A DNA stretch of 64,000 bases, taken from NCBI GenBank assembly GCA_040954595.2, contig CM082579.2, positions 6,809,625 through 6,873,624 of the forward strand, read 5' to 3'. The notes beneath the pieces are model-generated. The model searched no databases and was not told where the DNA came from. It saw only the letters and a list, made by a program, of their open reading frames with translations. A program made the position numbers and the translations under genes. Positions 1 to 64,000 of the stretch are shown piece by piece. The stretch is from Balanoglossus misakiensis (Eukaryota > Animalia > Hemichordata). The stretch's first letter is position 1; every line of letters starts with the position of its first letter.

Positions 1-646
1 CAAAATACTACATCAAGTACATACATCTCACAACTTATCACTGATATCATGATATGTATGTGATCAATACTGACTGTGAAAATTTACCTTCAACCATAGT
101 CACTATCGTACTTCGTTCAGCCCTGCGTTATAGCGCAATTGAGAATTAAACATATGAGAAGTTTAAGAATTGACGGAAGACTCGGAAGAAAGAGGGAAAC
201 CCCTAACGAAGTCAATACGGTCCCAGCTGCATCGGGATTGGCCCCCTAAATATACACATACAGGTACGGGTGCTTCAAGTTAAAATATACTACATATGGC
301 AACAAAGAAAATGTAAACATCTTAATCGTGGCGATTGCTGGAACAATAAAATATGCTTATTGTCACGTTGTTTTACGTGTTGTCGGTCATTTTTTTTCGA
401 CGAGCGAAAGCTTTTATTCCACCGAAAGTAAAAACCAAGAAGAACTCTGCCGAGTCGTCCGGGAATTAGATTGGTCCAATCTTGTCCTATTCCCGCCGCT
501 GGCTGCGCTGCGCTACGGGAAGGAGGGACCGGGATCTCCGAAGCCGATGCTAATAATAGCTATGAATCATAAGAATCCGGACAGCGACACACCCTTCTAC
601 CTGTGGCACGTTCCTTCGCCTATCATTCCGTGATCTTGAGATCATC

Positions 647-2119
647 ATGGGTGACTTTAGTGAGCTACCAGACGTAGTTTTGGTGAGAATATTCAAGTAC
701 TTGAATCTCACAGATAGGTCTAGAGCGGCGCTCGCCTGCAGATCGTGGGCCGACACGTTGGATCACCCTTCTCTGTGGTCGTCAGCGCAGATCGTGGTAA
801 CTGCAACGCCGCTTGCACTTGGCAGGGCTAATCGAAAACGCCAGGTACAAGGGGCGTCTAATCTGCCCACACACGAGGACCAAAGGAAGGATTTAATCGA
901 ACACAAAGGTAGATACTTCCGGGATCTGAATTTGACAGTTCTGTACATTCGTAACGAGTTTGTGGGCATCGAGAAGGAGGTCATGGGGGCGCTGTGCAAT
1001 AACTGTGAACAAGTGAAGTCGCTTACGCTGTCCGTCCGCGCTGTGGCGTCCAAATACACGAGATATCTCGGCCAGCGTGCCTCAAGTACGTCGTCAAACC
1101 CGGCGTTGGAGCAAATCCAAGAGTTTGTCCGGTCATTGAAGCGGCTGCACAAGTTCGTACTGAAGGCCTGGCCGCGAAACGAAGGAGGGGCGTACAGGTG
1201 TTCCACCGTGCTGGGCGCGCTGCCAGAGAACGAGAATCTCCACAGCAACTTGAAGGAGCTCGATGTCTTCACGGAGGTGAGCGATGCGTGGGCTGCAAAG
1301 CTCCCAGCTCTCCCACAAGACGCTGAGGTTGTGGCAGCTCTTCAGAAGTTGAAGTCACTGACGTCATTCCGTACGCAGATGAGCATCGTCGCTATCGATG
1401 GTGTTCTGGAAACGATCGCGCGGTGTTGCAAGCAACTGCGATCACTCGACATATTAGTTGCGTACCAAGATGAACCAGGCGAGTTCAACAGAAATCGAGT
1501 TGCGAACGCCACCTGGAGGTCAGTGAGAGAAAGCAACCCAGAATTGAAAGTGTCGGCCACATTTCTGTGCAGGGTACAAGAAAACTTTCCTTTCCGGGCC
1601 AGCGCTGGAAGACGGGGAAATGACCTGGCCGCCATCCTGAACCCAGACATGCCACTGGCGTCAGTGGAGTTCAAGAAATATTCTCGAGTTAGTCCACAGT
1701 GTGTGACTATGCTGGCTGAAAACTACAAAGACACTCTCGAAATTTACAAAGACTTCTCAAGAGGCTCGGATCTTGATGAAGAATTGAAGGAACTTGCGGC
1801 AAAGTGCAAGTTTCTCTCCTGTATCGTCCACACTGGCGCCATACACCACGATACCATTTTGTCGGTGGCCGAAATCAAAGGTCAGAGATTGCAGCAGTTC
1901 AGTGTGTCCGAAAGTAAAATCACCCTCCCCGACAATACGGGCCTTGATGATGATGATGTTGTGGTCGTCATGGATACAAGTGGCGAATACAAGCTGGCCC
2001 AGCAAATGAGGGCCCAAATGTTGAAAGAGAAAAAGGAGAAAAGGGCAATTATTTTGGCAGAGCTTTATGCAAATGTTTCTGGCCACCTGGGAAAGAGGTG
2101 GAAGGCTTTGGGCACATAA
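647..2119 (+). CDS. Intronless F-box/leucine-rich-repeat protein (FBXL-like SCF substrate adaptor), 490 aa
   Basis: Single long ORF. N-terminal F-box motif FSELPDVVLVRIFKYLNLTDRSRAALACRSW is followed by degenerate LRR-like segments (CEQVKSLTL, LKSLTSF, CKQLRSLDI, CKFLSCI). AATAAA at ~2470. Confidence 0.85.
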   Translation: MGDFSELPDVVLVRIFKYLNLTDRSRAALACRSWADTLDHPSLWSSAQIVVTATPLALGRANRKRQVQGASNLPTHEDQRKDLIEHKGRYFRDLNLTVLYIRNEFVGIEKEVMGALCNNCEQVKSLTLSVRAVASKYTRYLGQRASSTSSNPALEQIQEFVRSLKRLHKFVLKAWPRNEGGAYRCSTVLGALPENENLHSNLKELDVFTEVSDAWAAKLPALPQDAEVVAALQKLKSLTSFRTQMSIVAIDGVLETIARCCKQLRSLDILVAYQDEPGEFNRNRVANATWRSVRESNPELKVSATFLCRVQENFPFRASAGRRGNDLAAILNPDMPLASVEFKKYSRVSPQCVTMLAENYKDTLEIYKDFSRGSDLDEELKELAAKCKFLSCIVHTGAIHHDTILSVAEIKGQRLQQFSVSESKITLPDNTGLDDDDVVVVMDTSGEYKLAQQMRAQMLKEKKEKRAIILAELYANVSGHLGKRWKALGT

Positions 2120-3106
2120 TTAATTGTACACAATTGTGTTATTTGTATGCTGTTCATGCAGTGGTCAACCAACCTACAAGACGTTTAACGTAATGATTGA
2201 GCCACTGAAATAATTCAGAAATTTCGGTTTATATACGAAATAGTAAGTGACTTTGGAAAATATTTACATGATTTCATTTAGTTAACTGAATAATCACCAC
2301 ATAGGAAAGTTTTTCTGCTATTATTAACATCCGTATATATTTACAGTATTTTCATGTACTTGGATGCCGTAGATTACACCTGTCATTTTTCAAGTTCCTT
2401 TACATCTGCAATTTACAGGCATTGGGGTCAATGTAGATATACAGAATTTGTAGTACTTTTGTAGTAGGGAATAAAGTACACTTTTATTAATAACGAAAGC
2501 GTCTGGCATTATCTGTGTTGACGACCGAGGGCGCCCTGGTAGTTGGAAGAGCGACGGAACTTTTTACATTGTTTTCATGATTTTATTTTCCAACTGAGAT
2601 TGGTACATATACGCTGCAATCAGCCTCCATACAAACACTGAGAAACAGTACACAGCTATCGTGGTATGTGTCGCTAAGAGATGACAAACTGATGCAACCA
2701 CAAGAAACATGGCCGACAAGGAAGTTCGCAATTTAAAATAAAGAAGGCGGAGGCGATTGATCCAAGGACGACCAACGACTGTTTGCAGTTGCATTGTCAG
2801 ACTTTAAAACGACACACGCCCACGTATTCTTAGCCATTTGTTCACGTCCGTCTATTTCCTTCTTCCATAATATATGTAGATGATTCCAGGAACGACACCC
2901 TTTGTAGTTCGAGGTGACGTGTACAGGCTGTGGCAGTAATTAGTCGTGAATGAAACAATCCCATCGGACAAAAGTTTCGATCGTTGATTATCTGCCGTCT
3001 TTATTGGGCCTGCTGTCGAAACTCTGACCTTTCACCTGACCGGAGTTCTGTACGAGCAAGTCTTTTTACCACAACGCACACACTGGTAGTCGTGGTGGTT
3101 TGAAAA

Positions 3107-6100
3107 ATGGCGAAGAACAAGAACGCTCTGTTGGACCTCAAGAAACGCCCGGGAAACCACGTATGTGCAGACTGTGGCAGGCACGGTGAGTACTAGTATA
3201 CACTGCATCGCGAGACGTGCATGTGGACGTATCAAGTGACGATACACGCGAAAAGGACACTGTCCCTTAAACTTTTGAGTGGTTTCAAATAGTTGTCGAG
3301 AAAGTGTTGTGTTTCTAGTTGTCTACAGCCTACAGGTGTTTACCGATACGGGTTTCGAGGACGTGGATTGGAACGACGTTTGTCAATACACACGTAATAT
3401 CCCGACTCAAGCCCCCCCCCCCCCAGACCTTATGGCCAAAGACAAAATCCCGTCTATTTGTAACTAGTTTCCGGAACTGGGTTGTAAATTCAACCGTTTC
3501 TCTTCGATATACTTTGTTCAGTACAAATTGACAGTGCAAATACCTGCCCAGTAAAGTAAGTAAACACCATCGACCGTGAAAGAAGTATTATTATGTGCAT
3601 GTAGAAACCTACTATGAGGGAGAAGAGTATACACATCTCAGCATTGAGAATTGCATTTTCGTGTAGTGTAAATAATGTCAGAAATATTTCTCACATCCCT
3701 AAGTTGACTGTGTAGGCAAAGGCCACTGCCCCCGATAGTCTTGGCACGACACGTAGCCGCATTGACTCGGTGGCATGGCGGCGTTCATATGTAGGCGTAA
3801 CGTCTCTGTGCAATAAGGAAGTAAGTACCTGAGACAAGCCATGACCCAGATGATCGGTGACCTCAATTCTTCAAGCCCAACGCTGAATGTTTGGATCACG
3901 GGTTGTAAAACTATTGTAGTCACAACCGACGTCACAAAAACAAGTAATTGTTAGAAATAGTTATACATGTAGTCCAAAGACAAGGATATCGATCGATCGA
4001 TTCATTGATTGATCGATTGATTGATTGGTTGATCGATAGATAGATAGATGTGACACTCCGGTTCCTCTCCCCGTTCCACCGACAGACCCGGGATTTGCAT
4101 CTCAAAACCTGGGCACATTCATTTGCATTGAATGTGCCGACATACACAGGCTACTGGGTCGGCACGTCAGCAAAGTGAAGTCGGTGATGGTTGACGAATG
4201 GACGGACGAAGAAGTGGAGGTAAGGAATCTGACCATTTGAGACGGGGGAGGGGTAGGATTGAGCGTACCAGCGCTGCCATATTTGTATTGCCTATCGGGA
4301 TGACACGTTGTATGACTACGCACTATTTTTTGTCCTTCACGAAGCCGAGGCCGAACCACTACACTTCCTCTTAATAGACCCATTATGGAAACCATATTTT
4401 ATTACATGTATATCAGAAATGCGATGTCGAAACCAAATGTTGATGCTGAAAGATAATCTCTTTGGCCGACCTCTTCTGGTACCTTACTGTTATATAAGGG
4501 TTGTGCGAAACGTCAAGTAGACTACCAAAATTAGTAACCAACACATGTGTCCTGCCGATTTTCCTGAAGTCGGCCTAATATCCTCAAACATACCACTGAC
4601 ATTCGCTGGGGGGGGGGGGGGCGTTGTTTGAAATTTTAATCACAGAAGTGAATCTTTGAATTTTAATACCATGAGACGATCAATATGTTTGGTCCTTCAG
4701 AGAGATGAAGCGAAAGTCATCAAATCATGAAAATCAGTATTCGTGACCCAATCCACAGTTAAGCGTTATGTGTCATTATGTTCATTTTGTGACCTACATT
4801 ACTCTATAGTTCATGGCTGCCAACGGAAACCTGGCTGCGAAGAAGAAGTACGAGCGTTACGTGGCGCCCTGCTACAAGAAGCCTGGACTAAAAGACTGCC
4901 AGTATGTATACGCAACAGAACGTTGTCTTCGTCACGTTTTCCGACCCGACACGCACGATCCACAGAATAGACCCTTTTTGATCTCCGTGGCATCCCACGA
5001 GATCTCGCTTGGCTCGCAGTTTATATGGGAGGACTTTGTCATGTGGCACAGGGAAAACAGCGCAAGGCCAATTGTGTTAAACGGCACAAAAATTACATTA
5101 TTTTTTGTTCAACTCGAATTGGCAAGTAACCAGGTGGTATGGTAATTAACCAAGTCTCACGAGATCTTGCAGTGAGTTGGAAATGATCTACTACAGGTTG
5201 GAAAGCAAAACTGGTGGATCACGGCGTTGATAACGTTTATTTTTCTTGTCCCACGCATTCAGGGGAACAACACTTTCACTTTTGCTTTGGGGAACCTCTG
5301 CGTTGTGTGACGTCACAAACCCTGGAGCGAGAGTCTATGGCGTAACTGTAATTCTAACTCGTTTTCAGGATTCTCAGAGAACAGTGGATCCGGGGCAAGT
5401 ACGAACGCCGTGAATTCATGGACGACAAACAGCAAAACTACCTCAGCGGTAGAAAAGAGGGGTTTCTATGGAAACGGGGAAAGGATGACAGCCGGTTTCA
5501 AAGTAGAAAGTTCGTCCTGGACGAAGAGGAAAATCTCATTAAATATTACGTGGACCCATCAGTAAGTGTTGTCGGTTACTTTTTTTCACTCACTTGGAAA
5601 AAATGACGTCATGGTGGCCTGCGGCTCGGGCATCATCATGCATCAGATTTACTTAATGGCAATGAAAAACCAACGACAAAGAAAGGTCACAGTTCAAATG
5701 ACATATCCGTTTTTCTGTGTAAGCTCTTGTTTCGTATGAGGTGTTAGTTTTCAGAAAGCCACTTCCGTTCAAGAAGTTTATTTCCTTTGAGTGACGTAAT
5801 GCGAGGATGTGTACCCCAACCAAACTAAAACACCAAAGTGAAGTTACGATAGCGCCACTGTGGGGGGAGGCTTACAGTTGAAACCACAGAACAATTATAT
5901 TAAAGGAAAACAGCTTTTCCCCCGTTAATCTTTCATTTTCACGAAGACTTGCAAAAATAGGGATAGGGGATGACACACATTCACCTGAAAATATGCTGAT
6001 TATTTTCTTTGTACTATCGACAATGCAGGCAAAGGATCCGAAAGCTGCATTGAAACTGTCAGAGATCCACGTGACCTTCTGCCCCGACAAGATTGGCAAC

Positions 6101-7361
6101 CCCAACGGTATGCAGATATCCTACACCAAGGATGACGTCACCAGAAATCTGTTCGTCTACAGCGACGATGGGCAGGTAACGAAACAATTAACCCCTTGCC
6201 TCCAGATATACGACGATCATGCTTAAATTAAATCGAGCAGGTAAATGACACATCCCCAAAAAATAGCCACAATTGCAGCCTTATATAACGCATCCATGTT
6301 GCTTCCCAAACTACTTACAGGACATAGTTGACTGGTTCAACGCCATACGATCCGCTAAGTTCAACAGAATGAAGATAGAAAGTCCAGGCGCAAACCAGGC
6401 AGACGTGAGTTTCATACCAATTTTCTTATATATATATATTTTTTTTTACAAAAAAGCTGTACTTGGTAGCCTAATATTGAACTCATTCGTTATCAAAGGT
6501 GAGAATATTTGGGTGAGCTTCTTTCATCAGTCTGTGCATATTGTACGAAACCGATTAGAATTCAGGAAGTACCTGAAGAACTCGTATGTCCCAATGGTAG
6601 AGCAAAATATGTGTTTAAAGCTGCGGTTCCCAGCTATTGAAGATATCGATCAGGTCTTTTGACGCCCCTGCAATGGCCGTAAATTGGCGTAAATTGCCTT
6701 TTTAGGTAACCGCACAACAAAAAAGTAGTTTCATACACAATGTGGGGTTTCTGTTGTTGTTTGTTTCTACGGACAGTTACGTGACCTGCTTGACACAGAC
6801 TACACGAAAGAAGGATTCCTGATGAAATCTGGTCCAAAAGGGAAAGAGACCTACAAGAGGCGATGGTTTACGCTGGACAGCAGAAAACTCAAATATTACT
6901 CCGACCCACTGGTGAGTATCTATAACGTGGTGACACTTTGTGGTCAGCAAAGAATGTATTCGCCAGTTGGTAATCGGGAGTTCAGCAGGATGCTGTCTTT
7001 GGTATGGTATTAGAAAGAGTTGTCAATCGGGCCCTCTAGTGATGATAGGTGTAAACACGCCTATTACAAGTGCTGGGTCTGGTGGAGTTCGGAAAATGGT
7101 CTATTCTATAAGCACACCACACGTATAATATCTGTGTCCTTTCCTCAGGATCCCCACCCAAAGGGCGAAGTGAACCTGGGCCACAGGAGAGACGGATATG
7201 CTGTCAGAGAAGGCCTGCCCCCGGGTGTCTCCGACAACAACAAAGGATTCTCTTTCACGTTGAAGACGCCGCACAGAGAGTATTATCTCAGTGCCGAAAG
7301 TCAGGAAATCCGCAAAGACTGGATGGACACGATCACCAAAACACTCGATCCAAGCCTTTAA
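3107..7361 (+). CDS. ADAP1: ArfGAP with dual PH domains (centaurin-alpha, ADAP1/2-like), 8 exons, ~358 aa
   Basis: Exons 3107-3185, 4086-4219, 4810-4901, 5369-5561, 6029-6175, 6321-6404, 6777-6911, 7149-7361; all GT-AG and frame-consistent. Protein has the ArfGAP zinc finger CADC..DPGFASQNLGTFICIECADIHR (catalytic Arg retained), ILREQWIRGKYER, PH1 (KEGFLWKRGKD..FQSRKF) and PH2 (KEGFLMKSGPK..YKRRWFTLD). Confidence 0.93.
3988..4050. repeat. Compound tetranucleotide microsatellite (GATC/GATT/GATA) in ADAP intron 1
   Basis: Directly visible: atcgatcgatcgattcattgattgatcgattgattgattggttgatcgatagatagatagat. Confidence 0.8.
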
Positions 7362-8554
7362 GGTGGAAAGCGCCTCGAAAATCAAAGTCTTGAACTTTCA
7401 CTCCAATTTCGCTCAAGGCAACTTTATATTACTCTTTTAAAATAGAGAATAGAATTTGCGGGGGGGGGGGGGGGGTCACCGTGTACAATTTTGAATGCCA
7501 AAGCAAATTTGTATCAATTTTGATATTAAAATTTGCCCGATCACTGTTTTAAGACTATGGACAAAATTTAAAGTAGCTTTTTTCATAAAAAAAACTAGAT
7601 AGTGAAAACTCATTTGTCTTATAGTTGTTTTCAAAAAAGACTTCCACACGCTGTAATATATCATAGAAGTGGAAACTTTACAATGCTAGAATAAAATAAA
7701 ACAACTTGTGACGTATATCCCAGTTATTTACATACAACACAATTCGTGACATCATGCAATGCCTTAAACTCGTAGGGTGACGAGGTGACGTCACTCAGGC
7801 GAAGATGACTGTTGAATTTTATCAGGTCATGTTGATATACCACCACAGCATACAGAATGACGGTTTTTACAGCTCAACTTGTAAATACTAGGGGTAAATA
7901 AAAATAATATGGGCTGTTCCGTTTACATGATTTTGGTAATAGGGTAGGGAGGTAGGGAAATTTCTTTATTTTGCTTTGTTATATCTTTGGCCGCTGTATA
8001 CTTGACATCGTTATTTTTACTTCCGTTTTACGAAACTCTAAAAAGTTTAGGATCGGCGGGCACATATTTTTTTATTAGGCATAGCACGGCTGGTGGGGTA
8101 GACTTTCTCACAGCCCCCCGCCCATACAGGTTTATGGTCTGAACGCTTCTCAACAACACGCGGTGCTTCTCCTTTGCTAAACTGTTATGGCACGTGTGAG
8201 AAAGTCTAAACTTGGCGTTGCTGTGGTGTGTTTATCACAGCGCTGGTATCATTTGCCACGGAGTCAGATGACACTGTGTGGACGTAAATGTTATACCACT
8301 GGATATTACTGAAGTTGCGCGCCTCGTATTTCCGAGGCATTCCGACAGTCCTGTGTGGTTCTGAGCCAACGGCGTAGTAATAATCAGCAAGGTGAGTGTA
8401 CACGCAAAATGTATTCTCAAATAGTCCAATTTTGTGTTAAGAGTGAAACCCAAGAAAATAGGGACAGTATCTAAAATCTGGACTAGACTATAGACGACAC
8501 ATATGTGTAAACATTCAAGGATGACACACGTTTCCACCACGTCCACCACCATCT

Positions 8555-8646
8555 TAGTCTAGTATCTAGCCGTGTTTTGTTCGCTTCGCTTCAAATTAAA
8601 TTAGTCGTGTCACAATGCGGGCATAACACGACTAGATACCAGAATA
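8555..8646. mobile_element. Short inverted-repeat (MITE-like) insertion with an imperfect 9-bp flanking direct repeat
   Basis: Ends TAGTCTAGTATCTAGCCGTGTT and AACACGACTAGATACCAGAATA are imperfect inverted repeats. Flanks are CCACCATCT (8546-8554) and CCACCATAT (8647-8655). Confidence 0.5.
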
Positions 8647-9150
8647 CCACCATATTGGAAGCAGCGAGTTTTGCCAACGTGGCAGTATCACACTCCTCAT
8701 ATATTTGACAGACTTTAAATTATTGATATTATAAAGATCCACCCGGTATTCTACATAACTTTACTCGTTTGCATAAACAGCTCCAGTTTTCATTTTTTAT
8801 AATAAAAAGCTCCCTAAATTAAACACACAGTGAACTCAACATAGTTCTAGATTTTCGTAAGGGTTAGGTATCCATGGAGATGAACGACCTTAAGTTTTTT
8901 TTTATTGCCTCCTTAAAACTTTTAGTATTTTAAACACGGAGTATACATTTCACTTGCTTCAATATGCATCAAATGCCTGGCGCTGCGTACAGGTCTTTTC
9001 CCAGCATTACACGGCCTAAATCATCACAGCTCAGCAAAGGTCCATAGACAAAACTGGTGGAATAAAAATACATAAACAATTAATCTTTTTTTTTTCTTTT
9101 TCACAGACTACATTGCGTTTTACCGTTTTATTCTACCATCCGTTGAGACA

Positions 9151-10487
9151 ATGGTTACGAGGGCCAAGAAGAAGCACCTGGTGATTCTGACGTCATCGCT
9201 CCTTCTAATCTCAAGTTTTAACATATTCTGGCAAAGGTGACTTTCCCGCCACGTAACGACATTTTGTATTATCGGCGAGTAAGAAATTGGCCAATATTGT
9301 CGAGTCCGCAGTCAAAATCTAACAAAATAATTTCGCAAATGCAAATTTGTTTTTATTTACAACTTCTATGTTATCGATCGCAGTGAAGGCCAAACGTTTC
9401 ACAGCGATGTAAAGTTCATTCACCAACAAGAATTTTCATTCTCTTTTCCAGTTCTGGATTCTTGAACCTGACGCTTATATTTCGTCATGTGATGAGTATG
9501 AAACCACATCATGATGAAGTTGCCTGCAAGGAAACTAGACAGATAATTTTCATAAAAACTCACAAGACAGCTAGTTCTACAACTAATAATATCATTCAAC
9601 GATTTGGATATACTCGTGGCTTAGCCTTTGCCTTACCGAAACGTGCACATATATTTAATGAAAACAAGGCGTTCTCGAGGGATCTGCTCTATCAACAAAA
9701 CCCAGCAGACGATAAAGGGAAATACTTCAACATTATAGCAAGTCATTTGCGATATAATAGACCGGAACTAGACAAAGTTGTTCCTAATGCAACATATATT
9801 GCTATTTTACGAGAACCAGTACGGAGATTTGAGTCGGCATTCGGTTATTATAATTTCGCGCTTTCCACTGGCCTCAGCAAATCCAAAAATCCACTGGCGG
9901 ATTTCATGAAGAGCCCCGACATGTATATTAGAAAAGTGGGCATACAAAAAAAAGATCGCCTGAGAAACGGTATGCTTTATAATTTGGGGTTTGATATTCG
10001 TCTCAGTGACGACGACTCTGTAATTAATGCCACGATAGAAACACTAGACAAGGAACTTGACCTTGTTCTCATCACTGATTACTACGAGGAGTCACTTGTG
10101 TTGTTGAAAAATGTGTTGTGTTGGAAAATCCAAGACCTTCTTTACATAAGCAAAGGTATACGGAGCGAAAACAGACTCTTTGAAATCCCCAAACCAGTTG
10201 CAGATAAGATATTGAAATGGAATAAGGCTGACGCTCTGTTGTACAACCATTTCAACGACACGTTTTGGAGAAGGGTGCACAGCTACGGGGATGGGTTCTA
10301 TCAAGATTTGAACGAATTTCGAATGCAGCAGCAGAAGTTCTACGAGGAGTGCGTGGATGTCAATCGAACAAGACATATCAAAGGGCGTGAAGATGGACTG
10401 GTCATGAAAACCAACGCCAGCATAACATGCAAGATCGCATTCTATCGCGACATTGAATTCACAGAATTACTGAAGAAGGAAAGTTGA
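9151..10487 (+). CDS. Galactose-3-O-sulfotransferase family (GAL3ST/cerebroside sulfotransferase-like), copy A, 2 coding exons
   Basis: Exon 9151-9236 (MVTRAKKKHLVILTSSLLLISSFNIFWQ, type II membrane anchor) splices to 9452-10487. It has the 5'-PAPS motif IFIKTHKTASST, the 3'-PAPS motif ILREPVRRFESAFGYY, and LDLVLITDYYEESLVLLK and WNKADALLYNHFN typical of the family. Confidence 0.92.
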
Positions 10488-11638
10488 AGTGGAAGTAATA
10501 GACATTACTCTAAAAATGAGAGGTGCAGCGCTTTTTAATCACAATTGCCATGGTTACCAGTGAATACAAAGGGTAAACTACAAGGTTACTTTCGTAAAAT
10601 TGTTGAACAAATTAAAATTGTCGTGAAAGCAATGAGAACTACACTAAGACTCAGTAATGTTTACGCGCAAATTGTAAAGCCAAATGGATTCCGTAGAAAT
10701 ACCACCCTTTCGGATGGGCGAACTCTCAGCAAACCCCGGTTTATAGTGAGTGTATGTAATGTGATCGAAATGTGTCAATAACATAACTGTATTTCACACT
10801 TTTCAATGTTTCAAATTCAACATTCTCTCTTCGACTAAGTCCTTTCTTAATAGACACGAGTTTGCCTTTTAAGCGTTGTTTATTTTCATAAATACTTTAT
10901 TATGTATTAGAGAATTGCTCTATTCCCAGTCTTACCGATGTCATATTAATAAAGTTACAAAAGGTAAAATATTTTGAAGCTATTTTCTTCCAACCTGTAT
11001 GATTAAAAATACACAATTAAATCTTTATTGTAGATGCATTAAACACAGAAGCACATTCAAAAACATGGTGTAGTCAACTTCCGAAGTCATTTTGGAATCT
11101 ATGTCGATTTAAGATGACTGTAACAAACAAGAAAGCATCTACAGAAAATTAGAAAATTCTAGAGGTGTGTTTCTGTGGCTAAGGCACTTTTACATGAAAT
11201 AAATGTGTGTCTTAAATGGTCGCCATATGAAGCAGAAAAAATACAAAGAAATGTCCAGCAAAAATACGCAAACTTTTATTTCGGGTGTTGATTGCAATCT
11301 CGAAGTACAATCGAATGTTCAATATATACTTTGGTAACCAGTATTATGCAAAATAAGGCCATAAACCTTTAAAAGAAAATTTGATTCCCATTTTGTAACT
11401 CCAAAGTTCGTCAAAGTTCACAATATGCCTGCATACCAAATTTCAAAGCGAAAATGAATAATCGGCGTTTGCCGTTTATTTTGGCGAGATTTTTACTCTC
11501 ATTTTCTACGAATGGGATAGATGTTGTGTGTGGTCGAACGTTGATTCACTATATATCCACATGTAGAATAACTTAAATGGTGTCTTGTATCAAACATTAT
11601 TAATGGAAAAAGGGCAGCGAGAAAGAGGCTTTGTCCCT

Positions 11639-13034
11639 TTAACCCTCCGATTGTTGCTTTTCAATGCATAATTTTTCAGTGTAGGTCTTATTTCTTCCAC
11701 GGCAACTGTCCTTCTTCAACAAAGCTGTGAATTCAACATCGCGATGGAATGCGATTTCACATACTGTGCTGGCGTTGGTTTTCATGACTAGTCCGGCTTC
11801 ACGTCCTTGGATAAGCGTTGTTCGATTGACATCCACGCACTCCTCGTAGAACTGCTGCTGCTGCATTCGAAATTCGTTCAAATCTTGATAGAACCCATCC
11901 CCGTAGCTGAGCACCCTTCTCCAAAACGTGTCGTTGAAATGGTTGTACAACAGAGCGTCAGCCTTATTCCATTTCAATATCTTATCTGCAACTGGTTTGG
12001 GGATTTCAAAGAGTCTGTTTTCGCTCCGTATACCTTTGCTTATATAAAGAAGGTCTTGGATTTTCCAACACAACACATTTTTCAACAACACAAGTGACTC
12101 CTCGTAGTAATCAGCGATGAGAACAAGGTCAAGTTCCTTGTCTAGTGTTTCTATCGTGGCATTAATTACAGAGTTGTCGTCACTGAAACGACTATCAAAC
12201 CCCAAATTAAAGAACATACCGTTTCTCAGGCGATTTTTCTCAATGCCCGGCACTTTCCGAATGTACATGTCGGGGCTCTTCATGAAATCCGCCAGTGGAT
12301 TTTTGGATTCGCTGAGGCCAGTGGAAAGCGCGAAATTATAATAACCGAATGCCGACTCAAATCTCCGTACTGGTTCTCGTAAAATAGTAATATATGTTGC
12401 ATTAGTAACAACTTTGTCTAGTTCCGGTCTATTATATCGCAAATGACTTGCTATAATGTTGAAGTATTTCCCTTTATCGTCTGCTGGGTTTTGTTGATAG
12501 AGCAGACCCCTCGAGAACGCCTTGGTTTCATTAAATATATGTGCACGTTTCGGTAAGGCAAAGGCTAAGCCACGAGTGTATCCAAATCGTTGAATGATAT
12601 TATTAGTTGTAGAACTAGCTGTCTTGTGAGTTTTTATGAAAATTATCTGTCTAGTTTCCTTGCAGGCAACTTCAAGAGGTGATTTCATACTCATCACGTG
12701 ACGAAAAGGCAGCTTCTGAATCAATAATCCAGAACTGCAAAAAGAGAATGAAAATTGTTGTTGGTGAATGAACTTTACATTGATGTGAAACATTTGGCCT
12801 TTCACTGTTATCATTGAAGAAGTTTCAAATAAAAACAAGTGTGCATTTGCGAAATTATCATGTTAGATTTTGACAGTCGACTTAACACAATTCGCCAATT
12901 TCTCACTCGCCGATTGTACAAAAGTTCGGTTCTCGGCGGGAAAGTCACCTTTGCCAGAAGATGTTAAAACTTGCGACAAGAAGGAGCAATGACGTCAGAA
13001 TCACGATCTGTTTCTTGTTTACCCTCGTAACCAT
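11639..13034 (-). CDS. Galactose-3-O-sulfotransferase family, copy B (inverted paralog of copy A), 2 coding exons
   Basis: Exons 13034-12949 (MVTRVNKKQIVILTSLLLLVASFNIFWQ) and 12734-11639. Same intron position and phase and same PAPS motifs as copy A; near-identical core sequence. Confidence 0.92.
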
Positions 13035-16000
13035 TGTCTCGACGGCTGGTAGAATCCAAAAGTCAAACGCGATGGAAGGGAACAAAGAAAAGAATGTTAT
13101 TTGTTATGAAGTATATTTACAGTATTTCAGTATATCATTACAGAAGTGGTAAAACTTCATGAAATATTCATATCAGTAATATAATGGTGGGATACTGCAT
13201 AGTAGATAGAGTAGGGTTACATTTTATATTCCATACATTGCACAGTACAGTGTACAAGACATCTGTAATAGTTAAATGTCAGTTAAGGTGGATTGTGAGG
13301 TTCTGGCAATGAAAATTGTTAAACGATATAATAACACTGTATATATTCACCATAGGAAATTTGTAGGGTTAGAAGAGCTGCGGGAAAAGCGCTGACCCGG
13401 CATTTTTAGACGCCTTAATTTACATTTAAATTCACTGATATACAACATATATAGGTATATATATATATAAATCAGGAAAATTTCAATATTTTTAAGCAAT
13501 TTTAAGCAACCCTCTGCCATGACTATCAATTGCAAAAAGTCCCTACATCCACTCGGGGTGGACGAACGGAGCGCCCCCAAACGGAAGGACTGTAGCCTAC
13601 AGTCTGTACATGCTATGACAATGTGTGAAACCATGTTCAAAGAGGTTGATGATACAATATCTATTATTGATGGGTCGTCTGTGGAGCGACAGTAGCAAAA
13701 TGCAGCAAACCAAATCTCAGCGACAACTACAAATTCACGTTAAAAATGACTGGGTCAGCTTTGGTTTGCTGTGTGTGCGACGAAAAGGTGAGATGAGAAA
13801 ATCGATAGAAATTATAGATGGGAAGTAGGCATTTAGTACGAAGTATAAATAAAATAAGCTGGAATTTAGGTGAAAGTTTTATATGTATAGCGATGACAAA
13901 TTGATGGCATTTATATATGAAAATGAAAACTAGAAGGTAGATTTATTTAGAATAGAATGTAAACTAGATTAAAATTAGATTGCGCAGATTTGCAGATTTT
14001 CGTGAGAAACACGCTTGCATAAATAACATTGCACATTGCGCTCACTAAACCAGCGCAGCTGTTACATGCGGGGAAAAGGGAGGGCAGACGGATGACAAAT
14101 CTGATTAACATCACATGTGGAGTGCGGCGATGTGTATACTTGTGCGGTATTCTCTGATGCTGTTGCCTGTCACTATGTCTGACCTCCTCCCTAATCAGAC
14201 GGTCGCCTTCAAATCACTTTTCTTGTCTTCGTGCTTCGGATGGTTCAGCTTTCCTATAACATGCAATTTCCCTATAAATCTTTTGATAACTTACAAGTTT
14301 GCCCTATACCAGCATGTTACTGCAACTGAACACTTAAAAAAACGCAAAAGCTTCGATATTGGAATTCTCTGATCTTCAGTTCAATTGTGATACCATTTTT
14401 CCACTTAAGATTGATTTCTGGTTCTCCAAGAATGAAGGCATTTCAAAAGCTGATGTTCTGAACGTCTCGTATGAGAATGGAATATATGCCATGCGAGTAA
14501 ATTTGCTGCCGAGGGGAGTTGAGCTATTATTGACAAATACCTTATCCGCGCGGTAATTCATATTATTATTACCAAGCCACCGGAAGAATAACATATGGTA
14601 AAGCAGGTACAGCAGGCACAACGCTATTAGGGACAACACGCAACAAAATGTGATGTTGTATAGTATAAATTTGTATTATCAACAAGATGGTAGTATACGA
14701 CCACGGTGGTATTGTCCATGTCGTGGCTTTAATTTCCACTGCCCATCAACCTTCTTTTTTCTTTCCAGCTGACCCTTGGCATCACAATTGGTCATTTCTG
14801 CATTTGTCTAATAAATACATCGCTTTTCATGTCGCAGATTCCACAACCAGTACTTTATAATTTGTTCATATGTCAGGGGCTATGTCACATGATAGGATCA
14901 AAGTTACCACTTTGTATAATTGTCGAGTTTTTATCTTAATCATTTCAGGAGACCGTGTTCCTGATAATGTTTGGGAATCCAGTAGGCAAGTTATCAGTTG
15001 TACCTTGTGTCAAGATGAGAGTCATTGGTATAGAAACAATAATTATAAATCCCAAGATTAGTTAATTAAGTCATAAAAATACACCCATTCACAATGCTTG
15101 ATACCTTGGTTTGTGCACTAAGCAACTGATTCACACAAACTTCGCTTTTCAGGACGTGAAATTAGTTTAGCAGACGACCATATTTGTAACACGTTGTCAC
15201 GTATAGAGGCAGTCTTTTCAACTTGTGATAGGCCACTAAAATCGTGCCCATGTGTCGTTCACAGAAAAAAAAGTTAATGCACAACGCCTTGAAGGGTATA
15301 GGTAACGATCTTTGCACTCGACACTTCATGTAGCATGCGATTCCACACACAAAAAAAAACCGCGAAAATCAACTCCAAGTATACTCACCTACAGTCGTTA
15401 ATTACTACGCCTCGAATGCCTGACAAATATCAGAAAACTTTCCAGTAATGATTGCGTGGCGGCTTACCAACACGCACGCGCAGGTTCTTCATACCGGTGC
15501 CATGGTGCCATACTGGTGTCATTATATCCGGGTCACGTGTACCTCCAGATTTTACGTCGAATTCCATGTGTAAAACAAGATTGAAATGTTGAAAATTCCG
15601 GAGTGAAATTTGATTTCTGTGAAATAAAATTGGAAAAAATAATGTTGTGAATGCGATACAATGTTAGACAATCTCACGAACATTTGTAAATATTAGGTCT
15701 AATGCAACCTTGGAGGTATAAGCTTAGTAGAGAAATTCACTCAAAATAATACCATACGAAAATAGTAATATTGTTGTCACTCTTCACCGGTTTATTCCGG
15801 TAAAACACCAAACCTGTCTCGACATAGATAAAGATAAATGCTCCTCTATTTATTGAGAAGGACGTCTTGCAGCAAAGTTCTAATCGCTTATATCATCAAA
15901 AATCGTTTTTAAGTCAAAGGATGTTTTTTTTCGTTCGATAGTATGATTATGGTGAGATGGTACTTAGCCTACACAATCTCGAACAAAAAAATCGCTGATG

Positions 16001-17300
16001 TGTAAGGTGGCACCGACGCGATAAAAAACCGACACTGAATGTACACAAAGATCAACTAAATGTAATTGTCATATTTGCTTTCTCACTTCTGCACCATCGC
16101 CCGCACCAGAGAGGGTTTCATTTCAAGAGCTACACGTGAGACAACAATAATAGTTCAAGTTGCGTAATTTTTTATTTAAAAATGAAATTTAATGATGTCG
16201 TAAAGTTGGAAGATATGCTACTAACCCCCTTGTTTTAACCATTTTTATCGCCATAGTATATATCTGGATCACTACAAGCTTTATTTTAGCAATATATTAA
16301 TAATGTAATAATTCTTGATTCTACTTTCTTGTATTGTATGAGCCCCTATGAATATTACTCAATGGGTTAATCGGACGCTCGTTAAAAGTGTAAATAAATA
16401 CATAAATAAAAATAAATAAAATGTAATAATATACTTTCTTGCTTCAGAGCAGATTAATACGAGTATAACAATACGCTCACATTGCAGGAATATCATATAA
16501 TCAATTGAAAATTCTTACATTTCAACGTGTAAATGATAAATTACATGAGTGTAAATAATAATAAACGTCTTTTGTTGCACAGAAAATGTATTGAGATCAA
16601 TTCCATAAAATGTTTTTGCACTTAATGGAAATAGGTATAATATCATTAGGTCAGCATTTTTGTCCGATATTATTGTAAAATGGACATTTGTTATGTACAA
16701 TACATAACATGATGACTATAGTAAATTTTTACTATAAAATATTTTGATTGCTAAAGTACCTTTAAATAACCCGTTCATTCTCCATTCAAAAAGTGTAAAT
16801 ATTCAACTTAAAATACATTCAACTTTAAATATTCAACTTTAAATAACACGTTCATTCTCCATCGCCTTATTTGATAAAATCACAGCTGCTGAAGTAGAAT
16901 ACGTATACATGCATAACAACATTCCCAAGACACTCCGAGGTGTTTCGCTAAATTTGTTGCAAGTTTCGTGTGACGTCATGATTTACCAACCCCATAGTAT
17001 AACTAGCTTACTGTAAATTGTATTTAAACAGATAAATGTTCAATAGTTTGGACAAATGGACCCGCGATTAAAGGACAGGACAGAAATTACAAAGAGTTGG
17101 TCGATGTTTTCGGATCGTTTTTGTTTCAGAATTTAGCCCCATTGGTTTGAAATTGCGTCAGACACGTGCATGGCGTGACGTTATTGAAACATTTGGTATT
17201 ACAGCTATACTATATGTTATAGTTGTAGAAACTACTTAGTTTAAATAACTCATTTATTTTGAAAACAGCGGCCAACTCTCTGAAACTTCTGTCGGGTCAT

Positions 17301-20055
17301 TTAACTCAAGTCAGAGATGTCAACAAAGATTTTAATAAATGCCACGTCATCCTTGACGTAAGCGTGACGGGGACTGTCTAAAACAGATAGCGGGAGAAAG
17401 AGAGGGCATCCGCTGGCGATGTTCAAGTCATTCCTCGGTCTCTGGAAAGAACTGGACGTCGGGTCAGGTCTGAAGGCATCGATGACGTGTTCTCTGTTGT
17501 TCTGGTCCATCCACATCAAGGTGACCTTCTGTCGGAATGGCCAACGGAGAAGAGCATCGAACGGCCCCTTCATGATGACGAAGAACAGTGAGATGTGATC
17601 GCCTTCTCCCATACCATCTCCGTTCAAATAAACTCGAGCGCACATCTTGTAGCCATGGCGGCTGGTGTAGAAACACGGAGAAAAGATGGACATAGTTCGG
17701 CCGCTGATTGCATCGTTTCGTTTACGAGTAAAGTCCGAGATTTTCCAAACCAACACCCCGTCATAGGAAGACATCTCCAAAGCTTGAATCCTGATATCTT
17801 GCTCGGCCATGGCAACATCTTTGGTCGCGATGATTCTGTCTTGAGCTTTGACTTTTCGTTCCAAACTGGCAATAGTTTCTTTGTCCTTCATGTGCTGTTT
17901 CTGTGTTGATTGTGCAATTTCTGTGGTCTTTTCTATCTGGTTATTGAGAACAGCGATGACGCCCTCAGCGGTGGACATCTTCGTCTTGAGAACAACGAAT
18001 GAATTTTTCAGCTCTTCTACAAACTTCTCCAGTTTACCTATAACGCCGTTTTGTTCTTGTTGAGAACCACCATCGTGTTTCTTGTCTGTCAAGGTCATGG
18101 CGCCCTTCAGGGTCTCTTCTAACTTCTTCCTGTCATCTTCAATTTCTGCAATCCTCTTTCCTTGTTTTTCCACGGCAGACTTCAACCCATGGACATCTCC
18201 GGTGCCATTGTTTTCCATCATTCGCATCATACCCAAAAATGGGATAATGGTTTGCATCAAGAGAAGAAGATGGTTTCCAATGAAACCACGCCCATGTTCC
18301 GCCATTTTGTTTTTCTCCACCTAATCAGACGTTCAAAGTACATAACTTACATTCATTCTAAAACGCAACATTTGATGTATGATCGAACCCAGCGATGGCA
18401 CATTTCCTAGTAAAACTCAAATAAAATGATTCTTAAAACACAATTATGGAAAACAGACGAACCTAGCACAAAAACACGCCACCAGCACCACCAACAACAA
18501 CAACAACAACAACGACGACGACAACAACAATAACGACAACAACTTACCATTTCTGTACAACCGACTTCTCGATATTCGCAGAAAACCAATTGTTGCTCAA
18601 GCTGCAGTTAAACATGGGAAATCGAAAATCAATAAAATACATAGACCGAATAGGTTAACAGGTGGAGGCCAACGCATTATAACTTCAAAGCCTTCACTTT
18701 TTTCATAATCGACAAGGCCAATTGTATGATAAATGTGAATTTCTTTAAAATTATTTTTAAAAATGTCATGCCATACCTGTTGTCGAGGTAATCGTCTCTC
18801 ACAGAACTGACAAGGTACAGGAAAGTTCACACACTGACCAAAATGTTCCTAAGTGAAAAAAAAAACAATAATTATCCATCCAATTATAAATTTTTAACTG
18901 TCTCAGACTGTCGCGTCGATATTATGAGGATCGGCAATGTGGTCATGTTCAATGATTTGTCAAGATATAGGTCAAATATGTGAAAGATTTGTAGTAGGCT
19001 TTTAATTGTCATTTCCTGGGTTCGTTTTACGGCTGAAGCAAGTTACAGTGTGACGGTGAAATCGTTTCAGGCTGAGTTTGAATTATGGATTTGAATGTAT
19101 TGTAGCGGGGGGGGGGGGGGGAGGGGGTTTCTACTCTCCAGCTTGCAATGCACGCATATGAACTGTGTCCTATTACCTCTTGATCTGCGTGTGTGATTTC
19201 CTCATCACAGTGGGGACACGCGGACACTCTCATGAGACAATCATTCTCCAGGTGCTCGGCAAGTCGTTCCCGGGGAAATGTTTTGTTGCAACCTCGCTTG
19301 ATACAAGATATTTTCTCAAAGGAACAGCTACTAATATGCTGCAAGAGACAAAAAAAACAACAGAAGTCGTGGTTGATGAAGTCGATACTCATATTACGTC
19401 ATATTACTCTTTAATTTAAAGGATTGGACTGTTTTCTCTCGATAATTACATTGAATCTTTTGTAAAGAATGGTTTACCTCTTCATACTGCTTGAAGTATC
19501 CTCTCCATTCACACCCTTCATTGACGCATCGCACTTTCTGTTCGTTGAGTTCCCGTCGGATAGCCCTGTCCGTGTACATCTAACGAAATAGGTTAAACTG
19601 AGATTAGTGCGTTTTTAATGTAGTTAACTGACAGTAATTTCACTTTCGGGTTATGAAAGTGCAACGGACAAATGTTCAATCCAATTTAATTTTAGGAATA
19701 CATTAAAAAATATTACATCTGTTATTACTCATGTCGGGGATTTGTTTTACTCCGAAACAGATCTTTACGGATTTTTACCTGGTCGAGTCCAATGAAAGAA
19801 TCCATCACCCCTTCATCTTGGCAGGCAATACACACATTTGTACTTCCGGTACAATTCCTTGGTAATAATGGAGAAAATAATGTTAATAAGGTGGTATTCG
19901 TGTTAATAAGGCGGTGTACATGTACATGTGGGCCTATTGGTGTTAATTACATCATCGTGAGTCTGTCATTGATGCGTGCGCACAAATGTGGTGAGTAAAA
20001 AATTGTATGACTTTTTTATTAAGTACACTGTACGACGACGACGACGACGACTACG

Positions 20056-20112
<57 letters not shown>

Positions 20113-20282
20113 CCAACACCAACAACAACAACAACTTACTTAACCATATCTTCCAAGCATCTCTTGCAATATCTATGTCCACACGATGTCTGCACTGCTT
20201 CACGCAGGACTCGAGAACACTTTTGGCATAAAAATTTCTCAGCAGGAGAATTGAGTAATACACTTGTCGGGAAGCCAGCCAT
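17301..20282 (-). CDS. TRAF2: TNF receptor-associated factor, TRAF2-like (RING, TRAF zinc fingers, coiled coil, MATH), copy 1, 7 coding exons
   Basis: Exons 20282-20140, 19857-19779, 19579-19478, 19338-19177, 18848-18777, 18601-18548, 18320-17301. RING CQKCSRVLREAVQTSCGHRYCKRC..CIAC. The MATH domain YDGVLVWKISDF..GYKMCARVYLNGDG..DQNNREHVIDAFRPD..NIASGCPLF is closest to TRAF2 as I recall it; exact orthology is not established. Confidence 0.88.
18480..18543. repeat. (CAC/CAA/CGA)n trinucleotide microsatellite in a TRAF copy 1 intron
   Basis: Directly visible. Confidence 0.8.
20031..20135. repeat. (GAC)n(AAC)n microsatellite next to the donor of TRAF copy 1 first coding exon
   Basis: Directly visible; it produces the spurious poly-D/poly-N and poly-L ORFs. 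Confidence 0.9.
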
Positions 20283-21617
20283 GGTAACTTCTGCGTCTCC
20301 GTGTTCGTTTGTGAGGCTCTGTCGTATACGTAAAAATAGCAACCGTGTAATGTGAATGTGAGCACAATAAATCAAACACGTATAATAGAATGCCAAGATT
20401 CTTTATTTTCAATGTGCTGACTGACGGCAAGTCCCCTACAAGGTTTCACATATAATGGTCAATTCCAGCCAAATTCATAAGCGAATAACTGAGTAAATGA
20501 TTTGAAATTGTTTTTAAATACATGTAGTAGAGCAGCGCAAACGCGTAAAATGTTCCCCCACCAACTTAGGGCACTTCAATGACCCATTGTTTGAATGTTC
20601 TTTATATCTTACCCGACGGTACATACCATTTTGCCAAATTCAATGTATTTGGTTTCTTTTGAGCACTTTATTTCCTTGTGAATTGGGTTCGATTAGATGT
20701 GGTGGTTGGTTTTTGTATTGGATTGGGCTGCGTCTGATTTTGGCCTGTCTCCTGATTGCTCGCTCTCCTCTTATATGTATAGCCGGTCTGTGCTTGACAC
20801 TGTTGTTATCGGTATGTTGATGGTGTTCAGCAGTCTTTGGTTAGGGGTTCTTGTTCCTCCCGTCCGGTTAACGTTTCTGGTGAGTCATTCATCCTGTTGA
20901 CCATTATATATACATGTACATGTACATGGGCGAGACTGGCTATTTATAGCATATGACGTGTTGACAAGGAGTACTCGTGTTGACATTTAGTGCACGTGAT
21001 ATGCTAAATAGCGTTACTATTTCTATGGCGCCATGGTTACGTAAACAACATGCGTCAATCTCCCGCCAAGAAAGGCAAGGCTTCACACGTTTGCTCCAAG
21101 CACAGGGATTTATTCAGGGAACGTTTAAGTAAGAATTATATGATATAAACTGAATAAATTTGTTGTCGGTCAACTCTTCTGTCTTTGTCTTACCGATACG
21201 GTTCTAACCGGAACACTGAGGCTTCTCTGCTCATACACTACACATTATAAACAATGGATGATAAAATGCGCCTGACCTCTCCAGCTGACCGCCTACTTGC
21301 CTTACTAGAAGGTCAGGCGGTAGGCAGAGTTCACCAAAAGAGGAGGGGGACACCCCCTCCCACATTAGAAAAATTGTATTATGAAGGGTGCAAAACTGCA
21401 TTTTTGTCGCAAAGTTTTCAAGTCCCCTTTCAGTCCCTAAATTATTTCAAACCCCCCCCCCTTACATACCCTCAATTTTTTCAAATCCCCCCCTCAATTC
21501 TCCCGCCCCCTCCCAGGTGTTTGTGAATGCAGCATTATCTAAAACAGAGCCACTGACGACCATTGTGTTTTATATGAAATACAGAACCATATCTGATCGA
21601 TCACCTGTCAAATGAGC

Positions 21618-24600
21618 TTAAGCGAGGTCAGAAACATCAATGATAATTTTGATAAAAGCCACATCGTCTTTCACGTAGGCATGGCGAGGACTGTCTATCT
21701 GAGATATTGGCATGAACAACGGACACCCACTTGCGATATTCATGTCACTTTGGGGCCTTTTGAAAGAGCTGGACGTTGGGTCAGGTCTGAAGGCATCGAT
21801 CACGTGCTCTCTGTTGTTTTGGTCCAGCCACATGAAGGAGACCTTCTGTTGAAAGGGCCACCTTAAGAGGGCGTCATTCGGACTTCTCATGATGGTGAAG
21901 AACAGAGACACATGATTACCCTTGCCCATCCCATCCCCATTCAGGTATATGCGAGCACACATCTTGTAGCCTGACTGACTCGTATAAAAACAAGGCGAGT
22001 AGAACGATGCCGTTGTGCCGCTCCTGGCTTCGTTAAGCTTTCTCGTGAAGTCGCTGATTTTCCACACCAAGGTCCCGTCGTAAGAGGCCATCTCGAGAGA
22101 TCGAATACGCATGTCCTGTTCCGCAAGGGCAACGTCCTTCAGGGCAATGACCCTGTCTTGTGCTCGGATCTTCCTCTCCAAAGATGCTACGCGTTCTGTA
22201 TCCTGTCGCCTTTGTCTTTCTAACGTTTGCAAAACCTGTGCGTCCCTATCTATCTGACCATTTAGAACTGCTACGATGCCATCATACGTTGACACTTTCG
22301 TTTCCAAAATCGTAAATTTGTTCGTCAGTTCAACTGACTTTGTATTTACGGATTCAATATCGCTTCTTTGGAAGGGTAATACGGCTCGTACATCAGTACC
22401 AGCTGCTTGGCCATGATTATTATTAATTTCGGCAACTCGTACACGTAAAGAGCTAAAGCTCTGTTCAATTTCTTCAATTTCATTTGCCTGACTTTTAGCC
22501 TGTCTGTCTAAATTGTGGAGTGCCACCGTGTCTTTCTTGACGTCATCAAAAACAGCTCCCATTTCAACAACACGGTCGCGTATCATCTCCTGGTGGCGAT
22601 ATATATTTTCTGTGTTATGCTCGTGTGACTTTCGTTCTTCAAGCTGCAATTGGAAATACAGAGTAAAGAATGTAAGTCTAGAGGGCTTTCAGTTACACAT
22701 TGTAACAAGGGGGAGAGTCAGCCTGGAGAAATACTGATAAAAAATCTTGGCCAATACTCATAAGTGTACAGACTTCTCAGGTAGGCTAGGCGACATCAAG
22801 CACTTTTGCCAATTAAAGCAAATGAATTAAGTTTTTTTGCGAGGGAATCTTGACCGCTGACGTTTCACCTACCAATGTATTGCATCCCACTAGTTTGAAT
22901 TTGCATGGTACCAGTTTCCTAGGACAGTTCCCTTTGTCTGGATCTTGGTGTTTCTTGAGCTGTATATAAAACATATGAGCATAATACATCAAATGTACAA
23001 CATCTGTACACTTTAAACCCCTGTAGCTATATCTTTTTACATGCAATCTTCGGAAATTTATTTTGGATACGCCATTAAGCTTAACATGTGTCTATTCGAG
23101 TTGAATTACCAATCAAGTGTCACAGAACGTAAACGATGTAAGCGAATGCGTTACTGGTAGATTGTGTTAGCGCCCATCGTTTAGTGACAATGAAAATGGG
23201 CAGATTCAGGGACAGATTTTCAGAAAAAATAATGGTTCAACAAACCCTCAAATTCGTTGCTATATTAAAGCGTGTGGGGAATCTTTTTGAAAGCAAAGAG
23301 GAAAAACTGGGGTGTTTACCGTCTTGTTTTCATGAATGTCAGTACGATCAATTTTCTCCAAGGACTAAACATAGAGATTGGCAGTCACTTTGAATTTCGA
23401 ATTCGAGACATATTGACACAATTGTGCTCATCCAAAAATTTTGCGCGGTGACTCCTCCCAATTATTAGTCACAATTTTAACAGAGAATGATCTAAATTCG
23501 CCTTGAGCAAAACATGAGAGAAATTTCAAAACTTGTTCGAGGAACATTCTACAATATGGATTACTCATATAGAGTATATGTATACAACGTGCGGTAAATG
23601 TACATCTACATGATAATTATCTTTATCGTATCTGTAAAGACAGTTTGAAATTACTTATTATGAAGTCTGGCTACTGACCTCCCTGCGTGGCAGTGTTGTT
23701 AATCTGCAAAAATGGCATATTATTGGGTATTCAAGGCATTCGCGTTGATGGTCCTGCAAAACACCACAGAAAGCGATAATAATGACATTGTATTAACCGT
23801 GTAAATGTATTTAATAAAAACCACCACCACCCCCAGCCACCACCACCACTAGGAAGATTAACTATCCTGCTTTATCAATAAAATACAGCCATGTACCTGT
23901 AGGGCTGGTGTACGTGCGCGACGCATTGGACCCATCCAATACTCTGTGTATTGAACATGGCTTATTTTATGATATGGAATAAGAAGAATAACAACGACGG
24001 TTTTACTTCTATCTCGCGTCTCTTTTCTGTCAAGAACTCGCAATGTATAGTAAGGGTTTGGTTGTTTGCCATTGACGCGGGCCAAGTGAATTACATGCGT
24101 CACCACTTGTACCTAAATTGTCTCAACAATTACAGAGTATTTTCTTGCCCGTGCGAAGGATAACACGATGAGATTCACCGTAAGACATAACATACCTCAT
24201 AGTCTTTTAACTTTCCTGTCCAATCGCAACCATCGTTTAAACATTTAACAGAAAGTGCGTTAAGTTCCTTACATATTGCACGATCAGGAAACACCTGTAA
24301 AGTAAGAAAACGACCCTTTAACTCTTGTTTTCCGCCAACTTAAGAACCTTTGCTTTCATCATGTTGTTTCTTTCGCCCAGTTTGTGTAAACACTGAAGTT
24401 ACATCCGACAAAATGCTTGTTTTATTGTGACAGGAAACGAAAATACTAGTTCATACAAACATAGTTGTTTCTTGAACCAATTATGTATGGTCACAGTGTA
24501 TGATGCACACTCACATCAGTTTTTCTAAGCTTTGAATCAGGAGTCCCTTCATTTTCGCACGCCTTGCAGTTGACTACCTGGACTCCTGGAAGCCTAGGGC

Positions 24601-25447
24601 AAGAAAATGAAACCAAATGCAATTATTTATTGGAGATCTCATGCTTCTCCTTCTACTGTCTATGTTCAAGTGTAGGACTACATCTACTAGTATTTCGACT
24701 AAAAGTATCGTGCGTTGCATATTCGTATGATGTGATTCCTTGTTTTCAACAACAGGGTTGGTTGGTTGATGACTTTTTATGAAGACTCCTCACGATGAAA
24801 AGTACATAAACCCTGACATTCAACTATTTGACCAATTTTACCGATACTTGCACGCATTTATCAGATTCCTAACTTATCAAACATGAGTATCTTAAAATGT
24901 CGGTCCATGATATATTTACAAACCGTTCAATAGTATTTCCCCAGACCCTTTTCAGGAGAGCAGCGGAAGAAGCAAAGGTGTCTGGGTAACCGAGACTATA
25001 TATTGGGATGGTCATATCAACTTTGGTTAGTGGGCGATGTCACCAGCTGCAGTACCTTGAAGATACTTACTTCCATCATTTCATTTCTAGTCAATGCCTA
25101 AATTGCATCGTAGTAGTATTCATTGTCATGCCCATATACAGGATTTGAGTTAATCTGAATGAGTATGTTTTTTTTCTGAGATTCAGAACATAATAATTCA
25201 TCAAAAAGAAAAATGAAATACCCAAAATGATATCAAAAGTGACTTTTCTGTAATATAATATTAATATAATATTAGACTCTACATAAAGCATATACCGGAA
25301 AAGGCTGCGGAAACATTCTAAGCAGTGGCGATGTCCACATTTGCTTTGAACCGCATGTTTCAGTACCAAGCCACAGGTGTCGCAGGTGAATTTGTCTTCT
25401 AACTTTTCGGTGAAAATATCTCGACGGTGACCACCTTTATAGCTCAT
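21618..25447 (-). CDS. TRAF2: TRAF2-like protein, copy 2 (tandem paralog), 6 coding exons
   Basis: Exons 25447-25296, 24593-24515, 24294-24196, 23753-23679, 22959-22873, 22643-21618; frame-consistent GT-AG. RING CDTCGLVLKHAVQSKCGHRHCLEC..CKAC, fingers CLNDGC..DHQREC and CHFC..HQDPDKGNC, and a MATH domain similar to copy 1. Confidence 0.87.
24931..24998. mobile_element. Short palindromic interspersed element (TAGT..CCCAGAC / GTCTGGGTAACCGAGACTA ends) in TRAF copy 2 intron 1
   Basis: Imperfect terminal inverted repeats. The right end GTCTGGGTAACCGAGACTA is the exact reverse complement of TAGTCTCGGTTACCCAGAC at 46756-46774. Confidence 0.45.
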
Positions 25448-27849
25448 GACGTCACCTGTATTTTATTGTTACGTTTATAAGTTCCAGCTCCTTTAAGAGA
25501 TAAAGGATAAAAGTGGGGAAATAGTTGCTGTGTTTAATAGAGGTATCAGCATTAAAGTAACCGTTATTGCGCATTAAAGCCCCAATTACTCCAACTTTTG
25601 GTTACTTTTCATGAGTTTTTCCATTGTGGCATTATCAAATTCGGTTTCTTGGTTTAATCTGGTCAGTTTTTAAAATCTTTAACATTTCAATAAAGCGTGT
25701 GTATGAATAACATCCATTGTTGACAAACAAATTCAAGTCCGCCGGCTTTAATTCCTTTGTCACGGTGTTGATTACTACAACAGGAATGTGCAGAAAAACA
25801 AAATAATGTGAAATAACGGAAATTAAACTCACCAATGACACTTTTAAATACATAAAACCAGATTGAAGTAATCTATATAGCGGGAGAAATTCCTGCAAAT
25901 TGGAGAAACATAGTATGGCGTTAGTAGGGGGATGATAAGGAAACAATACTCATAATACAATGTAATAAAACTTAATAAAGAAATAGATAATAATCTTAAT
26001 CGGAATAATGAGTGCATGGGATTTCAACGAAATTTTCACTCTAGTTGTAGTTTTAGGCACGAAGACTAATTCTGGGGTTTATTTTGGGGATGTATTTATA
26101 AGTTGGGTGTCCTTTCAAAACAAAGGAACTGCGCGTGCGCAAACAGGCAATGACCTGTCTGCTGACATAATCAAACTACAAAGATCATATTAGATCATAT
26201 TAAATATAGCATTTAAGGTTATTTACACCGATCGATCGATGCATTCCTGGTGACTATCGATCCTTTTAACAATTATTTAGACAATACCATTCCACTACGG
26301 TAACGTTTTACTGTCTTTGTGGCGTGATCGTATACATTGTTACGTACTGTGACGTGTTCAATTGTGGCTGGTCAAATTACTAATTAACTCAATTCACAGT
26401 GCGATTGGGTAAGATTATGACAAAAATTTCATATGAATAAATTTCGAAAACGAAAACGGAAGATGCCTTGTCTGTACTGTCAACCCGTCTCAGAAATCAC
26501 ATTAAAATTCCTATGATGATAATAATACGAAATACAATGCAAGACTTATCTTTAGCTTTCCAAACCGTGACTTTAGGTAAATAGCTGCCACTTTCATTTT
26601 ACTTGTACAATTCACACAATTTTACTTTGCCACCGTCAAACAGCCTGAGCAAGCAACTACGATTAAGTGGAGCACTCCCAAATAAACGTTTCAAACGAAA
26701 ACTCACACTGCTTTCTTCTTCATTTCTCGTTTCAGCCTAACGAACTTTTAAAACTGACTAAATTTCAATTGGGGGCCTTGGAACCGAAATGTGCACGTAT
26801 ATAGGCTCTCGCTCATTTAACTTATCAGTTATCACGGTGCCATGTGTACATAATTATTTTTTTTTCACACATCAAGTGGTACTTCAATAGAGGAATTGCG
26901 AAAATCCCACTGTTTCAGATCCTTTGGTGAAATGTCACGACAACACCTAGCATACACGGACAGAATCAGTCCTGGATCTATTGGCGTGTACTTTAAATTT
27001 CATTCGCACGACTGAGACTGACTTGTCAGTGTTGAATACACTGGGCCTGGCAGGGGTTTAACCGCTCAACCCAGTTTTGTCCAGTGTGTTAATCTATAAC
27101 GCCAATGTTACTGTCATGCATGGGCACATTTATGGACGGCCGAGATCAGTAATAAATCACCAGGAATGGCAGAAGAGTACCACGATGTGGATTTATAGAA
27201 CGGATCCGGCTCCCTATCGTGACGTGCCAATTGGCCATATTGTCAGTTCCACAACCGGTTCAGATCTTGAATGCAATTATTAAACCTGAAAATAGATTTC
27301 AGTGTTGTTGAACAGAAAGGGGCGTTTTCAAATTTGACGTTGCCTTGAATCTAGTAACTGTTGGCCCGTATTCAGTGCGGCAGCACTGACAGAAAATTTA
27401 TTGTCAGACTCGCAGGTTGAAATGTTCTGCAACCATGGGCTCAAACATTTTGTACTGCTTTCCCCGTTCTCTATACCGTAGCCCGTACTACTAAATGACG
27501 ACACAATTGAAAGACGAGCTTGTCACAATATTCTTGAAATAAACTGTTTTCAACCATTTTTGTACATACACCCCCATGTGTTATGTTATGGGTGTCGTCG
27601 GGCGATTTTTCCTGTTTGTTGTGAGCAACCCTGGAGTAAACTATCCTCCCATCACTGAAAAATGCTAATGAAGTATCTGAAACTGTGTTAATCACTTTCG
27701 AACGACGGACTTACCCCGTGCTCATAGCTTCATACATGCCTTTCCTCTGCTGGCCTTATCGCTTGTCACATACTTAGCAAAAGCAAAGGAGAACTCGCAT
27801 TCGATATCAGGGGGTAACACAGTCATTATACATAGACTATGAGGTCTAC

Positions 27850-27950
27850 TACTCGGACATTAGCGCAGCGCATCGCCCTCCACTACGCGTCGGGCGATAC
27901 TTGGAGCTAATGTCCTCGTGCATACTTTGCGGTATTTTCGTAATAACCTT
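27850..27950. mobile_element. Dispersed hairpin-containing repeat; second copy in opposite orientation at ~44878-44965
   Basis: Its reverse complement shares AAAATACCGCAAAGTATGCACGAGGACATTAGCT and a downstream GGAGGGC.ATGCGC with the otopetrin B intron copy. It has nested inverted repeats GGACATTAGC/GCTAATGTCC and ATCGCCC/GGGCGAT. Confidence 0.6.
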
Positions 27951-28228
27951 ATTATTATACATCTTACATCTCCGTTAGTTCTTGTGTTGCATGTTACTTG
28001 GCTTTCAAAACGCTCAAAATGCCGATACAAGCGATCGAAAACCGCTCAGTTGACTCAGTGAGCAGCCATCTTTCTTTTTTGTTTACGTGCGTTGGAGAGT
28101 GGGGGTGTCTTGAAACCGTCCGCATAACAACGCATAGACCTGTACACGGTGAGTTGGGGCGCCTTGAAACTAAAGACCTATTTAACGCTCGTTCCGTACG
28201 TACCCTTCCGTACGGCTTTTTATCGCAC

Positions 28229-28277
28229 CATGGAGTTACTAGAGTACTAGGTACTAGAGTACTCTAGTACCTCCATG
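28229..28277. mobile_element. 49-bp palindromic micro-insertion with a perfect 7-bp target-site duplication
   Basis: ATCGCAC|CATGGAG...GGTACTAGAGTACTCTAGTACC...CTCCATG|ATCGCAC: 7-bp inverted ends, an internal perfect 22-bp palindrome (28250-28271), and identical flanks at 28222-28228 and 28278-28284. Confidence 0.65.
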
Positions 28278-28974
28278 ATCGCACGCAGTGTTTTCAGGGT
28301 GTGATCAAGTTTATCAATCAAAAAGGCCATTTCAGAATCATTCGACGAATTCATTAGCTCTGGAGATTTTTATAATCAAACAAGTTCATTGAATACGTAA
28401 ATTGATTTGGAACTATTATTTTATGCGCATAGCGCCGAACTGCCAAAATCAACATATCGGAACGAAAAAATATTGCGTCGTTGTATATGAAGCTATTTCA
28501 AAGTCATTCACTGCTGCATGTATAACCTACCTTCTTGAAGCGAACGATTTCTGTTTGTATCGTTTTACTCCATCGCTACGATTTTTATTCAAAATGAACC
28601 GTGACATTCAAATTACTTCTGTTAACTGGTGAAGCTTCGTGTCATTGCTACATCAGATATAAAAAATAAAAACGTATAGTAGACTATCGTATTAAAAAGA
28701 ACCTGCATGCGCACCTGCCACCTCAGACCAGCATTGTTACACATGCTACAGCAGACCACTACGTTGACACATATAAATATTGTTAATACCTGCCACCTCA
28801 GACCAGTCACGAGTGTGGCCCGCAATATAAACCTGCCACAACAGACCAGTGTACTAGACATGCGCCATCGGATATATTAGCCTTCACGGGGGTGGATTCT
28901 TAACAACTCGACTTGCTTGGAATCGAAGACAGACCCACAACACAAGTTAACGTAGCAAGAAAATCACCAACACG

Positions 28975-29122
28975 GACAGACAGACAAACAAACACACTTG
29001 AAACAAACAAATAAACAAACAACAAACAAACTCCAAAAACAAACAAAAAATAAATAAATACAAACCAAGAAACCAACCAACAAACAAACAAATAATCTAA
29101 TAAACAAACAAACAAACAAACA
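28975..29122. repeat. Degenerate (CAAA)n microsatellite
   Basis: Directly visible. Confidence 0.85.
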
Positions 29123-29945
29123 CGTTTAAGAAAGTACTACGTGCGCTGAAATGAAAGCAGTCTTTTTAAGCATCTGAAATATGGATTGACATTCAGCTCC
29201 TACATGAAGAATACACCAGATAGAGTACCATTCATGCAGGATGTACGTCTGGGCATGGATAGAGTCTGACTCCGGATGCCGTTGTTAAATTTCAGCTTTT
29301 CATCAGCTTTCCATCATTCCAACTTGGCTTTGGCACGATACATACATAATATTTGAGCTCAACCTCTTGCACCTTTCCAAATGTGTGATCATAATATTAC
29401 CATTCCATTTTCAAGGGTTGGGTTTTACTACGGCCTCGGGAAATAGCATGTGATTCTGGTAACTCACAGCCCCTCGGGGGAAATAAATAAACGGTTGCTA
29501 TGGCCCTCATGGCCAGGCAATACGTGTTCAATATAAGCATGATTGGAGTTGGCGTGTTCCAGATTGGTGTGATCGCGTTGGTTCACAGCAACTATTGAAA
29601 GTACAGCCAAACCAAACATTCGATATGCAGCGAAAGATAGGACGAAATTAATTAATATTTATTGAGACTTAGAACTGACATGAAATACAGACACAAAACC
29701 ACAAAACATACGCGACTATATACAGACCTAGTAAGGTCTGTATATACATGTAAGGCCGTTTGGAACACATGGTGCATTTGCTGAAGGCAAATTAACATTA
29801 GTGCAGTTTGACCATATTCAATGGCTTCTATTTGGTTCTTTACACACAGGAGCTGAGATGAAAGTCAGTGGATGTACAGTTGCTCCATACAGTGGAGGTC
29901 CACAACGAGTGTGCATTGTGATCAATTATAGAAACATCTAGTGTT

Positions 29946-30319
29946 CTAACAAAAACCTGTGCTCCAGAACCCCCCGTACAGTTGTGGGTCGCACTTCGGA
30001 TCATCGTCTGTCCACATCGGCGGAATCGAAATTTCTCGGTATGTTTGCAGCTTGTCGTGCAGGATATCAACTATTATGGGATGCTCAGCAGCTACGTTAT
30101 GCTCTTCGTATGGATCAGCTGAAAACGAGACACAATCATCAGTAAGGTCATATTTGACGAAGACGACGGTTCTCTCTTATAACCATATCATATATTGTTA
30201 TCAAAAGGGACAACGCACTGACCACGCACCTCGCAAGTTAAACAGCCATGTTGTGGTATTTGCTGCAGGAAGAGCTTCGACATCTTCTTTGCCATTGCAT
30301 GGTGGCCTGTACCAATCAA
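29946..30319 (-). pseudogene. Orphan 3' exons of an arylsulfatase B/I/J-like gene (gene fragment, or the end of a gene whose 5' exons lie elsewhere)
   Basis: Exons 30319-30230 and 30118-29946, joined by a GT-AG intron, give DWYRPPCNGKEDVEALPAANTTTWLFNLRADPYEEHNVAAEHPIIVDILHDKLQTYREISIPPMWTDDDPKCDPQLYGGFWSTGFC*. This matches the arylsulfatase-B-type C-terminus (WLF.I..DPEE..DL...P.IV..L..RL.......P....DP.CDP...G.W). I recognised no catalytic CxPxR exon in the window. Confidence 0.72.
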
Positions 30320-30990
30320 CTGCATATGAATGAAAAGTCCATGTGTGGTCATCGTATGAGTTCCTTATTGATTTGATGTAAGTATTTAATGGATTTTTAC
30401 ATCAAAAAGAGAATTACTGTGCAACTGATGTATGTATTCTTGAAAGAGAAACGTTTACATCTGGGTTCCATCGGCAGAGGGAGCTGTACAACTCGCCACG
30501 ATTTTGCCATCTTTATATACAGCTAATTACAACGTTAGTTGTTTCATAGAGTACACTGAAATTGGTAATTGGTGAATTATGATACTGCCAGAACTATTCC
30601 GGCCTGAAGACAAGATCTAGTTCGACTGTACTGGGTCAGGTGATGTGTGTTGGGAGAATGAAATGATGTACGATGGGGGGGGGGGGGGGGGGGGGCTATT
30701 CCTCTGAAAACAATCATTAAAGCCCCATAGCTGCTGAAGTTGGGCATGCAAGATTGTAACTGCATGCGGTGACCTAAATAGTTTCTTTCGTTTTGCTGCG
30801 CATTTTGCAGGGTCGAGTAATCCGCATTCCCTGAGTGTTTGTATGAAAAAAATATGAAGAATGCATATTGGGTGTTCATAGTGGATGTTCAATGGTACTT
30901 GACAGTTTCCGATTTTGACGAAACACTTATAAACAACTTTCGTTTTGGGGAATTCGTTTGCTGATACGTGGAATCTACGTAATCGACGGG

Positions 30991-31000
30991 GGGAATTCCC
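30991..31000. promoter_or_regulatory. Perfect palindromic NF-kB-type site GGGAATTCCC upstream of the SPRY-NHR-ARM-ART gene
   Basis: Exact consensus match ~1.3 kb upstream of ATG 32308; function is untested. Confidence 0.3.
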
Positions 31001-32307
31001 GTTCATAAAATCAATATTAGTCAACCCGGAAATTCTGCATGCATTGAGACAGCAAACCTTGCAGTTGCAGAGTTGAACCATTCCCTGCTTAGTTTTTATG
31101 AACGCAGTGAATTATAACGTTTTCGAGCTGTAATCAAGGTAGGTGGGCTGGATATGGGGATCTATGTGTAGCAATGGCGAACTGTACATCCCAGATGCGA
31201 GACGGAATTGGGCTAAAAGCACTGAACCATATGGGTGTAGGCCTACCAAAGACCTGGTCATAAACTGAAACTGATCGAGTGCGTGTAGTGCGCACGAGTT
31301 GAAAAGCTGTCATTGTCACGAGTTCAACATAAGGGTATTTTCTACACTATATAGACTTAATTACTTTCGGTTTGTTATATGTGGGTCATACGTTGTGTTT
31401 TCTTGGAGGAAGTGATGTGTTTTAACATTGTATTATTGCTGTAAATCGACAAATGCAGTAATTTAGATGTTAGAAATTTCAAACAAACATGTTTTGTAGT
31501 CCAGACGCGCTCAAGAACCGCCTGCATGTTGATTCGCTGTGGTGTAATTTCAGTGTGCGCACAGCATGTGACCATTTACTACATTGTAATAGTATGTGGG
31601 ATGTAATAAATGTGCGTATACGTCACACCCCTAGAACTCAGAAGCCATTATGCGCAGGCGTGTTGGCGTTGCAATAAACCTATTCTCGAGAAGGGGGTCA
31701 TATTTCCATCGCGTATCAAATATTCCTGATATTTTCGAAAATCCTTTGTCAATACCACCGTGTTTATTGAACACTGCGCTATGCATCATCATGTCTTCAG
31801 GCTGTGACATTTTACAAAACTGTTGATGAACGGAACGACACATTGTTGATGTCTGCGTTTTTTTGCTATGTACGCACGTATTTGCTGTAGGCAGCTGTGT
31901 TGGCGGCCACAGTTCGCAAAACATAATGAAGTGCCCAGCTTCACCTGATGTCAGTGGACAGATGAGTTACGATATGATTAATATTTGCTTTGCCTGTTGC
32001 ACCGCCCATGCACCCACTGTTGTCCTGGGGGTCACATGGCAAGCCTCACCAGTTTACAGTTTCGTGTACAGTTTTAAAGTGTTATGAAGATATGGGTGTT
32101 TACAAGCGCTGGGAGCTCGTTGCGCATACACTCAGTTTTCGGTTTCATTTTGGGCGAAGAACATTACGAAGAAAAACACATTTACTGGCAGAACAATTAT
32201 AAAGTGTGACGACAAAATAGAACTGTAGTTCCAGGAGTGTGTATAAACTTAATCAAGTTCGTAATCGTCATCTTCCAGGTTGTACCTCGATTCTACTGAA
32301 AACGAAA

Positions 32308-35300
32308 ATGGGGAATCTTGAATCGGAACTGGCAGGAATGCACGGCGCGGGCTTCAACGGGATGACGCATCCCGCCATGGCCGCCCAGGAACGACGGCGC
32401 AATCTCGACAATCTGATCATGCATCAGGCTCTGCTGCGAGCCCTGTCCGAGCTGTCCGACGACCAGCAGTCCATAACACCGGAGCAGCGCGAACACGCCT
32501 GGGACCCGGAGGACTGCTCGTCGAACTTCCGAGTGCTAGCCGACCGCGTCACCGCCAGACGGGGCGAGCAGCCGATGCGCACCGATCTCATACGGGGGAA
32601 GAAAGGCTACCGGGTGGGCAAGCACGTCTTCGAGATCCACTGGCCCGTCGACGAGAGGGGCTCTCACGCCATGATCGGGGTGTCGACGCCGGCGGCCCCG
32701 ACGGGATGCATCGGCTACACGTATCTCTTGGGAGCTACGCCGGACTCCTGGGGATGGAGTCTGGTCGACAGGAAGATAGCCCACGGAGGTCAGATCAGGG
32801 GAACGTATCCCCCTGGTAAACCCGACTTTCAAGTTCCCGCCACTTTTTATGTCATTCTGGACGCCGACAACGGAACGCTTAGGTAAGACGGAGACTGCAT
32901 GAGGTAACAAATCTAACATTAAAAGGTACACGGTTACCCATACAAATTACAATGGCAAATTTAGATCTAGTCAATCACAATTTTTCAGTGTTGGCACACG
33001 CGAAGGAGAGTGCCACCATGTGTTCTTCAGAACACTCAGATACGCCATTTTAGGCATTCTCGACAAAAAAATCTATCTCACTCCCAGTGGTGTGTTTTGC
33101 TGTATTTCATTCCTGCTTCCAAAAATAACGGATGTATTTTTCTATTTTCGCTCTGGTACTTTCCAACAGCTTTAAGGCGAACGACCAGAATCTAGGCGTT
33201 GCTTTCAGCAACTTGCCATCAGGCAACCTTTTGCGGCCGCTGTGCATAACTGCATGCGCCACGTGCGGTAATGGTGACGTCAGGATGAAGTACATGGGCA
33301 GTGGAGGTCAGTTGATTTTAACTCGGGTGAAGAGGTCATCATTGAGTTTGAGTACAACAGTAGATTTTTGTCGGATTTTTGAAGCTCCAAATCCAAGCTT
33401 TAAATGAACAAAATCTGGAAAAAAAACATTATGAATAGAGCAAATGAGAGAAAATTCAGTTCCACGGGAGAAACAACGCGATTTCGCCCAACAGAAAATC
33501 CAAAAAACATTTATTCTGATTCACATAACGTTTAACGTGCTAATGTGAATACCCTTCGCTATTTTCAATACTTAGGAGAGATTGCCCAGGTGACATCTGC
33601 TGGCGAACAGATCGTTTCGGTTCCTGCGCCCGCAGGCACCAGTCTGTACAAATTCCACCCAAGATGTGGCGACAACGTCGACGTCATGTACAGTGGACGT
33701 GTAGCCAGGCGACGAGAGTACGTTATACCAATATTTTGTTCGTAAACTTAGTATTTTAACACGCTTATTCGAGAAATATTCTGCCTGCACTATGACATCA
33801 CTGTGAGAAAAAAATGACGACATAAAAATTTTGCTTTTAAGCGCCAGAGACACGTACAACAACGGAGTAGTGCTCACGAGGACTCCCCTGAAGACGAACG
33901 AATTGTTTGAAATCCGACTGGACACCAAGATCGGAAAATGGGCGGGAAACCTGGAGATCGGCCTGACCACGAACTCCCCCGAGACGTTCGAGTATTTCCC
34001 CGCGGCGATGACGGACTGTAAGACGGGCGTGACGTTGATGTGGTCTGGCTGCAACGTGGCGAAAAATGGCAATAAAGTGGCAGAGCTGAGCAAAGACCTC
34101 GACGATTGCACGGTGAGATTGTCTCTCTTTACTATATTTACAAACACATTATGTGAAGACAACTACAGAACACGTGTCTCTGCTTTTGAAAAGTTGAAAT
34201 TTGTAGTGAACGAGAGCAACGATAAAAGTGGTTTTCATCATCTATGTAGTGACCCACCCAACACCTTGTTCGAATAAATATGAGCAGACCATGAAAATTG
34301 AAATCTTGAAGGGACGAATTTAAAACCCATTTTTGTAATATCGTTCAGATCGGCGACAGAATTGGCATCGTTAGGAAAGAAGACCGGTCGGTCCATTTCT
34401 ACTTCAACGGCCGTGTTCTACCGAAAGCCGTTCGACTGAAGAACAACCCTGAAACCGTGTACGGCGTTGTGGATATATTCGGGCAAGCGGAGCGAGTAAC
34501 AATCATAGGTAAGGCGTCGTTAAAAGCCGTGTGTAACTTACACCATTAATGTATGCTAGCGGGACTGTAGGTTTTACATTATTTTTCATTTGCTAATTGA
34601 AGATGAACTTTTTCTTTATCACGATACATTGCCAGTATAATGAGACTATTTTGTTTTGTGAAATTGTTTTAGTTCAATCTGTTTTGTTTGTCTTCCTTGC
34701 TGTGCACACTAGAGGGTGGGACAGTGCCTGCCTCTGCCACACAAACTTCGGAGACCCAGGGGCAGGCTGCAGGGGCGCCTGTGAAAGAAGAAGCCATCGG
34801 CAACGACCCGAACGCCATCATGTTCAAAATGAGAGACACCATCGACAAACTCCGAGACGGGAGCTTCCCTGACATGCGCATCGCGATCCAGGACGTTGGC
34901 ACCAACATCACGCAGCCGTACCACGGCACGGAGGACAGGAAGATTCGCCAGCGGTTCGGCGATCACCTGGCAAACATCGGCGGCGCCCAGGAGCTGACCA
35001 AACTCCTGGTTCGGCTGGATGACATGGGCATGGAGACGCCGATCGCCTGGGCGGGGATCAACCTGGTCCGCAGCACCTGCTGGAACTACTCCGACTCCAG
35101 CTTGAAGATCTGCAAACAGTTTGGCCAGAGCGGTCTGCTGAGACGCATGCTCAGCGATCTGGATAGGTACGGGCCTGGTCCGACCAGGAACGAGGTACGT
35201 CAACTTCATTGTATGCCATGGCATGCAGCCAAGGGTGTTTGTTACCCTTTCTATTCAGTTCGGTGGTAGGTTTCTTAGACGGCAGTAAGATATGCCCCAA

Positions 35301-37826
35301 AACTTTCAGTGATGATTTAACGGTCTGGGATTCGGTGAAGAAATGGCCGTTTAGTAAATATGGACACGTCCGTATTTCTTTCAGAAACGGAGGTATCTAG
35401 TCGTGTCTTCCTTGAATATACTGCACAACTGTGCTAAAGCGACGGAAAACCGACAGCTGTATCAGGACCTGCGTGCCATCGAGCGGATCGCCCCGTTTCT
35501 GAAATCTGGAGACATGTCGGTGGCTTCCAGCGCCCTCTTGACTCTCTCCTACATCGTTGAAGACGACAAAAAGGAACTACTCGAGGCCGACCAGGCGACA
35601 ATCGCTTTCCTTCTCACGCTTCTCGGCAGCGCCGTGGACGACCCGGCACTGCGGGGGAAATCCGAAGACGGAACCTTCTCCGCGCTGGAGATCGCCATGG
35701 GCCTCGGCAACATAGCCATCAACGACGCGAACAAAGCCACCATGGTCGAAGGCGGGTGCATCCCGCTGTTCGTGAAACTGCTGCAGCGAGGCGGGCCCAC
35801 CGAACTGGAGTGCAGCGCCAACGCGCTTTGGGCGCTGGCGTCGGTGGAGTCCAATAAACCCAAAATCAGGTCCGAACCCCAGGCCATGGAGACCCTCAAA
35901 AAGTTGTGTGGCCATAGCAACGATGCCGTGAGGCAGTCAGCCGAGCGTCTGTTGATGGTGTTGAGACCTGTTCCCATGCAGCAAATGGGTAAGTGATGCG
36001 AATGAATTTCGATGTAAGAACAAAGAGTTTTTCAGCAACAAAGGTATTGTTATCCCAGCAACAAATTGGGCGGAAGTTGGTCCTGGTGCTTTTTTCCCAT
36101 GATTCAAATTACTGTAAACGCCATATTGGAAATTCTGCCAACTTTCCCTCGTGTTTGTAAAAAATTGCGCGACTTATACATGGCGAAAGTTACAAGTACC
36201 TGTCTTGCATTTTTTTTCTTTCAGCATTTGGAATGACTGCTTCAACTGTATCACTGCACTGTGAATACAAACAGCTTTGTGCTCGATTCGTGGAGTCGTT
36301 GAAACTTTCAGGTAATTTATTCTGCGGCGCATTACGTATAGTCGTCAACAATTACATGTATATTAATGCAGAATATAGACAAGGAAAATGTACAAAACAA
36401 AATAGAAGGGAAAAACTGAAAACAAGAGCTGTATAAAGAGACTGATGAGAAATTCGACTAATCCGTTCTGTCCATACCGCAGATCATTTCTTCAACAAGG
36501 AGTATGACATGTGTTACTGCACGACCTGTCACACAGAGAGAGGAGACAAACTGTACTACACGCGGGGACAGCCAGCCAAACTATACGGGGTGCCTGTCGG
36601 CTGGTGTCGTCATGCCTTGAAGTGAGTCATAGGCCTATAGAATGTGTGACAGTCAAACATGTAAAGGAACCAAACTGGAGAGATTTGCTCGATAACACTT
36701 AATATGTCATATTCGGAATGTCTGTAGACTGTGGCGTTTCCAGGAAGTATCTGCAGGCAGAACAAATCATTCCAAAGTCACCCAATACCTTATCAATGAC
36801 GCTGAATACATGCGCCTAAAACTGCTTCACATCGTGCTGGAGCATGTACACTATACTGACAGAGCCAACACTTCCTTCTATCTGTCTTTATTGCAGAGTC
36901 CACGACCGAGCCCATGCCCTGGACGTGTTCAAGAAATGGCACATATCTTTCCACGGCACCAGACTGGACGCAGTCAGGCCAATTCTAGAATGTGGGGACC
37001 TGCTTATGCCAGGTATGTTGCATGGCAATTCAATAGTAGCAGCGATATATTGCCTCTGCTTGGCAGTTTTCCAGGATGGTGGTATCGAGTGATTTCTCAC
37101 ACCCAGCTGCATGCCCCAAGTAAAATTTCCCTCGTATATCAGTTCTAGTATTCAAGAACACCATGGCCTATCTGGTACACACATGTATGCTCTTGTCATT
37201 TTGTTATGCGATAGCATAATAGAGATGGCTACAGTCGTTTACCTGTGATGTCCATGGGGGTATTTTTTTCTCTCTCTCCAGGAAGCACTATTAATACGAA
37301 GATCTATAGTAACTTCTCTGACATCCGTTCTTACCCACAGGTGACGTCATAATGGGAGGCAAAGAGCTTGGGGAACGTGAAGGACATTTTAACCCCAAAT
37401 GGAAACCGGAAAATTTTGATACAAAACAGATTTTTCTGTCGCCGAGTATTAGATATTCCGGTCACCAAATCTACTCATTTCCAAGCGAGTAAGTAAGACA
37501 GGCAACACACAAAGCTCGTGTAATTCAACGGTGGAATTTCGACCACAGCAAAATCATCTTATATCAATATAGCAAGAATGAAATACTAGTACTACATTAT
37601 TTCTTTTTTACATTTCAGTTACACTGACAAAGTGACCAACAAAAACTACCAGGCGAGAGTGGTGTTCCAGGTGTACATTAACCCGGACAGTTACAAAGTT
37701 GGGCCGCAGACCATCGGAGCCAAGTCGGAAATTGACCCCAAGTTCGACAACCAGGAAATCGAGTGGTTCACTAAACAGCGTGGTTGTGTGATTCTGTACG
37801 GGCTCCTGGTAAAGCTTGAAGAGTAA
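32308..37826 (+). CDS. Multidomain protein (~1022 aa): SPSB/GUSTAVUS-type SPRY + neuralized homology repeat + ARM repeats + NEURL4-type C-terminal ADP-ribosyltransferase-fold domain, 12 coding exons
   Basis: Exons 32308-32882, 33170-33306, 33576-33717, 33842-34112, 34349-34508, 34713-35194, 35385-35988, 36225-36311, 36483-36621, 36897-37012, 37341-37488, 37619-37826; total 3069 nt, in frame. SPRY: HAWDPEDCS..TDLIRGKKGY..GSHAMIGV..SWGW..LDADNGTL. NHR: FHPRCG..NNGVVLT..ELFEIRLD..WAGNLEIGLT..GDRIGI..VYGVVDIFGQ. ARM: LNILHNCA, LGNIAINDANK, SANALWALA. C-terminus: CYCTTCH..GWCR..WHISFHGT..IFLSPSIRYS..FQVYINPDSY..QEIEWFTKQRG..LYGLLVKLE. Confidence 0.85.
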
Positions 37827-38846
37827 CGGCAGATAGGATATGAAAAAGATAAAGGAAGTGAAGTGTTTGTATTTACGAAAGTGAATATCGCAATCGTGAG
37901 TCCTTTCTGTACAGGAAGTCCAGCTATTACATTTCAGCTATTACGGTTTATTTTAGAATCTGTACCGAGTTATGGAACAATGTGCTACACCAATAACAAC
38001 TATACTCCTGGTCAAAATCTTAAACGCTTAAAAGTATATACGGTTACCGGTGCAAGTTTAGCTGCAGTTACCATGGAAAGTGGAGATCTAGCAAACCAGA
38101 GATTCGTGACACATGGGTGTCCACGCGAAAGATAGTCAGCACATGGTCCAAAATATTGCCATGATTCTGGTGTGTGTGCGACGCTGGTTGTTAAGTTTTT
38201 TTGTCACTATATGTGTATACTCCGTGTCATACGTTTATGTTACGTGCTTTGAATAATTGATTAATTCACATATTCCTCGAATATATCACGAATCCTCTCA
38301 TCAGAGAAAAGGTTACAATGTTTGTGTCTTTATATACAACACCCAAGCTATAAGGGCAACATAAAGGGGAGAACCGAGAAATGCTGGGTGACATATATAT
38401 CAGGTCAGATAAGGCAGGAGTAATTTGGCGGAAGGTTTTGTAAGTGATCGTAAGATTGGTGATGTGAAATGTGACCACTCCCAGACACTATGTGTAACGA
38501 ACACATAACTATATATAATATTTCTCCGACGATCATTAAAGCTGGGATATATCTGTCGTTGTGTATATTCATATTGAATGTATGTGTATGTACATTGTTT
38601 GTGTGTGTGTGGACCGAATTGACTTTTGCTGCTTTGCAAAACACAAACATGCGGAAGTATGAACAGTACAACAGTATACTCAACGTTCAAAGGAGGCATA
38701 AGTTTATTTAAATCATTGGAAAATCATTACAACATCATCTGTACACTCTCAACCTACAAAGAAACATTCGGCTAGGAAGTGCCTGGATTTCAACATTTGA
38801 AAATGCCATATTGTGCGTTTTAGTGTTTTCTATACACGTTTCCTAT

Positions 38847-41584
38847 TCACCCACTCATCCAGATTTCTAAATAGAGCAAACTCGAGTGAAATCTAAAATA
38901 GATTTCCAACGGTGTTGTTAAATGTATGACAATGGACCACACTTTGAAGCCATAGAAACAATACTGAATTGGGAATATATCAACGTCTTTAAGCTCGTAT
39001 ATATTGGTCCACCAAAACATGAAATTTGTTAGTACTAGAAATATCATAATCTGTCGCGTGAAGTTGGGACTGAATTTTTCCGGGGGCTTCCTGTGGAGCG
39101 CGTCATAGAGGAAGATCACTTGAACGAAGATGTCGATGACCTTTACGCACTCGTGGATCAGAAGGAGAATAGGTCTGTGGACAGTTTGGAGAGTGAGAAA
39201 GGATGCAACGATGCTGAACGTTGCCGAGACAAACAGACCGCCGGCTGACACGAACAGCAGAAGCAGGGTGAGGCGTAGCGCGCCTTCCTTGTCGTCGTCG
39301 ATGACCCAGTCGACGCTGCGCCGCATCTTGACGTGGGATATCAAGTTGCCGAATATGGTCAGGGCGTACACGCACAACACCATTCCGTGGTAGATCTGTG
39401 AGGGCTTGCCCGTCTGGACGTCGATGTCGTTGTCTTCCGACGAAACCGTGGCGACAACGGCGGTGATGGAGGCGATCTGCACCAGGAAGCCCGTCCCTAG
39501 ACCGATAAAGCTGCACTCTAAGTTTTTGTACTTTTTTGGAGGATCATCTTTGTGAACCACTCGCCGACCGATGTTCCCGTACATGACGTACATAAAGCCG
39601 GACATGATGAGGTAGAATTCCATTGCCCCTGGAGTGAGAAACGGCGCTGATTTCTCCCTGAAATTGTGGAAGTTCATTGTTTCTGCGCCGGCATCTGCAA
39701 AGACAACATCCAGTGTACAGTCAAAATGATAAAAAAGCTTTCTATCTGAATTCAATACAACTTTCTTCACTGTGTACGTAACATCAAAGAGAGGTCGGAG
39801 TGAGTTACCTTTCGTGTGATGTAGATCACCTGTAGTGAAGTTTTCATAGGTCATGAGGAGTTCACACTCGGCGGACGCGTTGAATGACATCTCCATTAAA
39901 TCGACCATTACTTCCCGCACGAAATCCCGACTCCAGCAGCTCATACAGGTGGCCCATTGCATCATTATCGCCACTCTGGAAAGCCGAAGAGAATAAAATA
40001 TTGTAATCATGAGATGAACGGCGTGAAGGATACGTGGAGAATACTGCAAGTTCATGGATCATTTCTGAGGGAGTTACCGAACATCCCATTGAGTATTACT
40101 TTGATAAAAGGTTTAAAAAGCAATAATAGTTTTTTTGCCAGTTATTTTCTAGCTTTGATTCAAGCTGGTCGGTCGTGGGGTGTCTCACCCCCGGAACTTA
40201 CCTTGCTAAATGTTTCCATTTCGTCACACATTTATTGGAGTAGGCGCAAACAAACAACCAGAGAAGCAGGATAAACGCGACACCGAGAACGGCCTCCACG
40301 GCGTTGATTGCGCCACATATCTCAGAGCAACTGCGGTCAATGATCGAACCAAGTCGGAAGACGATCATCAGCATGCCACAAGCTCCGAACAGGGCGGCAC
40401 CAGCTGGAAAAGAGGAACGTGAATGTTAGCTGTGAATGCAAGTACTATTACCTATTTAGGAACAGAAATTTTCAAATATTCAATTACATTTGATAGACCT
40501 TCGAATATTTATTCGTGATCCGCATTGGTTGATTGATGAACTGATGTCATTCATTCATTCATTCATTCATTCATTTATTCATTCATTCATTCATTGTCTT
40601 TTCTCGGGCTGTGCATCATCGATTTCATTCGTTTGGCTGCATGCCAAGCAAATTCAACGGGATCTCACCTAAAATGTAACCGGAAGCAGCTTGGTGACTG
40701 TGGTGGCCAGCGTGTGGTCCTCGCATGGCGCCCGAAACGTGAATGAGGATGATGGACAGGATGGAGGCACTGTATAAGTACGTGTAGTAGGCGTCCAGGT
40801 GCCACAACTGAAAGTCGACCGGGTTCGCTTTGTCCGCGTGCCCGGCCCCACCCATCTGGAAGACGTATGCAAGCGGTAAAACTGTCCCCACCACGAGGTG
40901 TATGATGCCGTATAACTGGCTGAAGGCCTCCATGGTGCGTGACCTGATAAGAAAATAACGTCGGAAATTAATTGTAGTTCAAAATGGCAACAGTTGAATA
41001 TTTGAGATTATGGCTTATTTTCAAAATGTTGTTGTTTTTTCATTCAGAAAAGCTGTACACGATGTCTATGCTGTCCAAGTTCAGCAAAGGAACACACAGT
41101 GAGCGCGTGAGCATGTTTTCATGCCGGTCAAGGTCAGCAGCAGTTCTGAAACGCGTTTGAATCATCTCTTCGGAGAAAATAGTGTATCTGTGTGGGTGTT
41201 AGAAGGTGGGGGTGATTGCGAGGTTTTCCCTAGGAATCAATGAAAAAAGCATGCACAGTGCGCGCATGAGCATGTTTTCATCAGGTCAAGGTGAGGTGGA
41301 GCACCGCTACACTTTTGGGTAATCTCTTTACGGAAAAGTTTGCCTTCACTTTGTGTGTGTATCAACATTATTTAATACATATTTTTGCATGCGTTTGATT
41401 TGCTTGATCGCTCGAGGGAAAGCATCAACTACTGTCTTAATATTTAGTACATTAGCATCCAGCCAGGGAAACAACGAGATGTATAGGACGTAGACTGAAA
41501 TTATCGACTCGCTTCTTACCTGGGGACTGGTCTTTGGACGGCCTCAATCGGTAGTATCGCTTGGTATCCCCCGTCGCCGTTCAT
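38847..41584 (-). CDS. Otopetrin-family proton channel, copy A, 5 coding exons
   Basis: Exons 41584-41520, 40943-40669, 40403-40202, 39975-39809, 39694-38847. Multi-TM protein with AFSQLYG, FLTPGAMEFYLI, FVQVIFL, FLVLTNFMFWW, FYGFKVWSIVIHLTTPLEIYFRFHSS (otopetrin C-terminal P..IF/YR.HS motif). Confidence 0.85.
40547..40594. repeat. (CATT)n microsatellite in an otopetrin A intron
   Basis: Directly visible. Confidence 0.85.
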
Positions 41585-43782
41585 TTTATCAGGCGTTAGT
41601 ACTATCCTGTGTCTTGCGTTCTGGCGACGTAGCTGGCTCTCGTTTGCGTTTGGGGTATAGGACTGCTGATATTAGCAAACAACTATGCGTGTTTCTACAG
41701 TCAGGAGGTATATTGCACTTTTGAAGTTATCCTGACACGATCCCTAACACCTCAGGTTGGGCACACGCTACACGGACCACCAAACTTGCACGCGGTGGTC
41801 GAACTTTCAGGTCACCAGTTATAGGAGATCACTTGGACTGTCGGCTATTGTCTCGACCCGGCTTATATACGCAAAGATGTGTTCTATTTTTAACAAAAAA
41901 GTGATGGGAAAGTCCACTGGCCGATAAGACATGTGTTTTCTGAGCATGCGTGCTTCCAACGAGGATTCCAAAGAAACGCCCACGCTCCGCTGCCTTCAAG
42001 GTTGATGAACGACAGAGAATGTTCTCTTTGTCCGACAGCGGTATGCTATTCACGAAATCGCAAAAGTGACACCAACGCTGTCTGCCGGCTGGTGTTACCC
42101 GTCTGTTCTGCCTGTGACATAAATGGTTGCATGTTGTTCAAAGACAGAATATACAATGCACATTCCATTGAATCAACGTCACAAAATACGCAAGGCGGGG
42201 TTTACTTTCGATTTGATCAAACTCCAGGTTTTCATCTCGTTTATCGGGCATGCAGCTCATTCCTAAAGTGACGAGTCATTTAACGTTCTCCTGATGCCCT
42301 GCGTGCTCTTGGAGAAACACACTAAAAGCAATCCTAACTGTAGGTTGTAAGATTCGTGGCAACAAACTGTTTATCGCAAATTTCTTGGTCAAATAAATTT
42401 TAAACCAAAGACCTATAGATAAACAATGTATATCAATGGAAAGTCAGTTCTTTGCGTGAATCAAAAGCTGTGGTTCCGGATGTGTTTGTCTGGTTTCAGT
42501 ATATTAAAATGACGAGTCTAACTTTCACTTTCACATGTATGGCCGTTTGGAAAAACAACAACTGAAATGTGGATATCGTCGGAATAAACCGCGCCGGTGC
42601 CTTTAAAAGACACCAGTTTTGTCCACAGTCGCTAATAAATTACAAAGTCGTGTTTTTCTCATTGCCTGGTTTGAAACAATCAGAAATACAGTTCAGAATA
42701 GAAGTTATGATAATTTTGGCAGATTTCCGATTATTCGTACCCCATTCTCGCCCCACCGCGGGGAGCAGAGCGCTGCCGTAAAAGGGAGGGCCGTGGTTTG
42801 CGACGATGTCGTACCCGCGTGTTTTTCGTTCCCCTATTTTGCAGCAATGTCGCCATAAAGGTGTATACAGATCTTTGACCATAGCCCCACAGCAACCAAT
42901 AAATATACCACTGACACCGACACATACATGTATTATATACAACTTGTGACAGGTATGGAACAGCGCCTATGCCCGCAGCGAATGGTTTTAATTAGTACGT
43001 ACAGAACATATATAAATACCACATGTTGTCAAGGTCATCACCAAGGTCATTGCCAGACACGCCAACACCAAGGCATGCTGAGAAAATGAATACTTTAGTT
43101 GTGAAATTAACGTATGCTTTAATATGTACTTCGTATTCTTAATGTCACAATAGCTACTCGAAATGTGAAACAAGAGCACATTTGTATTCTATGTCAACTA
43201 CATGTATATTCTTATATAGAGTTCTAAACATTTTGAGACATGGACATACATGTACATCATGGACTAGTTAACAGCTTGAAGTCTATACGTTCTATATTGA
43301 CTGTGGTTCTATATATGAGTGACAGTTGCACTATGCATAATTCTTGCAATGGGACCTTCTCACTAGGCAAAGACCTTAACACAAAGTCCTAAAGTAACTA
43401 CTGATTGAAATGACCTTCAACAAAAGTGTAATTGGTATTGTATTTCCTTTAGTTTTCAGTGGTCAACTATGGAACTGTCAGTCCCGGTGTTTTTCGTTTT
43501 TATTTTATTTATATTTTGTTTTGTTTTTTATTTCTTTTCATTTTCTTTTCAAACAAAAACACACAAACAAACAAAAACACAAACAAAAACACACAAACTA
43601 TAGATATATTTATGCATTTTAACATTGGCAGCGATGGGCCGCCATATACCTGTGCTCCACAGGCAAGTTTTGCAAGGTTTCTCGAGGATTATGTAGTCAA
43701 CTATAGTACTAACATTGTTTCAGTTCCCTACTTCGCATCCATATAGTACCCAGGCCTGCTTTGGGTATGAAAGTCTGTCGTC

Positions 43783-46698
43783 TTATCCGCTGGTCCAGAT
43801 TTCCAAGTAGAGTATGCTCGAATGAAATCTGAAATAAATTGCCAACGGGTTGGTCAGGTGCAGCACAACGGACCACACCTCAAATCCGTAGAAGCAGTAC
43901 TGAATCGGGCTGGCACGAACGTCCTTCAGTTCGTAAATACTGGTCCACCAGAACGTGACACTGATGAACATCATAAGCATCATGATTTGGCGCGTGAACG
44001 TGGGGTTGAAGTTTTCCGGGGGTTTTCTGTGGAGCGCGTCGTACAGAAAAATCACCTGCGCGAAGATGTCGACGACCTTCGCGCATTCGTGGATCAGTAA
44101 GAGCACCGGCTCGTGGACAGAGTCGGGCATTTGCGCGGCCGCGACAATGCCGAAAGCGGACGAGAAGAACATGCCGCTGGCTGATATGAACAGCAGGACC
44201 GTGGTCAAGCGCAACTCATCTTCCCTATCGTCGTCGATTTGCCACTCGTCACTTCGGCGCATCGTGACATGAGCTATCAGATTCCCAGTTATCGACAGAG
44301 GGTACACAGCTAAAGCGAAACCATAGTAGATTATAGAGGGTACGCCATTGCCTTCGTCCTCCTTGTGGCCTTCGGATAATACGTGTGTGATGACGATTGC
44401 TATAGATGTCATAAGCAACACTAACCCTAAACCGAGACCTATATAGCTTCCTCGTAGGGTGTGGTGCCTTTTTGGAGGTTCTTGCCGGTGGGCTTCTTCA
44501 TCTTGGTCTTGGCGCTGGCCGATGTTTCCGTACATGACATACATAAAGCCAGACATGATGAGATAGAACTCCATTGCTCCGGGAACAAGGAATGCAGAGG
44601 AATTTTCTCTGATCTTTGAAAAGTCTTGCTCGTCGTCCCCACCTCCTGGAAAGACACAACAGCGGAGCTTTGTTGAACTCGAATGGAAGTTGTTCCATAT
44701 AGATATGTGCTTATATCGTGCTAAAAGTACTAGAACGGTGCTGGCCTTTGGCTGTTTTTTTTTTACTTTATCCGCAATTCCCAATTTATACAACAGCCGT
44801 CATTATTAGTATACCTTTACTGGTCTGTCACCCCCACACGTGTATAGTGCCAGGGAGAAGAGTCCAGCATAATATGACGTTATTACGATCAAAATACCGC
44901 AAAGTATGCACGAGGACATTAGCTGTATACGGCGGAGGGCAATGCGCAGATGTAATACTCGACTTGCTCCAAGTCCAAGGGCTTCATTGGTTCATAATAA
45001 ATACATTTTATAAAATATGTTCCAAGCCTGTCTATGCATGCTATGTAGCGTACGTGGAGTAAAAGACAGCGTGCGCACAAAAACACACAAAAAGGCATTG
45101 AGATTCCAAAAAAACAACACCAACCGACTAGTGGGCTAGTCTAATGTAATACAAGCATTACCTGATACATGATACTGATATGCCTTCTCCAGACTGTCGT
45201 TTCCATCGATGATACTACGGGCGCGGATTCTGCATATTTCAGATGAATTGAATGTCTGGTACGTGAGATCTTCCACTACTTCTCGCACGAAATCCCGACA
45301 CCAGCAGCTGATGCATGTGGCCCATAGCAGCATAAATGCAAGTCTGGAGAGGAATATTTACCAAGTCAACAGACACGCATATGTTTGCACTAGGGTAAGT
45401 TTCACATTTCCAGGGTCTACGGTTAAAAGTACTTACCCACTTCCCCTCGAGGAATAAACATTCGAGAGTGAAATGTAACCAAGCATAACCATATGTGAAT
45501 CGCTCCTCCCTTCTAAACAAAATAAGCTCTCACTTTGGGTTTTAAGCATATGTCGTACAACAATTTGTTTTAATAGCAATTTGCTGTGCGTCAAATTTAT
45601 ATATATATTTCCAGCCTCAAACGCACCTTGCAAACCGTTTCCCCTTCATAACACACTTATTGGAGTGAGCGCACACAAACAACCAGAGGACCAGGACAAA
45701 CACGATACTCAGGCCTGCCTCCACAGCGTCAATCGTCGAGCATTGCTCGCAACTGCCGTCAATCACCGAACCAAGTTTGAAGACGCCCTGTAACATTCCA
45801 CAACCTAAGAACAGTGTAGCACCACCTGCAAACGTTGAAATATTGACCCGTTTTAGTCTGCATTGTTTGTGTTTTATAAGCACTCTATATGTAATGTGCT
45901 TGCATGTATATTCATATTTAGTTCATGTCTACACATAGTTCTGTGTTGATACCGTGACGGTTGAAATAGGGATGTCTTTAAGCGATTGTTACGATTTATA
46001 TTTCCGTCAGTTTATTTTCTTTTCTAAAAGGGGTGGTGCGGATTCTCTTCACTCCACCTGTATTTCAGAAGACTTTTAATCCGAGAACATCTTACCTTTG
46101 ATGTAAACAGAGGCAGCTTGATAATGTTCTAGTCCGTTATGGGTTTGCATCATGCGAAAAATGTGCATGGCGACCACTGCTAATATGGACGCACCAAAAA
46201 GGTAGATGTAAAAAGCATCCAAGTACCAGAACTCCAGCTTTGGCTCGTGACCAACAGCTCGGTCTTTGTGAATAAACTGGAAAGCGAACGCCAGAGGCAA
46301 TACAGCTCCAACCACGGTGTGTATGATCCCGTATAACTGACTGAAGGCCGCGCTTGTGCGAGATCTGTAATGGTGATGAAAGTGCGATATCGTTGGCTGT
46401 GTGAGGCGATAGCATAAGTAAAAGACGTCGCCGTTCCCAACACCTGATTACACTGGAGGGGTATCGTGGGAATTTGTGAAAACCGAAACAAGTGACCTAT
46501 CTCTCTACACTCCAACCCCCCCCCCCCCCCCCAGGTGAAATAAAACACGTTTCGCGTTTCCTTAACATGTAAATATACGCTCTCAATATCCCAAATCCTT
46601 CAGGTACATATATACGAATATTATTTATTCACTCACCTGTGTTTAGGTCTACCATACTGCCCACGGTTTAGAGCTTGGTACTGTGTTCGATCGCTCAT
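43783..46698 (-). CDS. Otopetrin-family proton channel, copy B, 5 coding exons
   Basis: Exons 46698-46637, 46364-46096, 45825-45627, 45343-45162, 44645-43783; same intron positions as copy A. Motifs AFSQLYG, FLVPGAMEFYLI, FYGFEVWSVVLHLTNPLAIYFRFHSS. Confidence 0.85.
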
Positions 46699-47461
46699 GA
46701 TGCTTGGTCGATGGCGAGACGCCTTTCTGCGTACAGGACAAGCAAAACTGAAACGTAGTCTCGGTTACCCAGACCCCTCTGCTTCTCAAACGGGGAATTC
46801 CACTTACGAATAACTTACGAACCCTCTAACTTACGATTAACAAGTGCTTCTTGGTGATATTCTCAGACTGGTTTCAGTTCATAGAAATGTCAAGCGCGAT
46901 CCTCGAAAGGCACTCTGGCGAATGTGTGCCACGGACGGTGTAGATGCAAAAGTACAGCAGCATATGCTTTCGATCGGTTCCACACACAAACACACACACT
47001 CGCTCGCTCGCTCGGAGGTCCAGAGAAGGCGACGCGCCCTATGCGCAGAACTATCCGTCGAGGGAGCTGCGGTAAACTGGGCCTCACGAGCCAGCCATCA
47101 ATCGTGTACAGATAGCATGTAGAAAGCCCCGTGCTATTTATAGATCGGCGGGATTTTACGCTTTGCATGATACTCTGATGATAGGGTGCCACACGCCCAC
47201 GTGATATCATGAAAAAGCATGCATAGTTTCGCTTCGTGATGAGATGTTCGTAAATACATATAACATCAAAGGGGAAAACCCGATGACAGGAGCCTCCGAG
47301 GTGCTCTTAAAATTCTGTTTCGCACAGAGTTGCTGGTACATAATTGAGATAGTACAATATTAACTCATCTGTTATAACATAATAAAGCATATATAGCCAT
47401 CGTAAAATGACAGAAAAATGAAAATGTTTTAATTCTTCACGACATCGCATAAGTGACACCA

Positions 47462-50400
47462 CAAATAAGAATTTGCACCGCTGCGGTGCAAATAAGATCA
47501 TGGTAGTTATGCTGCAATATAGTGCGGTAAATTTCCGACTTTTTCGAGTACATGACGTTATGGCGAAGGGTTCATGAAGGCCAGCCTTTTACCTGAAGGT
47601 GTCAACTGATGTTGGTTCGAGACCACTTCTTTCTATTTCATTTTTTTTGTGAGAACTTTTAACGACATTATCATTGTAATTTTTATCATTTTCATAAATC
47701 CAATTCATTTTAATATCTATACGCTGTGTTTTTTATATGTCGGGTATAGGAAACATGCAGGGAAACTTGGTCATTTTTTTGTCGCGGTTCACTTGAGCAA
47801 GTCTGAATACGGAGTGCTCAGGAGAGATAAAGATAAACTCGCTAAAACCGTGTCTTTCCGTCCGCATAACCAACCAAGGAGCGAATAAGTCATTAAAAGG
47901 GCCGTAATAAAACGTTTTTGTCGCCGAGGAGTGAATAAAGAACGGTCAGATCGTTGCGGTGCAGGGAACTCTTATTTGCACCGCTGCGGTGCAAATAAGA
48001 ATTTGCACCGCTGCGGTGCAAATAAGATCATGGAAGTTATGCTATACTGCGGTAAATGTCCGACTTTTCGAGTACATAACCTAATGGCGAAGGGTTCATG
48101 AAGGCCAGCCTTTTACCTGAAGGTGTCAACTGATCTTGGTTCGAGACCACTTTTTTCTATTTTTTTTTGTGAGAACTTTTAACGACATTATCATTGTAAT
48201 TTTTATCATTTTCATAAATCCCATTCATTTTAATATCTATACGTTGTGTTTTTTATATGTCGGGTATAGGAAACATGCAGGGAAACTTGGTCATTTTTTT
48301 GTCGCGGTTCACTTGGGTAAGTTTGAATACGGAGTGCTCAGGAGAGATAAAGATAAACTCGCTAAAACCGTGTCTTTCTGTCCGCATAACCAACCAAGGA
48401 GCGAATAAGTCATTAATAGGGCCGTAATAAAACGTTTTTGTAGCCGAGGAGTGAATAAAGAACGGTCAGATCGTTGCGGTGCAGGGAACTCTTATTTGCA
48501 CCGCTGCGGTGCAAATAAGAATTTGCACCGCTGCGGTGCAAATAAGATCATGGAAGTTATGCTATACTGCGGTAAATGTCTGACTTTTCGAGTACATAAC
48601 CTAATGGCGAAGGGTTCATGAAGGCCAGCCTTTTACCTGAAGGTGTCAACTGATCTTGGTTCGAGACCACTTTTTTCTATTTTTTTTTTGTGAGAACTTT
48701 TAACGACATTATCATTGTAATTTTTATCATTTTCATAAATCCCATTCATTTTAATATCTATACGTTGTGTTTTTTATATGTCGGGTATAGGAAACATGCA
48801 GGGAAACTTGGTCATTTTTTTTGTCGCGGTTCACTTGGGTAAGTTTGAATACGGAGTGCTCAGGAGAGATAAAGATAAACTCGCTAAAACCGTGTCTTTC
48901 TGTCCGCATAACCAACCAAGGAGCGAATAAGTCATTAATAGGGCCGTAATAAAACGTTTTTGTAGCCGAGGAGTGAATAAAGAACGGTCAGATCGTTGCG
49001 GTGCAGGGAACTCTTATTTGCACCGCTGCGGTGCAAATAAGAATTTGCACCGCTGCGGTGCAAATAAGATCATGGTAGTTATGCTATACTGCGGTAAATT
49101 TCCGACATTCCGAGTACATAACCTAATGGCGAAGGGTTCATGAAGGCCAGCCTTTTACCTGAAGGTGTCAACTGATGTTGGTTCGAGACCACTTTTTTCT
49201 ATTTTTTTTGTGAGAACTTTTAACGACATTATCATTGTAATTTTTATCATTTTCATAAATCCCATTCATTTTAATATCTATACGTTGTGTTTTTTATATG
49301 TCGGGTATAGGAAACATGCAGGGAAACTTGGTCATTTTTTTTTGTCGCGGTTCACTTGGGTAAGTTTGAATACGGAGTGCTCAGGAGAGATAAAGATAAA
49401 CTCGCTAAAACCGTGTCTTTCCGTCCGCATAACCAACCAAGGAGCGAATAAGTCATTAAAAGGGCCGTAATAAAACGTTTTTGTCGCCGAGGAGTGAATA
49501 AAGAACGGTCAGATCGTTGCGGTGCAGGGAACTCTTATTTGCACCGCTGCGGTGCAAATAAGAATTTGCACCGCTGCGGTGCAAATAAGATCATGGTAGT
49601 TATGCTATACTGCGGTAAATTTCCGACATTCCGAGTACATAACCTAATGGCGAAGGGTTCATGAAGGCCAGCCTTTTACCTGAAGGTGTCAACTGATGTT
49701 GGTTCGAGACCACTTTTTTCTAATTTTTTTTGTGAGAACTTTTAACGACATTATCATTGTAATTTTTATCATTTTCATAAATCCCATTCATTTTAATATC
49801 TATACGTTGTGTTTTTTATATGTCGGGTATAGGAAACATGGTAGTTATGCTATACTGCGGTAAATTTCCGACATTCCGAGTACATAACTTAATGGCGAAG
49901 GGTTCATGAAGGCCAGCCTTTTACCTGAAGGTGTCAACTGATGTTGGTTCGAGACCACTTTTTTCTATTTTTTTTGTGAGAACTTTTAACGACATTATCA
50001 TTGTAATTTTTATCATTTTCATAAATCCCATTCATTTTAATATCTATACGCTGTGTTTTTTATATGTCGGGTATAGGAAACATGCAGGGAAACTTGGTCA
50101 TTTTTTGGTCGCGGTTCACTTGGGTAAGTCTGAATACGGAGTGCTCAGGAGACATAAAGATAAACTCGCTAAAACCGTGTCTTTCCGTCCGCATAACCAA
50201 CCAAGGAGCGAATAAGTCATTAATAGGGCCGTAATAAAACGTTTTTGTAGCCGAGGAGTGAATAAAGAACGGTCAGATCGTTGCGGTGCAGGGAACTCTT
50301 ATTTGCACCGCTGCGGTCAGATCGTTGCGGTGCAGGGAACTCTTATTTGCACCGCTGCGGTGCAAATAAGAATTTGCACCGCTGCGGTGCAAATAAGATC

Positions 50401-51232
50401 ATGGTAGTTATGCTATACTGCGGTAAATTTCCGACATTCCGAGTACATAACCTAATGGCGAAGGGTTCATGAAGGCCAGCCTTTTACCTGAAGGTGTCAA
50501 CTGATGTTGGTTCGAGACCACTTTTTTTCTAATTTTTTTTGTGAGAACTTTTAACGACATTATCATTGTAATTTTTATCATTTTCATAAATCCCATTCAT
50601 TTTAATATCTATACGTTGTGTTTTTTATATGTCGGGTATAGGAAACATGCAGGGAAACTTGGTCATTTTTTTGTCGCGGTTCACTTGGGTAAGTTTGAAT
50701 ACGGAGTGCTCAGGAGAGATAAAGATAAACTCGCTAAAACCGTGTCTTTCCGTCCGCATAACCAACCAAGGAGCGAATAAGTCATTAATAGGGCCGTAAT
50801 AAAACGTTTTTGTAGCCGAGGAGTGAATAAAGAACGGTCAGATCGTTGCGGTGCAGGGAACTCTTATTTGCACCGCTGCGGTGCAAATAAGAATTTGCAC
50901 CGCTGCGGTGCAAATAAGATCATGGAAGTTATGCTATACTGCGGTAAATGTCCGACTTTTCGAGTACATAACCTAATGGCGAAGGGTTCATGAAGGCCAG
51001 CCTTTTACCTGAAGGTGTCAACTGATGTTGGTTCGAGACCACTTTTTTCTATTTCTTTTTTTTTTTTTGTGAGAACTTTTAACGACATTATCATTGTAAT
51101 TTTTATCATTTTCATAAATACAATTCATTTTAATATCTATACGCTGTGTTTTTATATGTCGGGTATAGGAAACATGCAGGGAAACTTGGTCATTTTTTTG
51201 TCGCGGTTCACTAGGGCAAGTCTGAATACGGA
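47462..51232. repeat. Tandem array of ~520-bp units (8 unit starts, one internally deleted, one with an extra duplication); each full unit carries twin palindromes
   Basis: The anchor CATGAAGGCCAGCC occurs at 47573, 48097, 48617, 49139, 49660, 49905, 50468 and 50989 (spacings 524, 520, 522, 521, 245, 563, 521). Units are nearly identical and differ mostly in homopolymer length. Confidence 0.95.
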
Positions 51233-51246
51233 GGGTTAGGGTTAGG
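51233..51246 (+). repeat. Short telomere-like GGGTTAGGGTTAGG tract at the right junction of the array
   Basis: The last unit breaks off at ...GAATACGGAG, where other units continue TGCTCAGG, and runs directly into GGTTAGGGTTAGG. Confidence 0.55.
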
Positions 51247-52458
51247 AATCCAATTTTTTGGCCCAATTTTTGGGGTACCCTCAGCTGACCTTTGAAGTAC
51301 TTACTGAAGTACTTACATAACGTAGAAGTTAACTTTTGGTTGTTGTGTTTGTACTTGTTGGACATCCATTTCGGGTGGTTGCCTACTTCCCCATATCTCC
51401 ACCTCCAGAGCAAATACAGCCTACGCATTTGAATGGTACAACCCTGAATGGAGTCTAATGGTTATTATCTCTATGCTTGGGCCCCTTCAATGCTGCTTGC
51501 AGCTTTAATTATTATTTGACTTCACTCTGTCAATGGGCCACTATATGAAAATGGAATTTAATCTTCATGTAGGTGTTACGATTGTACTACGAATGCATAT
51601 AATTTAAATATCAGTGGTGAATGAACAATAAGGGTGTACGTCATTAACATAGCGTTAGCTGTAGTAGCCGTACACCTGGGTATTTTGAATACATGTATTA
51701 CGTAAGGTTTTTTTTATTTTTGACTCTCTGCAACGCAACGGCAGTCAAGTGGCGTGAGCCGACCAGAAAACAGACAAGTTGTACTCGGCCATGAGCGACG
51801 GGGACTGGAATCTTGTAATCCACGTGGGAGCTCGGTGTTGAAGTTCAGCACGTCGGTATGTCCTGTCGGTTTGAATTCAGCGTTGCTCTCGGACTTAAAA
51901 TGCATGTCTACGCCAGCAACTGTAAGTGAAATGAACCTGTTACTTTCTTCTGAGAGGACTTCAGGAAAGAACTGTGCGAGAAAGCAGCACGCCAGCGTAT
52001 CATTTTGTCATTGTTGTTGCTGTCTGGGTGTTTGTGTTGCGAGTTTTTGGTTCGCAACATAGGCAAAAGTTAGTTTGTCGATTCTGAGTGAAATTGAGCC
52101 GACATATAACTTAGCACAATGTGTCTACCCTATTAAGCATTCCATCGTGCCCTTCAGCAGGTGATATGTGTACGTGTGCTGATACGTCCTACTTGCGAGC
52201 TCCAGGAAAGTTAGATTGGATGGCGGTGGGGGGGGGGGGGCAATTCACGCAAAGCAATACCCTTGCAGCAAATTGGTTGGTCTAGACATCCCAGAGGAAA
52301 CGTCTGCCAAGGAACAAATGAAGGAACGCGGCACGGCGTATCCAATTATCCCTTGCACTCTCCCCAGTGGTTTAAGATCCTTTGAAAAAAAAGTACGCAT
52401 ACTTTGTCAAATTTTCCATATATAAGATGATCGCAGATAAGCCGGAAAACTCTCAAAC

Positions 52459-55400
52459 ATGGCCTGCCCGAAGAGAAGATGCAACGCCTTACAATATTGC
52501 CGTGAAATACGTTTGACGTTGACGCTCATCGCTACCTTCGTGGTGTTGTCAATGACATTGATGCAGCAAGCAGGTAACACACTTATTCTGGACTGGGCAC
52601 AGTCATTCAGAAACTTATAAGATTCCCCAAACAGTAGCTGATAAATCTAACTACATGTATAGTATTTTGTTATAACTCATGGTCATCATAGGAAAAAAAT
52701 AATTCGATTTCCAGGTTGTACCACCTTCTACTTTTTCAAGCCGATGGATCACGCTGCAGCCTATACGTTTTGTGAGCGATTCGGATTTCGCCTGGTTAAA
52801 GACGACAGCGAAACAAAACACGCGGCTTTGCTAAAGACTTTAGGAGAACAAGACATTCTAGTAAATCTGTTCAGGATAGATGCTCGGCTAAGTGACAACG
52901 GACGCGTAGTCACAACAAGAGACGGGGAAATTTTGACGTACAAGCCCTGGGAAGTAAATTTTCCAAAGAATAACGAAGAGTGCATTATACTGGGGTGAGT
53001 TGAGCGTTTTGAAAATATAATTGAAGTATGCAAAGTAATGCTTTTGGGGGCTTTAAACTAAAAGCATTCACATATATATTATCATGTGGAGAAGCATGCG
53101 ACCCTCAATATTATCAGTAGGCGCAGACTTGATTGACGATTGTAATCATATCAAGATGTTGCAACGGGCAATGTCTTCAGAAGACATTCTTTATGTCTTT
53201 GGCAATTGCAACCATACATCTTTTTTTTATGGGCAACCTTGAGTTACTCTGTCTACAGATGTGTCTCATCGTTACACTGCACTTTCTGTGTCAAAATGTG
53301 GTGCACCATGTGAACTAGTTTGTCTATTTTCTCCATTGGCGAATCACGACACAGATAACGGATGAGGTATGCTATAAACCTGTCTATTTAATTCACAGAT
53401 TTGGCAGCTGGCGGGACTTCGGTTGCACCTTCGCCATATTCACCGATGTTCTGTGTGAAAATGCAAGTAAGTCATTGTTTAATGGGACTTCTTGCCCAAT
53501 CTAATTATATTAGACAATTGTAGCGGTTTTTCGGTAAACGATGCTTCTTAGACGACGGTTTTGTTTCTTCAATATGCAGCTTCTTTCGACTTGACTAGCA
53601 CAGCGCCGAAGGGTTGGATGTATGCATATCAGCAGTGTCTGAAAGTTGGACTGCGTTTGATGACCGAAACGACCTCGTGGAAAAGCAAGCAGTTCATTGC
53701 TTACCTTCAACCGTCGGACAGGGTATGGATCGATGCTACCATCACGCCAGATGGCACAGTAAAGACAACCAGTGGCGTGATATTGCAACACACGCCTTTT
53801 GCTCCCGACCAGAAAATTGACGCTGATTTGTGTATTTACGTAAAGTGAGTTCCTCTCAGCTCATGTTTTCTCTATCAGAAAAAAAACAATTGCTATATAT
53901 ATATCAACCAGTTGGCGAATCCAAGGGTTGATATTCTTTAGATATAGTATTATACTGTAAGCATGGCATTGGTGTTATGTGAATATTATTCGCATTGACT
54001 GCTCTCAAGCTTTGCGGGATTACCATGGATACGCCGACGGAATAGGTTGAAAACTAGTTTATACATACTGCTATCGGACAAAGTCACCCCATTTTTAACA
54101 CCAAATCCCCTAACCCTTTCACCCCCATATCCCCGTGGAAAAGGCCGTCACTGTCATGGTCAACAAAATAAGGGTTGGGCCAAAACAAGGTGGCGAAATG
54201 GTTAATCGAGGATATCCATTTTTATACAGATGTGACCGAGAATGCCAGTGGTTCACACTCGATTGTGATGAAGGTATATCTGACCGTGTAAATCGCATAT
54301 GCGAGGATAATGGTAAGCAGCCTAGAGACATCAGTGTATAGTCCATTTCATAATTACTTCCCTTCCATTGCGACTGATCACGTTTTAAGTTAAATTGTGT
54401 CATCCCATCAAAAGTTAGCTTTCATTTCAATACATCCTTATACAATAAAAACAATGCCACACATGTGCACACACAATAAAAACATCTACTCTCCTGGAAG
54501 GATGTTTACATTAAATTCACGCAATTGTATGGACCATGCGTTTGACTCGGAATTGCAACGCTAAACTCATATAATCGGCATTTTAATAGAACTAAGTAGA
54601 CATTTTATCATTTTTGCATGATATGATGTTTAATTGCATCTTCCTGAAAAAAGATGAAAATGTAACAGGGTATGGATGAATGTAAACGGGTGAATATTAA
54701 AACTTCTTGCTTCCGGTTCATAGATGTATTAAACAACAACTGGTATTATTCATCAACAATTGTGTTCATGCCAACATCTGTTGGACCCAATCCATTAACA
54801 TTCGTGGGAAACCTCTAGGCTATTCCCAAAACGACTGTAATTGTATGCCGAAGTATCACAAGCTGGGCAATTAATCAGAGAATAAGTTTCATCTTGCGGG
54901 TAATCAGCAAAAGTCGCCATTTCAGGTGTGCTGAACTTTGGGGACAAGGCCGCTGCTCTTTGAATGCAACGTTCACATCTGAGATCGAATGTATCACACA
55001 CACATCATCGCCTGATTATGAATCTATCACACGTACACCTAAAAATTCACACATGGCATTTCTAAACTGAGTGGTATCCCAGTTAATAAACATTATACAT
55101 ACACGGTTCGGTTTTCCACCTATCATGTCATCCGTCTTTTTCTGATTCAGATGATGACTTACTTCTGCTGCGGGAGAGCCTGGTTAAGATAAACGTCAGC
55201 GGATTTAAAACGACGGCTATGGTAAGAGAATCGGCATTCGTGTGAGAGTGTGAAAGTGATCGTAACTGCATATAGCTAGGCAATGTCAGTCAAGAGCGTC
55301 ATTAGAAAAACGATTTCCCATTCTGCCCTTTTCATTCAGGGTATCGAAGTGATTGACATGTTGGACGGATTGCTGTCGGACCTTCATGAGAAAAACATCA

Positions 55401-57676
55401 CATATGAAGGAAGGATTTTACTTGCGCAAGGTACTTGATATCTTCAACAATGTGAATTTGTGTCATATATACACATGATTTAGGGATTGCAATTTGTTGT
55501 GTAACACCAATTATTTCATATTACAGAGGTACTGAATGTCATACAAAACGTTCTGGACAGAATGCAGTCCCTGAGTGACGTCAATCGTGGCCAGAAGCTG
55601 GACCCAGGGCGGGCAAACCACCTGACAGCGAAAATAACGGACGTATTCGATCAGTTATCAATGTTTATACTGAACGAGACCAAGCGTGGACATCCGCCAG
55701 TTGTCGCGAGAACGTCCTCATTTGTGCTGAATCTGGAAAAGAACTATGTGCGGGACCTGTGCAATGCTACTCTGATGCTTGGAGATGGAAGTGGATTCCG
55801 AATTCCTCCAGCAGACGCCATTTATCCCCATTTGGCGCCGGACAGGGTTTTGAGCAGGATGGTGAGTATGCAATCTAAAGAATTACAAAAAAAAAATCTG
55901 TCTGTTGTTTCGTGCTGGAGATGTAACTTCCCAATGTTCTCTCCAGGTTTACCGTTTCGGCGGCAATCCCCACAGACTGGCGAACAGGACCCATGGCTTC
56001 ACCAGTGATATACTGACCCTGGAATTTAGAGATGAAGATGGTTGCGAGATGAAAGGTTGGTGAGGAGTAATGTCGTCGGTGGTATCCCCCGCATCCAATT
56101 CGGGTATCAATTCATGCTGGGATGAATTTGTGCTATTTATATGACTATTTTTTGTACTAATCACAGAACAATTTCATTTCAGTCAAAAACGCTTCCGAGG
56201 ATATCGGCGTATGGCTTGGGAATTACCAGACACCACGAAATGAAAGCATCGTCTCCGGGTGGTACGTGGAAAGTGAAGCAGTCACTCACTACGCATTGAC
56301 AGTAACGGTAAACCTCGCACATTGAATGAAACTATTAAACCGACTATTGCATGTTCTGATCTCTACTCTTCGACAATACCATCATCTTGGTGCAATGGTC
56401 ATTCGCGTAAAACCAAATGTAAATGCACTCAAATTATAATCACCTACGGATGTATTTCGCAACATGTAAACACCAGGGTATGTCCTCATGACCCGAGGTC
56501 TGATGACCAACGACACACACCGTGTGAATGGAACTTGCATACCTCCAAACACAGGCAAGGTTGACCTCAGCAAGTTCAGTTGTACCTTTTTTGGAGTTCA
56601 TTTCGCATTGGTTTCTAATCCTTGTAGGCACTATCGACCTACTCTGCCATTCAAATCACCATGGAAGCGTCAGTGCCTATCTTCGAGACAACTACAGCAT
56701 ATGTATCACTGGAGAGACTTGACGCCATCGGTGGTCACCATGGTTTCCATTATGCTACTGAGTTTGCATTTGACGGGTGTACAACATCCATATTTCTACC
56801 AGAAGCAAAGATTACCAAGACGGGCCTGTATTACATTGCCTTTGATCTGTACACTGGTAAGTTTCTGTATATGTACATGTACATGTATATGTTTATAATT
56901 TTTTTTACTTTGAGAATCACAGATAATCAGGATCGTAGATAATCACCACAGTTGTGGTTCACTGCCTGTTGGTGTAATTACCGTGTGTGTCAAGAAATGT
57001 AGGCCACGAATATATCAACCCTATCACCACCATGGTTCAGTCCAACTCCATTGATAAGCAAGGTTGGACCTCTAAAAAGTGAACTGGGGCGAAAGTGTTA
57101 AATTAGATGTAATACGAGATAAAACTGTGCTTCGTCTGTTTCCACGCAGGCCACAAGGTGGACATGAAAATTGTCACCACTCAGCACAGATGCAGCTACT
57201 TTGTTGACAATAATTGGCAGAATGATGGTTGCAAGGTATAGCACACTTTTTCTTCTAATTTTGTCCAAATTGGAGCCCGCCGAGTTCTTCCAAGCACAGT
57301 CCCTAAAAAGGACCGTCTTTCTCGAGGGGCTGTGTTCCAAGCAATGAACCAAAAGACAAGTGGCCGTCTGTGCAATTTCAGTGGATACTGTGGGCAAATA
57401 AGCAACAAAAACTTGAAATGCAGAAGATATTGCATTTTGTGACTGACTCTGACATGTGGTAAAACTATTGCAAACTTATTAACTGTGATGATGCCTGCAT
57501 GTGATGGCGCATACAAGTGTTTAATGGTGTTTCTTTTTGAAAAAAAGTCCTCAATGTACCAATACGTAGAATTTCTGCTGAACGTTTTACAGGTGTCACC
57601 AAATTCCGACTACAATTCTACCCTGTGTCTGTGTAATCACCTGACTGCTTTCATGGCAATGGTGGGAATCGTTTAA
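52459..57676 (+). CDS. Polycystin-1-like (PKD1L/REJ-related) ectodomain-only protein, ~646 aa: signal peptide/anchor + 2 C-type lectin-like domains + GAIN domain ending in a GPS motif; no TM, PLAT or channel region; 13 exons
   Basis: Exons 52459-52573, 52715-52994, 53399-53466, 53580-53844, 54230-54312, 55151-55221, 55340-55430, 55527-55861, 55947-56055, 56183-56307, 56628-56856, 57150-57235, 57593-57676; total 1941 nt, in frame. CTLD1: AYTFCERFGFRL..EECIILG..WRDFGC. CTLD2: AYQQCLKVGLRL..VWID..LCIYV..WFTLDC. PKD-type GAIN: GFRIP..NPH..SDILTLEFRDEDG.EMKVKN. GPS: CSYFVDNNWQNDGCKVSPNSDYNSTLCLCNHL/TAFMAMVGIV*. AATAAA at ~58008. Confidence 0.8.
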
Positions 57677-58205
57677 TCTAATGGACGATGCCACGTATGG
57701 CACGGGGATGTCCGGTTGGTTCTGAGAGGTGACACAATAAGCTTATTGGACGAAGTGTACACAAATGATGTTTCTATAAGATATCCTTGTTGAAAATGTG
57801 TTCTAGACTTAGTTAAGAAAGAATTCTTCATATACATGTTTTTTTTTTTCACATAGTTGTCGATGATGCCTTAAATCGGAAAGGTCTTGCTGTAGGTAGT
57901 CGTGCTGGCAAACTTGGCGAGAAGAGAAACACTGTGACACTTATCATATTGTTAATTTGTTTATTTCGCTGGTCCAATGGGCCTGAGGCCTATTTACAGG
58001 CATGTAAAATAAAAATAATAAAATTCATTTTCAGATGCAACATGCTTATAACTCACTTTCAAATGTTACGTTACTTTTCCTCCACGATTTTGAAATTTCA
58101 CATAAAAAGTGCGAACTGACAGCGGGGCGTAGACTCAAACTAAAGTGTATTTTTCAAAATCCGATGTGTCATGATAACTCCAAACAGACTTCCAGGAAAG
58201 TTCGT

Positions 58206-61081
58206 CTATTGATAAAAGCTCTCCCAAATTTCCAACAGAAGAATTGCAGAATGAAAGCGAAAGTAAATCTCAAGGGGTGTGGCCAGGTGAAGAATTAGCG
58301 CCCAGGTTGCAATGCCAAAGAAGCAGGACTGTATCGGGTGAATGGCTATAGCCTTGATCTCGTAGATGCTCAACCACCACAGGGTGATGTTGGAGAAGAT
58401 CAGAAACATGGCCAGCTGGCGGGTCTGCGTGGCCTTCGATGCCTGCCGAGGTGGGGAGCGGTGGAGTGCGTCGTACAGAAAGATGAACTGGACGAAAACG
58501 CTGGTGATGCGCGAGCACTCCTTCACGATGAGAACGACCGGGTTGTGGTCGCTGTGGAGGAAATTGGCCGCCGCCAAGATGGCGAAAATCGGCTGTATGA
58601 TCTGGCCGACCAGGGACAGAGTCAGCAGGCTGATCTCCAGTCGCCTCTCCTTCCTGGCTTCCTCGCTGTACAGCCAGTCGCTCCTGTACATCATCACGAG
58701 TCCCCCCACGCATGCGAAGAGAGTCAAGACGTTCAGAAGGGATATGAATCCGTAGTAAACGAACTCGGCCGTGTAATGGTCGTCAAATATGACGGTATAG
58801 CCGACGGCTGCCAGGATCGAAATGACCAAAGCGGCAATGCCGGCGGTGAAACCCACGACGCTGTTCTGGAGACTTCGGTTCTTCGCCTGTCGGGCTGCCC
58901 TCAGGGCCACGTGTTCGGTGCCAATGTTCGAGTACAGGTAATATACTATACCAGCCATGATGATGTCATATTCCATGGCGGCCGGCATTAGGAATTTCCC
59001 GGCGAGTACCAGGACGTCGGTAAAGTGCACATGGTTGTCCGTCGGCGTATCTACAGAGAATGGAAATGCTGGGTAAAATATTTTAAGGCAGATTTCACAT
59101 TAACTTCAGTGAACATAAACATGATAGTCTTGATTCAGTGATATCATGATGCAAACGATGTCAATGTCTCTCGAAGATGTTTGAGTGGCTGAAGCCAAAA
59201 TAACCCAGACTTTCTCCATAAGGCAAGAATTGCCTTTTCAACAAAACCGACGTATTAATTCAGATACTGATGCTGCCCTATATAGTTGGAGACAATATAT
59301 TACATCATGGGTTTATGTGTAATTACCGACATTTATGAGTTCCAGTATAAGTTAATATGAGAGACACACACATACACGCACAAACAAACATCCTGAGTCG
59401 CCTGATTGCACTGGAATCTCTTAAGGGGAGGAGGTTGTTGCAACTTACCATCTGTCGGGTAGTTGAGGTCTGTAAAGGAATCGTTCGGTCGCCCACAAAG
59501 ACTTTCACGTTCTCGTGACTCTTGCTCCTGTGTGTAGCGGTCTGACCAAATTTCGCCCGCAAAGTGTCGGCAGTAACCGCTGACATTTGTGGCCCAGATG
59601 AACGTCACGCTTAGTCTAGAATTAAAGGAAATGTGCGATTACTGTTATTATCTGATATAATCCGACTACTGTGCGTTTTGTGCATATAACAAAAATTCCA
59701 TAACGCAGATGTAGTAAATAAATTATGTAATGAATTACAAGCAACGTTTTACAGGTTTCTTGTCCCAAAAAATTGAATTTTGACAACCCCGTACCGACGG
59801 TAGTACAAATATATAGTTTCATATTAGTGTCATGAAATTTTCTGAACGTTACAAACCTGCAGATCGTTTTCCACTTGTTGATGCACACGTTGGAGTATGC
59901 GCAGACAAACGCCAACTGGGCCAAGATGAAGACCACGTGCATGAATGGCACAGATGCGTTCAAGGCCTGGTCACTGCCCTGATTGCTGGAATTCTTCTCC
60001 AAAGCAGCGCAGAACTGGAAGCCAAGCCACAGCAAGTAGCAGATCCCAAAAAGTGCCGCTCCGACTAAGAGAAGAAAAAATTCAGTATCAAATGCTATAC
60101 TTTTCGACTATTAAAAGCACACAATAATAATGTTACAGCCACGTATAGTAGGTAATCATTTTGAATGTTTATCTTGGTAAATTTGTGGTGATTACTATTC
60201 GCTAACAGGGACACGGCAACACGTGGTTTTTTAAATATATATTTTGAAAGATATTTTTAGAGAAGTTCCGTGAAACTGCCCGTATACACTTACATTTGAC
60301 GTAGGTAGACCCAGACTGTTTAATCACAGGGTCGGTGTCTTGGCGCAGGGCCAACTTCACCACAACGATGGCAACTGTGGCGGCCGCGTAGAGAAAGGTG
60401 AAATAACACTCGACGTCCAGATCGGCGGCTTGGTCTGGTTTAACGATCAGAGTCATGGTTAGCACCACAGCAATCACCACCAAGGTGATGGCCGTCAGTT
60501 GGCTGAACGCCACGCTCATAGTGGTCCTGTGAATTGCAAGACCGAGTTGAGGCGTTAACAAGAGCGGTTCGGTATACAGTTCCGTTTATACAGTATTACA
60601 TGAGGCAAGGCAAGGCTGACTCTACAAAATATTAAGCATTCATCGCGGAAACACTGGCCTATTCATTAATATGTTCTATTCCCATCGGTAATAGATTTTG
60701 AGCCTGTAAACAAAAGTGCCAGCGAAATTACACTTACATCGCGGGTAAATGCCTGTCGACAGTCGACATAAGCATTTTCAATGAGACAGGCCTAAAGCCA
60801 ACGACTCTATACTTGTATACATGCACCAAATACACTTCAAATATAAATATTCATTCATGCGTATTATGCTATTGAGGCCATACATTTTCTTCACTTTCGG
60901 TACTCAGTCAATTCATGTATCATTTAAATATAATGTCGAGTATTTACCCAGTCCTTCTGTGAGCCGGTCCCGGCAATATCGTTGTCTCGAATTGGCTCTC
61001 ATCCCTGTCTAGCGTGTAATTGTAGTTGTCCTGTATGTTTGCCAATAGTCTCTCTGATTCGCCAGCTGTAGTCGAAGACAT
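58206..61081 (-). CDS. Otopetrin-family proton channel, copy C (more divergent), 5 coding exons
   Basis: Exons 61081-60948, 60526-60294, 60064-59857, 59615-59449, 59050-58206. Motifs AFSQLT, FLMPAAMEYDII, FVQFIFLYDALHR, FLIFSNITLWW, FFGIATWALILHLATPLEIYFRFHSA. Confidence 0.83.
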
Positions 61082-61512
61082 TGTTGTAGACGTTTGTGTT
61101 GGTCTGTTCGAGTACCCTTGGGTTAGAAAAAACAAAATATAGTCATTAAATGTTTAAGAAGTTGTATGCTCAATTGTTTGTTGGGAAAACTGTAAAAATA
61201 ATTGGTTTCTACGGCAGTTGTCAAAAGTCTATCCTTTCAACATGACCTTATGCAATGTAAATGCATAAAGATTGAGTAAACACAATCGTGATGAGTCATT
61301 GTGTAATTACTAGCATTCAAACTTAACTATAATTCTGATGGACGAAATCGAAACCGAAAGTTACGGTTTATGTTATATTCCTTCACCTGCATTTCACAAT
61401 ATAATTTCGATCAGTTTTGCTCTTGTGAGGGTCGCCTGAAATTTATAGTTGGAATTGAAAAGAACACGGTCCAATTTAATTTAAAGATTGCGCCATGTGG
61501 GCATAGAACTGT

Positions 61513-61532
61513 GTCCGTCCGTCCGTCCGTCC

Positions 61533-61567
<35 letters not shown>

Positions 61568-61596
61568 AGTCAGTCTGTCTGTCTGTCCCTGTCTAT
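61513..61596. repeat. (GTCC/GTCT/GTCA)n microsatellite
   Basis: Directly visible. Confidence 0.85.
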
Positions 61597-62822
61597 ATCT
61601 CATACGAGCTCGAACATAACTTACATATATTGGTGGTGTGACAGAGAGGAATTACTATAGTGGTCGTCTTAAATATCTCTCGGTACACTAGCCACACATC
61701 GGATAAAAATGTCAAACGTCTCTCCAGCAGGATCGAAAATGCTAGAATTGCCTTGCAGCCACGATGTAGGCTATACTCAAACTTTAATATGAGGGTAGGA
61801 AAGCAGAAGATTCTATGTTCGGCTAAAAATAGACGCGGAATTTCCAACTTCAAGCTGACATCTCGGTCACATGGCTCCGTCTGTGTAGGCGACAAACAAG
61901 CAGGATAGTATACGCTTAATAAGTCGGTTCAGTCTTGTTTTTATCTTCCTTACACAAGAAAGCTGAAAAGACCCGTCACACAGAATTTGGGGTGAATTAT
62001 TGCGGGGGCCATTCAACTAGTGATACTCAAGAAACAAGTCTTTCTTCAGGTATGGCCTACTTTTATTTCACTCCATTTTAATACACTGCATATACTTTCC
62101 GGTCCCGTCGCGACGTCATATGTCGACACTCAACCAACCGTAGACACCAGTGTGAAGGGTCGCTTCAGGTCATCCTTCGTGAATCAAGGCAGATCATTAC
62201 CAGGAATGTCTCTGTTGCACGTGTATGTCTACGACCGAAAACCTTATAAAAAGTTGTAATTGAAAAAAAAAATAAGCGTCAGTTCAGAAAAGCCAAGCAT
62301 TATACCTCGTACTTGTAGGCATTCGCATTGTGCATGTAATCCGGGTCACGAGATTCTTAGTAATAGGGTGTATATTATGAGACAGCTCTTTCGCTTTCGG
62401 CCGGGGTGACTCATGCAGTCCGGCTGTCAACAAAGGACTGCTGTCCCGGCGGATAGGTTGACTGTGCCTCGAACCAAGTTGTTTTCATCAACCCATTGCT
62501 TGTAGAACGGCAGCCATCCGAGCGAGAGGTACGCGAGGGGATTTTTCTTGTATGCAGTAAGTGCGCCGACCAACAGTATCTGTACGCGGTATTCGACGTA
62601 GTTTCCGACCCGTCGTGCAGTGTACATGCGTGTTAATACACATAACTTTCGCTTGCGATTCATATTATGTATAATATAACCCGCCATTCCCGATGACTTG
62701 ACCTCTGTCGTTTAGTAACTCATTCCTCCATTCTACCAACAGATCCGGTTTCGGAAGTCTAACCACGGTTCAAGAGGTTGTGCACGTTTTCTTCGAGTTT
62801 GTGACACAGTTAGTCAGTCGAC

Positions 62823-63495
62823 ATGAGGGGACGGGGCCACTATCAGCAAATCCCACCGACCATCAACGATTCATCGATGGAATACGGGTAAGTTTTTATG
62901 TGTGTGTGGTAAACTGCGTTTTCGTTGATTCTATGCCGCCTCCATTAACCAATCGGCGGTCACGTTTGAACTGTGTCCACTAAAGACCAGTAGTCGTTCG
63001 CACCGCTTCCGGACATAGGAGCTTGACCCGACATGGAGGTCATGGCCAGGGGGTCATGCTCGGTGCAAATTTTACCCTACCAGTACAGCCAATTTTCAGA
63101 AATAGAGAACTTGCAGGAATCGGTGCAATATGTGTGAATTTGGGCATTTTCCTTTTCATTTGTACGCAGCTCGGGGACTAGTCTTGTTTGCAGTAAATTG
63201 TTCGGCGCAATGCACGCCATTGTGGGGACGGTGTTACCAGTGGCCTTTGCTCTTCACGCCATACATTCGGCAGAAGCGGGGCTGAACGGTGGATTGGGGT
63301 CAACAAAGTATAGTGGCTACTACGTGTACCTGTTGCTTGCATCCATCCTATCACTGATTGTCATGAAAGCGACCGGAATGATGCGGTCTACAGCTGAACA
63401 GCAACGACCACAAATCACCGCCCCTTTCATTAAAGGTAGGATCCCCATTCAGATGACTCTACTGACTGGTATCTCCATCGTCGTCGTCGTCGTCG

Positions 63496-63552
<57 letters not shown>

Positions 63553-63828
63553 CCACCATCATCATCATCATCAGCGGATATAAAACTTATATATTTATGA
63601 TATGCCAAACATGTTATTTTTTGTTTTAGGCGGTGCTGTGCTCTTCATGATTTGTGGCATACTGCTGGGCGGTTTCAAGTTTGTTTCCGTTGTCGACGGG
63701 AGTTGCATCGGGTGCAGTGCGATCGACGCCGTTGAGGCTGCCCTCGGTGTCGTGCTCATAATTCCCCTGACGATATTTGTGTGCAAGTACTCCGAGCTCT
63801 GCATGACGAAGAACAAATCACTTGCCAG
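62823..63828 (+). CDS. Otopetrin-family proton channel, copy D, 5' part (gene continues past the window end); divergent from copy C
   Basis: Exons 62823-62887, 63170-63435, 63630-63828. CSKLFGAMHAIVGTVLPVAF, YYVYLLLASILS and GGAVLFMICGILLGGFKFVSVVDGSCIGCSAIDAVEAAL align with exons 2-3 of copies A and B, with the same intron phases. Confidence 0.8.
63477..63572. repeat. (TCG)n(ATC)n microsatellite in otopetrin D intron 2
   Basis: Directly visible; it gives the spurious poly-Ile tail of ORF 63198..63629. Confidence 0.9.
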
Positions 63829-64000
63829 GTATGAAATCTGGCCAATCACGTTTCTCGTTTGTTGAGGAGGTTCACGCAAAGACGTGCGCCACCACATGGC
63901 CAGTCGATGAATTACGAGGGCCCTTTTAACCATTCAAGGACAACGTGTGGCAAAAGCTATAAGTGACTATGCACTAACCAATCTGCTATCTGTTCATTTT

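Follow-up and report, generated by a model that had tools for sequence, protein, structure and literature searches.

What kind of protein is encoded by the gene at positions 32308..37826 (+ strand) of a 64,000-nt window (the whole stretch of DNA analysed) from the acorn worm Balanoglossus misakiensis, and what might such a protein do? The initial annotation had read it as a SPRY-NHR-ARM protein fused to a NEURL4-type ADP-ribosyltransferase (ART) domain, with the ARM repeats acting as a switch and with hints of a role in innate immunity.

One gene and one protein

The gene has 12 coding exons, as first proposed, and these form one open frame of 1022 amino acids with the layout SPRY-NHR-ARM-ART. 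The exons, all on the + strand, lie at 32308-32882, 33170-33306, 33576-33717, 33842-34112, 34349-34508, 34713-35194, 35385-35988, 36225-36311, 36483-36621, 36897-37012, 37341-37488, and 37619-37826. All of the introns are GT-AG, the phases agree, and there is no stop past the SPRY domain. Near the guessed splice sites only two combinations of boundaries are free of stops; the difference between them is a single codon at the exon-3 acceptor, where alignment with the Ptychodera flava orthologue (XP_070553265.1, labelled 'neuralized-like protein 4' in RefSeq) favours the 1022-aa version. In BLASTP this orthologue is identical at 818/1023 positions (80%) over the entire length. The domain calls are borne out by Pfam, PDB, and structure matches: a Pfam scan of the window exons recovers SPRY (E 2.5e-5, a partial match), Neuralized (4e-16), and Arm (2e-8) but gives no match on the C-terminal exons, which are treated below.

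It is extremely improbable that two adjoining genes, one SPSB-like and one ARM-ART, have been fused here only by prediction. The gene model is indeed predicted from genomic DNA, and ARM-ART paralogues without SPRY do exist; against this stand the consistent exon phases, the SPRY domain with no stop after it, and the 19 database proteins, spread over four phyla (corals, anemone, brachiopod, tubeworm, and acorn worms), in which the full layout forms a single polypeptide. In addition, three 1019-aa Logan proteins have the full layout on contigs of 3,265-3,925 bases, which are too short for introns and so are likely to be spliced transcripts.

SPRY and NHR domains

The SPRY domain (aa 57-237, exons 1-2, 32476..33306, + strand) is of the SPSB1/2/4 type, and the top PDB matches of the orthologue's SPRY are SPSB2 (E 2e-39). 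SPSB SPRY domains are peptide-recognition modules that are usually paired with a SOCS box. As had been noted, that partner is missing: Pfam finds no SOCS-box family in the window exons or the P. flava orthologue, and a linker and the NHR domain come after the SPRY in its place. Because the box is absent, the protein, unlike SPSB1/2/4, would not be a Cullin-5 adaptor by that route. The SPRY is 39-44% identical to those of SPSB1/2/4 and Drosophila GUSTAVUS. In the pocket that binds [DE][IL]NNN in SPSB proteins, it retains the equivalents of R100, G101, H103, Y120, L123, and L124, whereas V206 and W207 are replaced by T223 and C224, the SNS of S126-S128 is replaced by ATP, and the equivalent of T102 differs; corals, unlike the acorn-worm copy, keep V-Y and S-N at these pocket positions. 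A single NHR (Neuralized) domain follows (aa 261-428, exons 3-5, 33644..34508, + strand), as it does in the P. flava orthologue. It is nearest to repeats 2-3 of NEURL4 and matches 2e63 at E 3e-26, with a structure match of Z 24.8.

A predicted N-terminal signal

The N-terminus, MGNLES (32308..32325, + strand), fits MGxxxS, which we take to be the N-myristoylation consensus, and it is on this basis a predicted signal. The motif, which the first reading missed, is kept across the family: an MG start is present in 14/17 full-architecture rows and MGxxx[ST] in 12/17, and the remainder of aa 1-56 has 7-27% identity outside the P. flava orthologue. An MG start is also seen in 26/44 ARM-ART rows and 30/70 ARM-TIR rows, and SPRY-less amphioxus and acorn-worm forms retain it; none of the seven canonical NEURL4s begins in this way. 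These counts point to a conserved N-terminal signal that is new here.

A predicted PARP-like fold at the C-terminus

The C-terminal module (aa 803-1022, exons 8-12, 36260..37826, + strand) is of the NEURL4 type and comprises a Cys/His subdomain and a predicted PARP-like ART fold. The CxCxxCH motif, at first listed as a feature of its own, is present as CYCTTCH (aa 830-836, 36512..36532, + strand), a candidate metal-binding motif; it is also contained in canonical six-NHR NEURL4s and belongs to their C-terminal module. In an alignment of 57 ART rows covering three subfamilies, its cysteines are conserved in 56, 56, and 57 rows and its histidine in 50. The remaining motifs were found as described. 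FHGT (aa 884, 36949..36960, + strand) supplies the predicted NAD+-binding His885 (His in 56/57 rows). LSPSIRY lies within IFLSPSIRY (aa 935, 37430..37456, + strand), whose Phe936 and Tyr943 are predicted to stack on nicotinamide, a role that we take over from the PARP motif (F/Y in 55/57 rows, Tyr in 57/57). QEIEW (aa 999, 37752..37766, + strand) contains the predicted catalytic Glu1002 (57/57) and also Glu1000 (53/57). Of all the domains, the ART is closest to its counterpart in the P. flava orthologue (89%; other domains 78-83%).

Since full-length Foldseek and VIA searches were filled by SPRY, NHR, and ARM matches, the ART was folded alone, using a Saccoglossus relative whose domain is 73% identical (pLDDT 93.3, pTM 0.90). 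With this model every listed Foldseek match is a PARP catalytic domain (20 at E<=1e-3), and the best 17 VIA matches are PARP or pseudo-PARP domains, led by PARP16 (Z 10.1, rmsd 3.5, 137 aligned). These matches are distant, at 11-14% identity and a TM of about 0.4; the VIA list of ART folds also includes, at low Z, NAD-consuming bacterial effectors. The predicted fold (Z 9-10) and the His...aromatic...Glu layout are shared with the PARP/ARTD domains of PARP16, PARP10, PARP15, PARP4, and PARP1, but the domain differs from them in having an extra Cys/His subdomain and no Pfam PARP match. By sequence, a PDB search gave no ART match among the matches listed, and NCBIfam gave nothing meaningful. As was first suggested, then, the C-terminal domain is predicted from its model to be an ART, of PARP fold with the His, aromatic, and Glu intact. 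Narrow ART patterns gave 16 matches in prokaryotic genome contigs, one of which was confirmed (in a MAG contig, a coral-like exon with introns on either side), and none of 67 matches in viral contigs was confirmed.

An ARM module shared with ARM-TIR proteins

The ARM-like repeats, originally put at ~350 aa, are ARM repeats by Pfam and HHalign, and their length is about 325 aa (aa 458-783, exons 6-7, 34799..35966, + strand). By HHalign the whole of this block is homologous to the ARM found in ARM-TIR proteins of invertebrates (325 columns, E 4.9e-61, probability 100). Among the best 150 ARM matches, 66 have a TIR, 13 have an ART, and none has both; the effector starts a median of 16 residues after the ARM in the case of ART and about 23 in that of TIR. 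A Glu stands at the TIR position that we take to be catalytic in 60/61 full TIRs behind ARM-family modules. Further partners of the family's ARM are protein kinase, CARD, and B-box domains. At the level of sequence, these comparisons showed that the ARM block and the ARM of invertebrate ARM-TIR proteins are one module, with an ART here in the place of the TIR, a relationship that is new. The two kinds of protein have in common the ~325-aa ARM, an effector immediately behind it, and a frequent MG start; they differ in the effector (Pfam finds no TIR in the window exons or the P. flava orthologue) and in the SPRY and NHR that precede the ARM in the 1022-aa protein.

In trees made without isoform duplicates, ART matches of <170 aa, or ARM matches of <200 query columns, ART-bearing ARMs fall on their own side of the unrooted ARM tree (SH-aLRT 88, unstarred), and holding 39 ARM-ART rows together gives a p-AU of 0.594 (unrooted trees), which is compatible with a single ARM-ART origin. 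An Atlas search gave no usable match for ARM+ART, and exon 7 led to generic ARM clusters only. Gerdol et al. 2017 reportedly treat the ARM-TIR class as ecTIR-DC. The class is named in the portions available of PMC4346834 and PMC9334734, and its function is given as hypothesis only in those of PMC9334734 and PMC6321704.

The initial annotation had also invoked SARM1. SARM1 is absent among the ARM matches listed (the best 50-60, filled by other ARM proteins), and it has tandem SAM domains and a TIR NADase; by Pfam the 1022-aa protein has neither, and its enzyme fold is another one. In SARM1, ARM repeats autoinhibit an NAD+-consuming domain. The likeness lies in this logic, ARM repeats joined to an NAD+-using C-terminal domain, and is an analogy only.

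Relationship to NEURL4 and distribution of the family

De Souza & Aravind 2012 are said to have predicted the ART domain of NEURL4. The C-terminal Cys/His and ART module is 49-59% identical over ~220 aa to those of three invertebrate NEURL4s, and the NEURL4-type motif set is present (H885, F936, Y943, E1000, and E1002); a NEURL4-type NHR, HG[ST], and E[IL]EW are likewise held in common (human NEURL4 being compared by motif). Nevertheless, the protein is not NEURL4 itself, as judged from its sequence. Invertebrate NEURL4s have six NHRs and the P. flava orthologue has one; the 1022-aa protein adds the SPSB-type SPRY, the ARM module, and the MGxxxS start; and in the ART tree the seven canonical NEURL4 rows form one clade (100/99*) that excludes it. 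Furthermore, its NHR is more like repeats 2-3 than like the repeat adjoining the NEURL4 ART. A plain insertion of ARM between the last NEURL4 NHR and the ART was considered as an origin and rejected: in six NEURL4s, repeats 2-3 match the NHR profile of the family at 174-193 bits, but the last repeat at only 99-141 bits. Human NEURL4 is listed as H-L-E in the table seen from PMC7955679, whereas the present protein keeps the aromatic. According to the available parts of PMC8932523, the one study on which NEURL4 activity rests in the literature searched, HGS and ELEW mutations of the human protein abolish activity in vitro, and NEURL4 is mitochondrial and DNA-stimulated, not immune.

ARM+ART is the constant core of the family (44 proteins, 20 with all four domains). 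Orthologue identity is 80% in P. flava, 63% in Saccoglossus, and 46-49% in cnidarians. P. flava has at least 14 family proteins, on a contig of one and the same length, and in corals the matches found amount to one or two copies. Paralogues have been expanded and shuffled in acorn worms, Lingula, and amphioxus. There are paralogues in which SPRY/NHR is swapped for SH2, Mind-bomb SH3 repeats, or nothing, and ARM+ART is retained. By these sequences the family dates back at least to the cnidarian-bilaterian split and is already in RefSeq as 'neuralized-like protein 4'. The combination of four domains had been thought undescribed; no description of it was found in the literature searched (de Souza & Aravind 2012, Aravind et al. 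2015, and Gerdol et al. 2017 might show it), but with 19 database proteins it is not a one-off fusion.

A possible immune context

The palindromic kB-type site cited as a hint of immunity does exist (GGGGAATTCCC, 30990..31000, 1.3 kb upstream of the ATG). However, the window holds eight kB-type strand-matches at five places against 3.7 expected, and 6/100 shuffled windows reach eight, so the count is not above chance and the site was rejected as immune evidence. The neighbouring TRAF carries EINNN, an SPSB-binding motif. A better argument for immunity than the kB site or TRAF adjacency may be made, from sequence comparison, on the domain partners and paralogue expansions of the family. The slow-changing orthologue and the one or two coral copies are unlike an arms-race gene.

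Proposed mechanism and alternatives

Whether the ARM restrains the ART has been approached by contact prediction with the P. flava orthologue. The ARM-ART pair scores 0.58 against 0.12 for the best of three controls, the runs agree in 100% of contacts, and partner pLDDT is >=84. The contact mark is reached by 51/78 solved and 2/108 mismatched pairs (for eukaryotes, by 39/65 solved pairs that lack a similar complex and 2/126 unrelated pairs); scores <=0.60 include only 5/78 solved pairs, yet all four passing mismatches of 180. The full-length model has a pTM of 0.69, though the largest domain is one third of the chain. These predictions weakly support a contact between ARM and ART, and to that extent the proposed switch; contact alone is not inhibition.

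The reading that we favour, which we put a shade under an even chance, is a myristoylated, membrane-tethered, ARM-restrained ADP-ribosyltransferase that is released in immune or stress signalling. The predicted lipid anchor at Gly2 would tether the protein to the membrane, and by analogy with human NEURL4 the C-terminal module would quite probably transfer ADP-ribose from NAD+. Tentatively, and with nearly balanced chances, the ARM would pack on the ART across the ~16-residue linker and gate it, and binding of a ligand in the groove of the ARM (conserved N553, S558, N604, E691, N702, and N705, of which N604, E691, N702, and N705 are common to the ARM-TIR proteins too) would open it. SPRY and NHR would serve as interchangeable docking modules by which the complex to be modified is selected, because paralogues replace them while keeping ARM+ART. 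The setting could equally well be innate immunity or stress as something else.

An unlikely alternative is a constitutive, NEURL4-like housekeeping ADP-ribosyltransferase, in which the ARM is a scaffold or substrate arm and the task is membrane, centrosome, or ubiquitin-pathway upkeep. The strong and even conservation of the orthologue line, the few copies in corals, and the NEURL4 lineage of both NHR and ART would suit it, as would the ties of NEURL4 to mitochondria and centrosome in the sections available of PMC8932523 and PMC3417536. It fits poorly with the TIR, CARD, and kinase domains that the nearest ARM relatives carry, with the expansion and shuffling of paralogues in acorn worms, Lingula, and amphioxus, and with the weakly predicted ARM-ART contact.

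Rather improbable is an NAD+ glycohydrolase under ARM control, or an executor of cell death, that works like ARM-TIR or SARM1 and drains NAD+ or makes ADP-ribose instead of modifying selected proteins. In its favour, the ART follows the same ARM at the place taken elsewhere by a TIR, those TIRs retain the Glu that we presume catalytic, and NAD-consuming bacterial effectors appear, at low Z, in the ART-fold list; but the top structural matches are protein-modifying PARPs, two peptide-binding domains suit target choice, and Pfam finds no SAM or other oligomerisation domain. In addition, human NEURL4 yields ADP-ribosylated products, as stated in the accessible text of PMC8932523. More improbable still is a pseudo-enzyme scaffold whose ART fold binds NAD+, ADP-ribose, nucleic acid, or a partner without catalysis, as might be proposed from the pseudo-PARPs PARP13, TASOR, and RCD1 among the fold matches, the Phe in place of Tyr as the triad aromatic, and the absent Pfam PARP match. 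The near-invariance of His and Glu over the 57 rows and three subfamilies argues otherwise, as does the requirement for the equivalent motifs in NEURL4 activity (PMC8932523, in the part available).

Implications

In a broader view, which is speculative and somewhat unlikely as a whole, one membrane-anchored ARM sensor would be wired to a TIR NADase, a PARP-like ART, a kinase, or a CARD in marine invertebrates; this gene would be the ADP-ribosylating branch, older than the cnidarian-bilaterian split and hidden as 'NEURL4', and in acorn worms it may ADP-ribosylate immune adaptors, the neighbouring TRAF among them. With this family, the NEURL4-type ADP-ribosyltransferases of animals would gain a second subfamily, an old one that is mislabelled NEURL4 in RefSeq. 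Its catalytic motifs come nearer to the PARP pattern than the ones given for human NEURL4, and this recommends it for a first structure of the enzyme class and for a clean test of activity. The large and functionally unstudied ARM-TIR family would be tied to a sister whose NAD+-using output is different and easy to assay, and because the ARM is shared, what it senses becomes testable by domain swaps. The family has members in an anemone and in corals, animals in which innate immune signalling bears on disease and symbiosis.

Gene structure and domains

The gene at 32308-37826 (+) joins 12 GT-AG exons into a single open frame of 1022 aa, and its product shares 80% identity over its entire length with the Ptychodera flava model XP_070553265.1; the gene proposed in the initial annotation is therefore real. 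Judged by this similarity, a ptychoderid acorn worm is the most likely source of the window. Exon-by-exon Pfam detects SPRY, Neuralized (NHR) and Arm domains and returns no match for the C-terminal exons; as had been noted, no SOCS box is listed in the Pfam scan of the gene. The SPRY of the P. flava orthologue belongs to the SPSB1/2/4 type (PDB sequence search, E 2e-39), and its NHR matches PDB 2e63 (KIAA1787, which we take to be human NEURL4) at E 3e-26, much more strongly than Drosophila Neuralized (1.6e-5). A splice-acceptor-like sequence at 32270-32281, 29 bases 5' of the ATG, suggests that an upstream non-coding exon precedes the ATG exon, which would place the true promoter further upstream. 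Three 1019-aa Logan proteins fall into a single cluster, and its representative shows the full layout of SPRY, NHR, ARM repeats and ADP-ribosyltransferase-like (ART) domain; because their contigs (3,265-3,925 bases) are too short for introns, the layout is likely a single spliced transcript in a coral-like animal.

The C-terminal ART module

Over ~220 aligned aa, the ART module is 49-59% identical to canonical NEURL4s. The CxCxxCH motif lies within this NEURL4-type module; it is present as first described, but its listing apart from the ART domain does not hold. When the fold was modelled on the domain of a Saccoglossus relative (pLDDT 93.3, pTM 0.90), Foldseek gave PARP catalytic domains in every listed row (20 rows at E<=1e-3), and a VIA structure comparison gave PARP or pseudo-PARP domains in the top 17 rows, with PARP16 the best match (Z 10.1, rmsd 3.5, 137 residues). 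Conservation across 57 ART rows is nearly complete at His885 (56/57) and Phe/Tyr936 (55/57) and complete at Tyr943 and Glu1002 (both 57/57). In human NEURL4, HGS and ELEW mutations are described as removing in vitro activity (PMC8932523), and reviews class the protein as a diverged ART, with its activity described as 'suggested' or as a recent report (PMC9027952, PMC10789625).

In the ART tree, the seven six-NHR NEURL4s form one clade (100/99*) and 11 amphioxus rows, mostly with LRR/ZU5 or glycosyltransferase fronts, form a second (100/100*). Neither contains the window's protein, which groups with the P. flava model as its sister. Since its ART falls outside the six-NHR clade, the protein is, on this phylogenetic evidence, a carrier of a NEURL4-type ART but no NEURL4 orthologue. 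Its family's NHR is closer to NEURL4 repeats 2-3 than to the last repeat, so simple ARM insertion into the NEURL4 C-terminus is rejected as its origin. A single origin of the ARM-ART side is compatible with the data (p-AU 0.594), as are alternatives.

Other fusion partners of the ART are PIDD-like LRR-ZU5 fronts (two ART copies in one protein), a glycosyltransferase and an actin-like domain (proteins P0191, P0192, P0197-P0199, P0201-P0203, P0205 and P0206 of Branchiostoma; P0037 and P0038 of Oculina); the actin-like fusions may be gene-model joins.

The ARM-ART family

Three homology searches and one search of 50% representatives gave 208 proteins for examination, of which 44, the window's own included, combine ARM and ART. 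All four domains occur in 20, namely the window's protein and 19 database proteins (two of them isoforms of one gene), most labelled 'neuralized-like protein 4', from Ptychodera, Glandiceps, Saccoglossus, Actinia, Oculina, Montipora, Porites, Lingula and Lamellibrachia. The four-domain protein is thus a family and not a one-off fusion. In variants of the layout, the front end is replaced by SH2 in Ptychodera and by four Mind-bomb SH3 repeats in Branchiostoma, or is missing; in P. flava, at least 14 family proteins map to a contig of the same length. Among the named matches, which are part of the total from these word-limited searches, there are no vertebrate, arthropod, nematode, echinoderm or mollusc members.

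The final exon of a coral-like family member was found on an AT-rich contig that had been placed in a Phycisphaerales MAG (L001, 1-1500) and is likely host DNA binned there by mistake. This genomic fragment also contains an intron with a GC donor, which agrees with intron 11 of the window's gene in both codon position and phase.

An ARM module shared with ARM-TIR proteins

A search with the ARM region alone gave 1,167 clusters at E<=0.001. Among the best 150 of these, TIR is present in 66, ART in 13 and both in none, the remainder including many fragments or generic ARM proteins; Pfam on 35 chosen matches confirmed TIR_2 in 14, and others had a kinase, CARD or B-box partner. One TIR position, presumably the catalytic one, is Glu in 60 of the 61 full TIRs. 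The ARM-ART and ARM-TIR family profiles align over 325 columns (probability 100, E 4.9e-61), and this alignment covers the N-terminal ARM half, a stretch left unmatched by generic ARM proteins when the PDB was searched. The effector follows the ARM at a median distance of 16 residues (ART) or about 23 (TIR), and one branch of the ARM tree parts 40 ART-bearing from 63 TIR-bearing rows (SH-aLRT 88, unstarred, by a quick method). Taken together, the profile homology and the TIR partners argue that ARM-TIR proteins are the relevant ARM relatives of the window's protein; the parallel drawn to SARM1 in the initial annotation is one of analogy only. Amphioxus, Lingula, a tunicate and lungfish account for the named ARM-TIR matches. 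ARM-TIR proteins are a catalogued invertebrate class, for which the sources consulted give no function (PMC4346834, PMC9334734).

The same ARM module is also joined to Mind-bomb SH3 repeats together with a protein kinase, to CARD and, in lungfish, to TIR (proteins P0079 and P0105 of Branchiostoma; P0088; P0135 of Lymnaea; P0073 of Protopterus). The ARM-TIR protein is present in lungfish although related TIR classes have been described as absent from vertebrates.

Predicted ARM-ART contact and the N-terminus

The full-length model of the P. flava orthologue (pLDDT 80.1, pTM 0.69) has flexible inter-domain linkers; as its largest domain is only a third of the chain, this pTM suggests that the domains are packed in a defined way. 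In two-chain models, ARM against ART scored 0.58 (best control 0.12), with 100% contact agreement between runs and partner pLDDT of at least 84. This lies in a range (<=0.60) in which only 5/78 solved complexes, and all 4 of the 180 mismatches that passed, reached the mark. Overall, it was reached by 51/78 solved and 2/108 mismatched pairs, and for eukaryotes by 39/65 solved and 2/126 unrelated pairs. Contact was likely beforehand, since ARM and ART are covalently linked; the models lend weak support to such a contact, which is distinct from inhibition.

The protein begins MGNLES. An MGxxx[ST]-type start is the N-myristoylation consensus. Among full-architecture rows, 14/17 start with MG and 12/17 fit MGxxx[ST], while aa 1-56 are otherwise only 7-27% identical outside the P. 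flava orthologue; the MG start is kept in several SPRY-less forms and occurs in 0/7 canonical NEURL4s. The conserved start fits a predicted N-myristoylation signal.

Neighbouring genes and immune context

The interval 17301-25462 (minus) holds a tandem pair of TRAF2-like genes that carry MATH and BIRC3-binding domains, and zf-TRAF and RING exons were found there; the one at 21618-25447 (minus) lies head-to-head with the SPSB-SPRY-bearing gene. Its coiled-coil region encodes EINNN (22416-22430, minus), the SPSB1/2/4-binding consensus and the sole [DE][IL]NNN across all six reading frames of the window. A test made after the motif was seen puts its chance at about 0.001 for one protein and 0.01 for 5,000 aa. 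Of the SPSB2 residues required for iNOS binding (PMC2911665), those that correspond to R117, G118, H120, Y137, L140 and L141 of the gene's product are kept, and those that correspond to its S119, A143-P145, T223 and C224 are changed; coral SPRY domains retain more of the pocket. The TRAF motif is a candidate SPRY target as a lead only.

An immune setting is favoured by the TIR, CARD and kinase partners of the ARM, by the LRR-ZU5 partners of the amphioxus ART and by local expansions with front-end shuffling; the slow evolution of the window's copy is neutral or speaks against it. The kB-type site at 30990, between the gene and the head-to-head TRAF gene, had been taken as a further hint, but the window's 8 such matches (3.7 expected; 6/100 shuffles reach 8) are not above chance.

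Elsewhere in the window are an F-box protein in a single long ORF (566-2119, +), with a kB-type palindrome upstream at 194-203; PH-domain protein exons (5882-7361, +); and an inverted, tail-to-tail pair of nearly identical galactose-3-O-sulfotransferase genes (9387-10487, +; 11639-12862, -), likely a recent duplication. An otopetrin-like cluster (38847-63629, both strands) has three long exons found by Pfam and, by resemblance, look-alike first exons near 40625, 46076, 60202 and 63138. Exons at 52663-56008 (+) look coding but drew no Pfam match (threshold E<=0.001) and are unassigned.

Implications

The observation behind the initial annotation is confirmed and its interpretation partly supported. 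No description of the SPRY-NHR-ARM-ART architecture was found in the literature searched, whose coverage leaves out the likeliest sources; all parts are of known kinds, and what appears to be undescribed is the way they are combined, how old that combination is and the sharing of the ARM module. ADP-ribosyltransferase activity, taken alone, is quite probable for the window's protein. The fuller reading, the likeliest of those weighed and somewhat short of an even chance, is tentative: the protein would carry myristate, be gated by its ARM and transfer ADP-ribose, as an ART-bearing sister of the ARM-TIR proteins.
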